The translations under genes were made by a program, and so were the position numbers. The notes under the pieces were generated by a model. It saw nothing but the letters and a program-made list of their open reading frames with translations. It ran no database searches and was not told the DNA's origin. Below are positions 1-64,000 of a stretch of 64,000 bases of DNA, piece by piece (the first letter of the stretch is position 1; the number at the start of each line of letters is the position of its first letter). Origin of the DNA: Botryllus schlosseri (Eukaryota); assembly GCA_051294905.1 (NCBI GenBank), contig CM119372.1, positions 29,390,001-29,454,000 of the forward strand, given 5' to 3'.

Positions 1-106
1 CAGGCGCCGCATTAGTCTACATTCAAGACTCTGCTGCCCAACGAAGATCGATCGACTCTGCTTGGGACTAAATCTGGTAATATCTAATTCGTTTCCATAC
101 GTTTGA

Positions 107-590
107 GTGATGTCTCTTGTGAAGTCTCCAACGGATTCCCGCAAGTCTCCAACCCTAGCACCGACTTGGAAGTCATTAGCTAAGATGACGGTCGACGATT
201 TACGATCCGAATTACAAGATCTTGGCGAAACTACAAGTGGGAGCAAGACGGTATTAACGGGGCGATTAAGGAAAATCCGTGATTTGACCAAGCTTTCACA
301 GAAGACCGAGCAGAAGTCCTCCTCTCCAGCTACCACTGAGAGTCCCTCTGATCTGCTCATGCTTTTCCAGATGATGAAGCATCAGCAGGATCTCGATCGT
401 CAGCAGCAGCAATTAGATCGTGATGCTGATCGCCAGCAGCAGCAATTAGATCGGGAAGCTGCCAATCGCAAGTTTCAGTTGCAGCTCGAAGAGCTCAGGC
501 AGAGACAGGTGCTGGATCGTGAGGAAGCCGAAAGAATACAGTCGCAAGTTCGTGATGAAAGCGAAAGACGCGGCACTGAAATCAATGAGT
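107..590 (+). mobile_element. Truncated Gag-like ORF of an LTR retrotransposon (N-terminal SAP-like motif plus Q/E/R-rich coiled coil)
   Basis: ORF 107..736 has LAKMTVDDLRSELQDLGETTSGSKTVLTGRL (SAP-like), then QQDLDRQQQQLDR repeats. Composition changes abruptly near 590, suggesting truncation. Confidence 0.5.
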
Positions 591-659
591 GGCGCTTTAC
601 CAGGTGTCGGGATCCTGTCTGCTGCACACTAAATCTGGCAATGGGTACTAGCAAGCGTT

Positions 660-965
660 GTGTATCTCAAATCTCTTCTGTTTCAAATACAAGCAGTCCA
701 GAACATACAATACGGAATAGCTTGTTCAGAATATAGTTAAATGGCGAGTTTCACAAGATTGCTTGCTCGTCCGATATAGAAGTCGATTGGCGAGAAATGA
801 AACAGGAACCGTGAGACATGAAGAAAACCGAGAACGGACGCCGCGACAATTAAATTAACCAATCAAATTAAACAACAATCAATCGATTAGACGTAAAGAC
901 CGACGTGAAAACCGACTAGCCGCGAAATGCTTGTCGCCGAAATATCCGATTCCCGCGTCGCAATA
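660..965 (-). mobile_element. Probable 3' LTR of the BEL/Pao element (distal end uncertain)
   Basis: On the minus strand the polypurine tract AAGGGGGGGAGGA (about 966-978) lies just after the pol stop and is followed by TATTG (canonical TGTT with one change). The far end could not be fixed. Confidence 0.45.
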
Positions 966-990
966 TCCTCCCCCCCTTGACCGACAGTAG

Positions 991-2643
991 TCAGTCAACA
1001 GGTTCCAACAGATGAATTTTCTGAATGGGACGAGTCAATATACTTTTTGCCGTTTTCAACTTGAGCGTCCTTACAAGGCCATCTTTGCCTTCAATCGTAT
1101 CGATGACTCGTGCCGTGAGCCAACTCGGTCTATTTAGCCCGTCTTCTGCAATAAGGCAAACATCTCCTATCTTCGGGGCTCGTTGCTGAATGTTCCACTT
1201 GTTTCGTCGAAGCAGCGAAGGGAGATACTCCTTGCTCCACCTTGTCCAAAAGTGTTTGAGCAGTGTCTGCAGATATCGGAACCGCTTCGTAATGTTGGCG
1301 CGTGTAGGCAAGTACGGTAGTTGACCGAGCGGACGTCCAATGCAGAGATGAGCCGGCGTAATAGCCTGCGGATTCCGGGAGTCGGCTCCCAAATAGGTCA
1401 GCGGTCTTTGATTGAGTGCGCATTCGATGTCTGTAAGTACGGTATACATTTCAACGTAGGTTAGACTGGCCTTACCCAATATCTTCCGGAGCGGCTCTTT
1501 GAGGGAGCGATTCATTCTCTCGTAGAACGCTCCGCGATGGGGCGCACGCTCTACTATGTACTTCCAGTGAATACCATTGTCGGTCATGAACTTCTGCAAT
1601 TTTTCGTTATCAGCAGTACCTTTGAATAGCGCACGGATGGATAGTCTGATGATCTTCTCAGCCTTCTTGAAGGTTTTCTGGTTGTCGCTGATTATCTCTC
1701 TGCACCAACCTCTTCGGTTCATCATGCGTCTCAATGCAGCTAAGAACTCTTCAGTTGACATACTGTTCGTTAATTCAAAATGAACCATCCTACTGTGGGG
1801 ACAGGTAAACAGACAGATGTACGCCTTCTGCATAGTTTTGGTACCAGTGTCGATATAAACGGGACCCGTGAAATCAAGACCCACTTCTGAAAATGCAGGA
1901 GCTACACAAATTCTTTCTGGGGGCAGTATTCCCATTTTCTGGGTCAAGGGTTTCGTGCGCCAATGTCGACATGTGATACATTTACGTAGGGCTCGCCTAA
2001 CCTCGCCCCGAATATGGATAATACTGTAATACTCGCGGATGATCGCAATAGTGGTATCCTGTGGAGAGTGGGAATTCGTAGTATGAACATACAAGATGAA
2101 TTTTTCGACGAGAGAATGTTTTGAAGGAAGTATTACGGGATGTTTCGCGCACTCCGGTAAATCGGATAGTAGCAAACGATTTCCTGCTACAATTAATTTG
2201 CGATCATCCTCGTACTGAGGGTCCATGTTGATAAATATGCACTTACGCGACACGTCTTTACCACCTTGAAGATCGTCAAAGTCGCCTGCGAATTCGGATC
2301 GCTGTACGAGGCGCCATAAATGATCTCTGGCAAGATTGTACTCATTCGGTCCAATTAGGTCGTCGTTGCAATGCGGGTCCAATGCCGAAAAGTTGCGATT
2401 CTTCCAACGAAGAATTCTCGCGGTGATACGAACGATCTTGTTGAAGTCGCTGTAATCTTTCTCAAAAAATGGAACCGAATCTTTAATATGAGCAACATGG
2501 ACATTACTTGCACTTTCCAACAACGGGGTGTCCAAAGTCATATTGTTAGGGAAAATTTTTGTTGGCCAACATGACTCGTCCTCAACTAGCCAATGCGGTC
2601 CATACCAGTATACGCTACTCGACTTCTGTTTCTGTTGCAGCAA
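991..2643 (-). mobile_element. BEL/Pao LTR retrotransposon pol 3' part (end of RNase H region, integrase zinc finger and DDE core, C-terminal domain), 5'-truncated
   Basis: 550-aa open frame with YWYGPHWL, HPVILP, H..HS/C..C zinc finger, GLDFTGP, ISDNQKTF, APHRGAFYER, LNQRPL, FWTRWSKEYL, GKDGLVR and RPIQKIHLLE, all typical of BEL/Pao. The PPT follows the stop. Confidence 0.93.
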
Positions 2644-4952
2644 ACCCCTTGCAGCAGATATATATTTTTAACAGCGTAAGGAATCGACCGCATTATCTGA
2701 TGCAAATGATACATTTGCTATATAGCAGTGGTTCTATACTTTTATTCACCCCAGTGCCCCTCTCAGGAAATGCGATCGTATGACGGCCTCACTCATATTA
2801 CAAGGATCGTAGTTAATAAGACGATAAGCGACAAGGAAAAGTTGTAGCGGGTACTTATAGGCTAAATAGTAAATATATCTTTGCGCTATTAGTAATGTGA
2901 ATGTGAAGATGGCGGATAGCATAATTCTAAGCGTTTTACAAAGATCTATTTACTGTGATGAAAGTGTCGCATTGGCGAACATAAGCGGCCTGAAATTGCG
3001 CACATGAACCATGCAACCGCTACATAAATATAATGGCCACGATTGTCGTGGATATGTTCGTCACTCCATTTATATTTCGCGCGAAGCAAGACTTCAAGGT
3101 TTGACTCATCCAGAAAATAGAACCTCGATTTCTCCGCCTTGGCCTCTCTCTCTTTTTGGTATTCGAAGTACATAATACTGCTAATTACCAAGCTGTAAAT
3201 AGCGAAATTTAAGTAAGTCACAAGATATGATGACGTAGAAGTAGAAGCGGTGGAAAATCAGATTTACTTGAGTAAGTAATGCAAGTAGAGGAAAACTACT
3301 TGAGTACATGGAAATAGCAAAAGTACTTCGTTACTGACCACATCTGCTCGTTACTTGACCACTAATCTAAGTCAACTCATAATCCAACCTATTCCAAACA
3401 CCTAAATTAAAATGAACTAAAACAAAACCAAATCTCAAACAGTTTAGGATGACTCGCAATCACCAATTTACTATTCCACACGTTTACTGTTGGATCAGAA
3501 GGAAGTCACCTTGCCAAATTTACATCGTTACTCATTTCACAAAAATATTACACACAAATCAGTAAACGAGCTCCAAGAGTATTGATTTATTAACAGAGAA
3601 GCATTTATTGACCAAATGTGCCACATATTAAAGTATCATATATTCAATTAGAATTTACGTGGCAGTTTCCGCTGTAGAGTGTGATATATAATTAAATTTA
3701 TTAACTCGCTTTTGCTTCTTTCATGCTTCGGGATGAACTGAAATTGATTGAAAAGGCGATTGTTTATCAAGAACACGAAAATAAACTTTTGTCAATTGTC
3801 TATCAATAGAGACACTGGCACCTTCAGTTGAAAAAAATAGAAACGAATTTGAGTCTTTGAGCCAATGATCATCAAGTTTTTTTGTCGGATGTCGCTTCTG
3901 CTGAAACACTGTCGAGTGCCCATGTACTCTCGCTTTGGAGTGGCACTGGTTTTTCTCGCAGCCAGATTGGATTCAGAGGTGACAGGCATCGGGAAATGAT
4001 CCCGTGTCACATGCGATGCCAGCAGTGCAATCAATAAAGTGGATGTTGGCATGCTATGGCGGAATTGCTTGCATTTTTCTGGGAACAGTTCCAACAAAGA
4101 TGAACGATATAATATTCTAATATTTAGTTGTAACAAAGAAATCTCTGCTTGTATCGATCGCATGCTTATACGTTACGTAGGTCAGTTCTTTGATCTTGGT
4201 AACCGGTATTCTTGGTGACACAATGTGCTATGTTACTAATCTGAACAAGAAATTCTAACTTTGCATTGTTTCCATATCGTTTCCATATATTCGCCACACG
4301 AGAATGGTGCCCTATATTCAATTCAAGCATTCAAAAATCAAATTGGGCCCATGATATTAGCTATTAGACGGGAATATGAGATATATGGCACCCGGAATTG
4401 TCTCGTTTTCCCAAATAAGTTATTACATATAAAAAATTATCAACGCCTTATATTCGCCAAATATACCTACAGATTTACCTGTTATATTAACAAAGGTCAC
4501 ATAACGCCTGGACAAGCCTTCAATATCATTGCTAGCGAAGCATTTGTACTTTGCAGAGTCTTCCAGGGTGGCGCTTTTGATGATCAATGTTGCCTTTCCT
4601 GGTTCAATCTTTTGAAGTGGGTCATTTCAAATATTGTCCGTGGGTACACCGTTTTGTCTCTGCCATCTGACGTTGACAGTCGAAATTCCATACCCGGTAC
4701 ATTCGATTTCAATCGTATCGCCAACCTTGTATTCCTCTCGACTCTCCGACAAAGCGAGAGGGAAAACTGCATGGAATTGAGAACAATATTTGCAGAAAGA
4801 AACCATCGATACCGGCAGTACCCACACCGGGGTTAGTAACACAGAACTTATAATTTTTCAAAATAGCACCTGATATTGATCAGTTGTCTTTTACTTGAAG
4901 TATACTCAGATGGATAATATTTGAATGGAATAGACTTGCTTACCTTCTAAGG

Positions 4953-6071
4953 CAGTGGTTCTCAAAGTATGGGTCGCGACCCAAACATGGGTCGCGGAGG
5001 GTCAGAAAATGGGTCGCGACATAGTGATTCAAATCTGTCAAAATTCAATTTTCTTAGTGGATTATTGCTTCATCATACGCATTTCATTTAGCTTCTTAGT
5101 GGATTATTGCATCATAAGTGGTGTTCTAAGAGTTTCAATGGCAGCGCAGCTACACTAGGCGTAACTACTTAGCCCAGTAGCTGCTAAAAAGACTAAGTTA
5201 AGGAATGAAATGCATTTTGATCGCGAATCTAAGCCTGCGCCAGGCCACTGTTATTCACATGATGCAATCGCACAAGCTCGAGCAGTAATTAGTCTTTACC
5301 ATCTCCACACACCAAAAATACTACACCATCTTGGCAGACAGTAAAAATCATATTGATTTAAAACAAAATTAATCCAGATTGTTTGTATCAAACGGCAACA
5401 GACTATAATTGACTTGCGTGTCATCACTGTTCGAGTGTTCGTCTTTGAGCGCAAAATGGAGAGATCTTCCACTGTGCTGTAATATGATCTGCGCGCACTT
5501 TCGTGATTACATCCTCGCTTTGGTAATTAAGGTCAAGATACCTCGCTGCCATCGAAATTTGTTTGCTACTTTCATCGGATCTGATACATTGTGATTTGCG
5601 AGGTGATCATCGATTATCTGCTGCGTTGCGTCATGATTCGAGCGCGCTTTGTATCAAGATCCGCGCGCATGAAACTCGCTGTCGGCAAATAGTGGCGCGC
5701 AAGGCAAAAGCGCCTTCCGTTTGTTACTGTAGCATGCGACTGCGCATAATAGAGCTATATTTTAAGATAACTGGCAAATGTTCATGTGTATAAAGACGAT
5801 TTGCGCATTGCGCTCAGTAAGATAGAGCCGTGCATTGAAAATATTATGAAAGAGAACTTTCAGTTTCATCAATCACACTGAATGAATGATCTGTCTCTAA
5901 TAAATTGTTCTTTCATAGTACTGTGTACTATAACTGGTTGTCTGTGTCTTATCTGAAAAATAAGCAGAGTGGTAACACAAAAAATACATTTTTTTATGTT
6001 TGAGATTTGGGTCGTGAGGTGATCATGAAACTCAGATTTGGGTCGCGCTCAAAAAAGTTTAAGAACCACTG
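4953..6071. mobile_element. hAT (Charlie/Buster-type) MITE
   Basis: TIRs CAGTGGTTCTCAAA / TTTAAGAACCACTG; perfect 8-bp TSD TTCTAAGG (4945-4952, 6072-6079). Confidence 0.88.
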
Positions 6072-6789
6072 TTCTAAGGCATCATACTTCTTCAAAATAC
6101 TTTAAAATGGTCTACTATACTTTCAAATTCAACTAATTGGTTATATTTACAACTCACTTCCACTTCAAAGTCGACAGTTTTCAAGCCGAACTACTTATTT
6201 TTCCTAATTTTTCAGATTTTGTAAAGTACAGTACAGTTTTAAACCGATTTTTTTTGCGGCATGGACGGCGCCACAGACCCTTCTCCCAATTTACTACTTC
6301 AGTATTTTGACTTCATATGCATTCAGTCCGCCAAAATACCTGTGAAGCTACGTCATTGACACAAAATATTGCATCCTCTTCTTACAATTTGCATCTTGCA
6401 TATACGGAAACTATCACTGCGATTGCCAATCAAATGTGTACAGAGTCAGGCTTCAATCCATTCATTTAAGGTCCATACTCGAGTAATTATGAAACCCTTC
6501 ATTATATTACAACTCGAAGAAGTTTTTTGACATCTCTTGCAATCATACGTTCACTTGTATTTCAGTGGAAATATATATTAATGCTACTACTTAAAGAAAC
6601 ACGACTTTTCCTTTACCAGCACCAATTATCAATATTCATGCAACATCCCAATACAATTTTAGATTTTGACCTGGATTTGGGAATGATATGAAAAAAACTT
6701 AAATTTGTTATTAGCATTAGGTTCAACGATCAACTGCGCAGCAGGATTCGGAAGTGAAAATATTGAATCAGCTCGTGTCTAGTGACATG

Positions 6790-7273
6790 TAGGGTTGCAT
6801 TTAAAACAAGTGGTTGTTTAAAACACTTTGTTTAAAACATTTTTAAAAAAGTGTTTTGAACAAAGGCTTATTTAAAAAACAAATGTTTTACAAGTTGTGT
6901 AAGTATTTCCCATACAGAAGTTGTTCGCTACTTTTTTCACTGGGAGCCATATTTATTCGCAAAGAGGACGCCTTGAAACCTCAATTGGTCGTTCAACAGC
7001 TTTCAATGCATGCAGGACAAAGCTACGCATGTTAGTGAAGATGACATTTCTGGGTTAAGCAATGATCAACCAACAGTATTGTCACGCAGCACAATGAAAT
7101 AAATATGATCAATAAAAATCCCAAATTATATTGATGTTGTGTAGAACTGGCAATATTTTCTTTATTGTCACATAAAAGAAACATATTTAAGCTTCCCAAA
7201 TCATCCATGATGCTATGATTCATAATGAGCGATGTGTAGTGAGCTTCGTTTTCGTGAAACCATGACGTCACAG
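6790..7273. mobile_element. One-ended MITE fragment (TAGGGTTGCATTTAAAAC family)
   Basis: Matches the start of the two-ended copy at 22726-23149 but lacks the right terminus; another relative lies reversed at about 48340-48928. Confidence 0.65.
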
Positions 7274-7641
7274 AACTCTAATTGAGAATAGATAGTCCTA
7301 ATAGGGCTCCTTCGACGGAGAAGGTTTCCGACTCCTGAACTATAAGCGATATCAGAATACAAAAGAAAATGTCAACTTACGTGCCGAGACCATCATACAT
7401 CAGGTCACTAACTTCTCCTGTGATGACGCTGGTAGTTATGAACACTAAATTTAACCATCCCAAGTCTTTGCATCTCTGTGTTGCGCCTCCCCACATTTGG
7501 TCATTACCCGAATAGAATCCGTATATATTACCAGTTGTTTGACCTAGTGACCAGTAGACGTATTCATCCGCTGTAAAATTAATTAAGCATTAGAAGGGCG
7601 TGTTTTACATTGTTACGTCACTGATATCGTAACGATTGGAT

Positions 7642-8903
7642 CAGGGGTCAGCAACGCGGTGCCCGCGGGCCCCAGGTAGCCCGCGAGTACCACATGAGTA
7701 GGCCGGGAGCCTGTTCTAAAAATAGATCGAATGGCAGCATTTACCAATATTCGTCATATTATTTCCAGTGAGCTTTTAAATATATAGATTAATTGATTTA
7801 GTCATTCTTGTTTAAATCACACTGACATGTAACTTACAAATGACAATACATATTATAAACACCTAAAATGATTATATCAAATATCCTCAATTACAATTAG
7901 TAATATACCAAAATGTAATCGAATCACGAGATATCGAAGACGTAGGATACGGCGCACTGCCTAGTGCCTATACAGGCGACATGACGGAATGCAATCCACG
8001 GTCTTCTTGAAATGGCGGGGGTCCGTTATGGAAGCTCGACGCCAAGGACAATGCCAAAGTAGTAAACAACATTACTATTTGGTAGCAGATAGCCGTGAAG
8101 TACTAGCAGATTTTCAATATCTGTATGCCCATTACGTATTGCATCTTTTGAAACAGCTTGTTTATCTTGCACTCAACGCAGTTTAGTACCATGTTTCTAA
8201 CTCTCTGTGATCGTTGCTGCTGTCCGGTATCATGAAATCTGTCATCTCTGGATGCTGAACAGTTGGAGATTGAAATTGTAACACTGCAAAACGACCTCCA
8301 CCTCAAAGCCGACCAGGCTGCACCAAACGTTGCTGCCTTGTTGAGACGGAAAAGTACAGTGGTGTGTTCGCAGCAGCTATGACGGATGCAAGCGTGTTTG
8401 GTTCAACTTATCGTTGTGAATCAGCCTTTACGGACATGAACTTCTTCGAAAACAAACACAGAACACGCCTCAATAATGCACATCTGGAACACTCGCTCAG
8501 AGTTGCAGTGTCAAGTTACACACCAGAGTACAGCGTACTAATTGATAGCATGCAATACCACTCTGCCCACATACTTATATAGAAACAGATAACTTGATGT
8601 CTAGTCTAAAGCGTGACAGGATTTATTTTAAAATTTGATTTGACTGTTGTTGTATAATTTATACAAAGATGTTGCGAAGTAATTTATCTTTAAAATCTTA
8701 GTGGCTAGCTAGTTGAAATGAGATGTTTTGAGTTAAAAGACTCTCTTAGAAGTCTTACCGCAACGTGATTCCTGCCCATAGCTCTGAATATGAAAGCAGA
8801 AATTCAGTCCGAGACGGGTAAACGGCGGGAGTCAATGGTAGCCCGTCGCTTCAGTCAGTACCCAAGAAGTAGCTCTTGGTTGCAAAAAGGTTGGTGACCC
8901 CTG
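7642..8903 (+). mobile_element. Internally deleted hAT Charlie/Buster (SPIN/GTF2IRD2-like) transposon with a transposase C-terminal remnant
   Basis: TIRs CAGGGGTCAGCAAC / GTTGGTGACCCCTG; TSD GATTGGAT/GATTAGAT. 8364-8582 encodes FGSTYRCESAFTDMNFFENKHRTRLNNAHL, a hAT dimerisation motif. Confidence 0.88.
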
Positions 8904-9266
8904 GATTAGATAACCATCTAATATTTCGAAATAAATATACAGTTTTCGCATGATACAGCTCTAATTTGTGATATTTGGACCGAGAAACATTGCAATTGTA
9001 CATATCAATGTGACTTAACAGGGTAGTCGAGTCATTACCCAATTACCCGACAGGACAAAACGAATTCGGGGGTGTGCCCGTTTTGGGAGGTATAAACTAG
9101 AGCCCGGCCGACATCGAAAAAAACGACAACTAGTACATTTACCGATAACCCCGATATTAAGAAATACGTGATCAATTCCAAAACTTAAGCGCAATATTTG
9201 AACAGCCAGCGCTATATGCTCGTACATTAATTAAAACTAGAAAAGCTGCTTCTGAACAACTGTAAG

Positions 9267-9512
9267 CAGAGGTTGTCAGTAACGAAGTACATGTACTCTT
9301 CCAGAGTACTCAGGTAGGTATCATTTACTGGCACCTATTGCTAAAGTCAGTCAAGAGGTTGTTGTTGTTTATTGAACAATTTTGGCGCTCATCGCCTATT
9401 CAGGCCATTTCCCCCCTCTTTTTCTCTATCCTCTCTCTGTAACTTTCACTCTAAAAATCGCTACTTCTACTTGTACTTAAGCAAAACTAGTTCTACTTGT
9501 GTACCAACTCTA
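9267..9512. mobile_element. hAT MITE (CAGAGGTGGTCAGTAACGAAGTAC family)
   Basis: Imperfect TIRs; TSD ACTGTAAG/CCTGTAAG; relatives at about 3200-3346 (reverse) and 37818-38948. Confidence 0.6.
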
Positions 9513-9811
9513 CCTGTAAGCTGCAAGACGTATCTCAATATTCCGCGTATAGCAGTGGCAGAATATAGTTCTCTGACTTGTGCTGTCACATTGTGACATC
9601 GTGAAATGCTGATATTTTTTGACCTCTAACATCCAATACCGATATTACCTTCAAAGTGTGATGTCGACTCGATATTTTGTAATGATTCGAGTTGAATAGA
9701 GAGCGTCGATGTTTTAAAGTAATGAAATATACGCCTTCATGTCAGAAGTAATATTGATTAATGATATTAATTACTAAGGAGGACGATTTCATTCGATACT
9801 ACTCTTTTGAC

Positions 9812-10659
9812 CAGGTACGGCCAACCCGTGGCCCGCAGGTCAAGTGTGGCCCGCAAGAAGGTTTTGAGTGGTCCGCGATGCAACTCTCGAAATTAGTTAT
9901 GATATCACAAAATATAAATTACCCAGGAAATTTATTGTGGACTTTCGAGGCCAACGAAAATTTGATTAACCTGACCGCGGAACGTGGATCACTAATGACT
10001 AAAATATCGGTTCCGACGCATTGGTGTATAGCCAGGGGCCAGCCGCCTTTTTCGTAGATCTTCGTATATGACCACAAAGTAGAATATTTTGTGGCGTATT
10101 TATTTGATTTCTTTTTTTTAGTATTGTTGCCCCCTCTGAAAATCGAAAATGAAAAATACGCCCAATTTGCAGAATTGAGTCTAACCATATTTGCAATTAT
10201 CAGAGAACATGTCGTTCAACATGCATTCGCAGAAACATGCGATGAAACGATGAAACCTTTGCACAAAATGATAGACGCATATTAGCCGAAATCTTCGATA
10301 TTGATATGTCCAAGGGCCGATAAATGCTGTCCCTGCAAAATTAGCCCAACGGTGTACAGTGGCGACCCGCAGTACATGCAATTAACATTCCATTTGACCG
10401 AATTCATTCACTACCTTTGAAAATATTTAGCGCCTCGGGCGGCTAGGGTATGAATGCACATGCACAGTTGCCCACAGACTTTCCATGTTATTGTTATTAT
10501 CGATTTTGATGCGTAGTGATACAAGTCTTATTTTCACCGTTACCTAATCTGATCTGCTACTTTCCGACGACTGAAAAATGGTTATCAACATTCAAGTGAC
10601 ACGCGTAATGATTCGTATAACTCACGTGGTCCTTTGATCGAAAAGATTGGCCACCCCTG
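9812..10659. mobile_element. hAT (Charlie-type) MITE
   Basis: TIRs CAGGTACGGCCAAC / TTGGCCACCCCTG; perfect TSD CTTTTGAC (9804-9811, 10660-10667). Confidence 0.82.
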
Positions 10660-11554
10660 CTTTTGACTATATCTGGAGTTGTCCAATACAGTAAATAGAA
10701 ATAGCTTATCTCTTGTTAGGTAACTCAAATGTAGAGTTTAATTGATAGATTTGAATTGATATGTTGTGGTGCAAAGGCAAACTTGCATAAATATTTAACA
10801 CTCGATATGTTAATATTTTAACATTTAACACACTACATATGAACGGTTGTCGAATTCTGATGTAGACCAGGTTTTCTGATGACGTAATACATGCATTGGC
10901 ATCCATCTTAGATGACGACGCTCTGGTTGCAAAACTGATAAAAAGAGTTGGCGGTCAGAAGAGGAAATCTAATCATTTAATCCGTGTCTGTGTCATTGGG
11001 AAAACAACATGCCCAATTTCTAACGTAGAGTCATCGGAGTCCGACCACGTTGGCCGTGAGCTTCGTGAAGTATAGCCTAATATTCCAGTGCTGGTACAAA
11101 AGGTTAATCCATTGCCTTCGTGTATACAATACCTTGTTCTTGTAGTACCGCAAACACAGCGGATAAATTGAGTCGCCTATCATGCCTTGTCACGTGAATC
11201 TGACAGATGTCGATTAGTTATGTTCCTATTGTAAGTGCGTTGATGTACACGTATCGCAGTGCCATGGTGAAAATAAACATTGTAATTTGAGGGAGCGCAT
11301 CAGCTGTCAGACGAGAAGCCTCCGAAGATATGAATCGGGTAATGAACTATTGCACTTCCAATCTTCTTCAACATCTGAGCACAATGCGCTGTTATTCTTT
11401 GTTAAAACTATAAATGGTGAAATTACTTTGTATCTGCTCTGGAATTATAGACCTTCGGTGGAATACTTGCAATCCACTGTATACGGAATGTTACCCGACA
11501 TCTTGGCGTGCGAGACAGTGAAAAACAACACTTGAGCATGCCACACATGAGCAT

Positions 11555-14500
11555 TAGGGTTGTTCAGATTTGAAAAATTGTCAGGAAACTTCGACCATTG
11601 TGATCCAAATGATGGTTTAGTACATAAAAACACTTTTATGAGCTATTATGGTCATCTTCATCGTGATCTTCCTTTTCCGCAAAGCCCCCAAAGATCAGGG
11701 TCCAATTCTCCTAATTATTGGGGATTCGCCTGACTGTGTTTACCTAGCTCATAATGCAAAGCAGTTCTCAGCGGTGATGATTGTACCTTTAGGAAAGCTT
11801 GCAGTTGATAATAACAGTATATATGCGGGAAATATCGAGTTAATATATATTTTTTGACAATTGCACTGAACTACATATACCTGAGCTACCTTCAGGAATA
11901 TGTGTTGTAATCTGTAGGCCTACTGCTACAGCTGTTGTATGAATGAAACAAATGCATGCATTTCCAGGTGACTTTTACTTTGCGACTGTTGGTGAAAGAA
12001 CTATTAAGTAGGAATGTAATGTAGGAATGTCAGTGTCTCCGCCTCAAATTCGGTTCATTTGCAAAATACTGAGTAATCTCTTTCTGCTCGAAGACGACGA
12101 AAACGCAGGACTCTCCTGTTGCCATAGAGTGGAATATGACAAGGATATCTATGGAGCAACATTGTGAAAGTACTACAAGTTCATGATACTAGGCTTGCTC
12201 TTGAAACAAGAATAGAGTCAAGTGAAGAAGATGTATGTTTCTGAAACTCAATGAATTTATTGCGAGAACATTTTGCACAATCAAATTATGAAGCAGATTA
12301 TTGCCAAAAATATCAGTAGGCCTACATCATAACATTTTCGTGGCTTGCGACAATTGTTATTATCACTGAAAATATGTTATGAATTAGTAAGCATAAAAAC
12401 CAAAAAAAAATGGATCGCGGCATGCTCCAGTCACTTAAGCAAGTTTTAGGCAGGGCTTAAATGAATTTTAGTGCAGATTTTTTGAAGCTCTGATACTTCT
12501 GGCGGTGTTGCGCAACAACTTGCAGCAAACTTTTCTTCTGAAGTTCATCATCTGTGATGATAGCAGCATAGTCGGTGTTGAGTTTGACTCCTCGTTCCGC
12601 AGCGTCGTTCACGACTTTAACAGTACTAACAAAACGACTCATGATCTTGTATGATTCATACTCAGGCCATTGTTTCACAGGCTGATTCAACCATTCTCCA
12701 GAACACTTAAATTCGATGAACAAATGCCATGACTGAGGGCCCACTAAATCAGCCAAAGTGGTGCTCCCGTCTATAGTCCTCTCCGACGAGAAAACAGGTG
12801 GTCCCCGTCGATAGGTTTGCGGTTTTTCAACTTCCAGTAGCCGGTTTGCAATACTTTTTCTGGTATGGTAACTTTCTTTTTCCGAGAATAGGGCATAAAC
12901 CACAGTTTCTTCCACAATGTACCATGGATGTTTCATCAACTTATTGCAAGCAGATTCAGCAACCTCTTTGTCGGTAGTTGTATATCCGTGCATCTCTTGA
13001 ATGAAACGCAAGTCGTTCCCTGGAGCGTCGCGCCCAATGCTGCAATCCAGCCAAGCGGGAACATAGAATAAACTTAGAAACAAGTTCATGCGTTTCAGTT
13101 GACGAATGAAACATTCTGAATATTGCATCTGATCAGCCCACATGAACATATTCTGAGAATATAGAATAGTTCCCATCCACCTGGCATGATGAGTGGGACC
13201 CGGCCTTTGATGATTTGCACGAAACGGAGCACCTAAGATAGCTAAGGTGTTGATGACGCAGAGTTTATAGTCATCCCTAGTAAAGAAATCTTTTTTGTTG
13301 AAGGCTTGTGTCAAATGAGCTATGACATTGGCAGCTCTCTCACTGTAATTCTCTGGGACTTCCAAAATTCGAGTTGGAGCAGTTCTGTCTATTTTTGTCC
13401 AGTTTTTTTTGAAATTGTTGAATACTGTATTTTCGGGACCCGTGGTTTGACATCCAAAGATACATTTCCAAACACTCTTTACTACCAAATCCAATACATG
13501 ATGGCGACAAGCATGATACAACATTTTTTTTACCTATGAGGTCTTCCAATAACTTTGCAGCCCCCTTTTTCCACCCACTATTGCTCGATGTTGTGTCAAA
13601 TACCAATGCAGAAATGGAGTTCTGCAGATTCCAATCCGATATCAATTGAAATGCAGTTTTTGCTTGAATCTCGCCTGTTGCATGATCAATCTTCTGAATT
13701 CCAAGTAACATCCCATCTGCATGCTGAGGATAAGAAGACAATATCACAGCCAATGCTTCATAGCTTGTTCCAAATCTGTCTTCTGTCAACTTTCCATCCC
13801 AGTGTATAGCAGCATGATTGGGTAGGTCTTGTTGGAATGATTCAAATATTTCATGCGAAACCTCAAGGCGATTAGCCTCTCTATGTCTCTTTATACTTGA
13901 TCTGGATAGCACAAAGTCGTCAATATCCCCTCCGCATGCCTGTATGAAAGCACTAAGTAGCATAGTTGCTTGGTTATCAGTCAGTTTTAGACGGTCCAGC
14001 ATATCACTAATATGTTTGTCATCTAACAAGTTTCTTGGGGCTTGAAGTTTAATAAATGATGGATATTTGATTGCAGCATCATATTCAGTGGGTGGAGTAC
14101 TGGTTTCCTCCCCAGATGACGAGGACATTATTGTGACAAATTCATCACTAGAACTTGTGCTCGCAGATGCTGAAATTGGTTCGTCACTGATCTCAGTTGG
14201 AATCTGTGCCTGGCTTCTTTCAAAGATCTTATCTTTTCCTGCGAGTCGTGCACTGCGAGAATGCTGTTGGTCCTCATAAAATGCGACGTCTTCATTCTTT
14301 TGAGATGGCGACAACTGCGAATCATTTTTTATAAGTGATATTGCTTCGGAATGTCCAATGTCCCACAAATTATCGAGTTTATCACAAAATGCTTGGCGCT
14401 TCCCCCCAACATCACCTGACCGATCCTTGCTCTTTTTAAGATCATACCAAGTGTCATGAACTTTTCGCAGCATCGGAACAATGTTCTGCAATTGTTTCAT

Positions 14501-15353
14501 GGGTATTCTTGCCATATTCCATACTTTGGCAACCTCTTTAACAGTTTGAAGAAGAACTTCTTGCGTTTTGGTAGTCTTAGGGCAGTTTTCTTTCAGATAT
14601 AGCAAATACTGTAGAACCTGACGTAGAGTCGGTAACTTGGAATGACTTATACACTCAGATGAATATCCGATCAAGTAGTGACCCGACTTTGATCTTGTTT
14701 TTGGTGGGTCTGACACAACCTTTCTCCGCTTTTCTTCAGACATTCTTCTTCAACTAAATTGCACTATACCATCAAATGATATAACTTGTTTTTTTAAAGA
14801 TACACTAAAATTGAGAAAAATATTACTGACATTACACATTACAGACCTTTCAATAGCATTTACTGGCTAAAAACTAGGTGCCTTTGTTCTCAACTTGCAA
14901 CCCAACGGCGCTCACTCGATGTACGATCCATAACAAACAAGTGTTACCCGTGCAACTAATACATGCTTCCCATGAACACGATAGACAGATTTTGAAAAGG
15001 AAAACGGAGATACATCTGACATTTATAAGTCAGCATTCAAGTACAATTTTGAAAACAAATATATTACCTTGCCCTTTCTTATTTCTACACAACCGTTTTC
15101 AACTGACAACTTCATAAAAGCTACAAACTGGTTACACGGTCAACACTACGGAGCACTGCGTGAACGTAAACACTCTGGTGTATCAGCTGTAGTAAGGAGA
15201 AACGACCTCAGGATCTTTAGGGGCTTTGCGGAAAAGGAAGATCACGATGAAGATGACCATAATAGCTCATAAAAGTGTTTTTATGTACTAAACCATCATT
15301 TGGATCACAATGGTCGAAGTTTCCTGACAATTTTTCAAATCTGAACAACCCTA
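11555..15353 (-). mobile_element. Full-length hAT-superfamily DNA transposon (probably hATm-like), 3799 bp
   Basis: 142-bp TIRs starting TAGGGTTGTTC (11555-11696, 15212-15353) with one mismatch seen; perfect 8-bp TSD ATGAGCAT (11547-11554, 15354-15361); internal transposase. Confidence 0.93.
12457..14743 (-). CDS. DDE transposase (about 761 aa) split by a single-base frameshift in an A8 run at 13524-13531
   Basis: ORF 14743-13340 has KLPTLRQVL, IHWDGK and LVFDTTSSNSG; ORF 13524-12457 has ACRHH, HHARWM and VVNDAAERGVK. Removing one A joins them as GKK-MLYHACRHH. Confidence 0.88.
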
Positions 15354-16284
15354 ATGAGCATGTAACTTTAATTCAGTGTTCCAAGCGCTGAAGTCACATG
15401 CTCAATCGTCGCTTGGTCATTATGTCAATGGATCAATACGTATATTACGAGATTCCGTTGAGAGAAACGAAAAAGAACAACTCGAACTACTTTTCATTAA
15501 CGACTTCTTTAAACAGTCGCTCAATCGTAATAATTTTATGCTTCAAATGTATAGTGTGAAAGTTCAAGATGTACAATCGGTTGAGCCGGGCATTTGTCCA
15601 GTTAGTATATCAGCAACGTTCAATCTGAGTTTACCATGTTAGCACAACCAGACGTTTGACTAGCCTACATTACCGGTGGTGTCGACATGTAAGCCTACTA
15701 TTCGAAAAAGTTTCCATCAAAGCATGGTGCTGGTGCTTGTCATTGTTCTGGTGCACGTTATTACCAGTAAGCATCACCCATAGACCATGAACGGCCATGT
15801 CAATAACGGAAAGTTGAGGGCAGAAGGCTGGAATTTAAGAAAATTTGGAGAACAAAGTATTTGTTTGCTAAAGTCAGAGATCAACCCGTCTTTTTAGTTT
15901 GGATGAGCAGGACGCATGTCTCGGTGTTTGAAAAGTATAACCTGAGTCGGCATGAAGTGAAAGAACTCGCAGACTGACACTCAGCTGAGGCTGAGAGAGC
16001 GCGAATCTCGCTAGACCTGCTAGCGAAGATAGTAATAAGCAACAAGTCTATTTTATTAAGCTACACAGTGATAGGAATGGAACGAACAAGACCAGCTTTG
16101 AAGTATCCCAGTTTACCATTGTGTTGTAAATAAAGACGGCAAATAAATATTACGTTTTGGTAATAAACCCTCACTTTCCCATTACCTAACATCAACACAT
16201 CCACTGAGCGGCATCAATTAACAATGTAATAAACTGCTTACGCCGCAGAGTATCCCGTTGGGAAAATGATTGCAAGTCCCTGCT

Positions 16285-16559
16285 GTTGATGTTGTTGTTG
16301 TTGTTTATGATATACATGGTGTTTCGACTACGTTTGTCATTTTACTCCAGGCTGATATTCCTCACTGTGATACCGGAACACCGACTTCTAGCACGAGCCA
16401 ATTCTATGCTTTTTTAAAACGAGCAGATCACGTGGCGAGGAGCCTAGATAAGCCTCCAACACATGGGTAGGAATTCTGGAGTCGACCTCGGTCGGACTCG
16501 AACCAACAGCCCATGGGTCTTGCAACTGTAGGACGTACCACTACTCTATTTTGCCACGG
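16285..16559 (-). mobile_element. Full-length tRNA-derived SINE with (CAA)n tail
   Basis: Box B GGTTCGAGTCC (16494-16504, minus strand), degenerate box A, CAA-repeat tail, 13-bp TSD GCAAGTCCCTGCT/GCAAGCCCCTGCT. The same body recurs several times in the window. Confidence 0.8.
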
Positions 16560-17129
16560 GCAAGCCCCTGCTCTAGAACAACGAACATGGAATGTCTATC
16601 GATTATACGCGACTATACAAGTGGTAGAAAACTCGTTACGATGATATGCTTGTGATGTAATATTGAACAACGAGCGTCACGAGCTCATCATTTCTTCTGT
16701 CAATATGATTCTTCGGCTATTTCTTCTTCAGTTTATTCCATAATCCTTGCAAAACTCATTTCATGCCATTGTCAATAATCCTTGTATAGCACTAAAAAGT
16801 TGAGTAATCGTCGCATTACCAAGCAAATGAATGTAACGCAATCAACTACGATTACTTTGAGTTTATTTTCAATGCAATCGGATACGATAACGAATACTTG
16901 ACAATATTGTTATTGACGTAATAGATAATGCATTACGGATGCAATCGCGAATACCCCATGTATGGATACTGGCAATGTATTTCGGTGTTCTCACCCAGTT
17001 ACCGGTGACTGGTCGTTAGTCTCAAAAGCAAATTGAGATTCGTGCTCGATTTCGGTTAATTTCCTGCTATTTCCCCGCATACAATGGGCCTACTCCTGAA
17101 TTGCTTTTAAGTGTTTGAGGTTTATCTAC

Positions 17130-17740
17130 GCTTCTCGCCACGTGATCCGAGTAAGCGGTGTCATATAAAAGCCCAGGAGTGGGCCGTGCTACAAGTCGGT
17201 AAATAGGGAATTAAAAATTAAAATAGTATCGGCCTGGTGTAAAATGACCAATGGTAGGGCTACTATATTTTAAGACCCGAGAAAAAGGACAGTTTTAAAA
17301 AAATTATGAAAGCTCTAAGAAAACTGGTGATTTTGAGAATTTCTCGATCAATAGTAGTGTGTCGACCAAAATGAAAAAAAGGGTCATCACTTTGACTCGA
17401 CTCCCGAATGATCCGTATTTTGCGTTATTTTTGTGGTGTTGACTAAAAGAAAAGTAATCATTCCCATCTACACTCCCGAAATACCCGTCGCGCCGTATTT
17501 TTCGTTGATTGTCCTGTCAACATTGTCGTTCGCTGCGTCGGAGTCGAGGTTCTGATCGCATTTAATTACTTTTTTTTTTATAAAAAGACGACAAATTTTC
17601 GAAAAAAGAGGACATGTAGGCGTTCTCCGAGGACACTTTCAATTTATTGAAAAAAGAGGACAAATCCTCTTGAAAGAAGACATATGGTAACCCTAACCAA
17701 TGTAGCCGAAACTCCATGAATGTCAAACAAACAAACCAAA
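17130..17740 (+). mobile_element. SINE body interrupted by a hAT MITE (17255-17695)
   Basis: SINE core GTGGGCCGTGCTACAAGTCGG...AAATGACCAATG resumes after the insert with a CAAA tail. The insert has TAGGGCTAC / GGTAACCCTA ends and TSD ACCAATGG/ACCAATGT. Confidence 0.72.
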
Positions 17741-19269
17741 GAATGGACGTACTATAATCGGGTATACTGCGGGGGCTTCCTAACTGTCCTAGACAGACCG
17801 CGTATCCAGACTGAAACAACGTTAGACTAATTAGGGTAAACAGTACATGTCTAGTAGTTAACTTTAGAACTATGGATGTTTTTTATAGCTTATAGCTGCG
17901 TGTTTTTAGCAACAATTTTAATTTTTATTATTACTCACTATTATAATATGGAGCTTCATATTAACATGGCATACTCTCCACAAGAATTGGAATTGAACCT
18001 TGATTCAAGTGATAGAGCTGAATATGAAAAAACTACAAAATCAGAACTATGCAACTGCTAGAATAACTACGCCCTTAATTTGAGCTTGTCGTTTTTGAGA
18101 ATACAATAGTTCTAAGTCTAATCTAATTTGGAAAAAAATTGTGTTGCCGTAATTCTAATCCTAATCTAAGTTGAAAAACACTGTGTAGCTGTAATTCTAA
18201 TTCTATTATAATTCCAAAAAGCTGAAAATTTTCTAGTTCCATGTTTTCGCACATCGCATATCCATGCACGAAAACATACCAAGGAAATTTTGTAAGCCTA
18301 CTTGAATAACGCCGTACCATCATATTCTATTTAACCACGATTTACGATCTGAATGACCTCACCTTGTTCAGACTCCTTTTAGTGTAGGGATTGAGATGCA
18401 GCTTTTACGTCCCTGGATAAGAATATATATTTGTAGTCTGGATGCGTGTCTAAACAATTCATTGTGATACGCGTCGTTATGCTTGGCTCAATGGGAACGA
18501 GCATATGGAGATTGTCGTGCCAACAAAGGAAAGGCAATTTATCTTCCTATTTATTTATTTTTACTGCTAATGCCAACACTGTGCGATAATATTGTCACAA
18601 TGACGTAGCGGGCCGAATCCAACGTAATGCACCATTCTGATGTCGCGAGGATGTGAATTTGCTCCAGGAGAAATTGAAGGCATAGCAGTGGTGCCTTTTG
18701 TCCCGCAGGCGACGTCATTAATAACAAGTTTCATGAATGATTCCAAAAGGTTATGTACTAATACCGTGAGTGCTAATTCCAAGAATGCACATCATCGAGA
18801 ATGTATATTACCTAGCATGGCATTACCGAGAAAGGAACGACCGAGAATGGACATTACCGAAAAGGACGCTACCGAGAATGACGTCTATACGTCAGATTTG
18901 ACGCCGAATGTACACACATATGGTTTCGGTAATCTCAACATCTGTGGTTCCCTAAATTTCAACTTACTGTCAATATCTGGGCCATGGTCATAGGCGTCGT
19001 ATGCTAATTTTCCGTAGGTGCACGGGTTCATAAACGTCACAAAGGTATGACGTCATGTGGTATAATTAATAAACACCCTAACTGCAAAATATCTACTATT
19101 ATAGCACCTCGTGAGCGTTTATATCGCCAATTACTTAGTGGCTTGTATATGATGACAAAATTACCATACTATCAAGCAGGCGCGTATGGCGTATCCAGCC
19201 GAAAAAGGAGGAGTTGGAAAAACGTGGCAGGTCTGAAAATTTCACAAATTTAAATAAAAAAAGCCTTTG

Positions 19270-19720
19270 TTTGCGATTTCGGTTGTTATTTTTTGTTCTT
19301 TATTTGATTATGCGACTCATGGTTTTAGGGAATCAGTTTTCAAGGCATCTGTCGTTCATTTGTATTTTGTTTTCTAATCGTCGTTATTGTTCGATATTAG
19401 TGGTTAGATCGTTTTTTTACTGTGTAATTGTCCCTTCGCTAGCCTTTCCTCGTTGCTGCTGTATCATTCTCCATTCCATCGAGCATCGGACGAGCAAGCA
19501 CTTTTGGGGATCTCCCGCTTATACATCTTCATAACGAAAGCATGAATCTACGATTCTACGTTCTTGTTCAATTTGGAATTCTTGGTTGTGTTAGATTGAA
19601 TAGAAGACCGATACCCAACGTTTGTGGAGTCCACATTAGCAGATTTAGCGGGGCAGACAGGATTCGACGCTTGGAAAATTAGCACTGATTGGGATTCGAG
19701 TGCCGCGTCGAAACAATCCG
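19270..19720. repeat. Diverged local direct repeat (partner at about 22170-22615)
   Basis: Shared collinear blocks GGTTTTAGGGAATCAGTT, TCTCCATTCCA.CGAGCATCGGACGAGC and CATTAGCAGATTTAGC.GGGCAGAC. Confidence 0.65.
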
Positions 19721-20309
19721 CAATATTGCAGTCTGGAATAAATTCGCCATAGTGAATCTGGAAGCAGTCCGCTAATTCAAGCCGATTACTTGAAGAATGG
19801 CTTGGATTCGGGCGGAGGGATAGGGCTCTGCTGCTCATCGAGGATTGATCGACTCTTCTTGACGTCGAGTCTGCTACATCTTTTATTGTTACATTCAAAC
19901 GTCGAGTGATATTGTTTTCTCTTAAACGAAATGAATGATTGCGATCAATTACACACTCTTCGGTTTCAATTGCGAGGATCAAGACTAGTTTCATCCAGTT
20001 TAGTCAGTTTTCGTCTTCCAATGTTTGGCGAGCAGTCGTTTCCATCGACTGCCATATTCCAGATCGTTTCAAATTTGAATGTTGTAAGAGATGCCTCAAA
20101 GATGGGAACGATGAATTCAACTACTCCAATGGCAGCTAATTCTTGCGACAGCGACACAGTTCTTCTGACAACGATAGCCATCATTAAGCACTTGGATGAA
20201 ACGTTCGTATTGGAGCCGAGTTTGATTCTTCGTCTAAATAACGTTCTCCACACGTGGAGAGTCGCTGGTCGCCTCTGTACTATTCAAGGTGATTTACTCG
20301 CATCACTAG

Positions 20310-21620
20310 CAGGGCTTTGGAGCCGGAGCAAGGAGCCGGAGCCCCGGAGCCGTGCATTTTCACCGAAGCTGGAGCCCCAGCCGGAACTCTACATAAAATT
20401 CAGCTGGAGCCGGAGCCGGTGCTGGAGCCAGTTATTTGAGGAGTAGCTCCGGCTCCGACGTTTTTCATAAGATGCTAATATATATGCAACAACCATATCC
20501 GCTGGTTTCACATAATCAAGCTGCAGGCCTTCGCGAAATTAAGAATCTTTGCCTCTTTGGTGTTACCTTTTCTGACTAACCATGTTCATGGGGATTTACC
20601 AGCAGAGCAGTCATATGTTCAATGTTCAATATTCATACATGAGCGCCGAACCTCGGTATGCTAGATATGACTGTGAATATTGTGGGTCCTCGGCATACCC
20701 GTAATTTCGTCATCAGCACAACCTTGTTGGCCAATTGTACGGTTCGAAAATAATGATCACTATGTATTACGCCAGCGCCAACCTTTTTGGCTAAGGGCCA
20801 CCTGCAATTGACGAACGAGTGCGGGGTCCACCAGACGCGCCAAGCGCGGAAATTATCAAAGTTAATAAATGAATATTATTACTTGAGTATATTGCGGGTT
20901 TACTGCATACCACCCGTTGGGCTCAATTTGCAAGGACAGGACTATTCGGCGGCATCTGGAGATATCGATATCGAAGGTTTCCGCTAATATGCGACAATCA
21001 TTTAGTGCCTACATTTCACCGTCGACGATCTTTCTGCGAGCGCAAACGCGAAAAGACTTTCTCTCGTAGTTCCGAATACAGTTAGACTCAATCCCAATCG
21101 GGTAAATTAGGCGTTTTTTTTAATTTTCAGGAAGGGATAGGCTAACAAGCAAGAAATCGTGTGACAATTAAAAATGCGAAGCGTGAAGAAAAATTTTACT
21201 ACTATTTTAGTTCATAGTAATGTACGACGATTTACTAAAAATGTGACTGGACCCTGGATCTGCCAATCCGTCGGAACCGATATTTTAGTCATCAATATCC
21301 CAAGTGTCGCGGCCACACTAATCAAATTTTTGGTTGGCCTTGCCAGTTCAAAATCTGAGCAATTCATTTTCGATAATAGAACAAATTTAGGAAATCACCT
21401 CGTGGGCCACTCAAAACCTTCTCGCGGACGACATATGGTTCGCGACCCGCGGCTTGGCCACCTCTGATATAGACAGGCCCATTCGATAGTTTTCAGAGCT
21501 GGAGCCGGAGAAGTTGTAATAATGCAGCTCCGGAGCTGGAGCCGGCGCTAATCTATGATATAAGAAAGCTCCGGAGCCGGAGCTGGAGCAATGCAATATT
21601 TCGGTTGCTCCAAAGCCCTG
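20310..21620. mobile_element. hAT MITE with GGAGCC subterminal arrays, containing a nested Charlie-type MITE (about 20773-21466)
   Basis: TIRs CAGGGCTTTGGAGC / GCTCCAAAGCCCTG; perfect TSD ATCACTAG. The nested part is the reverse homologue of 9812-10659. Confidence 0.85.
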
Positions 21621-22725
21621 ATCACTAGTAGAGTTGCTGAACGGCTCTCTACCATTTAAGCTGCTTTGTTCTCATCACTAGTAGACTTGCTTAATGACTA
21701 TCTACTTTTCAAAGTGATTTATTGAATGTCAGAATGGGATCGGAGGTTGTATAGCTTCTAATACGATGAACAGTTGTCATTTAACCACTGTGTATCAAAA
21801 TGATGACTCTGGCATTAGTCGGGGATATATTCATATGTACGCCATGAGACCAGATTTAGTTGATCTCGAGCCGATTAGTTCATCTTGATGGCTTTGATCG
21901 GCTGATCCTAATCCATCGAACTATTCTGTCTCATCGTTAACTGGGCATGATTTGATGGGTATCAATTACTTTTGTTTTTGTTTTGCGCTCTGGAAACCTC
22001 ATGGTTTTCAGATTTAATGTGAAACTGGACACGTGGACACTGGACAGTCGTTTGGCCACAGACAAGATTGATGTATATGCTTCTGAGCATTGACTGATAT
22101 GGTCGTTTACTTGTACCCTTCTTACATTGGTGCAATTCTGTTAACTGGGATCAGTCAAATGAGAGAATATTGTGGATTGCGCATGTTAATTTTTATTCTT
22201 TGGTTGATGAGGCGACTAGGGGTTTTAGGGAATCAGTTAGCTATTCAACTGTTTTTCATTTGTATTTCGTTTTTCTAATCATTGTCATTGTCCGATTCGA
22301 TTTGATTTGATTGTTCGATTACTGTTTAATTGACTCTTCGCTTGCGTATGTATTTTTCTCGTGGCTGATGTACCAATCTCCATTCCACCGAGCATCGGAC
22401 GAGCGAACACTATTGCGAAACTCTCGCTTACACATGTTTGTACTTCAACCAAATCTTAATCTACGTTCTTGTTCAATCTGTTCCTTATTTGTTTTTAAAA
22501 GGAAGACTGATACTCGACGGTTGTCGAGTCCATATTAGCAGATTTAGCAGGGCAGACATAATTCGAAGCCTGGAAAATCTGCACTCGTTGACACTGCAGT
22601 GTCGCGTCGAAACAGTATTCATTTATTTGAGTCAAGGACATGCTTATGATGCCTATTAGGCCTATACATTGGTCATACGAGAGTTCTCATGTTGACGAAC
22701 CTACGTATATATATAATGTATATAT

Positions 22726-23149
22726 TAGGGTTGCATTTAAAACAAACGGTGTTTTAAAACACTTTGTTTAAAACATGTTTCAAATAGTGTTTGAAAAAAA
22801 GGCCTTTTTAGAAAAAAAGAAAATTTTGTTTTTATAGTAAAATTATGCCATAATTGTGTAAATATTTTTCAAAAAACACGTATGAGCCTACCGACCATTA
22901 CCACCGGATATAGCCGATATATATCGATATGGGATAACTGGAACCCGCAAAATAGTCGGTTCAACAGCAATAGTACAGATATTTTGCCGAAGTAGCTATT
23001 TTTCCCTATGTTTTCAATTGTCAATGTCAATCCACTATGACGTCACAATTAAATATTCGTGACGTCATGGCTTAAAAAAAGGTTTTAAACAAGTGCCTTG
23101 TTTTAAACATGTTTTTTAAAAATTTACTTTAGATTTAAATGCAACCCCA
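22726..23149. mobile_element. MITE (TAGGGTTGCATTTAAA family), both ends present
   Basis: TAGGGTTGCATTTAAA / TTTAAATGCAACCCCA inverted termini. Confidence 0.65.
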
Positions 23150-23719
23150 GTATTTATACTTGGAATAATAGGAATGGTGCAAACGTTAGGTTCGCGTTGG
23201 TGGTCCGTGTGCGAACCTCGGAAATGCGGAGGTTCGCGTTCGCGAATGAACCTTGGTAGGTTCTAATATGTGAGCCTCTTTCGTGTATTACAAATTTTCA
23301 CGTCACATGTTTCACGCTGGGGCTTCTGAGTCAGAATAAGATATACAGCAGTGTGACTCAAGTTATTCGAATTATATTCTTCGTGTAGCTATTACATATA
23401 TATTTTACATAATGGTTTACCAATGGCGTTCCCGCCTCTGTGTATAACTATAATTTTCTGTTCTTATTTAGAAAACTCTGCACTGAATGTGGAATTTTTG
23501 CCTTCTTAGAATGTTGCGTCAATAATAAATTGTTGTTGATGGATACTTTAGTGAGAACTTAACACTACCGACAGGTGGTTTTAATGTGGCCTATGAACAA
23601 TGAACATGTTCGACATTTGTGTCTTTGGAAATTATTTACGTCAAAGTATATATTACTAAAGACCTCAACTTTTGGGAAAATGTGCTGGATATTGCAATAA
23701 TTTTTCTCGTTACTCAGAA

Positions 23720-26237
23720 CAGACATGGGGTGATTACTTCACGAATGTAATCGATTGCGATTACGATTACTTGTGATTCCCACGATTACGATTACGATTA
23801 CAGCAAAATCAGGAAGTAGTCGATTACGATTACGATTACATTTCAAAAGTAATCACGATTACTCACGATTACATTTGTTTTGCTTCTTAAAACTAATTTC
23901 AGAAGAGATATTGGAAGACAATATAAGGCTTGCGATGAAAAGGTCTAATGAGATAACAACTTTACTTATAAATTATACGTCATTTGCTTGTTAGGTCATA
24001 ATGCACCCATTGCCTAACTCTATACAGGATTATTCGTCGCACCCAACGATTTGCATTCTTGCCAGGTCCGTAACTGCCACACCCCAAACTCCCCAATAGG
24101 ACCGGGAGCGAGCTCTAAGGGGACTTAAAAGTATTTCGTAGATCAACACAAATTGTTATAGAGTATTTTCAAGACAGTTAATTAACTTGAAAATTTTCTT
24201 CGAGCTTCGGGATTTATTGTCTCTAAATAGCTTGATTTTGAAATACATACCTCTCCCTCTCAAGAAAAAAAGCAAGCATAATTTATAGGAATAGACATTT
24301 CGTGGGCGGTCATTACCCCACCACGACACACCGAAAGACGTATGCAATTTCGGCCAACATGCAACTCCACAAAGTGTGCTACCATAGAATGACCTTTGTG
24401 CCAAAACTTTGGGTATGTGTCCATTGTCAGTAGCCGCGCTCTGTGGTCGTGACGAATAGTCCGGTCCTTCCAAACTGAGCCCCAACAATGCAAATGCCAC
24501 CCGGGGCACTCACAGAGGAATAAAGACATGACAATTTGTGTGTGCGTCCCACGAAAGTTTTTTTATTAGTCTGCGGCGTTTGGGTGACTTCAGTATCTTT
24601 TGATTATATAAAAGGCGGGCGGTCACTAATTAACAACATTCAATGAAGTAATTATAACAACATACTAGATGCTATAATTATGAATTACGTGCCCCAGCTC
24701 TACCGGTAAATCTGAATGAATAGCAACATGATGCAATTACCAATATTATTGACGAAATTCAGTTATCAACTTGAAAACTGACCACCCTATGGGGCCCCAA
24801 TACCAGGGGTTGTAATGACTCGAGTCGCGACATTTTGGTGACTAGACTTGACTCGAGTCATTTTTTCAAATGCGTAAATAGACTCGACTCGAGTCCATTT
24901 TTGTATTGACTCGACTTGCACTCGAGTCATTTTGTATGACTCGAGAATAGAACGGCCAAGACAGACATTTCATGTAACTTCGAAGAATAGTAAAGTTACC
25001 ACATTATTTGTATTTCGTCTATCAGTCCTGATACTTGGAAATAGGGCCGTAAACTGTGAAAACTGATGAAAATTACTACATGATGAATACGAGCCATTCT
25101 ATATCACTCGAGCAGAGTTGAAAAAAGTGGGTTAAACCGGATTGACATGAAAACTGATCTGTGAACATAACGACTTGGACTCGTAGGCCTACTCGAGTCA
25201 AACACTATGACTGGGACTCGTCCCTATACTAGCTGGCTTGGACTTGGGTGAATTGAAAATGACTCGACTTGACTCGAGTCAAAACTATAAAAGTGAGATT
25301 GACTTGTGACTTGGCACATTGTGACTTGGTTACAACCCTACCAATACTAACGTTGAGAGTGGGGGACGAATTGCTGCTTTGGTCCTGATTGTGCCTACTA
25401 CCCACGCTAACATGGTGTATAAGCGGATGGCTATGGCGAAGGTATAAATGTCGAGTGAAGAATTGTGACATAACGATTGGCGCCCGTTTCATGTAGAGTC
25501 ATATGAGAATAAGATAAAGTGAGCTTAAAATTCTTACACTTCAAACCGATACTGAAAGCTGCCGTTACGAGAAACAGCAAAGAACGGCTCGGTTATGATA
25601 TATATCAGCAGCTGGTGATTTTAACCATCGTAATGTTTTATTTGACGAGTACAAAATTTCAAATCTTTGTCCGGTGTACGTACAATACATACGTATACTA
25701 CATAGATAGGCCTACTGCTCGCCAAGCATCAACGGTCAAACTGCGTTCAACTGAGAATAAGTTACTATTTGGAACTAGGCAGAGTGGTGATTATTATCTT
25801 GCTGCGAGGTAGTGACGTCTTGAGTGTATTGATAACCTGATATACAGCATGGCTTACACTCTTCTAACAATCACACAACAATGTACAGCGAATATATATT
25901 TACTACATGTGGATACTTCTTACGCAAGGACGAGCAAGGCTAATACTTCTGACGTAATAATGAGCAGTGGCGTTTGAAAATCAACCGTTTGCGCTATCCA
26001 TAACCTGGTATAACATCTCTTCCTTGTTCACGAATATTCGGTCATGTCATACTCATTGTGCAAATAAAAAGTAATCGTTCTTTCACTAATAAATCGATTA
26101 GATATGTGAAGTAGTCGATTACGATTACGATTACTTTGGATTTTTTTCGAATGTAATCGATTGCGATTACGATTACTTGAAAATGCTGTAATCGTCGTAA
26201 TCGATTACGATTACTAATCACGATTACCCCATGTCTG
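23720..26237. mobile_element. Non-autonomous hAT element with GATTAC arrays, hosting nested insertions
   Basis: TIRs CAGACATGGGGT / ACCCCATGTCTG; perfect TSD ACTCAGAA (23712-23719, 26238-26245). Confidence 0.85.
24804..25340. mobile_element. GACTCGAGTC-array hAT MITE (family 1), nested
   Basis: Ends ..GGGTTGTAATGACTC / GTTACAACCCTA with flanking CCAATAC repeats; collinear with 39601-40201. Confidence 0.78.
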
Positions 26238-26648
26238 ACTCAGAATTGCCTCGCGGGTCGGATTAAATCGTCTGGCGGACCGGCTGTTTGACACCCCTGA
26301 TCTCGAGCTAAAGCCTGTGATGTCATTATTAGGAGCAATGAGGCTCATGAGTCCGACATTTCTTCTGTCAGTATGATATGTATCCCAATATTCCTTGTTC
26401 AATGTATGCCTTGTTCAACTCAGATTTTACCATAGTCAATAGTTCATGTAAACCTAAAATAATTGAGTGATCGTCCCTTTACGAAGCAATCGACTATATT
26501 TGCAAAACAATCGATTACGATTAATTTGTATTAATTTTCAAATGCGATCGATTACGAAAATAAATGCATGAAAATGTTGTTACCCCATAGTCTATAGTCG
26601 ATATGCTTCAATGTTATTGCTCAATCTGGCACTTACAGTCACGGTTTA

Positions 26649-27524
26649 GGGGAAGGTGGGGCACAATGGATACAGCGACACGATGGTACATCGTGAATAT
26701 TTTAAAACCTCTTCAGGAAGAATATACATCGCTTCGATGATTTAGTAGTCATTTCAGCCGTAACTCTTATGTGGTTTGATTTCGCCAATGTCGCTGCCTT
26801 TGTCAGAAAATGTCAAGTACCTTAATTTTACATCGCTACCTTTCGATCATGTTTTAGAAGCGTACATGCCGTTTGTTCTGCTTGAAATTAGTACACAGCT
26901 TAGTCGAATCAGTTAGTAGTCGCCCTGTATGCTATTTTAGGTGCAGGATTGCGGTTTCAACATTTTTTGCACTGAAGGAGTGCTATGGGGCACATTGGGA
27001 CAATTTGCTTAGGGCACAATGGCCTATTGATATTCAAAGGCATACTTTACAAAATATATAAACATCGAAAAAAGAGCGCGCAGAAACAAGACCGTCACCA
27101 ACACGTCTACAAAAACATATTTTGAAGTGTCACGGAATAAGTCGAGCGCATTAAGGTTCATTTACCACCACTTATAATCAATGTGGATCGACGAGCCGGC
27201 AGCGATCTTCATGCAAGTTTCATTACGATTCCAAACTTCGGGATGTAAGCTAAAACTGGTCTTGGACACCTGTTGATCCATCATTTCTCAGGTTCTTGAT
27301 AACTGATGCAGTGTTAATATTACTGTCCCCTTTTCCTCCACCGCGCGTCCCATTGTACCACGCCTATGGGGCATAATGGGACACAAAAGAAACGTCTTTC
27401 AAGTGGCTGTGCTTTCGATATCGATATTCATCCACCGTTTTGCTCAAGTTCATTGGTATTTCTGAATTAGTAATTTTTTTAGGACTGAAAATGTGATTTT
27501 TGGCCATCTGTGCCCACCTCCCCC
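26649..27524. mobile_element. Tc1/mariner-pogo-type non-autonomous element
   Basis: Termini GGGGAAGGTGGGGCACA / TGTGCCCACCTCCCCC flanked by TA on both sides, with internal GGGGCACATTGGGACA motifs. Confidence 0.68.
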
Positions 27525-28243
27525 TACTTTCTAAAATGCTGAATTATCACCGACAGAAAAGGTTTAATACATAGTTCCAATTGCAGTTTGGTGTCTCCGG
27601 CTTCGAAAAGGGGACGAGAGATCTAATAAGGTAGTAGTCTAATAGTTCCTACTCGTGTACTTGTGTACAGTCAAGAATTCCCCGCCATCTCATACTGATT
27701 AAGTATCCCGAATCCCGAATAAATTGAGAAGAAGGGGTAATGGCACACATTTATCAAACTCTTCCGCACCGACATTGAATCGTTGTATAAATTTTTCGAA
27801 GAGGTAATTAAATTATCGTAGATCCGTTTCCGCGACCAAAAGCATATTAGTTTGCATTTGTCTCTTTTAGGCGATTTTGACTGACTAAAAATAGTATCAA
27901 TTTTTCGGGAACTCATTTTCTCTACTGCAATGATTGCACATCTGACAATAGAATTATGCGTATTCAAACTAGAGACAGCTTAGGTTTCATCATTCTGCTG
28001 TTATTTTCAAAGGTAAAAATAAGTCTACTCGGGCATCTGAAATCCTAGTGGCAATGTATCTTATTAATTTAGAATATATTTCAACATAAACTAAATTATA
28101 GAGAAATGTTCATTTGGTATAATTAGTACACTATACAAGTCAAAGACAAAAGGGTGAGAAGAGACCAGAGGGAGCTGTTCCATTTTGTTATTAAAATAGG
28201 CCTTATTATTCTACCCACTTGACCAATCTATATAATACTATGT

Positions 28244-28917
28244 CAGGGGTTACCAACCTTTCCGGACAGAGGGTCGCAGGCGATATACTAATCATTGCAC
28301 GGGCCACTTGGATGTTGATGATCTTTTCAGTGGTCCGATAGGAGTGAACCGGATTAGGTAACAGTGAAAACAAGATTTATCTTACTACGCATCAAAATCG
28401 GTAACTATTATTTAATGGATACTCCTAGCCACGCGAAGGGAGAAAACTTTCAAAGGTGATGAATGAATTCGGTCAATAAAATTGTTACTTGCAGATATTG
28501 CGGGTCGCCTCGGTTTACCGCTGTGCTCATTTGGCAATGACAGGATCATTCGGAGCTTAGACATATCAATAATAGAGGTTTCGGCGAATATACGTCTATC
28601 ATTTTGAGCAAAGCTTATGTCGTCGACGAAATTTCTACCAGTGCAGACGGGAAGTCGCATGTTGGACGACACGTTCTCTCATAAAAGCGAATATAGTCAG
28701 ACCTAATTCTGTATTCTTGGCATATTTGGGGATACTTATGCTATGATATCTTAGTCATCTACATCCCAAATTTTGCGATCAGGCTAATCAACTATTTTGT
28801 TTGCCTTTGCAAGTTCATAATGAATTATCTGGGTCATTAAAAAAATATATATATTACTAGTTTCAAGCTCGCAGGCCACCCCAAACTTTCTCGCGGGCCA
28901 TGGGTTGACCGCCCCTA
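28244..28917. mobile_element. hAT (Charlie-type) MITE
   Basis: CAGGGGTTACCAACC / GGTTGACCGCCCCTA; TSD TACTATGT/TATTATGT. Confidence 0.72.
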
Positions 28918-30122
28918 TATTATGTGGTTTAAAATTATACACAGACCCGATTTGCAAGTTGGAGCTGTAACAGAATAGTACCCGTTTTCTGCTGCGACGC
29001 CCTATATTTTAAAACAATGCACATGAGTAGGCTACAGGCCCTAGCCTGTAGGCACCGCGCGGCACCACTAAGTGTCCAGAACATGAGCTTTAAATCTTTC
29101 ATCCTTAGCGCACTCATCAGAATCTTTCGTCGTCTTGTGTTCTCATTTATCGTGGATTTCACGAAACGCGATTTGATAAAAGTCGTTGCCCGGTCAGACT
29201 TTTCGGATTCGGACCTGACTATTGAAAGTATTCCTATCTTTTCGGGCTCGGAATGAACTAACGTTGGAAATATCATGCATGCATGGAAATCAATGGGTAC
29301 CCACTTTTAAAATGTTCAACAACCCCTGTAATAAGCTTGCCTTATCTTTTCTGTGACTACTGATCTAAGCCAACCTAAATTATTACCTAAAATAACCCCC
29401 CTAAACTAAAATACCATAAAAATTAACTCAACCATAAACCACCCACCAACCTTTTCAAACTAATTCACAATGCTCGTGTGCCGAACGATCGGTAATAAAA
29501 GTGACATTCTCCAATTTACATCCTTCCACATTTTACAACAATATTTTAAAAAATCGGCTAACGAGTCCATGCATGTCGATTTATTCATAGAGAATTATTC
29601 ATTAAGAAGATGCGCCTTTGATTAAAAATCATTAATTCTCAATAAAATTTTGAATTGCAGGTAAAGCTGAGAGGTCCGATATCTGATTTAGTTCGTCACG
29701 GCGCCATGGCTTCTTTCATGCTTCGGGGTGAACTAAAAAGGATTGAAAAGACGTTTATGGGTCAAGAATATGAACACTGGATATCTACTAAATGTCGATT
29801 CGATGGAGCGATGGTATTTTCGATTGAAATAAAAGAAATGAAATATTGCCTTCGTGTTTCATCGACATTGTGGTGGGGTGGAGAAAGAGACTCTTTCAGC
29901 CTCTGCTGGGTGTGGACTTTACACGGCGGATCAGTGCTCAATGATCTGCAAGATGGTTTTATTCCAGATCACCTTCAAGCTGCCCGGCTTGGAACCGGCA
30001 CTGTTTTGCTCACCACCGGCAAGGATGCAGAGGAGACAGCCATTGAGGTGTAACTACTAAGGTCGCTCTTAGTATCCTTTGGTCGAATTGGTTTTTTGTT
30101 CTCGGGTGACGAGTATGGATAA

Positions 30123-31500
30123 CAGTATTGTGATCAAGTCACTACATTCGAGTCACGAGTCATCTCGAGTCATTGCAGATTTTGACTCGAGTCAAGTCAA
30201 GTCACTCGATTTTCAAAGGTGATTCGAATCAAGTCAAGTCATCCGATTTTTGAAGGTGACTCGAGTCATGTCGAGTCAAGTCACGTCACGTCACGAGTCA
30301 AATCACTATAGTCGAGTCAAGTTGAATTTTCAAAGTACGATACGTGATTCAAGGTCATTGCATTTTGCTAACTGTTTTAAATACAGATGGGATTCCCATT
30401 TATTCTGAATCGAGGAACGAATAAAGAGTTGATTATACACGCAAGAAGGCGTTCTCTCGCTCATGCATACGTATAGAAATGTCAAACTACGCAAGCATAG
30501 CGGTATGGCCTCAGTCTATATCAGGGGTGGGAAAACTACGACTTGCGAGCCGCATGCTGATCTTTGAGTCTTTGATTGCGGCTCTTCAATGAGTTTGCAA
30601 TGTGCATTCGGTGATAATGAACGTAAGCCACTGTGCCTTTTCCGCCAAGATTCGCCCAATAATAATCACAAAGCTAGAATTTAAACCTCATTACGAAAAC
30701 AAACACCAAAACCTTAATTGCCAAGAGTTACCAAAAAATACATATTTACGGAGTATTATGATTACCGAGGTCCGCACTGTTTGAAGTCGATCAGTTCGAT
30801 TTCAAACACCTTGCAGCCTAGGTGGAGACGCATCGTCTTATACCACACAATAATAAACTTCATTCGATACCCAGCATTTCCTTGTGACGGAATAAATTAG
30901 TATATATAAATTTTTGTGTTGTGACTCTTTTAAGGCAAGGATTTTTGATATGCGGCTCGCGCGTGAACCAGCTCTGCCCACCCCTGATCCATAATTATTA
31001 GCCAAAATATAGGATAGCATATGAAGCATCAGAGAGTTCAATAAAATGATATGGAGCAATACCCTACTGGGGCCTACGACCCTACCCACATATATATATC
31101 CATGATATACAATTATAAACGTATGGACGATATTCGTTCGATTTATACAAGCAAGGGGGTTGGTTGAGGTGTGCAAGTTTACGAAAACGTAAGCTATAAG
31201 CTCCGATCACTGCGTTAACGATCAATTCATTAGTGATGCAACAATGCAGGCTCGGCACACTCAGTGAGTGATCGATCAACAATCCGAACTTATACAGGAT
31301 ACGGCGATCTAGTCGACATCGATTACTTGTTGACTTGAAATTGACTCGTAAATTTTGCTTTGAGTCACGAGTCAATCTGCATTTTTGAAGCGTCGAGTCA
31401 AGTCATTTTTGCAAAGTGACGCGAGTCAAGTCAAGTCATACGAAAAAGGTGACTCGAGTCTGACTCGAGTCAAGTCATGACTCGAGTCATCCCAACACTG
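30123..31500. mobile_element. GACTCGAGTC-array hAT MITE (family 2) in the terminal exon of copy A, with a nested Charlie MITE (30522-30986)
   Basis: TIRs CAGTATTGTGAT / ATCCCAACACTG; TSD ATGGATAA/ATGGATGA; reverse homologue of 42540-43444 and 61891-62804. Confidence 0.85.
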
Positions 31501-31518
31501 ATGGATGATATGATACAT
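31487..31518 (-). CDS. Copy A exon 6 (terminal coding part, DVSYHPSVLG*; stop supplied by the MITE)
   Basis: Acceptor ATATTCAG at 31519-31526 in compatible phase 1; homologous to the copy B terminal exon starting at 4240. Confidence 0.5.
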
Positions 31519-31556
31519 CTGAATATTTGACCTATTGGACTCATCTGACCGACCGG

Positions 31557-31936
31557 TGTAGGACGCCCTGAGCCCTCTCACGGTTCATACACTTTGTAAG
31601 ATACAATATCATTATAGTACATCGCCCACATCTGTATATCACGTGACTTAGATCTTTCTTCTCGCTACCACGTGACTTACCATTTATCAGCTCGTGCATT
31701 TCAATTACAAACCAGACTCATCTGCGATATCCTACTGTATATTCCATGCATATTCGACCAATATATCTATCTGAGGCAATCCTGTCGTTGCATTCACGTT
31801 GAAGTTGTCAGATCAAGGACTTAACGCAGGAACGTGCGTCTTACTACCCACGAGCTAAGTATATCCACCCAGCCACACATTACGTGGGACTCAGGTTACA
31901 ACTCTAGCACGTTATCAGACGACACATCCTTCTGCA
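31557..31936. mobile_element. Probable solo LTR (380 bp)
   Basis: TG...CA termini (TGTAGGA...TTCTGCA) flanked by a CCGG 4-bp direct repeat; absent from the equivalent copy B intron. Confidence 0.5.
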
Positions 31937-32479
31937 CCGGTAAGCTCCATAGCTAGTTTTAGTCACGCCGAAACCATCCCATAAATCGCTTATACGATTC
32001 TTAACCGGTCATCACTAAGGTCTTGATCGAACAAATAGCCTATGTGAGCTATTTTCAATGAAAAGTCGTATTTTTCATGATTCCAAGACTTATTTGCCTA
32101 GCGGACTCAGATTCTTGGTTATTGCGAGACTGTACCCTGATTTGCATATATTCGTGGCATTTGCACCCATTTTCAATTTTCCTGCCTCTTTGAAATGAAC
32201 TACAAGGCGATAAGATTTGAAGTTGGGTTTTATTGCTATATATTTCGAAATGAACCCGGGATTGAGATTTGAAAATGCATTCTAATCTCAAAATCGGCAT
32301 AGGATATGAGCTAAGAAGGTAATTAGGAATGAATGATTGAATTGACTGTGGCTGCGGATCTAACCGTACAGGTCCGTGTATACAAATGAATTATAAGATA
32401 AGTTCGAAGTGTGTACAAACGTATATTTCATGTGTTATTTTAACAACCAATTTTCGCCCAAATATACTTATAGATTTAC

Positions 32480-32767
32480 CTGTTATGTTAATAAAGGTGA
32501 CATATCCTCTCGACGGGCTGAAAATGTCATTGGCGGCGGAGCATTTATACTTCGCAGAGTCTTCCAGGGTGGCGCTTTTGATGATTAGTGTTGCCTTCCC
32601 TGGCTCAATTTTTTGAAGAGGTTCTTTCCAAATATTGTCCGTGGGTACGCCGTCCTGTCTCTGCCATTTGACGTTGACAGTCGAAACTCCAGATCCAGTA
32701 CATTCGATCTCAATCGTATCTCCGACTGTGTAATCCTTTCTACTGTTCGACAGAGCGAGAGGGAAAA
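32480..32767 (-). CDS. Copy A exon 5: immunoglobulin (I-set/C2-like) domain
   Basis: 288-nt phase 1-1 exon, CAG/GTAAAT flanked: FPLALSNSRKDYTVGDTIEIECTGSGVSTVNVKWQRQDG...ATLIIKSATLEDSAKYKCSAAN...FINIT (B-strand C, C-strand W, D-x-A-x-Y-x-C). Confidence 0.9.
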
Positions 32768-33119
32768 CTGCGTGTAATTGAGAACAATATGTTAAGCAGC
32801 GTCATAAAACTAAATAGGTATATGTGATTGGCCGAGAGAAACCATCGATACTGGTAATCGGCGTGTGTATCACAGAACTTCCAATTTTTCAAAACCAGAC
32901 TTGTTGCCTAGTTGAAGTATCCAGATATATTTTGTCGTCATGACATACTTGCTTACTAACGAAGCTCGCATATCACTTCAACATATATACTAGAGTCTAG
33001 ACCAGTGGTTCTCAACGTTGGCGATATTGCCCGCAGGGGGCGATTTGGCAGTCTAGGGGGGCGAAAATAACGAAGGGGGCGATAAGGGCGATAGCGCGTT
33101 AAGACGGCTATATTGGAGT

Positions 33120-33700
33120 CGGGACCGTAACAACCACACCCCAAAATTAGGGGCAAAAATTATATCGTGAATTAACAAAAATTGTAGTGTAATTTTTTAG
33201 AAATTCGTACAATTTTTTCCAAAGATTTTTGCGCTGCGCGCGATTTTATATTTTCATATATCTTGACTTTGTGGTACCCGTCCCCCAACAAAAATACGCA
33301 TGATTTATGGAAATGTAAGACTTCGGCGTCAGCCATTACTACGCCACGACGCACCAAGACATATGAAGTTAGAGGTCATGTAACATGCGACTCCGAGAAG
33401 TGTGCCAGAACGATCAGCAACGAGAAGACCTTGGCCGAAAAGGAATGCCCTTGTGCTGACCGAAAACTAAGATATGTATTCTTATACATATATGTTTAAT
33501 TGTCCATATGCGCCTCAATGGCTGGCATCGAATGTTCCTGTCCTAGCGACCTTAACCCTACAGGACAAATGCCATCCCGCAAAGAAAAAAATATTTACCA
33601 GTTAAGAAATACCAATTTGAAATCATGTGCGTCTCTTAGTTTGTCACGTTTTTGACGATTTCCATATCTGCTGATATAGCAGATATAGGAGGTCACGAGA
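33120..33700. repeat. Dispersed repeat family (reverse copy about 54760-55373; partial copies about 24060, 37410, 49848-50215)
   Basis: Long collinear similarity, e.g. ATGGCTGGCATCGAATGTTCCTGTCCTAGCGACC versus the reverse complement at about 54910-54945. Confidence 0.6.
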
Positions 33701-34280
33701 TAGCATCATGTAACTAAGTCAATATAACAACGATTCCGCCGCTGGTTGCTAGTTGATTTGACCAATAGATAACAATGAATTTTGATGTGAAATTTATTCA
33801 TATGCACAAATTTGAACATTCTACCAGAGTTGGAATCACGACGGCTGGTAAACTGAATTCAGATTTGCAGTAGGCCAAGGAGTTTCTAGTTATTCTAAAT
33901 ATTCATGTGGCATCCAAGTATATATTCAGTCACATATCAGATTTAGACTTGTATTAGGAAATGATATGAAACAAACAAACTCAAATTTTTACATTGGGTT
34001 CGAATCCATGGATCAAATGCGAAGCACGATGGATTTGTGAAAATATTGAAGAAACCCATGTATGGCGACAAGGCTTGGCGGGGTTGATATAGGAAATTGA
34101 GAGTTAGTATAATGCTCGTGCCTGCACGAGTAAACATGTCTAAAGTAATCATCTCCTACCATCTTCACACACGTAACTCGTCGATCCTTCGCAGTTGTCG
34201 GCGTTTAAGCAGTTATGCGTTCCATCTACCCAGTAGCCGACCTTGGAATTCCTAAAATTAAATCGAAAGTCATGCAGTCA

Positions 34281-34313
<33 letters not shown>

Positions 34314-34314
<1 letters not shown>

Positions 34315-35423
34315 GAAGCAACCGCCCGGATATAACCGTCAAACTAAAAAAGAAAAGAGAATGCTTATTCATTGAACTGGCTGTCCCAGCTGATCACAAC
34401 CTACTGCAAAAAGAATCAGAAAAACACTCCAAATACGCAGACCTCAAAATGGAATGTGAGAAAATGTGGCGATGCAAAATAAACATTGTACCGATAGTCA
34501 TTGGCGCTGCAGGGGTCGTGAGCAAAAAACTCATGAGACATATCCAACAAATTCCGGGTAACGTTCGATTCGACATGATCCAAAAGATCACACTATTGGG
34601 CACTGTGCACATTCTTCGGAAGGCCTTGAATGCACCACTGGACTAAAATTACACTTGTGAATCACAGCATGATTTCTGTAATTTCGATTCTTCACCTTCA
34701 ATTATCTCTACCTCTGCTCTGTAACCCGTGCCAATTCTTCATCTGCTGCAATTCTGTAATCTGACTTCTCCATGTATTGCATAGGAATATCAATTTGAAT
34801 GTAGGGTACTGAAATTTTAAAAGTTTACTCCAATCTCGCCATTTTCCTTTGGGGGCAGGCTGCTCCCCGGATTATGTGTGTATTTACCAGTTTTACTGTG
34901 AATAAAGAATATAATAATAATTATAATAATAATCTACCTCTGCTCTGTAACCCATGCCAATTCTTCATCTGCTGCAATTCTGTAATCTGACTTCTCCGTG
35001 TATTGCATAGGAATAACAATTTGAATGTATTACTGAAATTTTAAAAATTTACTCCAATCTCGCCATTTTCCTTTCGGGGGCAGGTTGCTCCCCGGATTAT
35101 GTGTGTATCTACCAGTTTTTACTATGAATAAAGAAGATAATAATAATAATAACCACTGGACTAAAATTACACTTGTGAATCACAGCATAATTTCTGTAAT
35201 TTCGATTCTTCATCTTCAATCATCTGTACCTCTGCTCTGTAACCCTTGCCAATTCTTCATCTGCTGCAATTCTGTAATCTGACTTCTCCATGTATTGCAT
35301 AGGAATATCAATTTGAATGTATCACTGAAATTTTAAAAATTTACTTCAATCTCGCCATTTTCCTTTGGGGGCAGGTTGCTCCCCGGATTATGTGTGTATT
35401 TACCAGTTTTACTGTGAATAAAG
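34314..35423 (+). mobile_element. Three tandem 5'-truncated R4/Dong-like (restriction-like endonuclease) non-LTR retrotransposon copies separated by (TAA)n
   Basis: 34317-34646 reads SNRPDITV...FIELAVP...KESEKHSKYADL...WRCKINIVPIVIGAAG...QKITLLGTVHILRKAL*. The 3' UTR ending AATAAAG is repeated at about 34647-34907, 34934-35133 and 35153-35423. Confidence 0.85.
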
Positions 35424-35440
35424 AATATAATAATATAATA

Positions 35441-35862
35441 ATTTATAGAGCGCCGAATATAACAATATGTCATTACTACACTAGGGCGCTGTACATAAAA
35501 GGCAATAAAATATAAAAGTAAACGATATGTATAAAAGACGAAGTGCATATAGTTGTAGGGCGGAATGAACACTACTCTAGTTCGAACGCTCGTGTGAATA
35601 AAACGGTCTTGATTTTGCGTTTGAAAACATATAGCGAGTCACATAGTCTGATAGAAATTGGAAGATTGTTCCACAGAATGGCGGCCGAGGAAGAAAAGGT
35701 TCTCACGCCGTAGGTCGATGTTCTGACTCTTGGAACTGACAAGAGCATTTGTTACTGAGAACGTAGCGCTCTTCCGGGATTATACATTGTCACTAGCTCA
35801 CGAAGATACGCTGGTGCACTTCCCTCCATGCATTTGAAGACGTACAGAAGAAGCTTGTATTC
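35441..35862 (-). mobile_element. 5'-truncated L2/CR1-group LINE 3' end
   Basis: Translates EYKLLLYVFKCMEGSAPAYLRELV...LRS...VPRVRTSTYGVRTFSSSAAILWNNLPISIR...FKRKIKTVLF; the end GCGCTCTATAAAT runs into a (TTA)n tail. Confidence 0.85.
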
Positions 35863-38800
35863 ATGAACAGTGATCAGCTGTAACTCTTCCAAAATGCGTG
35901 CGCATACGGTATTTTACATCGGCACCGCCGTGTAGAGTGAAGTGTACCCTTACTACACAAAAGTAGATATCCGAAATTTTACCACGATGTCCACGGTGTT
36001 CCTTGATTTATTCCTATCCAGCCGCGTCCTTGTAAGCATTTTACCCCGAGTTCAAATTCTCATTTTTTCCTGCGCCGATCTGTGTTTAGATTACGTTTAC
36101 TTCGCTCACCAGTTAATGCTTTTTTCGATTTTCGCAATTACGGCATCCGAATCCACCACAGCAAGTCTGAACCCGTCCTTTTTACAACCGCTTCTCGCCA
36201 TCTCCTGCGTGCCTTTCTCGACGTCAAATTTTCGGATTGAGAAGAGTCTGTCGTCAATCTGACTCCTTTTATATTCGGACGGTTCTACAAGCAAAAAGGG
36301 TTGTATTTGAATCAGTTGCCGTTGCGACGAATCGAGATTATTCAACTAGATCAGGGGTTCTCACTTCTCAACCAGTGAGAGTTCTCAAGTGGTGAAAATT
36401 TAGTTAAATTTGTCTTGTTATTCGCTCTAAAATAGGTTTGCTGTTCATAATATAGAATTATAAGTCGGCTGCATAAAGCTTTTCATATGACTATGATGAA
36501 ACCTATTGGCATGTATGGAGTGACAATGTCGAACATGAAAGGGGGGAGGGGGAACGGCAGCTTTTGTTTCCCGGCTATGACAATCTACAGCTAACAGCGA
36601 CAAAAGTAATTTCGATTGTATAACAACTGCAAGTCAATACTCAAGTAACCAAGTATTACGGCAGGGTCCATGGCCATGCAAGTGCATTGGCATATGCCGT
36701 TGGAAAGGGCGTGTACCGTGTGAAGTGCATTAAATTTGGACGGAAGCGTATTTGATGTAGATTCGAGGTACTTACTTAGGAAGGTCCTGTTATTGTAACA
36801 GAAAAATAGCCATAGTTGCAAATTTTATCAATTATCAACTTCCTGTGAAACTATATACGGCACCACCGCAACGAATCGTGATGGATTGAGGATTAAGTGC
36901 AATAGGCCTGCATTGTCCGGCCTTGAAATCATTAAACATAATGCAAGAGTTACATGAATTGATTGTATCATTGAATTGAATACTCTGAGATCACAACTTC
37001 ATTAGGTGATTTCGATCCGACCATCGTCGCGCGAGGACGTCTCGAGGCAGCTTTAAATATTGCACAGGATTTGTGCAGCTATAGCATGAAAATCCGATCT
37101 TATGGAACTCATTTTTCTTTGTTCGTGGCGCACAAAGCCGGAAACCGCGAAACTCGCCATTATAATATTAATATTAATATTAACTTCAGTAGGTACAAGA
37201 AATACTGTGTACATTGCACGATATTAAAAATTGTTTTCTCCACTTCACCAAAAAATTGTTTGAAGCGGGCTCAAATTGTTTATGTCATTACCCACCACAG
37301 TGGAACTAACAATCCAATCACACAGTGGATTCAGTGTGTTGATGATTAAGTTTCGCGACGTTAGTGAACAGCGAACGGCCCCAATGTATACAATGGTTTC
37401 ACGATCTGCCAAGGCCGTAACTGCCGTGCCCAAAACCCTCAATTGAGGGGAGATCGAAGGGGCCGAAAATTATTTCGTTGGTCTTTTGTCGGAAAATATT
37501 TAGTCAACATTAAAAATTTTGTCGCGCTTCTCGCGATTTCATGTTACTAGTGGCATAGATTTATATGACTAGTAAGAGAAAAGGTACGTATTTTGAAGAA
37601 ATAGATTTATTTGCGCAGGCGATTATCAACGCATCAAACAGAACTATTATATGAGGCGGGCCTTAGAACAATTTCAAACCGGGAAATGGGCCACGGCCAG
37701 AAAGGGGTTGAAAACCCCTGAACTGAACTCGTAGCTTCATATGTTTTGTTTTCTTTTATGTCCACTATCTATCTTATATGAAACCGTAGAACTCACACTT
37801 TGGTGGCGAGATAGCGCCAGAGGTGGTCTGTAACGAAGCACTTCTACTTATTTGAAGTACTCAAGTAGTTTTCCTCTACTGCTGGTACTTACTCGAATAG
37901 ATTTCATTTTCGCTACATTCACTTCTACTTCGTAATATTCTGTGATCTACTTACTTACTTTTCGATATTTTCAGTTTGTCAAGTAGAAGTAGTTTAATCT
38001 TACAATTAGGAGGATAGCCTGAGGAATTTCGAGACTGTTTTTCTGAAGTATTCAACTGTCATAGAAGTGTAAAGCCCAGAATTTTCGTCGTGCTTCGCGC
38101 TCAGTTGATACAGAGTAACCATTATGATTTCACGAAAGTATAAAATATATAATTTATATATTATAGGTAGTGGGTTGGCGTGGTTCCTTTCACACTTCAT
38201 TATCGCCCTCCGCTCACATGGAATATTTAATGACAGTATATATGGCTCATCATAACGTTTGTAACTCATGTTTCGAAATCTAGCATTAATTTATCATATC
38301 GTAATTCAGCAGTCTATAGCGTGTCCTAATCTGGAAAAGTAGACTCTGACTTTTTTTAGTTATAGAGTTTTTAATCATACCACCTCAAAACCTTCGAAAC
38401 TTTCTTCTAGACTTAAGACACGAAATGCATATAACGTTTTTAGAAGTAGTATATATATTTCACTTTCAATTCTCAGTATCATTGACTTCGGGTTCTAATT
38501 AATATCAGTTCTTTTGTCTGGAGAACATACATGTTTTTGCTTTTATACTTCATTTCCGAAAATAAAGTTAAATATGACATTTTTACGATCCACCATCCAC
38601 GATCCACGATCCACCATCCACACATCCACGTAAGCGGTGTCTTACAAAAAGCCTCAAAGTTGGCCGCGCTACAAGTCGGCAGATACGGATACAAAAATCA
38701 AAAAATCGGCCTGGGGTTAAATGACCATTGTAGTCGACAAACACCATGAATACCCCAAACAAACACACTTTATGTTGCAAATTATCATACCTACATATAA

Positions 38801-39051
38801 AGTAGTTAGATCTATCATAATTCACAATAATATCTACCAAATCCAATAGCCATGGCGAGATATAAAAATTATTGAACTGATCGTGTTGATTTGTTCTACT
38901 ATTGCGAATTAATGAAAGTGGTTACTTTTCGGGCTGCTACCACCTCTACTGCTTTACGTTCATATTTCACGCTCTAGGATTGTTGAGTATGAAATATAAC
39001 TTATTGCGTCATTTCCAGCAAATCGTTTCGTATCGGGCGAATATTATTCAC

Positions 39052-39167
39052 CTTGAAAGCAAATGAAGGGTTGCTCACGCCCGCAGTCAATATCATTCCA
39101 CGTGTTGAATGGCCACTCTAAGGCAGCGCAATCTTCCTTTCTATGGTTATCCGGCTGACTCGGTCCC
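39052..39167 (-). CDS. Copy A exon 4: C-type lectin domain C-terminal part (QPD...WND)
   Basis: 116-nt phase 2-1 exon, TTTGCAG/GTGAAT flanked: (W)GPSQPDNHRKEDCAALEWPFNTWNDIDCGREQPFICFQ. Confidence 0.9.
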
Positions 39168-39600
39168 CTGCAAATTAGAACATCGCTAACATCTTTTTGT
39201 TGATATGTAGTAGTCATTTTGAGGGATCTGAGAATATGGATAAAGATGTACTTAAAATGAGATACTTGCGACGCCACACTTGGATGGAATAGGACCCTCG
39301 TAGGGAAAACAATACATATTACCACGCAGCGTACTGGTAGGTTATACAGCTGCAACACCTATGTGTAGCTTTTTCGACTTCGGCCGCGTTCGACTCCAGA
39401 ACTTTTCGCTTAATGTTGGAGGTGTGAATGAACATAAATAGCAAAAACAACCACTTCAAAATGGTACTTCTAGAAGCTACAACATGTTTCACTACCGGCG
39501 CATGCCGTCAGAATGTTTTACCAGCTTGCACCCAACGACTTTGGAAATCCTCGCTTTTCGTTTTCACTGTTCGTTTGGTTTTGATTACCAAACTCCCAAG

Positions 39601-40201
39601 CAGGGTTGTAATGACTCGAGTCATGACTCGACTCGAGTCCGACTCGACTCACGTTTTTCAGATGAGTCGACTTGACTCGAGTCATTTTCTCAAATTACAG
39701 AAATGACTCGAATCGACTCGAGTCAATTTGTGTATTGACTCGACTTGGACTCGAGTCATTGCGCATGACTCGAACCAAGTCATATGACTCGAGACTCAGA
39801 AGACCAAGACCGACCTTTCATTGTAATTTCGAGGAATAGTAAAGCAATGACACTATTGGGATTTCGTCTATTGGTACTGGTACTTGAAAATGCGCCCAGA
39901 AACTGCTAAAATGACGGAAATTAGTATATTATAAATGCGAACCATTCGATATCACTTAACAGAGTTACAAAAAGTGGATTTAACAAGCCTTTAACTGGAA
40001 ACTCGGCAGTCAACACAATGACTTTGACTCGACTCGAGTCATAATACCATGACTCGGACTCGACCCTCAGCTCGGTGACTTGAACTCGGACTTGACTCGG
40101 TGGTGGTGGTGAATTGAAAATGACTCGACTTGACTCGAGTCAAAACTATAAAACTGACATTGACTTGTGACTCCGAGCATTGTGACTTGTTTACAACCCT
40201 G
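39601..40201. mobile_element. GACTCGAGTC-array hAT MITE (family 1)
   Basis: TIRs CAGGGTTGTAA / TTACAACCCTG; perfect TSD CTCCCAAG. Confidence 0.88.
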
Positions 40202-40659
40202 CTCCCAAGTAAGACTTCAGATGTTACTACGACATAGACTCTGGTATTTTAGAGTCCTTTTTCGCCGGACAATCGAGACATCAACATAATTCACTTCACA
40301 CCAGTGACGTGAAATCATATAAAATGGTGTAGCTAGATTCACCTCATAGCCTATATATAGTAACTGGTATGGCAGATTTGTGGCAAGAAATGAGAACTAC
40401 TTTATTTGCACAGAAATTCTGAAAATATGACGAATCCACGTTTTTGTTTACAATATAGATTCGGAGCAAATTCCTACAATGCCATATACAATATTCAACG
40501 CTTGCCTTGATCTATTATTTATAATACTCAGCCAGTAAAGTAATCCTCAAGTCATGAGCCGAGACTCTAGAGTCGTAGTTGGACAGATTTTTACCATCAG
40601 ACTGCCACGAGAGCCGCTGTAAGGCCTATCTTCAAGGATTTGGCAGTACCTGTACTCAC

Positions 40660-40758
40660 CAATTTGTATATCCGGAAACTGGAGTGCCATCATTCCAGAG
40701 CCACCTGCCTTCATTGTCGAGATCATTCATGCCGATTATTGGGCTCCAATAATAAGCA
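40660..40758 (-). CDS. Copy A exon 3: C-type lectin domain middle part
   Basis: 99-nt phase 2-2 exon, TTTCAG/GTGAGT flanked: AYYWSPIIGMNDLDNEGRWLWNDGTPVSGYTN(W). Confidence 0.9.
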
Positions 40759-40943
40759 CTGAAATTTAAAAATACTTTCAGGGTATTGATGATGCAGAAA
40801 AAAAAAAATTTTAATAGAGGATTCATTTATCCTGGCAATCATGGGCGGTAAGGGGGCTTGTGATCAAAGGGCTTGATAAATCCTTATTTAGAAAGCAACA
40901 TGGAGCGGCATCCTATGATTTAAAATATCTCTATGCTTATTAG

Positions 40944-41116
40944 CACTGTTCCCTCTTAGCTGCGCGCGTGCGCGGCAGCGCGCAGAAAAATATGTGCTAT
41001 CCCCGAAAAAGCCGAAGTGATGACCTTTTTTATAGTCGTTACGCAATGCTGTCTAAGAGATCGCGCAGTGAGATGGTGAGTGCGCGCAGTGTCATGAAAA
41101 TTTAGAGGGGACATTG
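40944..41116. mobile_element. Short hAT MITE
   Basis: CACTGTTCCCTCT / AGAGGGGACATTG termini; perfect TSD CTTATTAG. Confidence 0.75.
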
Positions 41117-41466
41117 CTTATTAGTTGGGTTTTTTTGAGTCGTCACACCTAAGTGCTGGCCCGAAACTAAAATTAGCTTCTTTTACTATGAGCTGTTTAT
41201 TGCCAACGAGTTGAAGGTAAAGGTGTCATGATAGACTCAATAAGAGTACTTTCAAACTTCTGATACAAAAATTTCAGTGTGCTAAAGGTCGTTTAGTCAG
41301 GATCCGACTATTCCTCGTTTTGGCACGCTATAACATACTTTTCATTGCATGCCCAATTCGATCTCGCCTTCCGTGACATGCCACCTCATTTTTGTCGCGT
41401 GCTTTTTTAAATTAATTTCTTTTCTTTCACTGTGCTGTGCATGTCTCCTCTTTACATTGCCTAGGC

Positions 41467-41769
41467 CAGTTGTTCTCAAAGTGACGGGCGCTACCGCGTG
41501 AAAGCATCTGAAGAGGGCGCGAAGATGCGTTCAACTGAAAAAATTCGCGCTTTACGTGATTTACCCCCGACTCGTAGTTATTGCTCTGTGTATAATCCTA
41601 ATTTCAGAGTTAAGAATTGTCTCATTCACATTCATAACCATCCATGCAATCAAACTACCCGTTGGGATTGCTAGCATTCTGGCTGCATTTTCTGAAATGA
41701 CGATAAGGGAGCGCGAACGTTTTCACTATCATAAAGGGGAGCGTGTCTAAAAAAGTTTGATAACCACTG
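41467..41769. mobile_element. hAT (Charlie-type) MITE
   Basis: CAGTTGTTCTCAAA / TTTGATAACCACTG; TSD GCCTAGGC/TCCTAGGC. A related repeat near 51640 shows the empty site. Confidence 0.75.
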
Positions 41770-42123
41770 TCCTAGGCCAAGGTGGTTTTCTGATTTCAAG
41801 GACTAGTCGTTTCGAGACCCTTCTATCTTTTCATTGTATCGCCATTTTTGCGGTGTATTGAACTGATGAAAATTGCTAATAACAAACCAAATACCGATAT
41901 CGAAACGCCCCAGTCCAGTCTATCCAGGGGTGTACTGGTCCACTGGCCTAGGCCAAGGTGGTTGTCTGATTTCAAAGACTACTCCTAGTCGTTTCGAGAC
42001 CCTTCTATCTATTCGTTGTATTGCCATTTTTGTGGTGTATTGAACTGATGAACATTGCTAATAACAAACCAAACAATAATATCGAAACGCCCCAGTCCAG
42101 TCCATCCAGGGGTGTACTGGTCC
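41770..42123. repeat. Two-copy tandem duplication (about 178 bp) of a dispersed repeat
   Basis: CTAGGCCAAGGTGGTT...GGGGTGTACTGGTCC occurs twice; related copies at about 44370, 51645 and 60330. Confidence 0.75.
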
Positions 42124-42539
42124 GCCCTCAAGATTAACGGTCCACGGCCTGACCTTTCGATCTCGTCTACCTCGACATGTCACCTCACTCTTCCGCTTGC
42201 TTTTTATTTTCTTTTTCTTTTACTGAATGCCTCCTCTCCATCGTCTATGCCACTGGTCGGAAACCTATGGCTCGCGAGCCATATATGACTCTTATGGGTA
42301 TAAGATTTCTTTGTCAAATATTTATTTTTATACTGAATTGATCAATATTGCTGCGACTTGTTAGTAAATTTTCATCACGGCTAGAATAATTACTACCGCG
42401 GCAACATGTATATGAGATCGGACCCCCTCTTTTTGAAATCCTTAAATTTAAGTTACTGTTGCGCCGGCGGCGAATATCACTAACGAATTTGATTCGAAAT
42501 CTTTGATTGCGCGATACGTTAGTTGATCAAAGATAGTAG

Positions 42540-43444
42540 CAGTGTTGGGATGACTCGAGTCACCTTGTTCGTATAACTTGACTTGACTCGAGTAACTTTG
42601 ATAAACTGACTTGACTTGACTCGGCGTATCCAAAATGTGGATTGACTCGCGACTCAGAGCAAAATTCTCGAGTCAATTTCAAGTCATCAGGTAATCGGTG
42701 TCGATAAAAATCGCTGTATCTTGCATATGGTCGGATTTCCCGCGAAACGCTGGAATAACCCGTGAGAGCGACTAATCATTCAATGATCGTGCGTTTCAGT
42801 GAGCCTCCAATGTTCTGTCACAAACAAATTGACCACAAACGCAGAGATCGATGCTTATAGCTAGTACAGTAAAGTAATTTTATAGCAAAATGTCTACTTC
42901 TGTTCTCTGTCCTTACCTTAACCCAACCTCTTGTTTTACTGAAATTGAATTCGAATATAGTTTATATAGTCATCAACCATCGGCACAGGCTCTAATTGTA
43001 TCATATTATATCATATCAATTTGTAAAATGTTATGTATTGCATCATATCAATTCGTTTCTCAATTCTCTATTTTGGCTGGTACCTATAAACTTAGCCTAT
43101 GCAATTACTTACGTAGTTTAGCAGTTCTACGTATATGTGAGCGTGCATATTTAACTCTATATTCGTTCATTGGTTCAGAATCAATGACCAATCAATCAGT
43201 ATTATATCAATCAGGTAGCAAAATGCAATGACGTAATCATGCCTCATAACTCGAGAGGGCAACTTGACTTGAATTGTGACTTGACTCGTGACTTGACTTG
43301 ACTCGAGTCACCTCCAAAAATCGGGTGATTTGACTTGAGTCGAGTAACCTTCGAAAATCCATTGACTTGAGTTGACTCGAGTCAAAATGTGCAGTGACAC
43401 GAAATGACTCGTGACTCGAAGGTAGTGACTTGATCCCGATACTG
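42540..43444. mobile_element. GACTCGAGTC-array hAT MITE (family 2)
   Basis: CAGTGTTGGGAT / ATCCCGATACTG; near-TSD GATAGTAG/GAGAGTAG. Confidence 0.8.
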
Positions 43445-45474
43445 GGAGAGTAGTGGACATAACGACGGCAATATGATAACGCAGGTATCAAATACACATC
43501 GTATTCCTGATCTTCGCCGTGAAATCAACTGCTGTGGACGTGACTTTCAGAATTACAAACTCGAAATCTAAACAACGCCTTATCCACGTTCTTGATTAGT
43601 AAGGGTAGTTGTGTAGTACCGGCGATAAAACTCATGTTAACTCATGTTACATGATACCGCCGAATACTTTGAGAATAGAGAAGTCGATCAGTATTTACAT
43701 TTTCGGAATCAGTGCGGCAGTTACATCGAATTAATATCAGTTATAATAAATTCTAAGATATTTACGATGAATTGCGTTATCAATGGTGAGGCTTGGCTGT
43801 GCCTTACCTGTGGTTTCACGCTTTATTTAGGAAAAATAAATATTCAAATTGCGTGCATTTGGGAGAAAAATGTTCAAAATCTAGTTTTTCATGAACATCA
43901 ATAAAAAATACCAATGGTAAATATTGCTTTCACAATTTTCGTTCACTCATCCTGACGACAGGGGAGGCACTGCCTCACTTGACTCACCTGACTTCACGTC
44001 ACTGATGTATCAAAATTAAAGTGAGTATGCCTATACTGCTGTAGTGACCATGTTTGGCTTCACCTAAGCATGTGATCATGGGTTCTCGCATTTAAAAGGA
44101 CCATCACGACGAACCTACGTTCTCGTATACCTCAAGTTTCGCATGCTCAAATAAGGCAACCAGCATAATTAGTAGGCTTACGAGTTTTTACGGAGGAAAT
44201 GTGGCGCACACGATGAATCCCGTGTAAGTGAGTTCGAATGAGTGCTACCATGACGTTAGGAATTTCTAACTGTGACGTAACAGCTGATTGGTGTGTATGG
44301 TTCTTTGATAGTTAAAATGAAAAAAAAACGGCCAATATGACTCTTCGGTGAAAAAGGGTTCCGAACCCGGCCTAGCCCAAGGTGAATGTCTGATCTCAAA
44401 GACTACTCCAAGTCGTTTCGTCACCTTCCTATCTTTTTATTGTTTCGCAATTTAGTTGTGTAGGCTATTGAACTGAATAAAATTGCTAATAAACCGATCC
44501 GACATAGATGAAATCAAATGTAATATTAAAATGGAAAATCATTTCATTTCCAGGACTAAACACAATCGGTTGCTGTCTTGTTAGCTAGCCGAAATACAAA
44601 TAAACATGTACGCGAGTAAGCCGAGTATGCTGAATTCGTTTTGAACGAAATTTTCTCGTTTTCATGAAAGTTGTCATGATGAAGATGAAATATCCGAAGC
44701 GTATTTTCATGTGATAACTTCCCATGTGTTGTCCGAGGCGCCATATTATATCATAAATCATAGTATCCTACAGTGGCGTGGGCTCAACCAAATCGTATTA
44801 GGTCACTGATATTGGATGCGTCATTCTCTCAATTTGACGAAAGGAAATTTTCATCATTACTTCGTTTAGCTTGCAGAGAAAAAAATTTGATAGAAATAAG
44901 TATTATTACATTTTGCTATATATCCTGTTATAGGCCCCGTTACTCTCCAAATTGAGCCTCGGATTTTGCAATTAGACAACGTTAGCAGTGATACGCAATA
45001 ATGCCATCTTGAATAATGATGTCGCCACTCAGGAGCAAGTGAGCAACGGTGCAGCTAGTGTAAAAGTGAGAGTGCTCAATCGCCGACTCAGTAATGGGCA
45101 ATACGCTTGGGTTTTGCGCCGCAGCTCATCAACTCCTGATCTCCAGCATCGTTATTCAAGATGCCAAATTTCGTCACAATGAAAAATTCGAGACTGATTT
45201 TGGGGGTGATCAAGGGCCTCTAACAGAATAAATTTTATTTGCTGTAATCAGTATGGCGGTAGTTTTCGATTGATATGAATTTCATCAAATTTTGATATTC
45301 GCAAACCAAAGTAAATAGTGTCGTAAATTGCCCTTGGTCAAATGAAGAGAGTGACACTGATTTCCTTGTGTCCACACCACTGTGGGGTACTATGGTAGGA
45401 CAATATGATCATAATATTTCAGCGTGAATAAATTTCAATTGCACATGATAATATTTAACACGCATGCTTTTAAA

Positions 45475-45985
45475 TAGGGCTGGGCAAAATCGAGTACCTG
45501 AGGGATTCGATTCTGAATCACGTAATATGCTTCGAGTCGAGTCGAGTAATCGTGTATAGCTCATTATGGCGTCATAATAGAAAGTAATACGTCAAAGCTC
45601 AAATATATACCGTTTATGCCACCACAAAGAATATAATGCCTGTTATTCATTTCATAAATGATCTTTTGGTATTTTTTGGACCATGCCAATTTCATTCCAC
45701 CTGGTGACAACTGTGGGATAATCATGAATTCGGAAATATGCTACGTCCAGTAACCTTTGTGGCGTACTGCATGTTTCGTATGCTACGATACCGCCAATCA
45801 AGGTTTTAAGTCTTCAACAGTGAAATAAGCAACGAAACTATAATTCTCGTTGATAAATCAACTCTCAGTGGCGAGAAGCGTACAATTTCAGTACTCGAAA
45901 AAATCGTATTTTACTACTCGACTCGAATCAATATAATTAATACTCGATTCAGATTCGAGTACTCGAATCATTGTACCCAGCCTTA
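45475..45985. mobile_element. hAT (Ac-type) MITE
   Basis: TAGGGCTGGG / CCCAGCCTTA termini; perfect TSD CTTTTAAA. Confidence 0.8.
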
Positions 45986-46213
45986 CTTTTAAAACAATAA
46001 AATTTGATTAAAGGGATAGAAATGATTACCAACCTCTGGTCTCGTTTATTGACACAATGAACTTTAAATGACGTCAATGGCTTGATTCGGTTTGTCATCA
46101 AATTTGAAATGCAACATTCACTGTAATCCTAGGCTAATTGATTACGAGTGGTAGGCATTAATTTCCTGTTTATTTCAATGTGAATATAATATTTAATTGA
46201 ATATAATATATAA

Positions 46214-46858
46214 CAGGGGTCGGTAACGTATGACTCGCGAGCCATTTACGGCTCTTTTGATGATTTATATATGGTTCTCCTATTTTCAATTCGACACTTT
46301 ATTCACATCGTATTTCTGCAACCTATTTGCCAATTTACATGACGGTGAGGATCATTACTCTGATGGCAGCTGTTGTTTTAATGTATTCATGGCAGCCGAA
46401 ACGAGTGTATGTGACATGAAGACAGTTTCATATCCGGGATTTTAGCGGCTCGGAATACGCCTTTCAAAATCCTAAATTTTATGTTAGATGTTGCCTGATG
46501 ATGATTGTTCATTTAAATCAGTCCAATATAACAGTTTATTTCTATAATTGGGCAACACGGTCATTTACGGTTCCGCACCGGACACGTCTCATTCGTTGGA
46601 TTCGATGCGGGGTTTGTGTAATTGCAAATGCAAAGTTGCGGTCGAATCGACAACCAATATATCGCGCGCGAAATCGCCGTAGCTGACATCGCACGCATTG
46701 ATATACTGGATTGCACGATGCTTTGATTGATCGGAAAGAAAGACGAGGCGACGCTCGTATGGCAATGCGGTTTTCAAATCCACATTGTCTACCTGATCAT
46801 CGGCGAGAAATGAACTCTCTTGGAAGTGACATTACTTAAAAAACGTTCCCGACTCCTG
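46214..46858. mobile_element. Degenerate Charlie-type MITE
   Basis: CAGGGGTCGGTAACG / CGTTCCCGACTCCTG termini; TSD not recognisable. Confidence 0.6.
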
Positions 46859-47367
46859 ATGCATCGTATAATTATCAGTTGCTTTTTCGATACTCCGATT
46901 TAACTCGCTATGAACTCGCTGTCAACGATGATCCGTGTACATGAATCGAAAGCGAATATTAATTGTAAAGATTCGAGACGAACAGCAAGAGACAGCTATT
47001 CCGATATGTAAATTATACGATTATTTTCTCAAGGAGCTATATTTTTCCCAGCGACTAATCTCGATTCGAAATTGCTCGTGGGTACTGTGCTACTCAGTAT
47101 CCAGCCGTCAAAGTATGAATTACTAACGGGATCATCGTTACGAATTTCGAGCTATTTGAGTTGTGAAATAAAAGTGGATTTGTGAAAATCGGCTATGCTA
47201 CATGTAGCGATTGCACCTCAACACTATGAAGTTTGATAATACGGGGATTATAGGGCTCCCCATGAATGAAAATCTGAAATATAGTCTGAATATGACTCCT
47301 TTGACGAAGGAGGTTTCCAATCCCTGGAATAGTGGACATCGGTATTCAGAAAAAAATGTCAACTTAC

Positions 47368-47557
47368 GTTCCTACAGCTTCATACATCAGGTCATAAACC
47401 TCCGAGGTGACATCTGCGCTCTCTATAAACACCAAATTTTTCCAGCCCAAGTCCTTGCATCTCTGTGTTGCCACTGCCCACATTTCATTACTTGTAGTAT
47501 AGAGCCCATAAAGATTACCAGTTGTTTGACCGACCGACACGTAGAGGGGCTCCTCCG
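47368..47557 (-). CDS. Copy A exon 2: C-type lectin domain N-terminal part
   Basis: 190-nt phase 1-2 exon, TTACAG/GTAAGT flanked: EEPLYVSVGQTTGNLYGLYTTSNEMWAVATQRCKDLGWKNLVFIESADVTSEVYDLMYEAVG(T); paralogous to 7381-7570. Confidence 0.88.
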
Positions 47558-49100
47558 CTGTAATTCAATGCGGCATTAGAACGGCATGTTCTGTATGGTT
47601 AGTGGTTACGTTACTCACATCGTAAGGATTAGAAAATGAGAGAGCAAATATTTCCCAATAAATAATTTAGCCTATGGCATCATGAAAGCCTCTCTCTCAT
47701 GAAATCTTTCTCTAACGAAGAGTTAGTTGTTCACACAAATGCGTACTTTTATGATTTACAGGATTGACATTGAAGTTGTGCCGTTTGACTGAGGTAAATT
47801 ACGGTTGTGCAACACATCCTGAATGTTCATGAGACTTTCACGGAAATCGAGCCATTGTGAGATGATATTTAGGATTTTTCCTTTTATCCAACCGTATATG
47901 GGCCGGAGAGTTCCGAATATCAATTTCGATCTGGTCGTAATAAGATAAAAATTCATGAATCTGATTTTGAATTGTAAGCTCGCATATATATGTGGAACAA
48001 AATCTTGAAATATATGATAAAGTCACACCGTGCGTGAAAATGCATTGCATGAGACAGCTCAGCATGGCGCATGAGATAACAACATGTTAATGCTACATTA
48101 AATAATAAATGGAGAGTGGCCTCTGGTAATGTATGGCACGTGTGTGTGTTCACTGTTCACGGTGTTTCAACATATATACTAATGTAAGACCTTGGTAGCT
48201 TTCACATCCTATTTAACGTCCACTTGCGAATGAACATAACTTTATCAGTTACACGAGCTTTCGAAGCGCCGCTCCTTCAATTGGTGTTAAAGCGAAAATA
48301 ATGCCAAAAGAGCAACGCAAAAAGATTTTCAATTTGAACATATGCATATTATGACATCACAGGAAATAAGAATTTTTAGATTCCAGAGTCGCGTACTTTA
48401 TGACGTCAAAGACACTAATATCAAGTTGATATTCGAAATTCATGGGATCACAACTTACTGCATGTATTTCGAATATAAACTTGATTAGCCCTGACGTCAC
48501 TAATATTGAATTGTGACGTCACAGTGGATAAACATTTACAATTGAAGATACAAGGTAAAAATGGCTCCTTTGACGAAAAGAGCTTCCGACCACTGTCATG
48601 AACAGACCAGAAATATTTTTAACCAGGTCTACATCGTTGTGCAGGATTTCCACGGCCGGCGGTCATCATCATCAGAACAGCCATTCCGTACCTATATTTA
48701 CTTGCTATATCTGATGAACCGACGACGATTCCGAGGGTTCCAGCCTTTCCATATCGTATACATCGATCAGATTGGGTGCAAATTATCTGTGGGTTCATTC
48801 TATATGTTTTTCGAAAGTATTTACGCAATTATGACATGATTATACAACGTTTTAAAAAAATGTTCTTCTAAAAAGGGCATTTGTTTAAAACATGTTTGAA
48901 ACGCCGTTTGTTTTAAATGCAAACCTAAATCTATAGTGATAAAAAACCGACAAAAATTTGCATCAATTAGGAATGGATTCTGGAGTCGACCTCCGTCGGA
49001 CTGGAAACCACGATTAAACGATGGTGCAGTGGGGAGATATTTACGAGATAACACTGCACTGCTAATCATAATCTTTTGAAAACAACAAAATCATGCATAC

Positions 49101-49152
49101 CTTGAGCGATGTTGGCACCGAAAAGTAGAACTACACTCAGTACCACTATCAT
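49101..49152 (-). CDS. Copy A exon 1: signal peptide
   Basis: ATG in AAAGATG context, MIVVLSVVLLFGANIAQ(A), and a phase-1 GTATGC donor compatible with exon 2. Confidence 0.8.
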
Positions 49153-49268
49153 CTTTGTTTGGATTATTTATTCTGTAACGATTCATCCAAATTAATTAAT
49201 TTTGGGCAGAATGAGAGACGGTCGCTTATTGTTTCAGACTGAGCCAACGCCACGCCACAACACTTAAG

Positions 49269-50608
49269 TAGAGATCGGGGCAAAGTGCGGCCGCGGAGCT
49301 ATTCTGAGCGGCCCGCGTGCCCGTTGCTTGGAATTCAAAACATAAAACACACTTTTGAAAATTGCTGCGTGGAATAAAACCATAGGCTGTATAAACTGAC
49401 TGGAACGGAAATTGGTTTACTTTGAAGCCTTTTCAGTGTGCATGTGCAATGTACAAAATATGCCGCGATTACGCAGCATACTTCCCGCGCAGGTTCGCAT
49501 ACGTAATCAAGATTCAAAATAAAGTCAATGTAACAAAGTATGTCATAATAATTAAAGTCACAAGAAGTCACCCTACTCACATAGTTTAGTTCAAATAAAG
49601 ATTACTAACCTACAGAGATTAGTTATCACTATAGTGAAAACGTTTTTGTTGCCATTGTCACATTATGCATTACACGTTCTGTGCTTCAAATTATTTCGTC
49701 ATAGGCTTCGTTTCCAAATATATATTCCGTAAAACGATTCAATCAGTGCTCGTTTTTACTGTGAGACATCATCGTCCATAAAAGATGAACAGACATGTCA
49801 AAAAAAAGCCGAAAGCTGAAATCCAAAGACGGCATGGAGCACTAAACACAGGGAGGTTAGGGTGCGGCACTAAACACACCAATTGGAGGGGGCCCGAGCT
49901 CAAAGGGTGCCAAAAATTAGTTGGTATATTGACATAAATTAGAGTGTTTTTCAGATATTTATAAAAAAAAATCACATTTTCTTCGCGCTTCGCGCGATTT
50001 ATCGTGGCTAGATGTCTTCGTATTTGTTAGGGTTCTTTCCTCATCAGCATTTCGGCGCCAGCCGTTACCGCATTACGGCTCACCAAGACGTTGAAAATAA
50101 CGTTTCAGCTAACATGTGACTCTGTGAAGTGTGCTGCCACAAATGCCGGCGGCGAGGAAACCGCGACCAAAAGTACCGCCTAATGTTGGCCGAAACCGTT
50201 ATATATATATATATAGTATAGCCTATATGTCGATTTCATCAAGCCGCAACTGTTCGGAAGGCAGCGATCAAGACAATAAGCTTTGTAGTATCCCAAATAC
50301 ATTGTAAGGTCTCAATATAAAGACGTGGTGGCTTGGAGAGAATCTAAAATGTATCATGTTTAACATTGTTTCGAATTATGACGGAAAATAAATAGATTAT
50401 TGTGTTTTGTTAATTAACCGTCCTTTTCTCATTATCTATAATATAAACGCATCCGCTGAGCAGCATTTATTAACAATGTAATTCACTGCTTTCAATTTAC
50501 AAATCAAAATAATACACTGGATAATATTCCTAAACATTTCGACTAGGCCCGCCAACGTATTTTCTATTATTCAGTTGGCCCGCGGAGAGAATTAATTGCC
50601 CACCCTTG
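49269..50608. mobile_element. Degenerate Charlie-type element with a nested repeat
   Basis: GGGGCAAAGTGCGGCCGCGG...GCGGCCCGCG start and GGCCCGCGG...TTGCCCACCCTTG end; boundaries approximate. Confidence 0.5.
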
Positions 50609-51922
50609 CTTATAGTAGGTCACAAGTTACAGTCTGACAACACGTTACTGCGAGGCTATTGTTCTATGTGCCTTTATGCGGCTTTGCAGCTTGCTGACTA
50701 GTAAGGACACTGCAACGGCACCATATTGATCATTTTCCCAAAATTCCTCAAAATTCATTAAAAAACTAGAATGGTGGTTCGAAATAATGAGAAAAATTGA
50801 GGAAAAGCTCGTGTTTCAACTTTGTTAGAGAAGGAAGTTTCTGAGATCAAGGTAGCCAGAAATGTTGAAGCATAAACAGAGGTATAGCAGTTGTACAGCG
50901 ATATGGTAACTCAAGATGCTAGATTCGATGACGAATTGTCCTGGATGAAACGTTGTGGAGAAGCTCAGCATGCTCGCCGTTTAATTTAAATGCTGGTTTT
51001 GGTGATGTGGTGTTACTTCAGTCTATAAACGCTTTTTTGTTGTTCTTGGCCAAGTCTTAAGTGAGCCAGAGTCCAACTTGGTATTTGGAATCATGCCGTG
51101 TGGCAATACGGACGCTGACATTATTAATTGATTTAATGTCTGTCTTGAAACGACGATATATCTGACTACAGTCATCACAGAACGTACCTTCTTTAACAAG
51201 GTCAAGATATGAAGTTTCTCTTTCATTTTCACCTCATTTCAAACCATTCTAATTTATGATTGGATTCTGAAATAGTCAAAATTTTGTGAAAATTAGCTAT
51301 ATTATGCGATTTCAGACGCCTTACTATTCAGGAAGCTCTAATGCAGCAGTAAGCTTGCAGAGTAATTTCTTTGCAGTAAAGTGTAGCCAGGCAGTAGCTT
51401 GAAAGCTATACTATAAGCGTTGTGGTGACCCGATCCTTCTGTCGGGAACAATAAGCTACGAACTTGTGCAGATTTTAGATGTAAGGATCTTTGCCGATTG
51501 AATAGTCCATCCTCAAGAATACAGGACCCCAACTGACATATCGATCTCGCCTTCAATGACATGCCACCCCATTTTTGTCGCTTGCTTTTTTCTATAATCT
51601 TCTTTACTTTTCATTCAGTGTGCACGCCTCCTCTTTACATCGCCTAGGCCTAGGTGGGTGTCTGATTCCATAGACTACTCCAAGTCGCTTCGACACCTTC
51701 CTATCTTTTCATTGTATCGCTTTTTGTGGTGTATTGAACTGATAAAATTGCTAATAAACCAACGATGATGATGATGATAATGAATGTAAAGATTATTTGC
51801 ATGCACTGTATAGTATTTTCAGATTTAATTAATGTTTTGGATTTGAGCTCTAAATCTGCACGAAAATAAAGTTTATTTTTCTACGGACAGCAGAGATAGC
51901 TATGAGGGTCCAGCCTTTAATG

Positions 51923-52468
51923 CAGGGGCTGGCAACCTTTCCGGTCGGCAACCCTGATATGGGAAAATGAAGTACTTTTTGGGCTGGAATACAGAATAGA
52001 TACCTTAAAGGCGCATTTATCCACCTATACAAATAATAAATCGTATTTAGTGTGAACTTTGAGTTTAAATCATAGAGACTAAAACAGTGTTTAATAAATT
52101 TAATAAACTATTATGTACTTTAATAGCTGTTGAAGTCAATCGGACATCTGCGTTCAATCAACGTTGTTGACAATTTGTTTGAACTCTGACTGCATGTCGT
52201 ATGTAGAAACTCTTGGTAAAGACTGCACATGAAATCAGTTATATTAGAACGAAGGCTTGTCTTGATAATGTTCGTTTTCAAAAATGTTTGCAGAAGAGAA
52301 CAAGCAGTTTCATGACCCTCTTTCTCCGGTTGCAAACTTGGATTCATTCTGTGACATAGTGACGCATAAAATTTGTCAATACTTTCAGATGAGAATGTCA
52401 TTTTCAAGGTAGAAACTCTCTGCAGTCCGGTCTAAACCCCGTCGCGGGCCGTATGTTGCCCGTTCTTG
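51923..52468 (-). mobile_element. Charlie/Buster-type deletion derivative with a transposase C-terminal remnant
   Basis: CAGGGGCTGGCAAC / GTTGCCCGTTCTTG; TSD CTTTAATG/CTCTAATG; minus-strand NIIKTSLRSNITD remnant. Confidence 0.7.
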
Positions 52469-53531
52469 CTCTAATGAATCTAATCGTCTTTCGAGTGACA
52501 CATTCAGAGAGTTTGACAGAAGTCCAATCATATTGTAATAGTGACAAGAGGTTTCATAATCTTATTGAACAAAGTAGATATTACACATCAAGCGGCTACA
52601 ACAATTTTATTTCAAGTATGATCTTTACTACGCTCGTAAATAAGAAAAAATTACCCCATTTCCAACAACTCTAACTCGGTACCTCCCAATCGCTAAGGCT
52701 GGTAGCTATCGTCGATGTCTGCGTTTATATAGAAAATCGGTTATTTGTAGAGACTATCATCACATCTGCTATCTTTTTGCTTTGTCACAAGTGGGGATTT
52801 ACACAATTCCATATGGCTGTTCACGTAGTTATCAGAATATGTGGAGTATAGGAATATAAAATCCTGTAGCAGTATATAAATATATGGTCGTACATACCAA
52901 AATACAGGACGCTACGACAGACCCAACAGGGGTATCGCAACACCCTGGGATCAGTGAGGCAATGGCCGATGACGCACTGACCCATCTGGCACACATACAC
53001 GTACACACACGCAAGGTACATTATAGAATACTCAAAGATTGAAGTAACACAATATCCGGAAGCGAAAGCGGGTCAGTGAGCATTTTCTTTGCACCCTGCT
53101 GGCGGTTGCAATTTTGCATTCTACAATTCACATTTCATTTTGTTCCCTTAGTGAATGTTCAGTTTTTCTAATCGATTTAATACAGATTGCTCGACGAAAA
53201 GGATAAAAGAAAAATCAAAAAAATATTATATTTAAGGTCCTAATTTCGGTTTTATATTTTTATTGTCCCCTGCTCGTCCAAACTTTTTTACGAGATTTAA
53301 ATGGACACTGTATCGGCAAAACTAAATATGTCACTCACTATCATCATACTTAAATGATTAAAGACATCAAACAGACTGTGGAGTGCCGAAAATCATGGTT
53401 GTATCCATTATTAGGGTTCCATGTTTCCTTAGAATAACATGCGCAAATATATAAAATTTAAAAGGTTAGCTAATTGAGATCGCGACCAGTTTCTTATCAC
53501 ATTAGAAATCTTCGCATATTTGTAATCTAGG

Positions 53532-53695
53532 CTCCTCCTCGTCATCTGATCTGCGTCTAAGCGGTGCCTTACAAAAGCCTAGAAGTGGGTCGTGCTACAA
53601 GTCAGTAGATATGCAATCATAATGTAGGATATCGACATGGTGTCAATTACCATTGCAGTCGAAAAACATCATAAATGCCATAAACAACAACAACG
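53532..53695 (+). mobile_element. SINE body copy (same family as 16285-16559; another at about 38625-38765)
   Basis: AGAAGTGGGTCGTGCTACAAGTC core and ATAAACAACAACAAC tail. Confidence 0.65.
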
Positions 53696-56082
53696 CAGGC
53701 TATGTAAGTAGCCTAGATTGCATATCACAAGTTAAGGTAGGTATGGATGGAAAATACATAGCAACTACATCAGTAACGCGATGTATTTGCTCTGCATTAC
53801 GTAGTCACAACTCAGCGTTTCACTGTGCTGCGATTGTCAAATTGTTAGCGAGTGGGGCAGATTCATCTGAGACTCACCTGGCTATTGTTTCTCGCCGTTG
53901 TCATAGTACGTATTAAAGCCGAATTTGACATTTGTGAAATTTGACGGGTTTCTGGTGCTTTGGTATTGTTAGTATTCGGGTTTTCAGAATCAGCGGGATG
54001 AAAATTGATGAAGTTGGGTGGAAAAATGTTCACATTCAGTAGTGCATGAATATCGACGGAAAATATCAATAATCATTGAGAGTTCTCACTGTTGCTCTTA
54101 CTCATGCTGATGGCAGGTGAGGTACCGCCTTACTTGTCTCCCCTGACCGCACGTCACTGCATGAGTTCCGTTTTGAAAGACACGCCGTTGCTCCGAGATA
54201 ATTACGAATAGCAATACTATGAACAGAACAGTGTGCATTTACTTGGTTTAGCCTGGTCGCACTGGATGGTGACTTTATTTATTTAAAATACCGTGACCTT
54301 CATGATTTACTGGCTCCTGTTGTCTCTGCGCTACGAGTTTAAATTCACCATGAGGCTCTGAAATCTGATCTGACGCAGTCGACAGCGCATAGTTTCGCTG
54401 TTCTCCGATTGTCCTGCCAGGGCCTAAAAAGAGCTTCGTCGTCCCCCCGAAAAACGTTGATCTTGGGTCCCCATCTAAAGTTAGATACCAATCTTCTGGG
54501 GGGCTTCGCTTGCCAGACCCCCAGCGGGTCAGACATTTTCACCGCTACTTCTGGACGAGATCTGATACTATAATAAGTGAGTCATATCATACAGATTGAA
54601 TTGTTCAATAATATCGGAATTGCATATATATATTGCTCTAATTTTTTTTATCCTCTATCTGCGCACGTAATCAGATTTACTGGTAGAGCAGAGTGACGTG
54701 TTTTCTTGGAAAGTCTAGGGCTCGTAAATATTATCGAACATATTCGGACGTTACATAATGTTATTTCGTGACCTCCTGTCTGCTATGACAAAAATTATTG
54801 AAATTGCCCAAACGTACTAAACCTAAAAGACGCACACGATTTCTAATTGGTATTTCTTCACCGGCAAATAATTTTATTTTGGGAGATGGCATTTTTCTAG
54901 TGGGGTTTAGATCGCCTGGACAGGAACATTCGACGCCAGCCATTTAGGCGCCTTATGTACCATTAAACATATATGTATCTATATAGAAGTTTTCGGTCAG
55001 CATGAGGGCAGTCCTTCTCGGTCAAGGTTTTCTAACTACAGATCGTTTTGTTTTTGCACACGTCTCGGAGTGGCAAGGTACATGGCCTGAAACTTCATAT
55101 GCCTTGTTACGTCGTGGCGCGGTAGAGACAGACGTCGAAATGCCCCTTTCTATAAAGCATCCGTATTTTTTCTTGGGGAAAGGGTAACCAATAAACAAGG
55201 TATTCGGCAACATTTAATCGCGAGTAGCACCAAAAAATTGCAATTAAGTTGCACAAATTCAGAAAAATACCCTTTCATATATGTTCATTCATGAAATCAT
55301 TTTAGGCCCCCTTCGAGCTCGCCCCGCCCCAATTGGGGGGTTTGGGGTGCGGCATTTACAGTCGTGGTCCTGCCTACTTTTGAAGCACGCTTTCAAAGGT
55401 GGCCGGAAATAGCAATAAGAAATAGTCTAGGCTAATTCTTAAATGTCCTCCAGTAGTTTCCGGCTATATTTACCACTTACTCAGACGGTTACATTTTATG
55501 GCCCTTTCCAGAGTAGACTCTTCCTATATAGCAACTGGGGCATTGGCCCATTTACAATTCTGTGCTATACCAATATTAACACCAATTTATTAGGCTATTT
55601 AGGGACGCGGAGCAACAAATATAGCGAAATTCCGAAAATCGCGGTATTTAGCCTACTGTGATGTCGCTAGTAAATGTATTTTCGGGGCATTAAGCTTCAC
55701 CTATCTATTCTCCCAATGTAGCTAACGGTAAAGAAACGTACGATTCACTTTCTTTATTCATCTTACTCGGCGAAATTAGGGCAACCCATATATGAAATAA
55801 CAATGGCGTATGTTTCTGAACTCGTCGACCTTTCTTGTTAGGATATACAGAATCTATTGAATTATAGTCAGCTCTGTAGAATGGATTGCTATTCGAGTCA
55901 AGTATGAACATGAATCTTGTTGAATCTCTGTTGCAAACGCCGTGTAATTATCGTATAGCGAGGATAAGGACGCCTTGTTTTTCTTTTACCGACTTTTATT
56001 AGGCAGCGCCGGTACGATGAGCTCTGATTGGAGCAAAATTGGGTATCGCGATTTGAAGCATTGGCACAGCGTGTGTAAGCAC

Positions 56083-57273
56083 TAGAGGTCGACCGATTAT
56101 CAAGCTGCCCGATTATCGAAGCCGATATTCGGAACTTTCCGATTATCGATATCGGCCTATGAAGGCCCATATCACGAACGATATTTTATATCAAATAATT
56201 TTGAAAATTGATGATAAATTTAAAAATTTATTGAATGTCTTCTTCCAATAAAAGATGTCACTCTTCAATTGTGAGTGATGCATCTATATCATGATAAATT
56301 GCATGCATCTCGGTACTGAAGATGCTAGTTCAAAACGATAATGCTGCTGGTCACTAACAGACGAGATCAAGATGCCCAGAAAAGTTATGAGGACAAGCAT
56401 GGATAAATGTTTTGATGAATTGGAGAGGATTAAGACTGTTGTTCTCGCGTGTCTGCTAGATCCTAGATATAAAAATCATACATTTTCTTAAGCAGTTAAA
56501 TTAAGCAAGGCCAGAGGGTGGTTGAGAGAAGAAGAAAACACAGCATCCACTTCAGAGCAAGCCAGCACCGAAGATGTAGCTTAAGCAACACTTGCAGTTA
56601 GAAATTCCAAGAGACTACGCTTAGACTCGGCGACAGATACAAGTGGGTGTGTCGATTCACTGTTTAACACCTTGTTGATACCATACAGTGACAGCACGCT
56701 GGGCGGTAGCGGTATTCATGACGAACTATACCTGTACCTTAAAGAACCGTCAAAAATAGACAAAAAGGCCCGCCGGGATGTTGAAAGATCCATAGAGTTC
56801 CAGATACAAGCTGCTTGCCAAAGTAGAAAGTAGGCATATAACCCAATCACCCTCATCTGTCCCCATTGAACGCGTTCAAGTGAAATTGCTCAGATTCACA
56901 CTTGCAGGACGACAAGCTCAACTGGTGAGCATGCTGCAGATGAACTGCATATGCTTTCTGCATTACAATCTACCTCTACTGGACTGATCTGCAATTCTGT
57001 ATCACGCTTTTGCTCTTTGGGTTAGCCTAAACTTCAATGACGGTGCCCGATTGAACAACAAGTCATTCTGATTTCAATTTCCTTGTTTGCTTTTCAGCTT
57101 TCTGTGGCACGTGGGCTACAAGTGCCATCTGACCTAATATATAATGATTTTGGTAAATAGTTCTTCCTCCTTCCATATTAATAACGGCCTATGTTATCGG
57201 TTATCGGCTATGTGACTGTGTCTACAATCGGTATCGGTATCAACCTGCATAAATCAATATCGGTCGACCTCCA
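56083..57273 (+). mobile_element. Decayed hAT (Ac/ZBED-like) element with transposase remnants
   Basis: TIRs TAGAGGTCGACCGAT / ATCGGTCGACCTCCA; flanks GTAAGCAC/GTAACAC; remnants ACLLDPRYKN (about 56447) and PSSVPIERV (about 56850) with stops and frameshifts. Confidence 0.8.
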
Positions 57274-57931
57274 GTAACACACCACATATCAAAAGTCCAC
57301 ATGGATAGAGCAGTTACCTATAAATTGCTAGGCAGAGTGATCACCATGTTCCAGCTCAATTAAGGCTAATTGCGAATCTGTCCGGGCGTTCTCCGTTCCG
57401 CATTGGTGGCTGTCGTCACCGCTTCGGATTCCTATTGCCTGGCTGTTACTGGTAATGTCTCGCGCGTCACACATTAAGATCGCGTTCGAAACACTTTAGT
57501 AAGCCATAAAAAACTCGAGGCACTGAAAGTACCTCGCTTTCGAGACACGAATCCTCCCGTTTACAAATTCGGCCAAAAGCGCTGAATAACCTTACAGAAT
57601 TGCCGAGCTTGGTGCAATTTGAATGTCACAAAATCTGCAAAATATCGACCACAAAATCATTATGCTTGCTTCTACTTATGTTTGATTCGTGGCACAGGGA
57701 CGATGCTTAGTTAGACGTACGTCTTGTAAAATCATCATTAGAATAAAAAACTGCCGAAAACAAGCAAACTTAGCTGTGAAAACAAATTACGTCATGGCTC
57801 ACCTGCGAACCACTCACCGCACCCCAGTTGGGGAACATTGCTCTCTAGAAATTCAGATGCCCACACTCTCAGCAAAAATAGTGTGGATTTCTACCCGTAT
57901 ACGATCCCTGATGTACGTGTGTGAATATACA

Positions 57932-58187
57932 GTTTGTTTGTTTGTAATAGTCATGGTGTTTGGCGATTACTATGGTCATTTACATCGGGCCCATGATCTT
58001 CATCTTAATTCCGTAGCTGTCGACTTGTGGAACGGCCCACTTCTAGGCTTTTATAAGACACTGCTTGCACCGATTAGATGGCGAGGAGGAGCTTAGATAA
58101 TTATCCAGCACTTAGGTTGGAATTCTGAAGTCGACCTCGGTTGGTGTTGCAGCAGTGGATTATACCACTATGGTATCTCGCCACCGT
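57932..58187 (-). mobile_element. tRNA-derived SINE copy
   Basis: Collinear with 16285-16559, including GAATTCTG.AGTCGACCTCGGT and a (CAAA)n tail. Confidence 0.68.
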
Positions 58188-58829
58188 GAATATACTGATA
58201 CAGTATACACCCATGCCACACCAAACCAGAACCTACTTCAGACTTGTACGATGGTATAAATTGAGCAAAATACTTTAATCCAAATTATACATGCACGCAC
58301 GAACGTACAGAGCTATGCACGTAGGCACATAGGATTTATGATCGCGATGTAAGTAAGAGGTATGTTCTATTTTGTGTCCCAACCTTTCCGGTCTTTTGGG
58401 TGTGAATGCACACTCATTTCGCTAAGAGTGCACCACGAAGTCACATTTTCATGTCAAAATGCGCAATTGTGACGTCAGTTTGATAAATGAATCGCGTGAA
58501 GCCCTTGCCCCACCATCCGATATTGTAACAAGCCGCCACTGAGCTTTCCATATCCGTGCACGAGTTTTTTAAACAAAATGATGATAGTCACTGCTGTTCG
58601 GTCAGGTGGTGCACTCCCTTCCGATAATGATATAGAGATATACCCCGAATTCAAGGTACCCGACATCACGCGCCGCGAAATCGTAGATTGCATCATACGT
58701 TGTTTGGTCAAAGAGAATAGTTGACATAGTGACATCTGTATGACAATCCTGTTTCAAATGGATATTGTCTTTCTGATTTACGGGGGAAATGAACAGAACA
58801 GCCTTGAAAGTGTCATTCACAACTACAAA

Positions 58830-59216
58830 TCAAAATTAAATGTAGGCATGTAGCGCAACGTTATGTTACCGACGAATGCTTTGAAAATTTAGTGGTCGAT
58901 CAATATTCAGATTTTCGGAGTCAGTGCAAATATCACATTAACTTCATATTGGGTATTATAAATTCTGAGCTATTTACGATGAATTGCACTATTACGGGCG
59001 AGGCTTGGTCATTCTATATCTCAACTGTGTCTTTCGCGCTTTATATTACAACAATAAATATGCAAATCGCGTGATTTTTAGAGTACAGAGGTTCAAAATC
59101 TAGTCATTCCTTAACATGATAGAATATACCAGAGGTTTCACAATTTTCCATCGCTCATCCTGGACACGGGCGTGGCATGCACTGCCTCACTTACCTCTCC
59201 TGACACCGCGTCACTA
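58830..59216. repeat. Dispersed hAT-like repeat end (copies at about 43620-44004 and 53990-54159)
   Basis: Shared terminus GCACTGCCTCACTT..CTC.CCTGAC...CGTCACT and collinear upstream sequence. Confidence 0.6.
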
Positions 59217-61890
59217 GCGTGTCACACCCTGCAGAAGATTGCACTGTTGTATTCACTATGTTTGACTCCACCTGCGCAGGGCACTGGGCAGTGGTTCACC
59301 CATTTAAAAAGCATCAAGACAAGCCTATGACCTCGTTTAACTGACGAATGTCTTAAGGTTTTTTTGAAGCTTAACCTCACCAATTATCAATCAGAATACA
59401 AAGCCATTAGTAATACCAAGCCACATCAAAATACCATTAACTGTAAAAGCGTGTAAATCGTAGAGTCACACTTTTACTGTTGTCTAAAAATGTTGGAAAT
59501 CTAATTGTTAGCCTACTTGTCTTGAGCTTCGAAAAATATCATATGGCAATCAATGAATTTCATTCAAAAAGATGTAACTTGCAAAAGATTTATGTAATTA
59601 TGGAGTTCAAACATGAAATGGTAACGACCGATTTTTCTGCTTTGTTCCGCTTCGCTAAGACTGGGAATTGGGTTGATTCGCGACTGTAGATTTTCTGGCA
59701 CTTAAATAGCTATCGTCTAGACTCTAGAGCGCAGAATTAAAATTCGTTAATGCAACTTAAGTTTCGCCTGCTCAAATAGGACAACCAGCAGGATTAGTAC
59801 GACCCGTGGTTTAGGCAGTCGACTTTTATCCAACGTTCTAGAAGCATATCGTCCCGGTTTTAGATGTTTTAGAAATGGATATGCGAACGTGTCGACTTGT
59901 CTAATACGGAGTCCGCGGACCACAGAGAACCCGCTGATTAGCACGAGCACGCTATTCTGTCACTCACACGAAGAAAAAACTTATCCCCCTTATCGAAAAT
60001 GATTTGTCACCAAAACGATTAAATCGAAACTTTCAGTTGATTCACCCAAATCAGCTGTCATTCCAAGTGTCCTGTATGGTGTTGATGCGAGCAAATCTCA
60101 TGGCTCAGTGAAATTGGTCTACGTCACACTTTCCATTTGGCTAAAGGCAATTTGACGGTAACTTTGACCAACTTGCCGAGCCGAGCATTAAATTTGATAA
60201 AACGGGTATCAATCGAAAGCTACCACGGTACTGACCGCGACAATATAAATGTTATTCTGCTCGGGGCCCTAGAACCCCCCACAATCAGCCTCGAAATTTA
60301 CATTGTAACGGAGTTTGGTATTGTAACGCAACCAGGTGGGTCCCTGATCTCAAAGACTACTCCAAGTCGTTTCGGCATCTTCCTATCTTTCATTGTATCG
60401 CAATATTGTGATGTTTTCAAATGATGGAATTTTATGAATAAACTTGAACTTGAACCTCCCACTCTGAGACTTCGTTCTAAGGGGTCCAAAGACCCATTGT
60501 TAGGAAGCACTGTATTAGGGATTCTGGTTTGTACACAAATTAATATTTGAGATGGACATTTCGCCATATATGTCTTCTGATGTGTGTTATCTTCATTTAT
60601 TCGGCCACTCTAAAATAAAACGGAATATCACCTTTCCACCATTACCCATATTGATATCCCGCAACGTCACAGTGGCGCTTGTGAATTGTTGAGGCCTAGT
60701 GCCCCAAGGCCATAATTTATACCCTGTCAGCCTTGCTAGTATGAATTCTCACAAATGTCAACAATACGCGTGTAAGAACGAGAGGGAAAAGAGGCCCTTT
60801 ACGCTCCGAGCAACCGAGAGAAGAGCATAGAACGGAAATAACCTGAAAACACTGTACGCGCCCTATATGTACGCACGATTTACGCAAATGTGCACTGTAC
60901 TTTAAGTCGCCTATCTATTTCTTAATTTTGATTAGCCTTGGTGATATTCACGGGATATTCAGATTCTATATATGCTGCATTCGACTAAACAAGCTTTGCC
61001 ATCAATGCCGCAAACAGTTCAAAATCGATTAATAGCGATTTTGCGGATTGGCAATGGACCGATACTCAACATAGCTGTGTGTCAGTGTGCCAATAATATG
61101 TTGGGTTGTGGGTGTGTGATTTATTTATCGCGACACTCCAATAGCAATTTCTATTTCAAATGACTAAAGAAACACTGTGCCTCCATTGTTATTCGGTTAC
61201 TAGTATTGGGTTTGATTACTATCGCTTAAAATGCGTGATTTCTATGCGTAGTCGGCTGTAAACGATTATGAGCGGAAATCCGGTTAGCTGCAGCACGAGC
61301 TACTCCCATATAGTGTGCGTAATCAAGTTGTTAACAGGAAAAAAATGGCAGACCCATAGAGATCTAACCGACCTGTTTTTCAAGGACATAGTATTGTTGT
61401 ATTCGTATTTTACCTTTAGGATTTGTTTATGACATCTGCTATAGGTCAAGTCAAAAGGTGCTTGAGCATTATCTAGGCTAGTTATCACCGATCCGATCCG
61501 CGCAAGCAATGGCAACTGCGAATTTGGGTCATGATTTATGTCGGCTGCACTCACTTTACTGGGGCCAGACTCGTTTGGAAAACATATTCTTTACAGTGTA
61601 CATTATTAACTTCGTTTAATAAACGTCTGTATGAAATGCCGATCGTATATATCTCTAATATTTCTTCGCTCATTTGCAATTCAGCAATTCCTATTATCAC
61701 TGCCCCCAATTAGCGAGAATCGAGTGGACAGCGGCACGCGATCTCCCTCGTATAGGTTGTTATTCATTCGTCTGCGAAATGGTGTGATTGAAATCATCTG
61801 ATTCGTTAAAATAAAATTTTATATGTATATGAATATGTACTCACGGGAGATCGTGGAATCGCTAATTGATAGCATAGCCGGACTCGTTAC

Positions 61891-62804
61891 CAGTGTTGGG
61901 ATGACTCGAGTCATGACTTGACTCGAGTCAGACTCGAGTCAACTTTTTCGTATGACTTGACTTGACTCGAGTCACTTTGCAAAAATGACTTGACTTGACT
62001 TGACTCGGTGCTTCAGAAATGTGGATTGACTCGTGACTCGGAGCAAAATGTACGAGTCAATTTCAAGTCATCAAATAAACGGTGTCGATAAATCAATGTA
62101 TCTTGTTTATGTTTGGATTGCTCGCGATACGCCGGTGTCACTTGTGAGAGCAGCCAGTCATTCACGGATTGTACATTTCACTGATCCTCCATCGTCACAT
62201 CACAAACAAATTGAACGCAAACGAAATGACCCCATCTTGCGTTAATGTGCGAGCAATAGATTAATCTAAAAGCGACGTATCTATGTTCCTTATAGACGAC
62301 TCAGTGCATACATTACGCAGTGCTCACCTTAATCAACAATCTTGTATGATTTAAATCGAAGGAATATAGTTTATGCGTTTATATTCTCGCGGATGTGTAG
62401 ATGGGTAGTGTACTAAACCAAATGACTCTGTGTTAACTTCTTGAGGCATCGTGTTCGATCCTCGATTTTAGCTAACTATTTTATTGGTAGTTCTACGCCT
62501 GTGTGAGCGATGCAACACCATTTTTATGTATATTTAACTTTATATTCGTTATTTGACTCAAGATAAATGTCCAATCAATCTGTCTTTCACACAGCTAGCA
62601 AAATGTAATGACTTAGAATCATCATTCATACTTCGAAAATTCAGTTTGACTTGAATTGTGACTTGACTCGTGACTTGACTTGACTTGACTTGACTTGACT
62701 CGAGTCACCTTCGAAAATCGGTTGACTTGACTTGACTCGAGTCAAAATGTGCAATGACTCGAGATGACTCGTGACTCGAAGGTAGTGACTTGATCCCAAC
62801 ACTG
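61891..62804. mobile_element. GACTCGAGTC-array hAT MITE (family 2)
   Basis: Perfect TIRs CAGTGTTGGGAT / ATCCCAACACTG; TSD CTCGTTAC/CTTGTTAC. Confidence 0.88.
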
Positions 62805-63469
62805 CTTGTTACTGATGAAATGAGGTATTTCTTACTGCTCGAGTTATAGTAGCGTGCGACAGTGTAGGGTATGGTGGCTTATATCTACCATACGCATAAA
62901 AGTTCGTCAACACCAGGAGGTTTATCTGACCCATGCAATATATTCGACATTTACACATGTAAATTGATGCTACCTTGGCACATTTGAAAAAATCTCAAAC
63001 CCTTCCTATTTTACTGTCAGCTTACCTCACAACATTGCGTGTACGGTTACCAGTTCACTGCTCATTAATTTTATTGCGTGCTGTTCCATTTTGGGGGTCT
63101 TAACTTTCGCCAATAGTAAGTCTTTACAAAGAAATTCAATTTCTAAAGTGTATAAAGGTTGGGGACCTATCTTATAATTTGACAACACCTTTGTATTATG
63201 TTTTTCTGTAGATGGGGTCACTGCTAGCAGTACGTTACCACACTAGATTTACATGTCGTGAGATTCTGCTGCGATTTCCAAATAATCCCGTGTGTATAGG
63301 CCTATATACGTTCTTACACCGTTGTCCACATATGATATAAAGAAACTGGGGATATCATTGGAGCATCGGGGCTGTTTAAATGGATAATCTCATCCAAAAT
63401 AATTAGAATATATACACTGGAACATTTCCACACGTCAGTAGTATAGTAGCTCGCTGGCATGAGGCCATT

Positions 63470-64000
63470 GGCTCTTATGTGCGCGGCGGTGATGTGCCTG
63501 AAAACCCATGGTGGCACATCGTACTTTTGGAACCCCCCTCTCGGCGGTGATGTGCCATGTGTTCTTATGGGCGCGGTGATGATGCTACCCTTTCAGGTAT
63601 AGGCTGTGGTGATGATGGGCCGTGACAACTCGTGGTGATGTGTCGCACTTTCAGGTATAGGCTGCGGTGATGATGTGCCTGTGCGGCGATGACGGTACCC
63701 TTTCAGGTATATGCTGTGGCGATGATATGCCCACGGATTCTTGTGTCGTAAGTAGTGTAGTAGATCGGTCGTGACCTGGAAGGGGTTCTTATGGGCCCTC
63801 TCGCACGGTGCCTCGAAACTCGTGTTGGCACGGTGACCCTTTTGACCCCCCTTCCGTTCGCACGGTGCCATTGTGTCTTATGGGCTCTCTCACACGGTAA
63901 CCCTTTTCGGTATAGGGATCGCTCACACGGTGCTTCGAAAACTCGTGTTGGCACATCGTACTTTCAGGTATAGGCATCTCTCACACGGTGCCTCGAAAAC
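63470..64000. repeat. Modular satellite-like repeat running off the window edge
   Basis: Recurrent shuffled modules TTTCAGGTATAGGC, GGTGATGATG, TCTTATGGGC, CTCACACGGTGCCTCGAAA and GGCACATCGTACTTT. Confidence 0.7.

What the first reader, a model, noticed from the sequence alone, without database searches (positions are those of the whole stretch)
31487..49152. Hidden six-exon gene for a secreted C-type lectin-immunoglobulin hybrid protein
Seen: six minus-strand exons (49152-49101, 47557-47368, 40758-40660, 39167-39052, 32767-32480, 31518-31487) have canonical splice sites and matching phases (1,2,2,1,1). They join into about 258 aa: signal peptide, short-form CTLD with four Cys, QPD and WND, then one Ig domain and no transmembrane segment. 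The ORF track largely misses this gene. Established: QPD+WND is the galactose/GalNAc-type Ca2+ site. From memory, a CTLD+Ig architecture was reported for BSCLT of the ascidian Botryllus schlosseri; orthology is unchecked. Inference: a soluble pattern-recognition molecule with a sugar-binding head and an Ig module, comparable to the IgSF-lectin hybrids of molluscs. PIIGM replaces the usual WIGL motif.
Basis: partly seen in the sequence, partly recalled or inferred. Interest (0 to 1): 0.75.

Follow-up and report, generated by a model that had tools for sequence, protein, structure and literature searches.

The report
Secreted double-lectin immunoglobulin-domain gene

Summary
The gene is real, but the six-exon model is wrong. 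Five of six exons are confirmed. Transcript data place two extra exons, 36284-36110 and 34251-34160, between exon 4 and the Ig exon. They encode 89 residues that look like a compact C-type lectin domain: four cysteines kept, long sugar-binding loop missing. A better last exon, 29732-29716, is inferred from a decayed paralogue at 7570-3721 but is not shown by reads. Revised product: 8 exons, 342 aa, 38.3 kDa: signal peptide, canonical QPD/WND lectin domain, compact lectin-like domain, I-set Ig, short tail, no membrane segment. The most likely role is a soluble Ca2+-dependent bridging lectin (opsonin-like); a developmental humoral factor is the main rival. Lectin-then-Ig soluble proteins are known (Botryllus BSCLT, 1997). 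Orthology could not be tested, because no BSCLT sequence or close homologue was retrieved. The new element is the middle loop-less domain. Verdict: new variant of a known kind, moderate interest.

The parts
49101..49152 (-). Exon 1 coding part: signal peptide (aa 1-17; likely cleavage after Ala18, by the -3,-1 rule from my own knowledge)
   Evidence: Phase-1 GT donor; the only hydrophobic 19-mer of the protein, KD 1.87; X1 joint 47559/49104 (table 5c)
47368..47557 (-). Exon 2: N-half of canonical CTLD1 (Cys51)
   Evidence: X1 contig piece; alpha-1 motif at aa 47; no Pfam hit alone
40660..40758 (-). Exon 3: CTLD1 core strand (PIIGM in place of WIGL) and long loop
   Evidence: X1 piece; joint to exon 4 in X1 and 2 X6 reads; Lectin_C E 0.076
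39052..39167 (-). Exon 4: QPD, WND, Cys127/142/150
   Evidence: Lectin_C E 4.2e-6; PDB hits are C-type lectins; X1 piece
36110..36284 (-).
   Evidence: Joints 36284/39052 (X1) and 34250/36109 (X1, 8 X6 reads from 6 starts); Atlas Lectin_C clusters, score 0.91; motif test
34160..34251 (-).
   Evidence: Joint 32767/34160 in X1, 1 X6 read, 2 X10 reads; spacing
32480..32767 (-). Exon 7: I-set-like Ig domain (Cys264, Trp276, Cys317; one N-glycosylation sequon at Asn335)
   Evidence: Pfam, PDB sequence hits, Atlas, X1 piece
29716..29732 (-). Exon 8 (inferred): five-residue tail and stop; 3' UTR follows
   Evidence: 25 of 26 nt identical to the paralogue from the acceptor on, the one change synonymous; most pyrimidine-rich acceptor of the gene; not shown by reads
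29580..29585 (-). Candidate poly(A) signal, 131 nt after the stop, shared with the paralogue (3591)
31487..31518 (-).
30123..31500 (.). Non-autonomous DNA transposon with terminal inverted repeats and an 8-bp target duplication (hAT-like, label from my own knowledge) in the last intron
   Evidence: Other copies at 61891-62804 and 39601-40200
7381..7570 (-). Paralogue remnant: copy of exon 2, open, 37 of 62 aa identical
4479..4766 (-). Paralogue remnant: copy of the Ig exon, about 80% aa identity, one in-frame stop
3721..3737 (-). Paralogue remnant: copy of the inferred terminal exon

Best explanation
An eight-exon gene encodes a secreted 342-aa protein: signal peptide, canonical Ca2+-dependent C-type lectin domain, compact (long-loop-less) CTLD-like domain, I-set Ig domain, short tail. 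Shown: seven exons on one transcript contig; lectin and Ig domain identity; all usual Ca2+ ligands in domain 1. Inferred: the last exon; secretion; the fold of domain 2; the function. Most likely mechanism: domain 1 binds galactose-type or broader glycans on microbes or cells through Ca2+. Domain 2 cannot bind sugar by the Ca2+ mechanism and acts as a spacer or dimerisation surface. The Ig domain binds a host-cell partner. The protein thereby bridges glycan-bearing targets to blood cells, like an opsonin. It is probably a relative of Botryllus BSCLT (about 60%, untested).
For: Transcript: (contig of X1, plus junction reads in X6 and X10, both on record as RNA, from different studies). Domains. 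Ca2+ ligands Q118, D120, E125, N138, D139 (site 2) and D93, E97, N121, D126 (site 1) are present (assignment by my knowledge of mannose-binding protein). Domain 2: Atlas features match Lectin_C clusters (0.91; 19 of 30 hits; family on 24% of members of the top cluster). A recalled alpha-1 motif matches both domains and 1 of 200,000 shuffles of domain 2; with the C3-C4 motif, 0 of 200,000. In both domains a phase-2 intron lies 7 codons before the WIGL-equivalent. No hydrophobic segment after aa 20 (max KD 0.72). Functional precedent: crayfish PcLec3, whose Ig binds haemocytes and whose full-length form promotes phagocytosis (PMC4944128, abstract and Discussion). QPD often means Gal/GalNAc (PMC9630629, passages).
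Against: No functional, tissue or induction data for this gene. Expression is low in the three raw-read runs: at 32541, 16 reads in X6, 4 in X10, 1 in X4. Domain 2 has no Pfam hit in either exon, no PDB sequence hit and no pairwise similarity to domain 1 above shuffles (1245 of 2000 reach the score). The motif used was recalled and chosen after seeing the sequence, so its shuffle count overstates the case. The terminal exon is the best-conserved 26-nt window but is not significant after a crude correction (0.001 per window, 0.58 over all windows). PcLec3 has the reverse domain order, and its knock-down did not change clearance. The Trp and Gly-rich loop that give strong galactose selectivity (recalled; search found no paper) are absent.
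Confidence: 0.55

Rival explanations
1. Same protein, but a non-immune humoral or matrix factor that controls cell adhesion, growth or differentiation, like the tunicate lectin TC14-3.
For: TC14-3 of Polyandrocarpa is a Ca2+-binding, dimeric humoral factor regulating proliferation and adhesion in budding (PMC3293724, abstract). The Ig domain's PDB matches are I-set-type structural and adhesion proteins (titin, Dscam, contactins). No immune data exist here.
Against: TC14-3 is a single small domain (recalled). The one tested CTLD+Ig-only protein I read about is an opsonin.
Confidence: 0.25
2. The 89-aa middle segment is an unrelated small disulphide domain or spacer, so the protein is simply CTLD-spacer-Ig.
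For: No Pfam, PDB or pairwise support. The single-sequence model of exon 5 shows two helices only, pTM 0.30.
Against: Atlas result, cysteine order and motif match, shared intron position. The N-half of the undoubted domain 1 also has no Pfam hit, and the same single-sequence method failed on the plain Ig domain (pLDDT 44.9).
Confidence: 0.17
3. One reading: exons 5-6 are skipped and/or the transcript ends in the exon at 31518, which takes its stop from the transposon or from the insertion-free allele.
For: Exons 5-6 form a phase 1-1 cassette of 267 nt, so skipping keeps frame. The contig has exactly 18 unplaced letters after the Ig exon. 195 joints were not displayed.
Against: No such joint among the 15 shown. 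Weakest acceptor (6 of 14 pyrimidines). With the element left out, the region shows no coding signature against the paralogue: mismatches 16, 16 and 12 by codon position, plus frameshifting gaps.
Confidence: 0.13
4. The gene continues to a further exon with a membrane anchor and encodes a cell-surface receptor.
For: The 3' end is not shown by reads. 8 of 501 phase-1 acceptors between 32479 and 7601 open a hydrophobic stretch (KD at least 1.6).
Against: None of these has RNA or paralogue support that I saw. The paralogue shares a stop-bearing exon and a poly(A) signal.
Confidence: 0.07

Closest known systems
BSCLT of Botryllus schlosseri (Pancer et al. 1997, PMID 9212174; paper not held; seen only through passages of PMC4944128 and PMC7916673)
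   Same: Soluble; CTLD N-terminal, one Ig C-terminal; intermediate (I-) type Ig. From memory BSCLT is 333 aa and 38 kDa, close to 342 aa and 38.3 kDa here and too long for two domains alone.
   Different: The passages I read mention no second CTLD. Sequence identity could not be tested. A recalled 'Greek-key' pattern said to mark BSCLT does not match here (both pattern and claim are recalled).
Crayfish PcLec3 (PMC4944128; abstract, Discussion, passages)
   Same: Secreted protein with one Ig and one CTLD; bridging-opsonin model.
   Different: 252 aa, two domains, Ig described as variable-like; no middle domain; arthropod, probably convergent.
Biomphalaria CREPs / BgSel (VIgL family; passages of PMC4944128 and PMC5433772)
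   Same: Plasma proteins that combine Ig and C-type lectin domains.
   Different: Ig N-terminal and CTLD C-terminal, the reverse order; internal repeats between the domains in CREP2.
Compact CTLDs, e.g. Link modules (PMC9630629, passages)
   Same: Long loop absent: 3 residues from the WIGL-equivalent to Cys2, against 35 in domain 1.
   Different: No Pfam hit of any kind for exons 5 and 6; it sits next to a canonical CTLD in a small secreted protein. The review names only Link and bacterial domains as compact.
TC14 lectins of Polyandrocarpa (PMC3293724, abstract)
   Same: Secreted tunicate Ca2+-binding lectins.
   Different: No Ig domain (recalled); TC14 was not among the 36 PDB matches to exon 4.

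Membership tests
Canonical C-type lectin CRD (domain 1) | Four conserved Cys and long loop | tested here: met
   Cys51, 127, 142, 150; 35-residue loop; Lectin_C
Canonical C-type lectin CRD (domain 1) | Ca2+ site 2 motifs QPD/EPN, Glu, WND | tested here: met
   Q118-P-D120, E125, W137-N-D139
Canonical C-type lectin CRD (domain 1) | WIGL core motif | tested here: inconclusive
   I88-I-G-M91: Trp replaced by Ile; the review says CTLDs 'may contain' it
Canonical C-type lectin CRD (domain 1) | Ca2+-dependent sugar binding | not testable with these tools
   Needs a glycan array
Compact CTLD (domain 2) | Long loop absent, C1-C4 kept in order | tested here: met
   Cys186, 225, 231, 239; 3 residues after WVDG
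Compact CTLD (domain 2) | CTLD fold or profile match | tested here: inconclusive
   Atlas 0.91 to Lectin_C clusters; no Pfam or PDB hit; model of one exon uninformative; the spliced domain was not folded
I-set Ig domain | B-strand Cys, C-strand Trp, D-x-x-x-Y-x-C, profile match | tested here: met
   Ig_3 44.4 bits and I-set 42.4 bits above cut-off, V-set below; motifs
BSCLT orthologue group | CTLD N-terminal, single intermediate-type Ig C-terminal, soluble | tested here: met
   Order and Ig type met; solubility predicted only
BSCLT orthologue group | Sequence orthology | not testable with these tools
   No BSCLT sequence retrieved
VIgL CREP | N-terminal Ig, C-terminal CTLD | tested here: not met
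   Reverse order

The most novel reading that the evidence does not exclude
A sea-squirt-type soluble lectin in which a duplicated CTLD lost its whole long loop, independently of vertebrate Link modules, and sits on a skippable phase 1-1 exon pair. The sugar-binding head stays nearly invariant between individuals (2 differences in 407 nt) while the loop-less domain and Ig vary (26 in 464 nt). The protein would then be a constant glycan sensor with a polymorphic Ig-side recognition arm, and BSCLT would turn out to be a three-domain protein whose middle domain was never recognised.
Probability: 0.2. Interest if true: 0.62.

Novelty: new variant of a known kind. Interest (0 to 1): 0.36.

Why it matters
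Soluble lectin-plus-Ig proteins are cited as innate forerunners of antibody-like bridging, but the tunicate example seems to rest on one 1997 cDNA: the any-case search for BSCLT gave 1 relevant paper of 3, and 3 papers cite its title. This locus gives a transcript-supported exon structure, adds a probable loop-less CTLD between the two modules, and shows a paralogue decaying next door. It makes the domain-by-domain test done for crayfish PcLec3 possible in what appears to be an invertebrate chordate. It does not reveal a new kind of system.

Tried and rejected
Homologue searches found no close relative. Ig exon against longer proteins: 0 of 268 candidates passed. Exon 2: 0 of 7. Exon 4 region: no candidate. 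phmmer over 1.84 billion representatives listed only multi-Ig proteins of 25-38% identity among the best 150 of 1253 hits. Metagenome scans: 0 of 235 for the Ig exon; 3 of 235 for exon 2, all 14-15-residue matches, taken as chance and not read. All these searches used single exons, so they are weak evidence of absence. The run search listed no holder on record as RNA; only 4 of the 24 runs were laid. No whole genome is held, so family size is unknown. Single-sequence folds of exon 5 and of the Ig exon were low-confidence and were not sent to fold search. No CTLD was found among the 150 fetched proteins, so no local profile could be built. PDB hits of exon 2 to designed beta-propellers are sums of 3-4 bit repeats and were rejected. 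The strong X4 signal near 31607 comes from the opposite mate direction to the gene's few X4 reads and every read differs from the window, so I read it as a repeat, not a 3' UTR. The idea that X1's Ig variants come from the neighbouring paralogue was rejected: 4 of 14 listed variants match it. No signal-peptide exon, and no copy of exons 3-6, was found for the paralogue. The one supplement of PMC4944128 held no BSCLT text; its alignment figure may be an image I could not see. Paper searches for a tandem-CTLD plus Ig protein in tunicates listed no title or abstract opening that describes one; most listed papers were seen as listings only, and subscription journals are not held.
Full report
Observation. 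The six exons join as stated into 258 codons with canonical splice sites. The window is 40% G+C, rich in repeats, and carries introns, so it is an animal genome. Earlier scan notes call this genome sea-squirt-like. Those are unchecked AI notes and I did not identify the species.

Transcript evidence changes the model. I laid 4 of 24 listed runs on 29600-49500 at 90% likeness. One contig of X1 (1047 nt, depth 59) holds, in order, the Ig exon, a 91-nt piece, 36109-36284, exon 4, exon 3 and exon 2, and a joint to 49104 in exon 1. The tool only guesses that X1 is RNA, but the contig skips GT-AG introns. Runs X6 and X10, on record as RNA, add junction reads: 32767/34160 (1 and 2 reads), 34250/36109 (8 reads from 6 starts in X6) and 39166/40659 (2 reads in X6). 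The joint 36284/39052 is seen in X1 only. So two exons were missed: 36284-36110 (175 nt) and 34251-34160 (92 nt), phases 1-2-1, 89 codons, no stop. A direct exon 4-to-Ig joint is not among the 15 joints displayed, of 210. Skipping would keep frame and is not excluded.

The last exon. Related copies lie at 39601 and 61891. A decayed paralogue helps: exon-2 copy 7570-7381, Ig copy 4766-4479 with one in-frame stop, and no copies of exons 1 or 3-6 found. Downstream of its Ig exon it matches 29774-29499 at 70%. The best-conserved 26-nt window (25 identical, the change synonymous) starts at an acceptor at 29733 and gives a five-residue tail, a shared stop, and a shared AATAAA about 130 nt later. I put the new exon at about 75%.

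The protein is 342 aa, 38.3 kDa, pI 4.6, and hydrophobic only at the N-terminus. Domain 1 (aa 19-152) is a canonical short-form CTLD with Cys51/127/142/150, QPD, E125, WND and the usual site-1 acids; Ile replaces the Trp of WIGL. QPD often marks Gal/GalNAc binding (PMC9630629, passages). The Trp and Gly-rich loop behind strong galactose selectivity are missing, so selectivity may be modest (recalled; search found no paper). Domain 3 (aa 242-337) is I-set-like Ig.

Domain 2 (aa 153-241) is probably a compact CTLD. For: Atlas features point to Lectin_C clusters (0.91; a lead, with the family on 24% of members). A recalled alpha-1 motif matches both domains and 1 of 200,000 shuffles. Four Cys lie in CTLD order. 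Only 3 residues separate WVDG from Cys2, against 35 in domain 1. A phase-2 intron lies 7 codons before the WIGL-equivalent in both domains. Against: no Pfam or PDB hit, no pairwise similarity to domain 1 beyond chance, and an uninformative model. The motif was chosen with the sequence in view. The spliced domain was not folded, so its fold is open. I put it at about 80%. It lacks the Ca2+ motifs and cannot be a classical sugar site.

Mechanism. Most likely the protein is secreted, domain 1 captures glycans through Ca2+, domain 2 spaces or dimerises, and the Ig binds a host cell, linking target to phagocyte. This rests on analogy with crayfish PcLec3, where Ig bound haemocytes and only the full protein raised phagocytosis, though knock-down did not change clearance (PMC4944128, abstract and Discussion). 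The main rival is a developmental humoral lectin like TC14-3 (PMC3293724, abstract). Expression was low in the raw-read runs (16, 4 and 1 reads at 32541 in X6, X10 and X4), and their tissues are unknown.

Comparison with what is known. BSCLT of Botryllus has a CTLD and an Ig at its N- and C-termini (PMC4944128, passage) and is soluble with an intermediate-type Ig (PMC7916673, passage). I could not read the 1997 paper. No close homologue was retrieved, but the queries were single exons. CREPs have the reverse order. PMC5465252, PMC514892 and PMC10433773 were read as passages only and showed no three-domain protein of this kind in those passages. Degenerate CTLDs are common in invertebrates (my own knowledge; one Atlas hit cluster is mostly nematode), which tempers the novelty of domain 2.

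Variation. X1 differs from the window at 2 of 407 nt in exons 2-4 but at 26 of 464 nt in exon 5 and the Ig exon (Fisher p 7e-6; exon 6 was not displayed). Of 14 listed Ig variants, 9 are synonymous, so a haplotype boundary explains this as well as selection does. Between paralogues the pattern is reversed: exon 2 is 60% identical and the Ig about 80%. The Ig copy has a third-position excess (13, 7, 28), so it was functional for much of its history.

Verdict. This is a new variant of a known kind, and possibly the known BSCLT with an unrecognised middle domain. Interest 0.36.

Noticed in passing
window 7570-3721, minus strand: Decayed tandem paralogue: exon 2, Ig exon (one in-frame stop) and terminal exon remain; exons 1 and 3-6 not found; direct splicing would be out of phase. 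It could be a broken allele or an assembly gap rather than a fixed pseudogene.
   Followed up: yes
window 107-736 (+) and 991-2667 (-): SAP-domain gag-like ORF, and an integrase ORF with DUF5641 (BEL/Pao-type retrotransposon, label from my own knowledge), on opposite strands.
   Followed up: partly
window 11545-15363: 3.8-kb DNA transposon with 152-nt inverted ends (98%) and two overlapping long ORFs (469 and 358 aa, minus strand) without a convincing Pfam match.
   Followed up: partly
window 49153-49172: An AG acceptor lies 20 nt before the ATG, and the X1 contig extends at most about 17 nt past the ATG: an upstream non-coding exon or a spliced-leader acceptor is possible.
   Followed up: no
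window 31557-31899: About 340-nt segment with TG..CA ends, present in many reads that differ from the window: possibly a solo LTR.
   Followed up: partly
window 34284-34646 and 34634-35442: A 120-aa ORF that looks like the C-terminal endonuclease end of a non-LTR element (my reading; no Pfam support), next to AAT repeats and a duplicated 226-294 nt unit, directly upstream of exon 6.
   Followed up: no
window 24817-25339, 30123-31500, 39601-40200, 42552-43444, 61891-62804: A family of non-autonomous elements with internal short repeats; 8-bp target duplications were checked for three copies; very abundant in RNA runs.
   Followed up: partly
window 32480-47557: Differences between run X1 and the window are rare in exons 2-4 and about 5.6% in exon 5 and the Ig exon.
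   Followed up: partly
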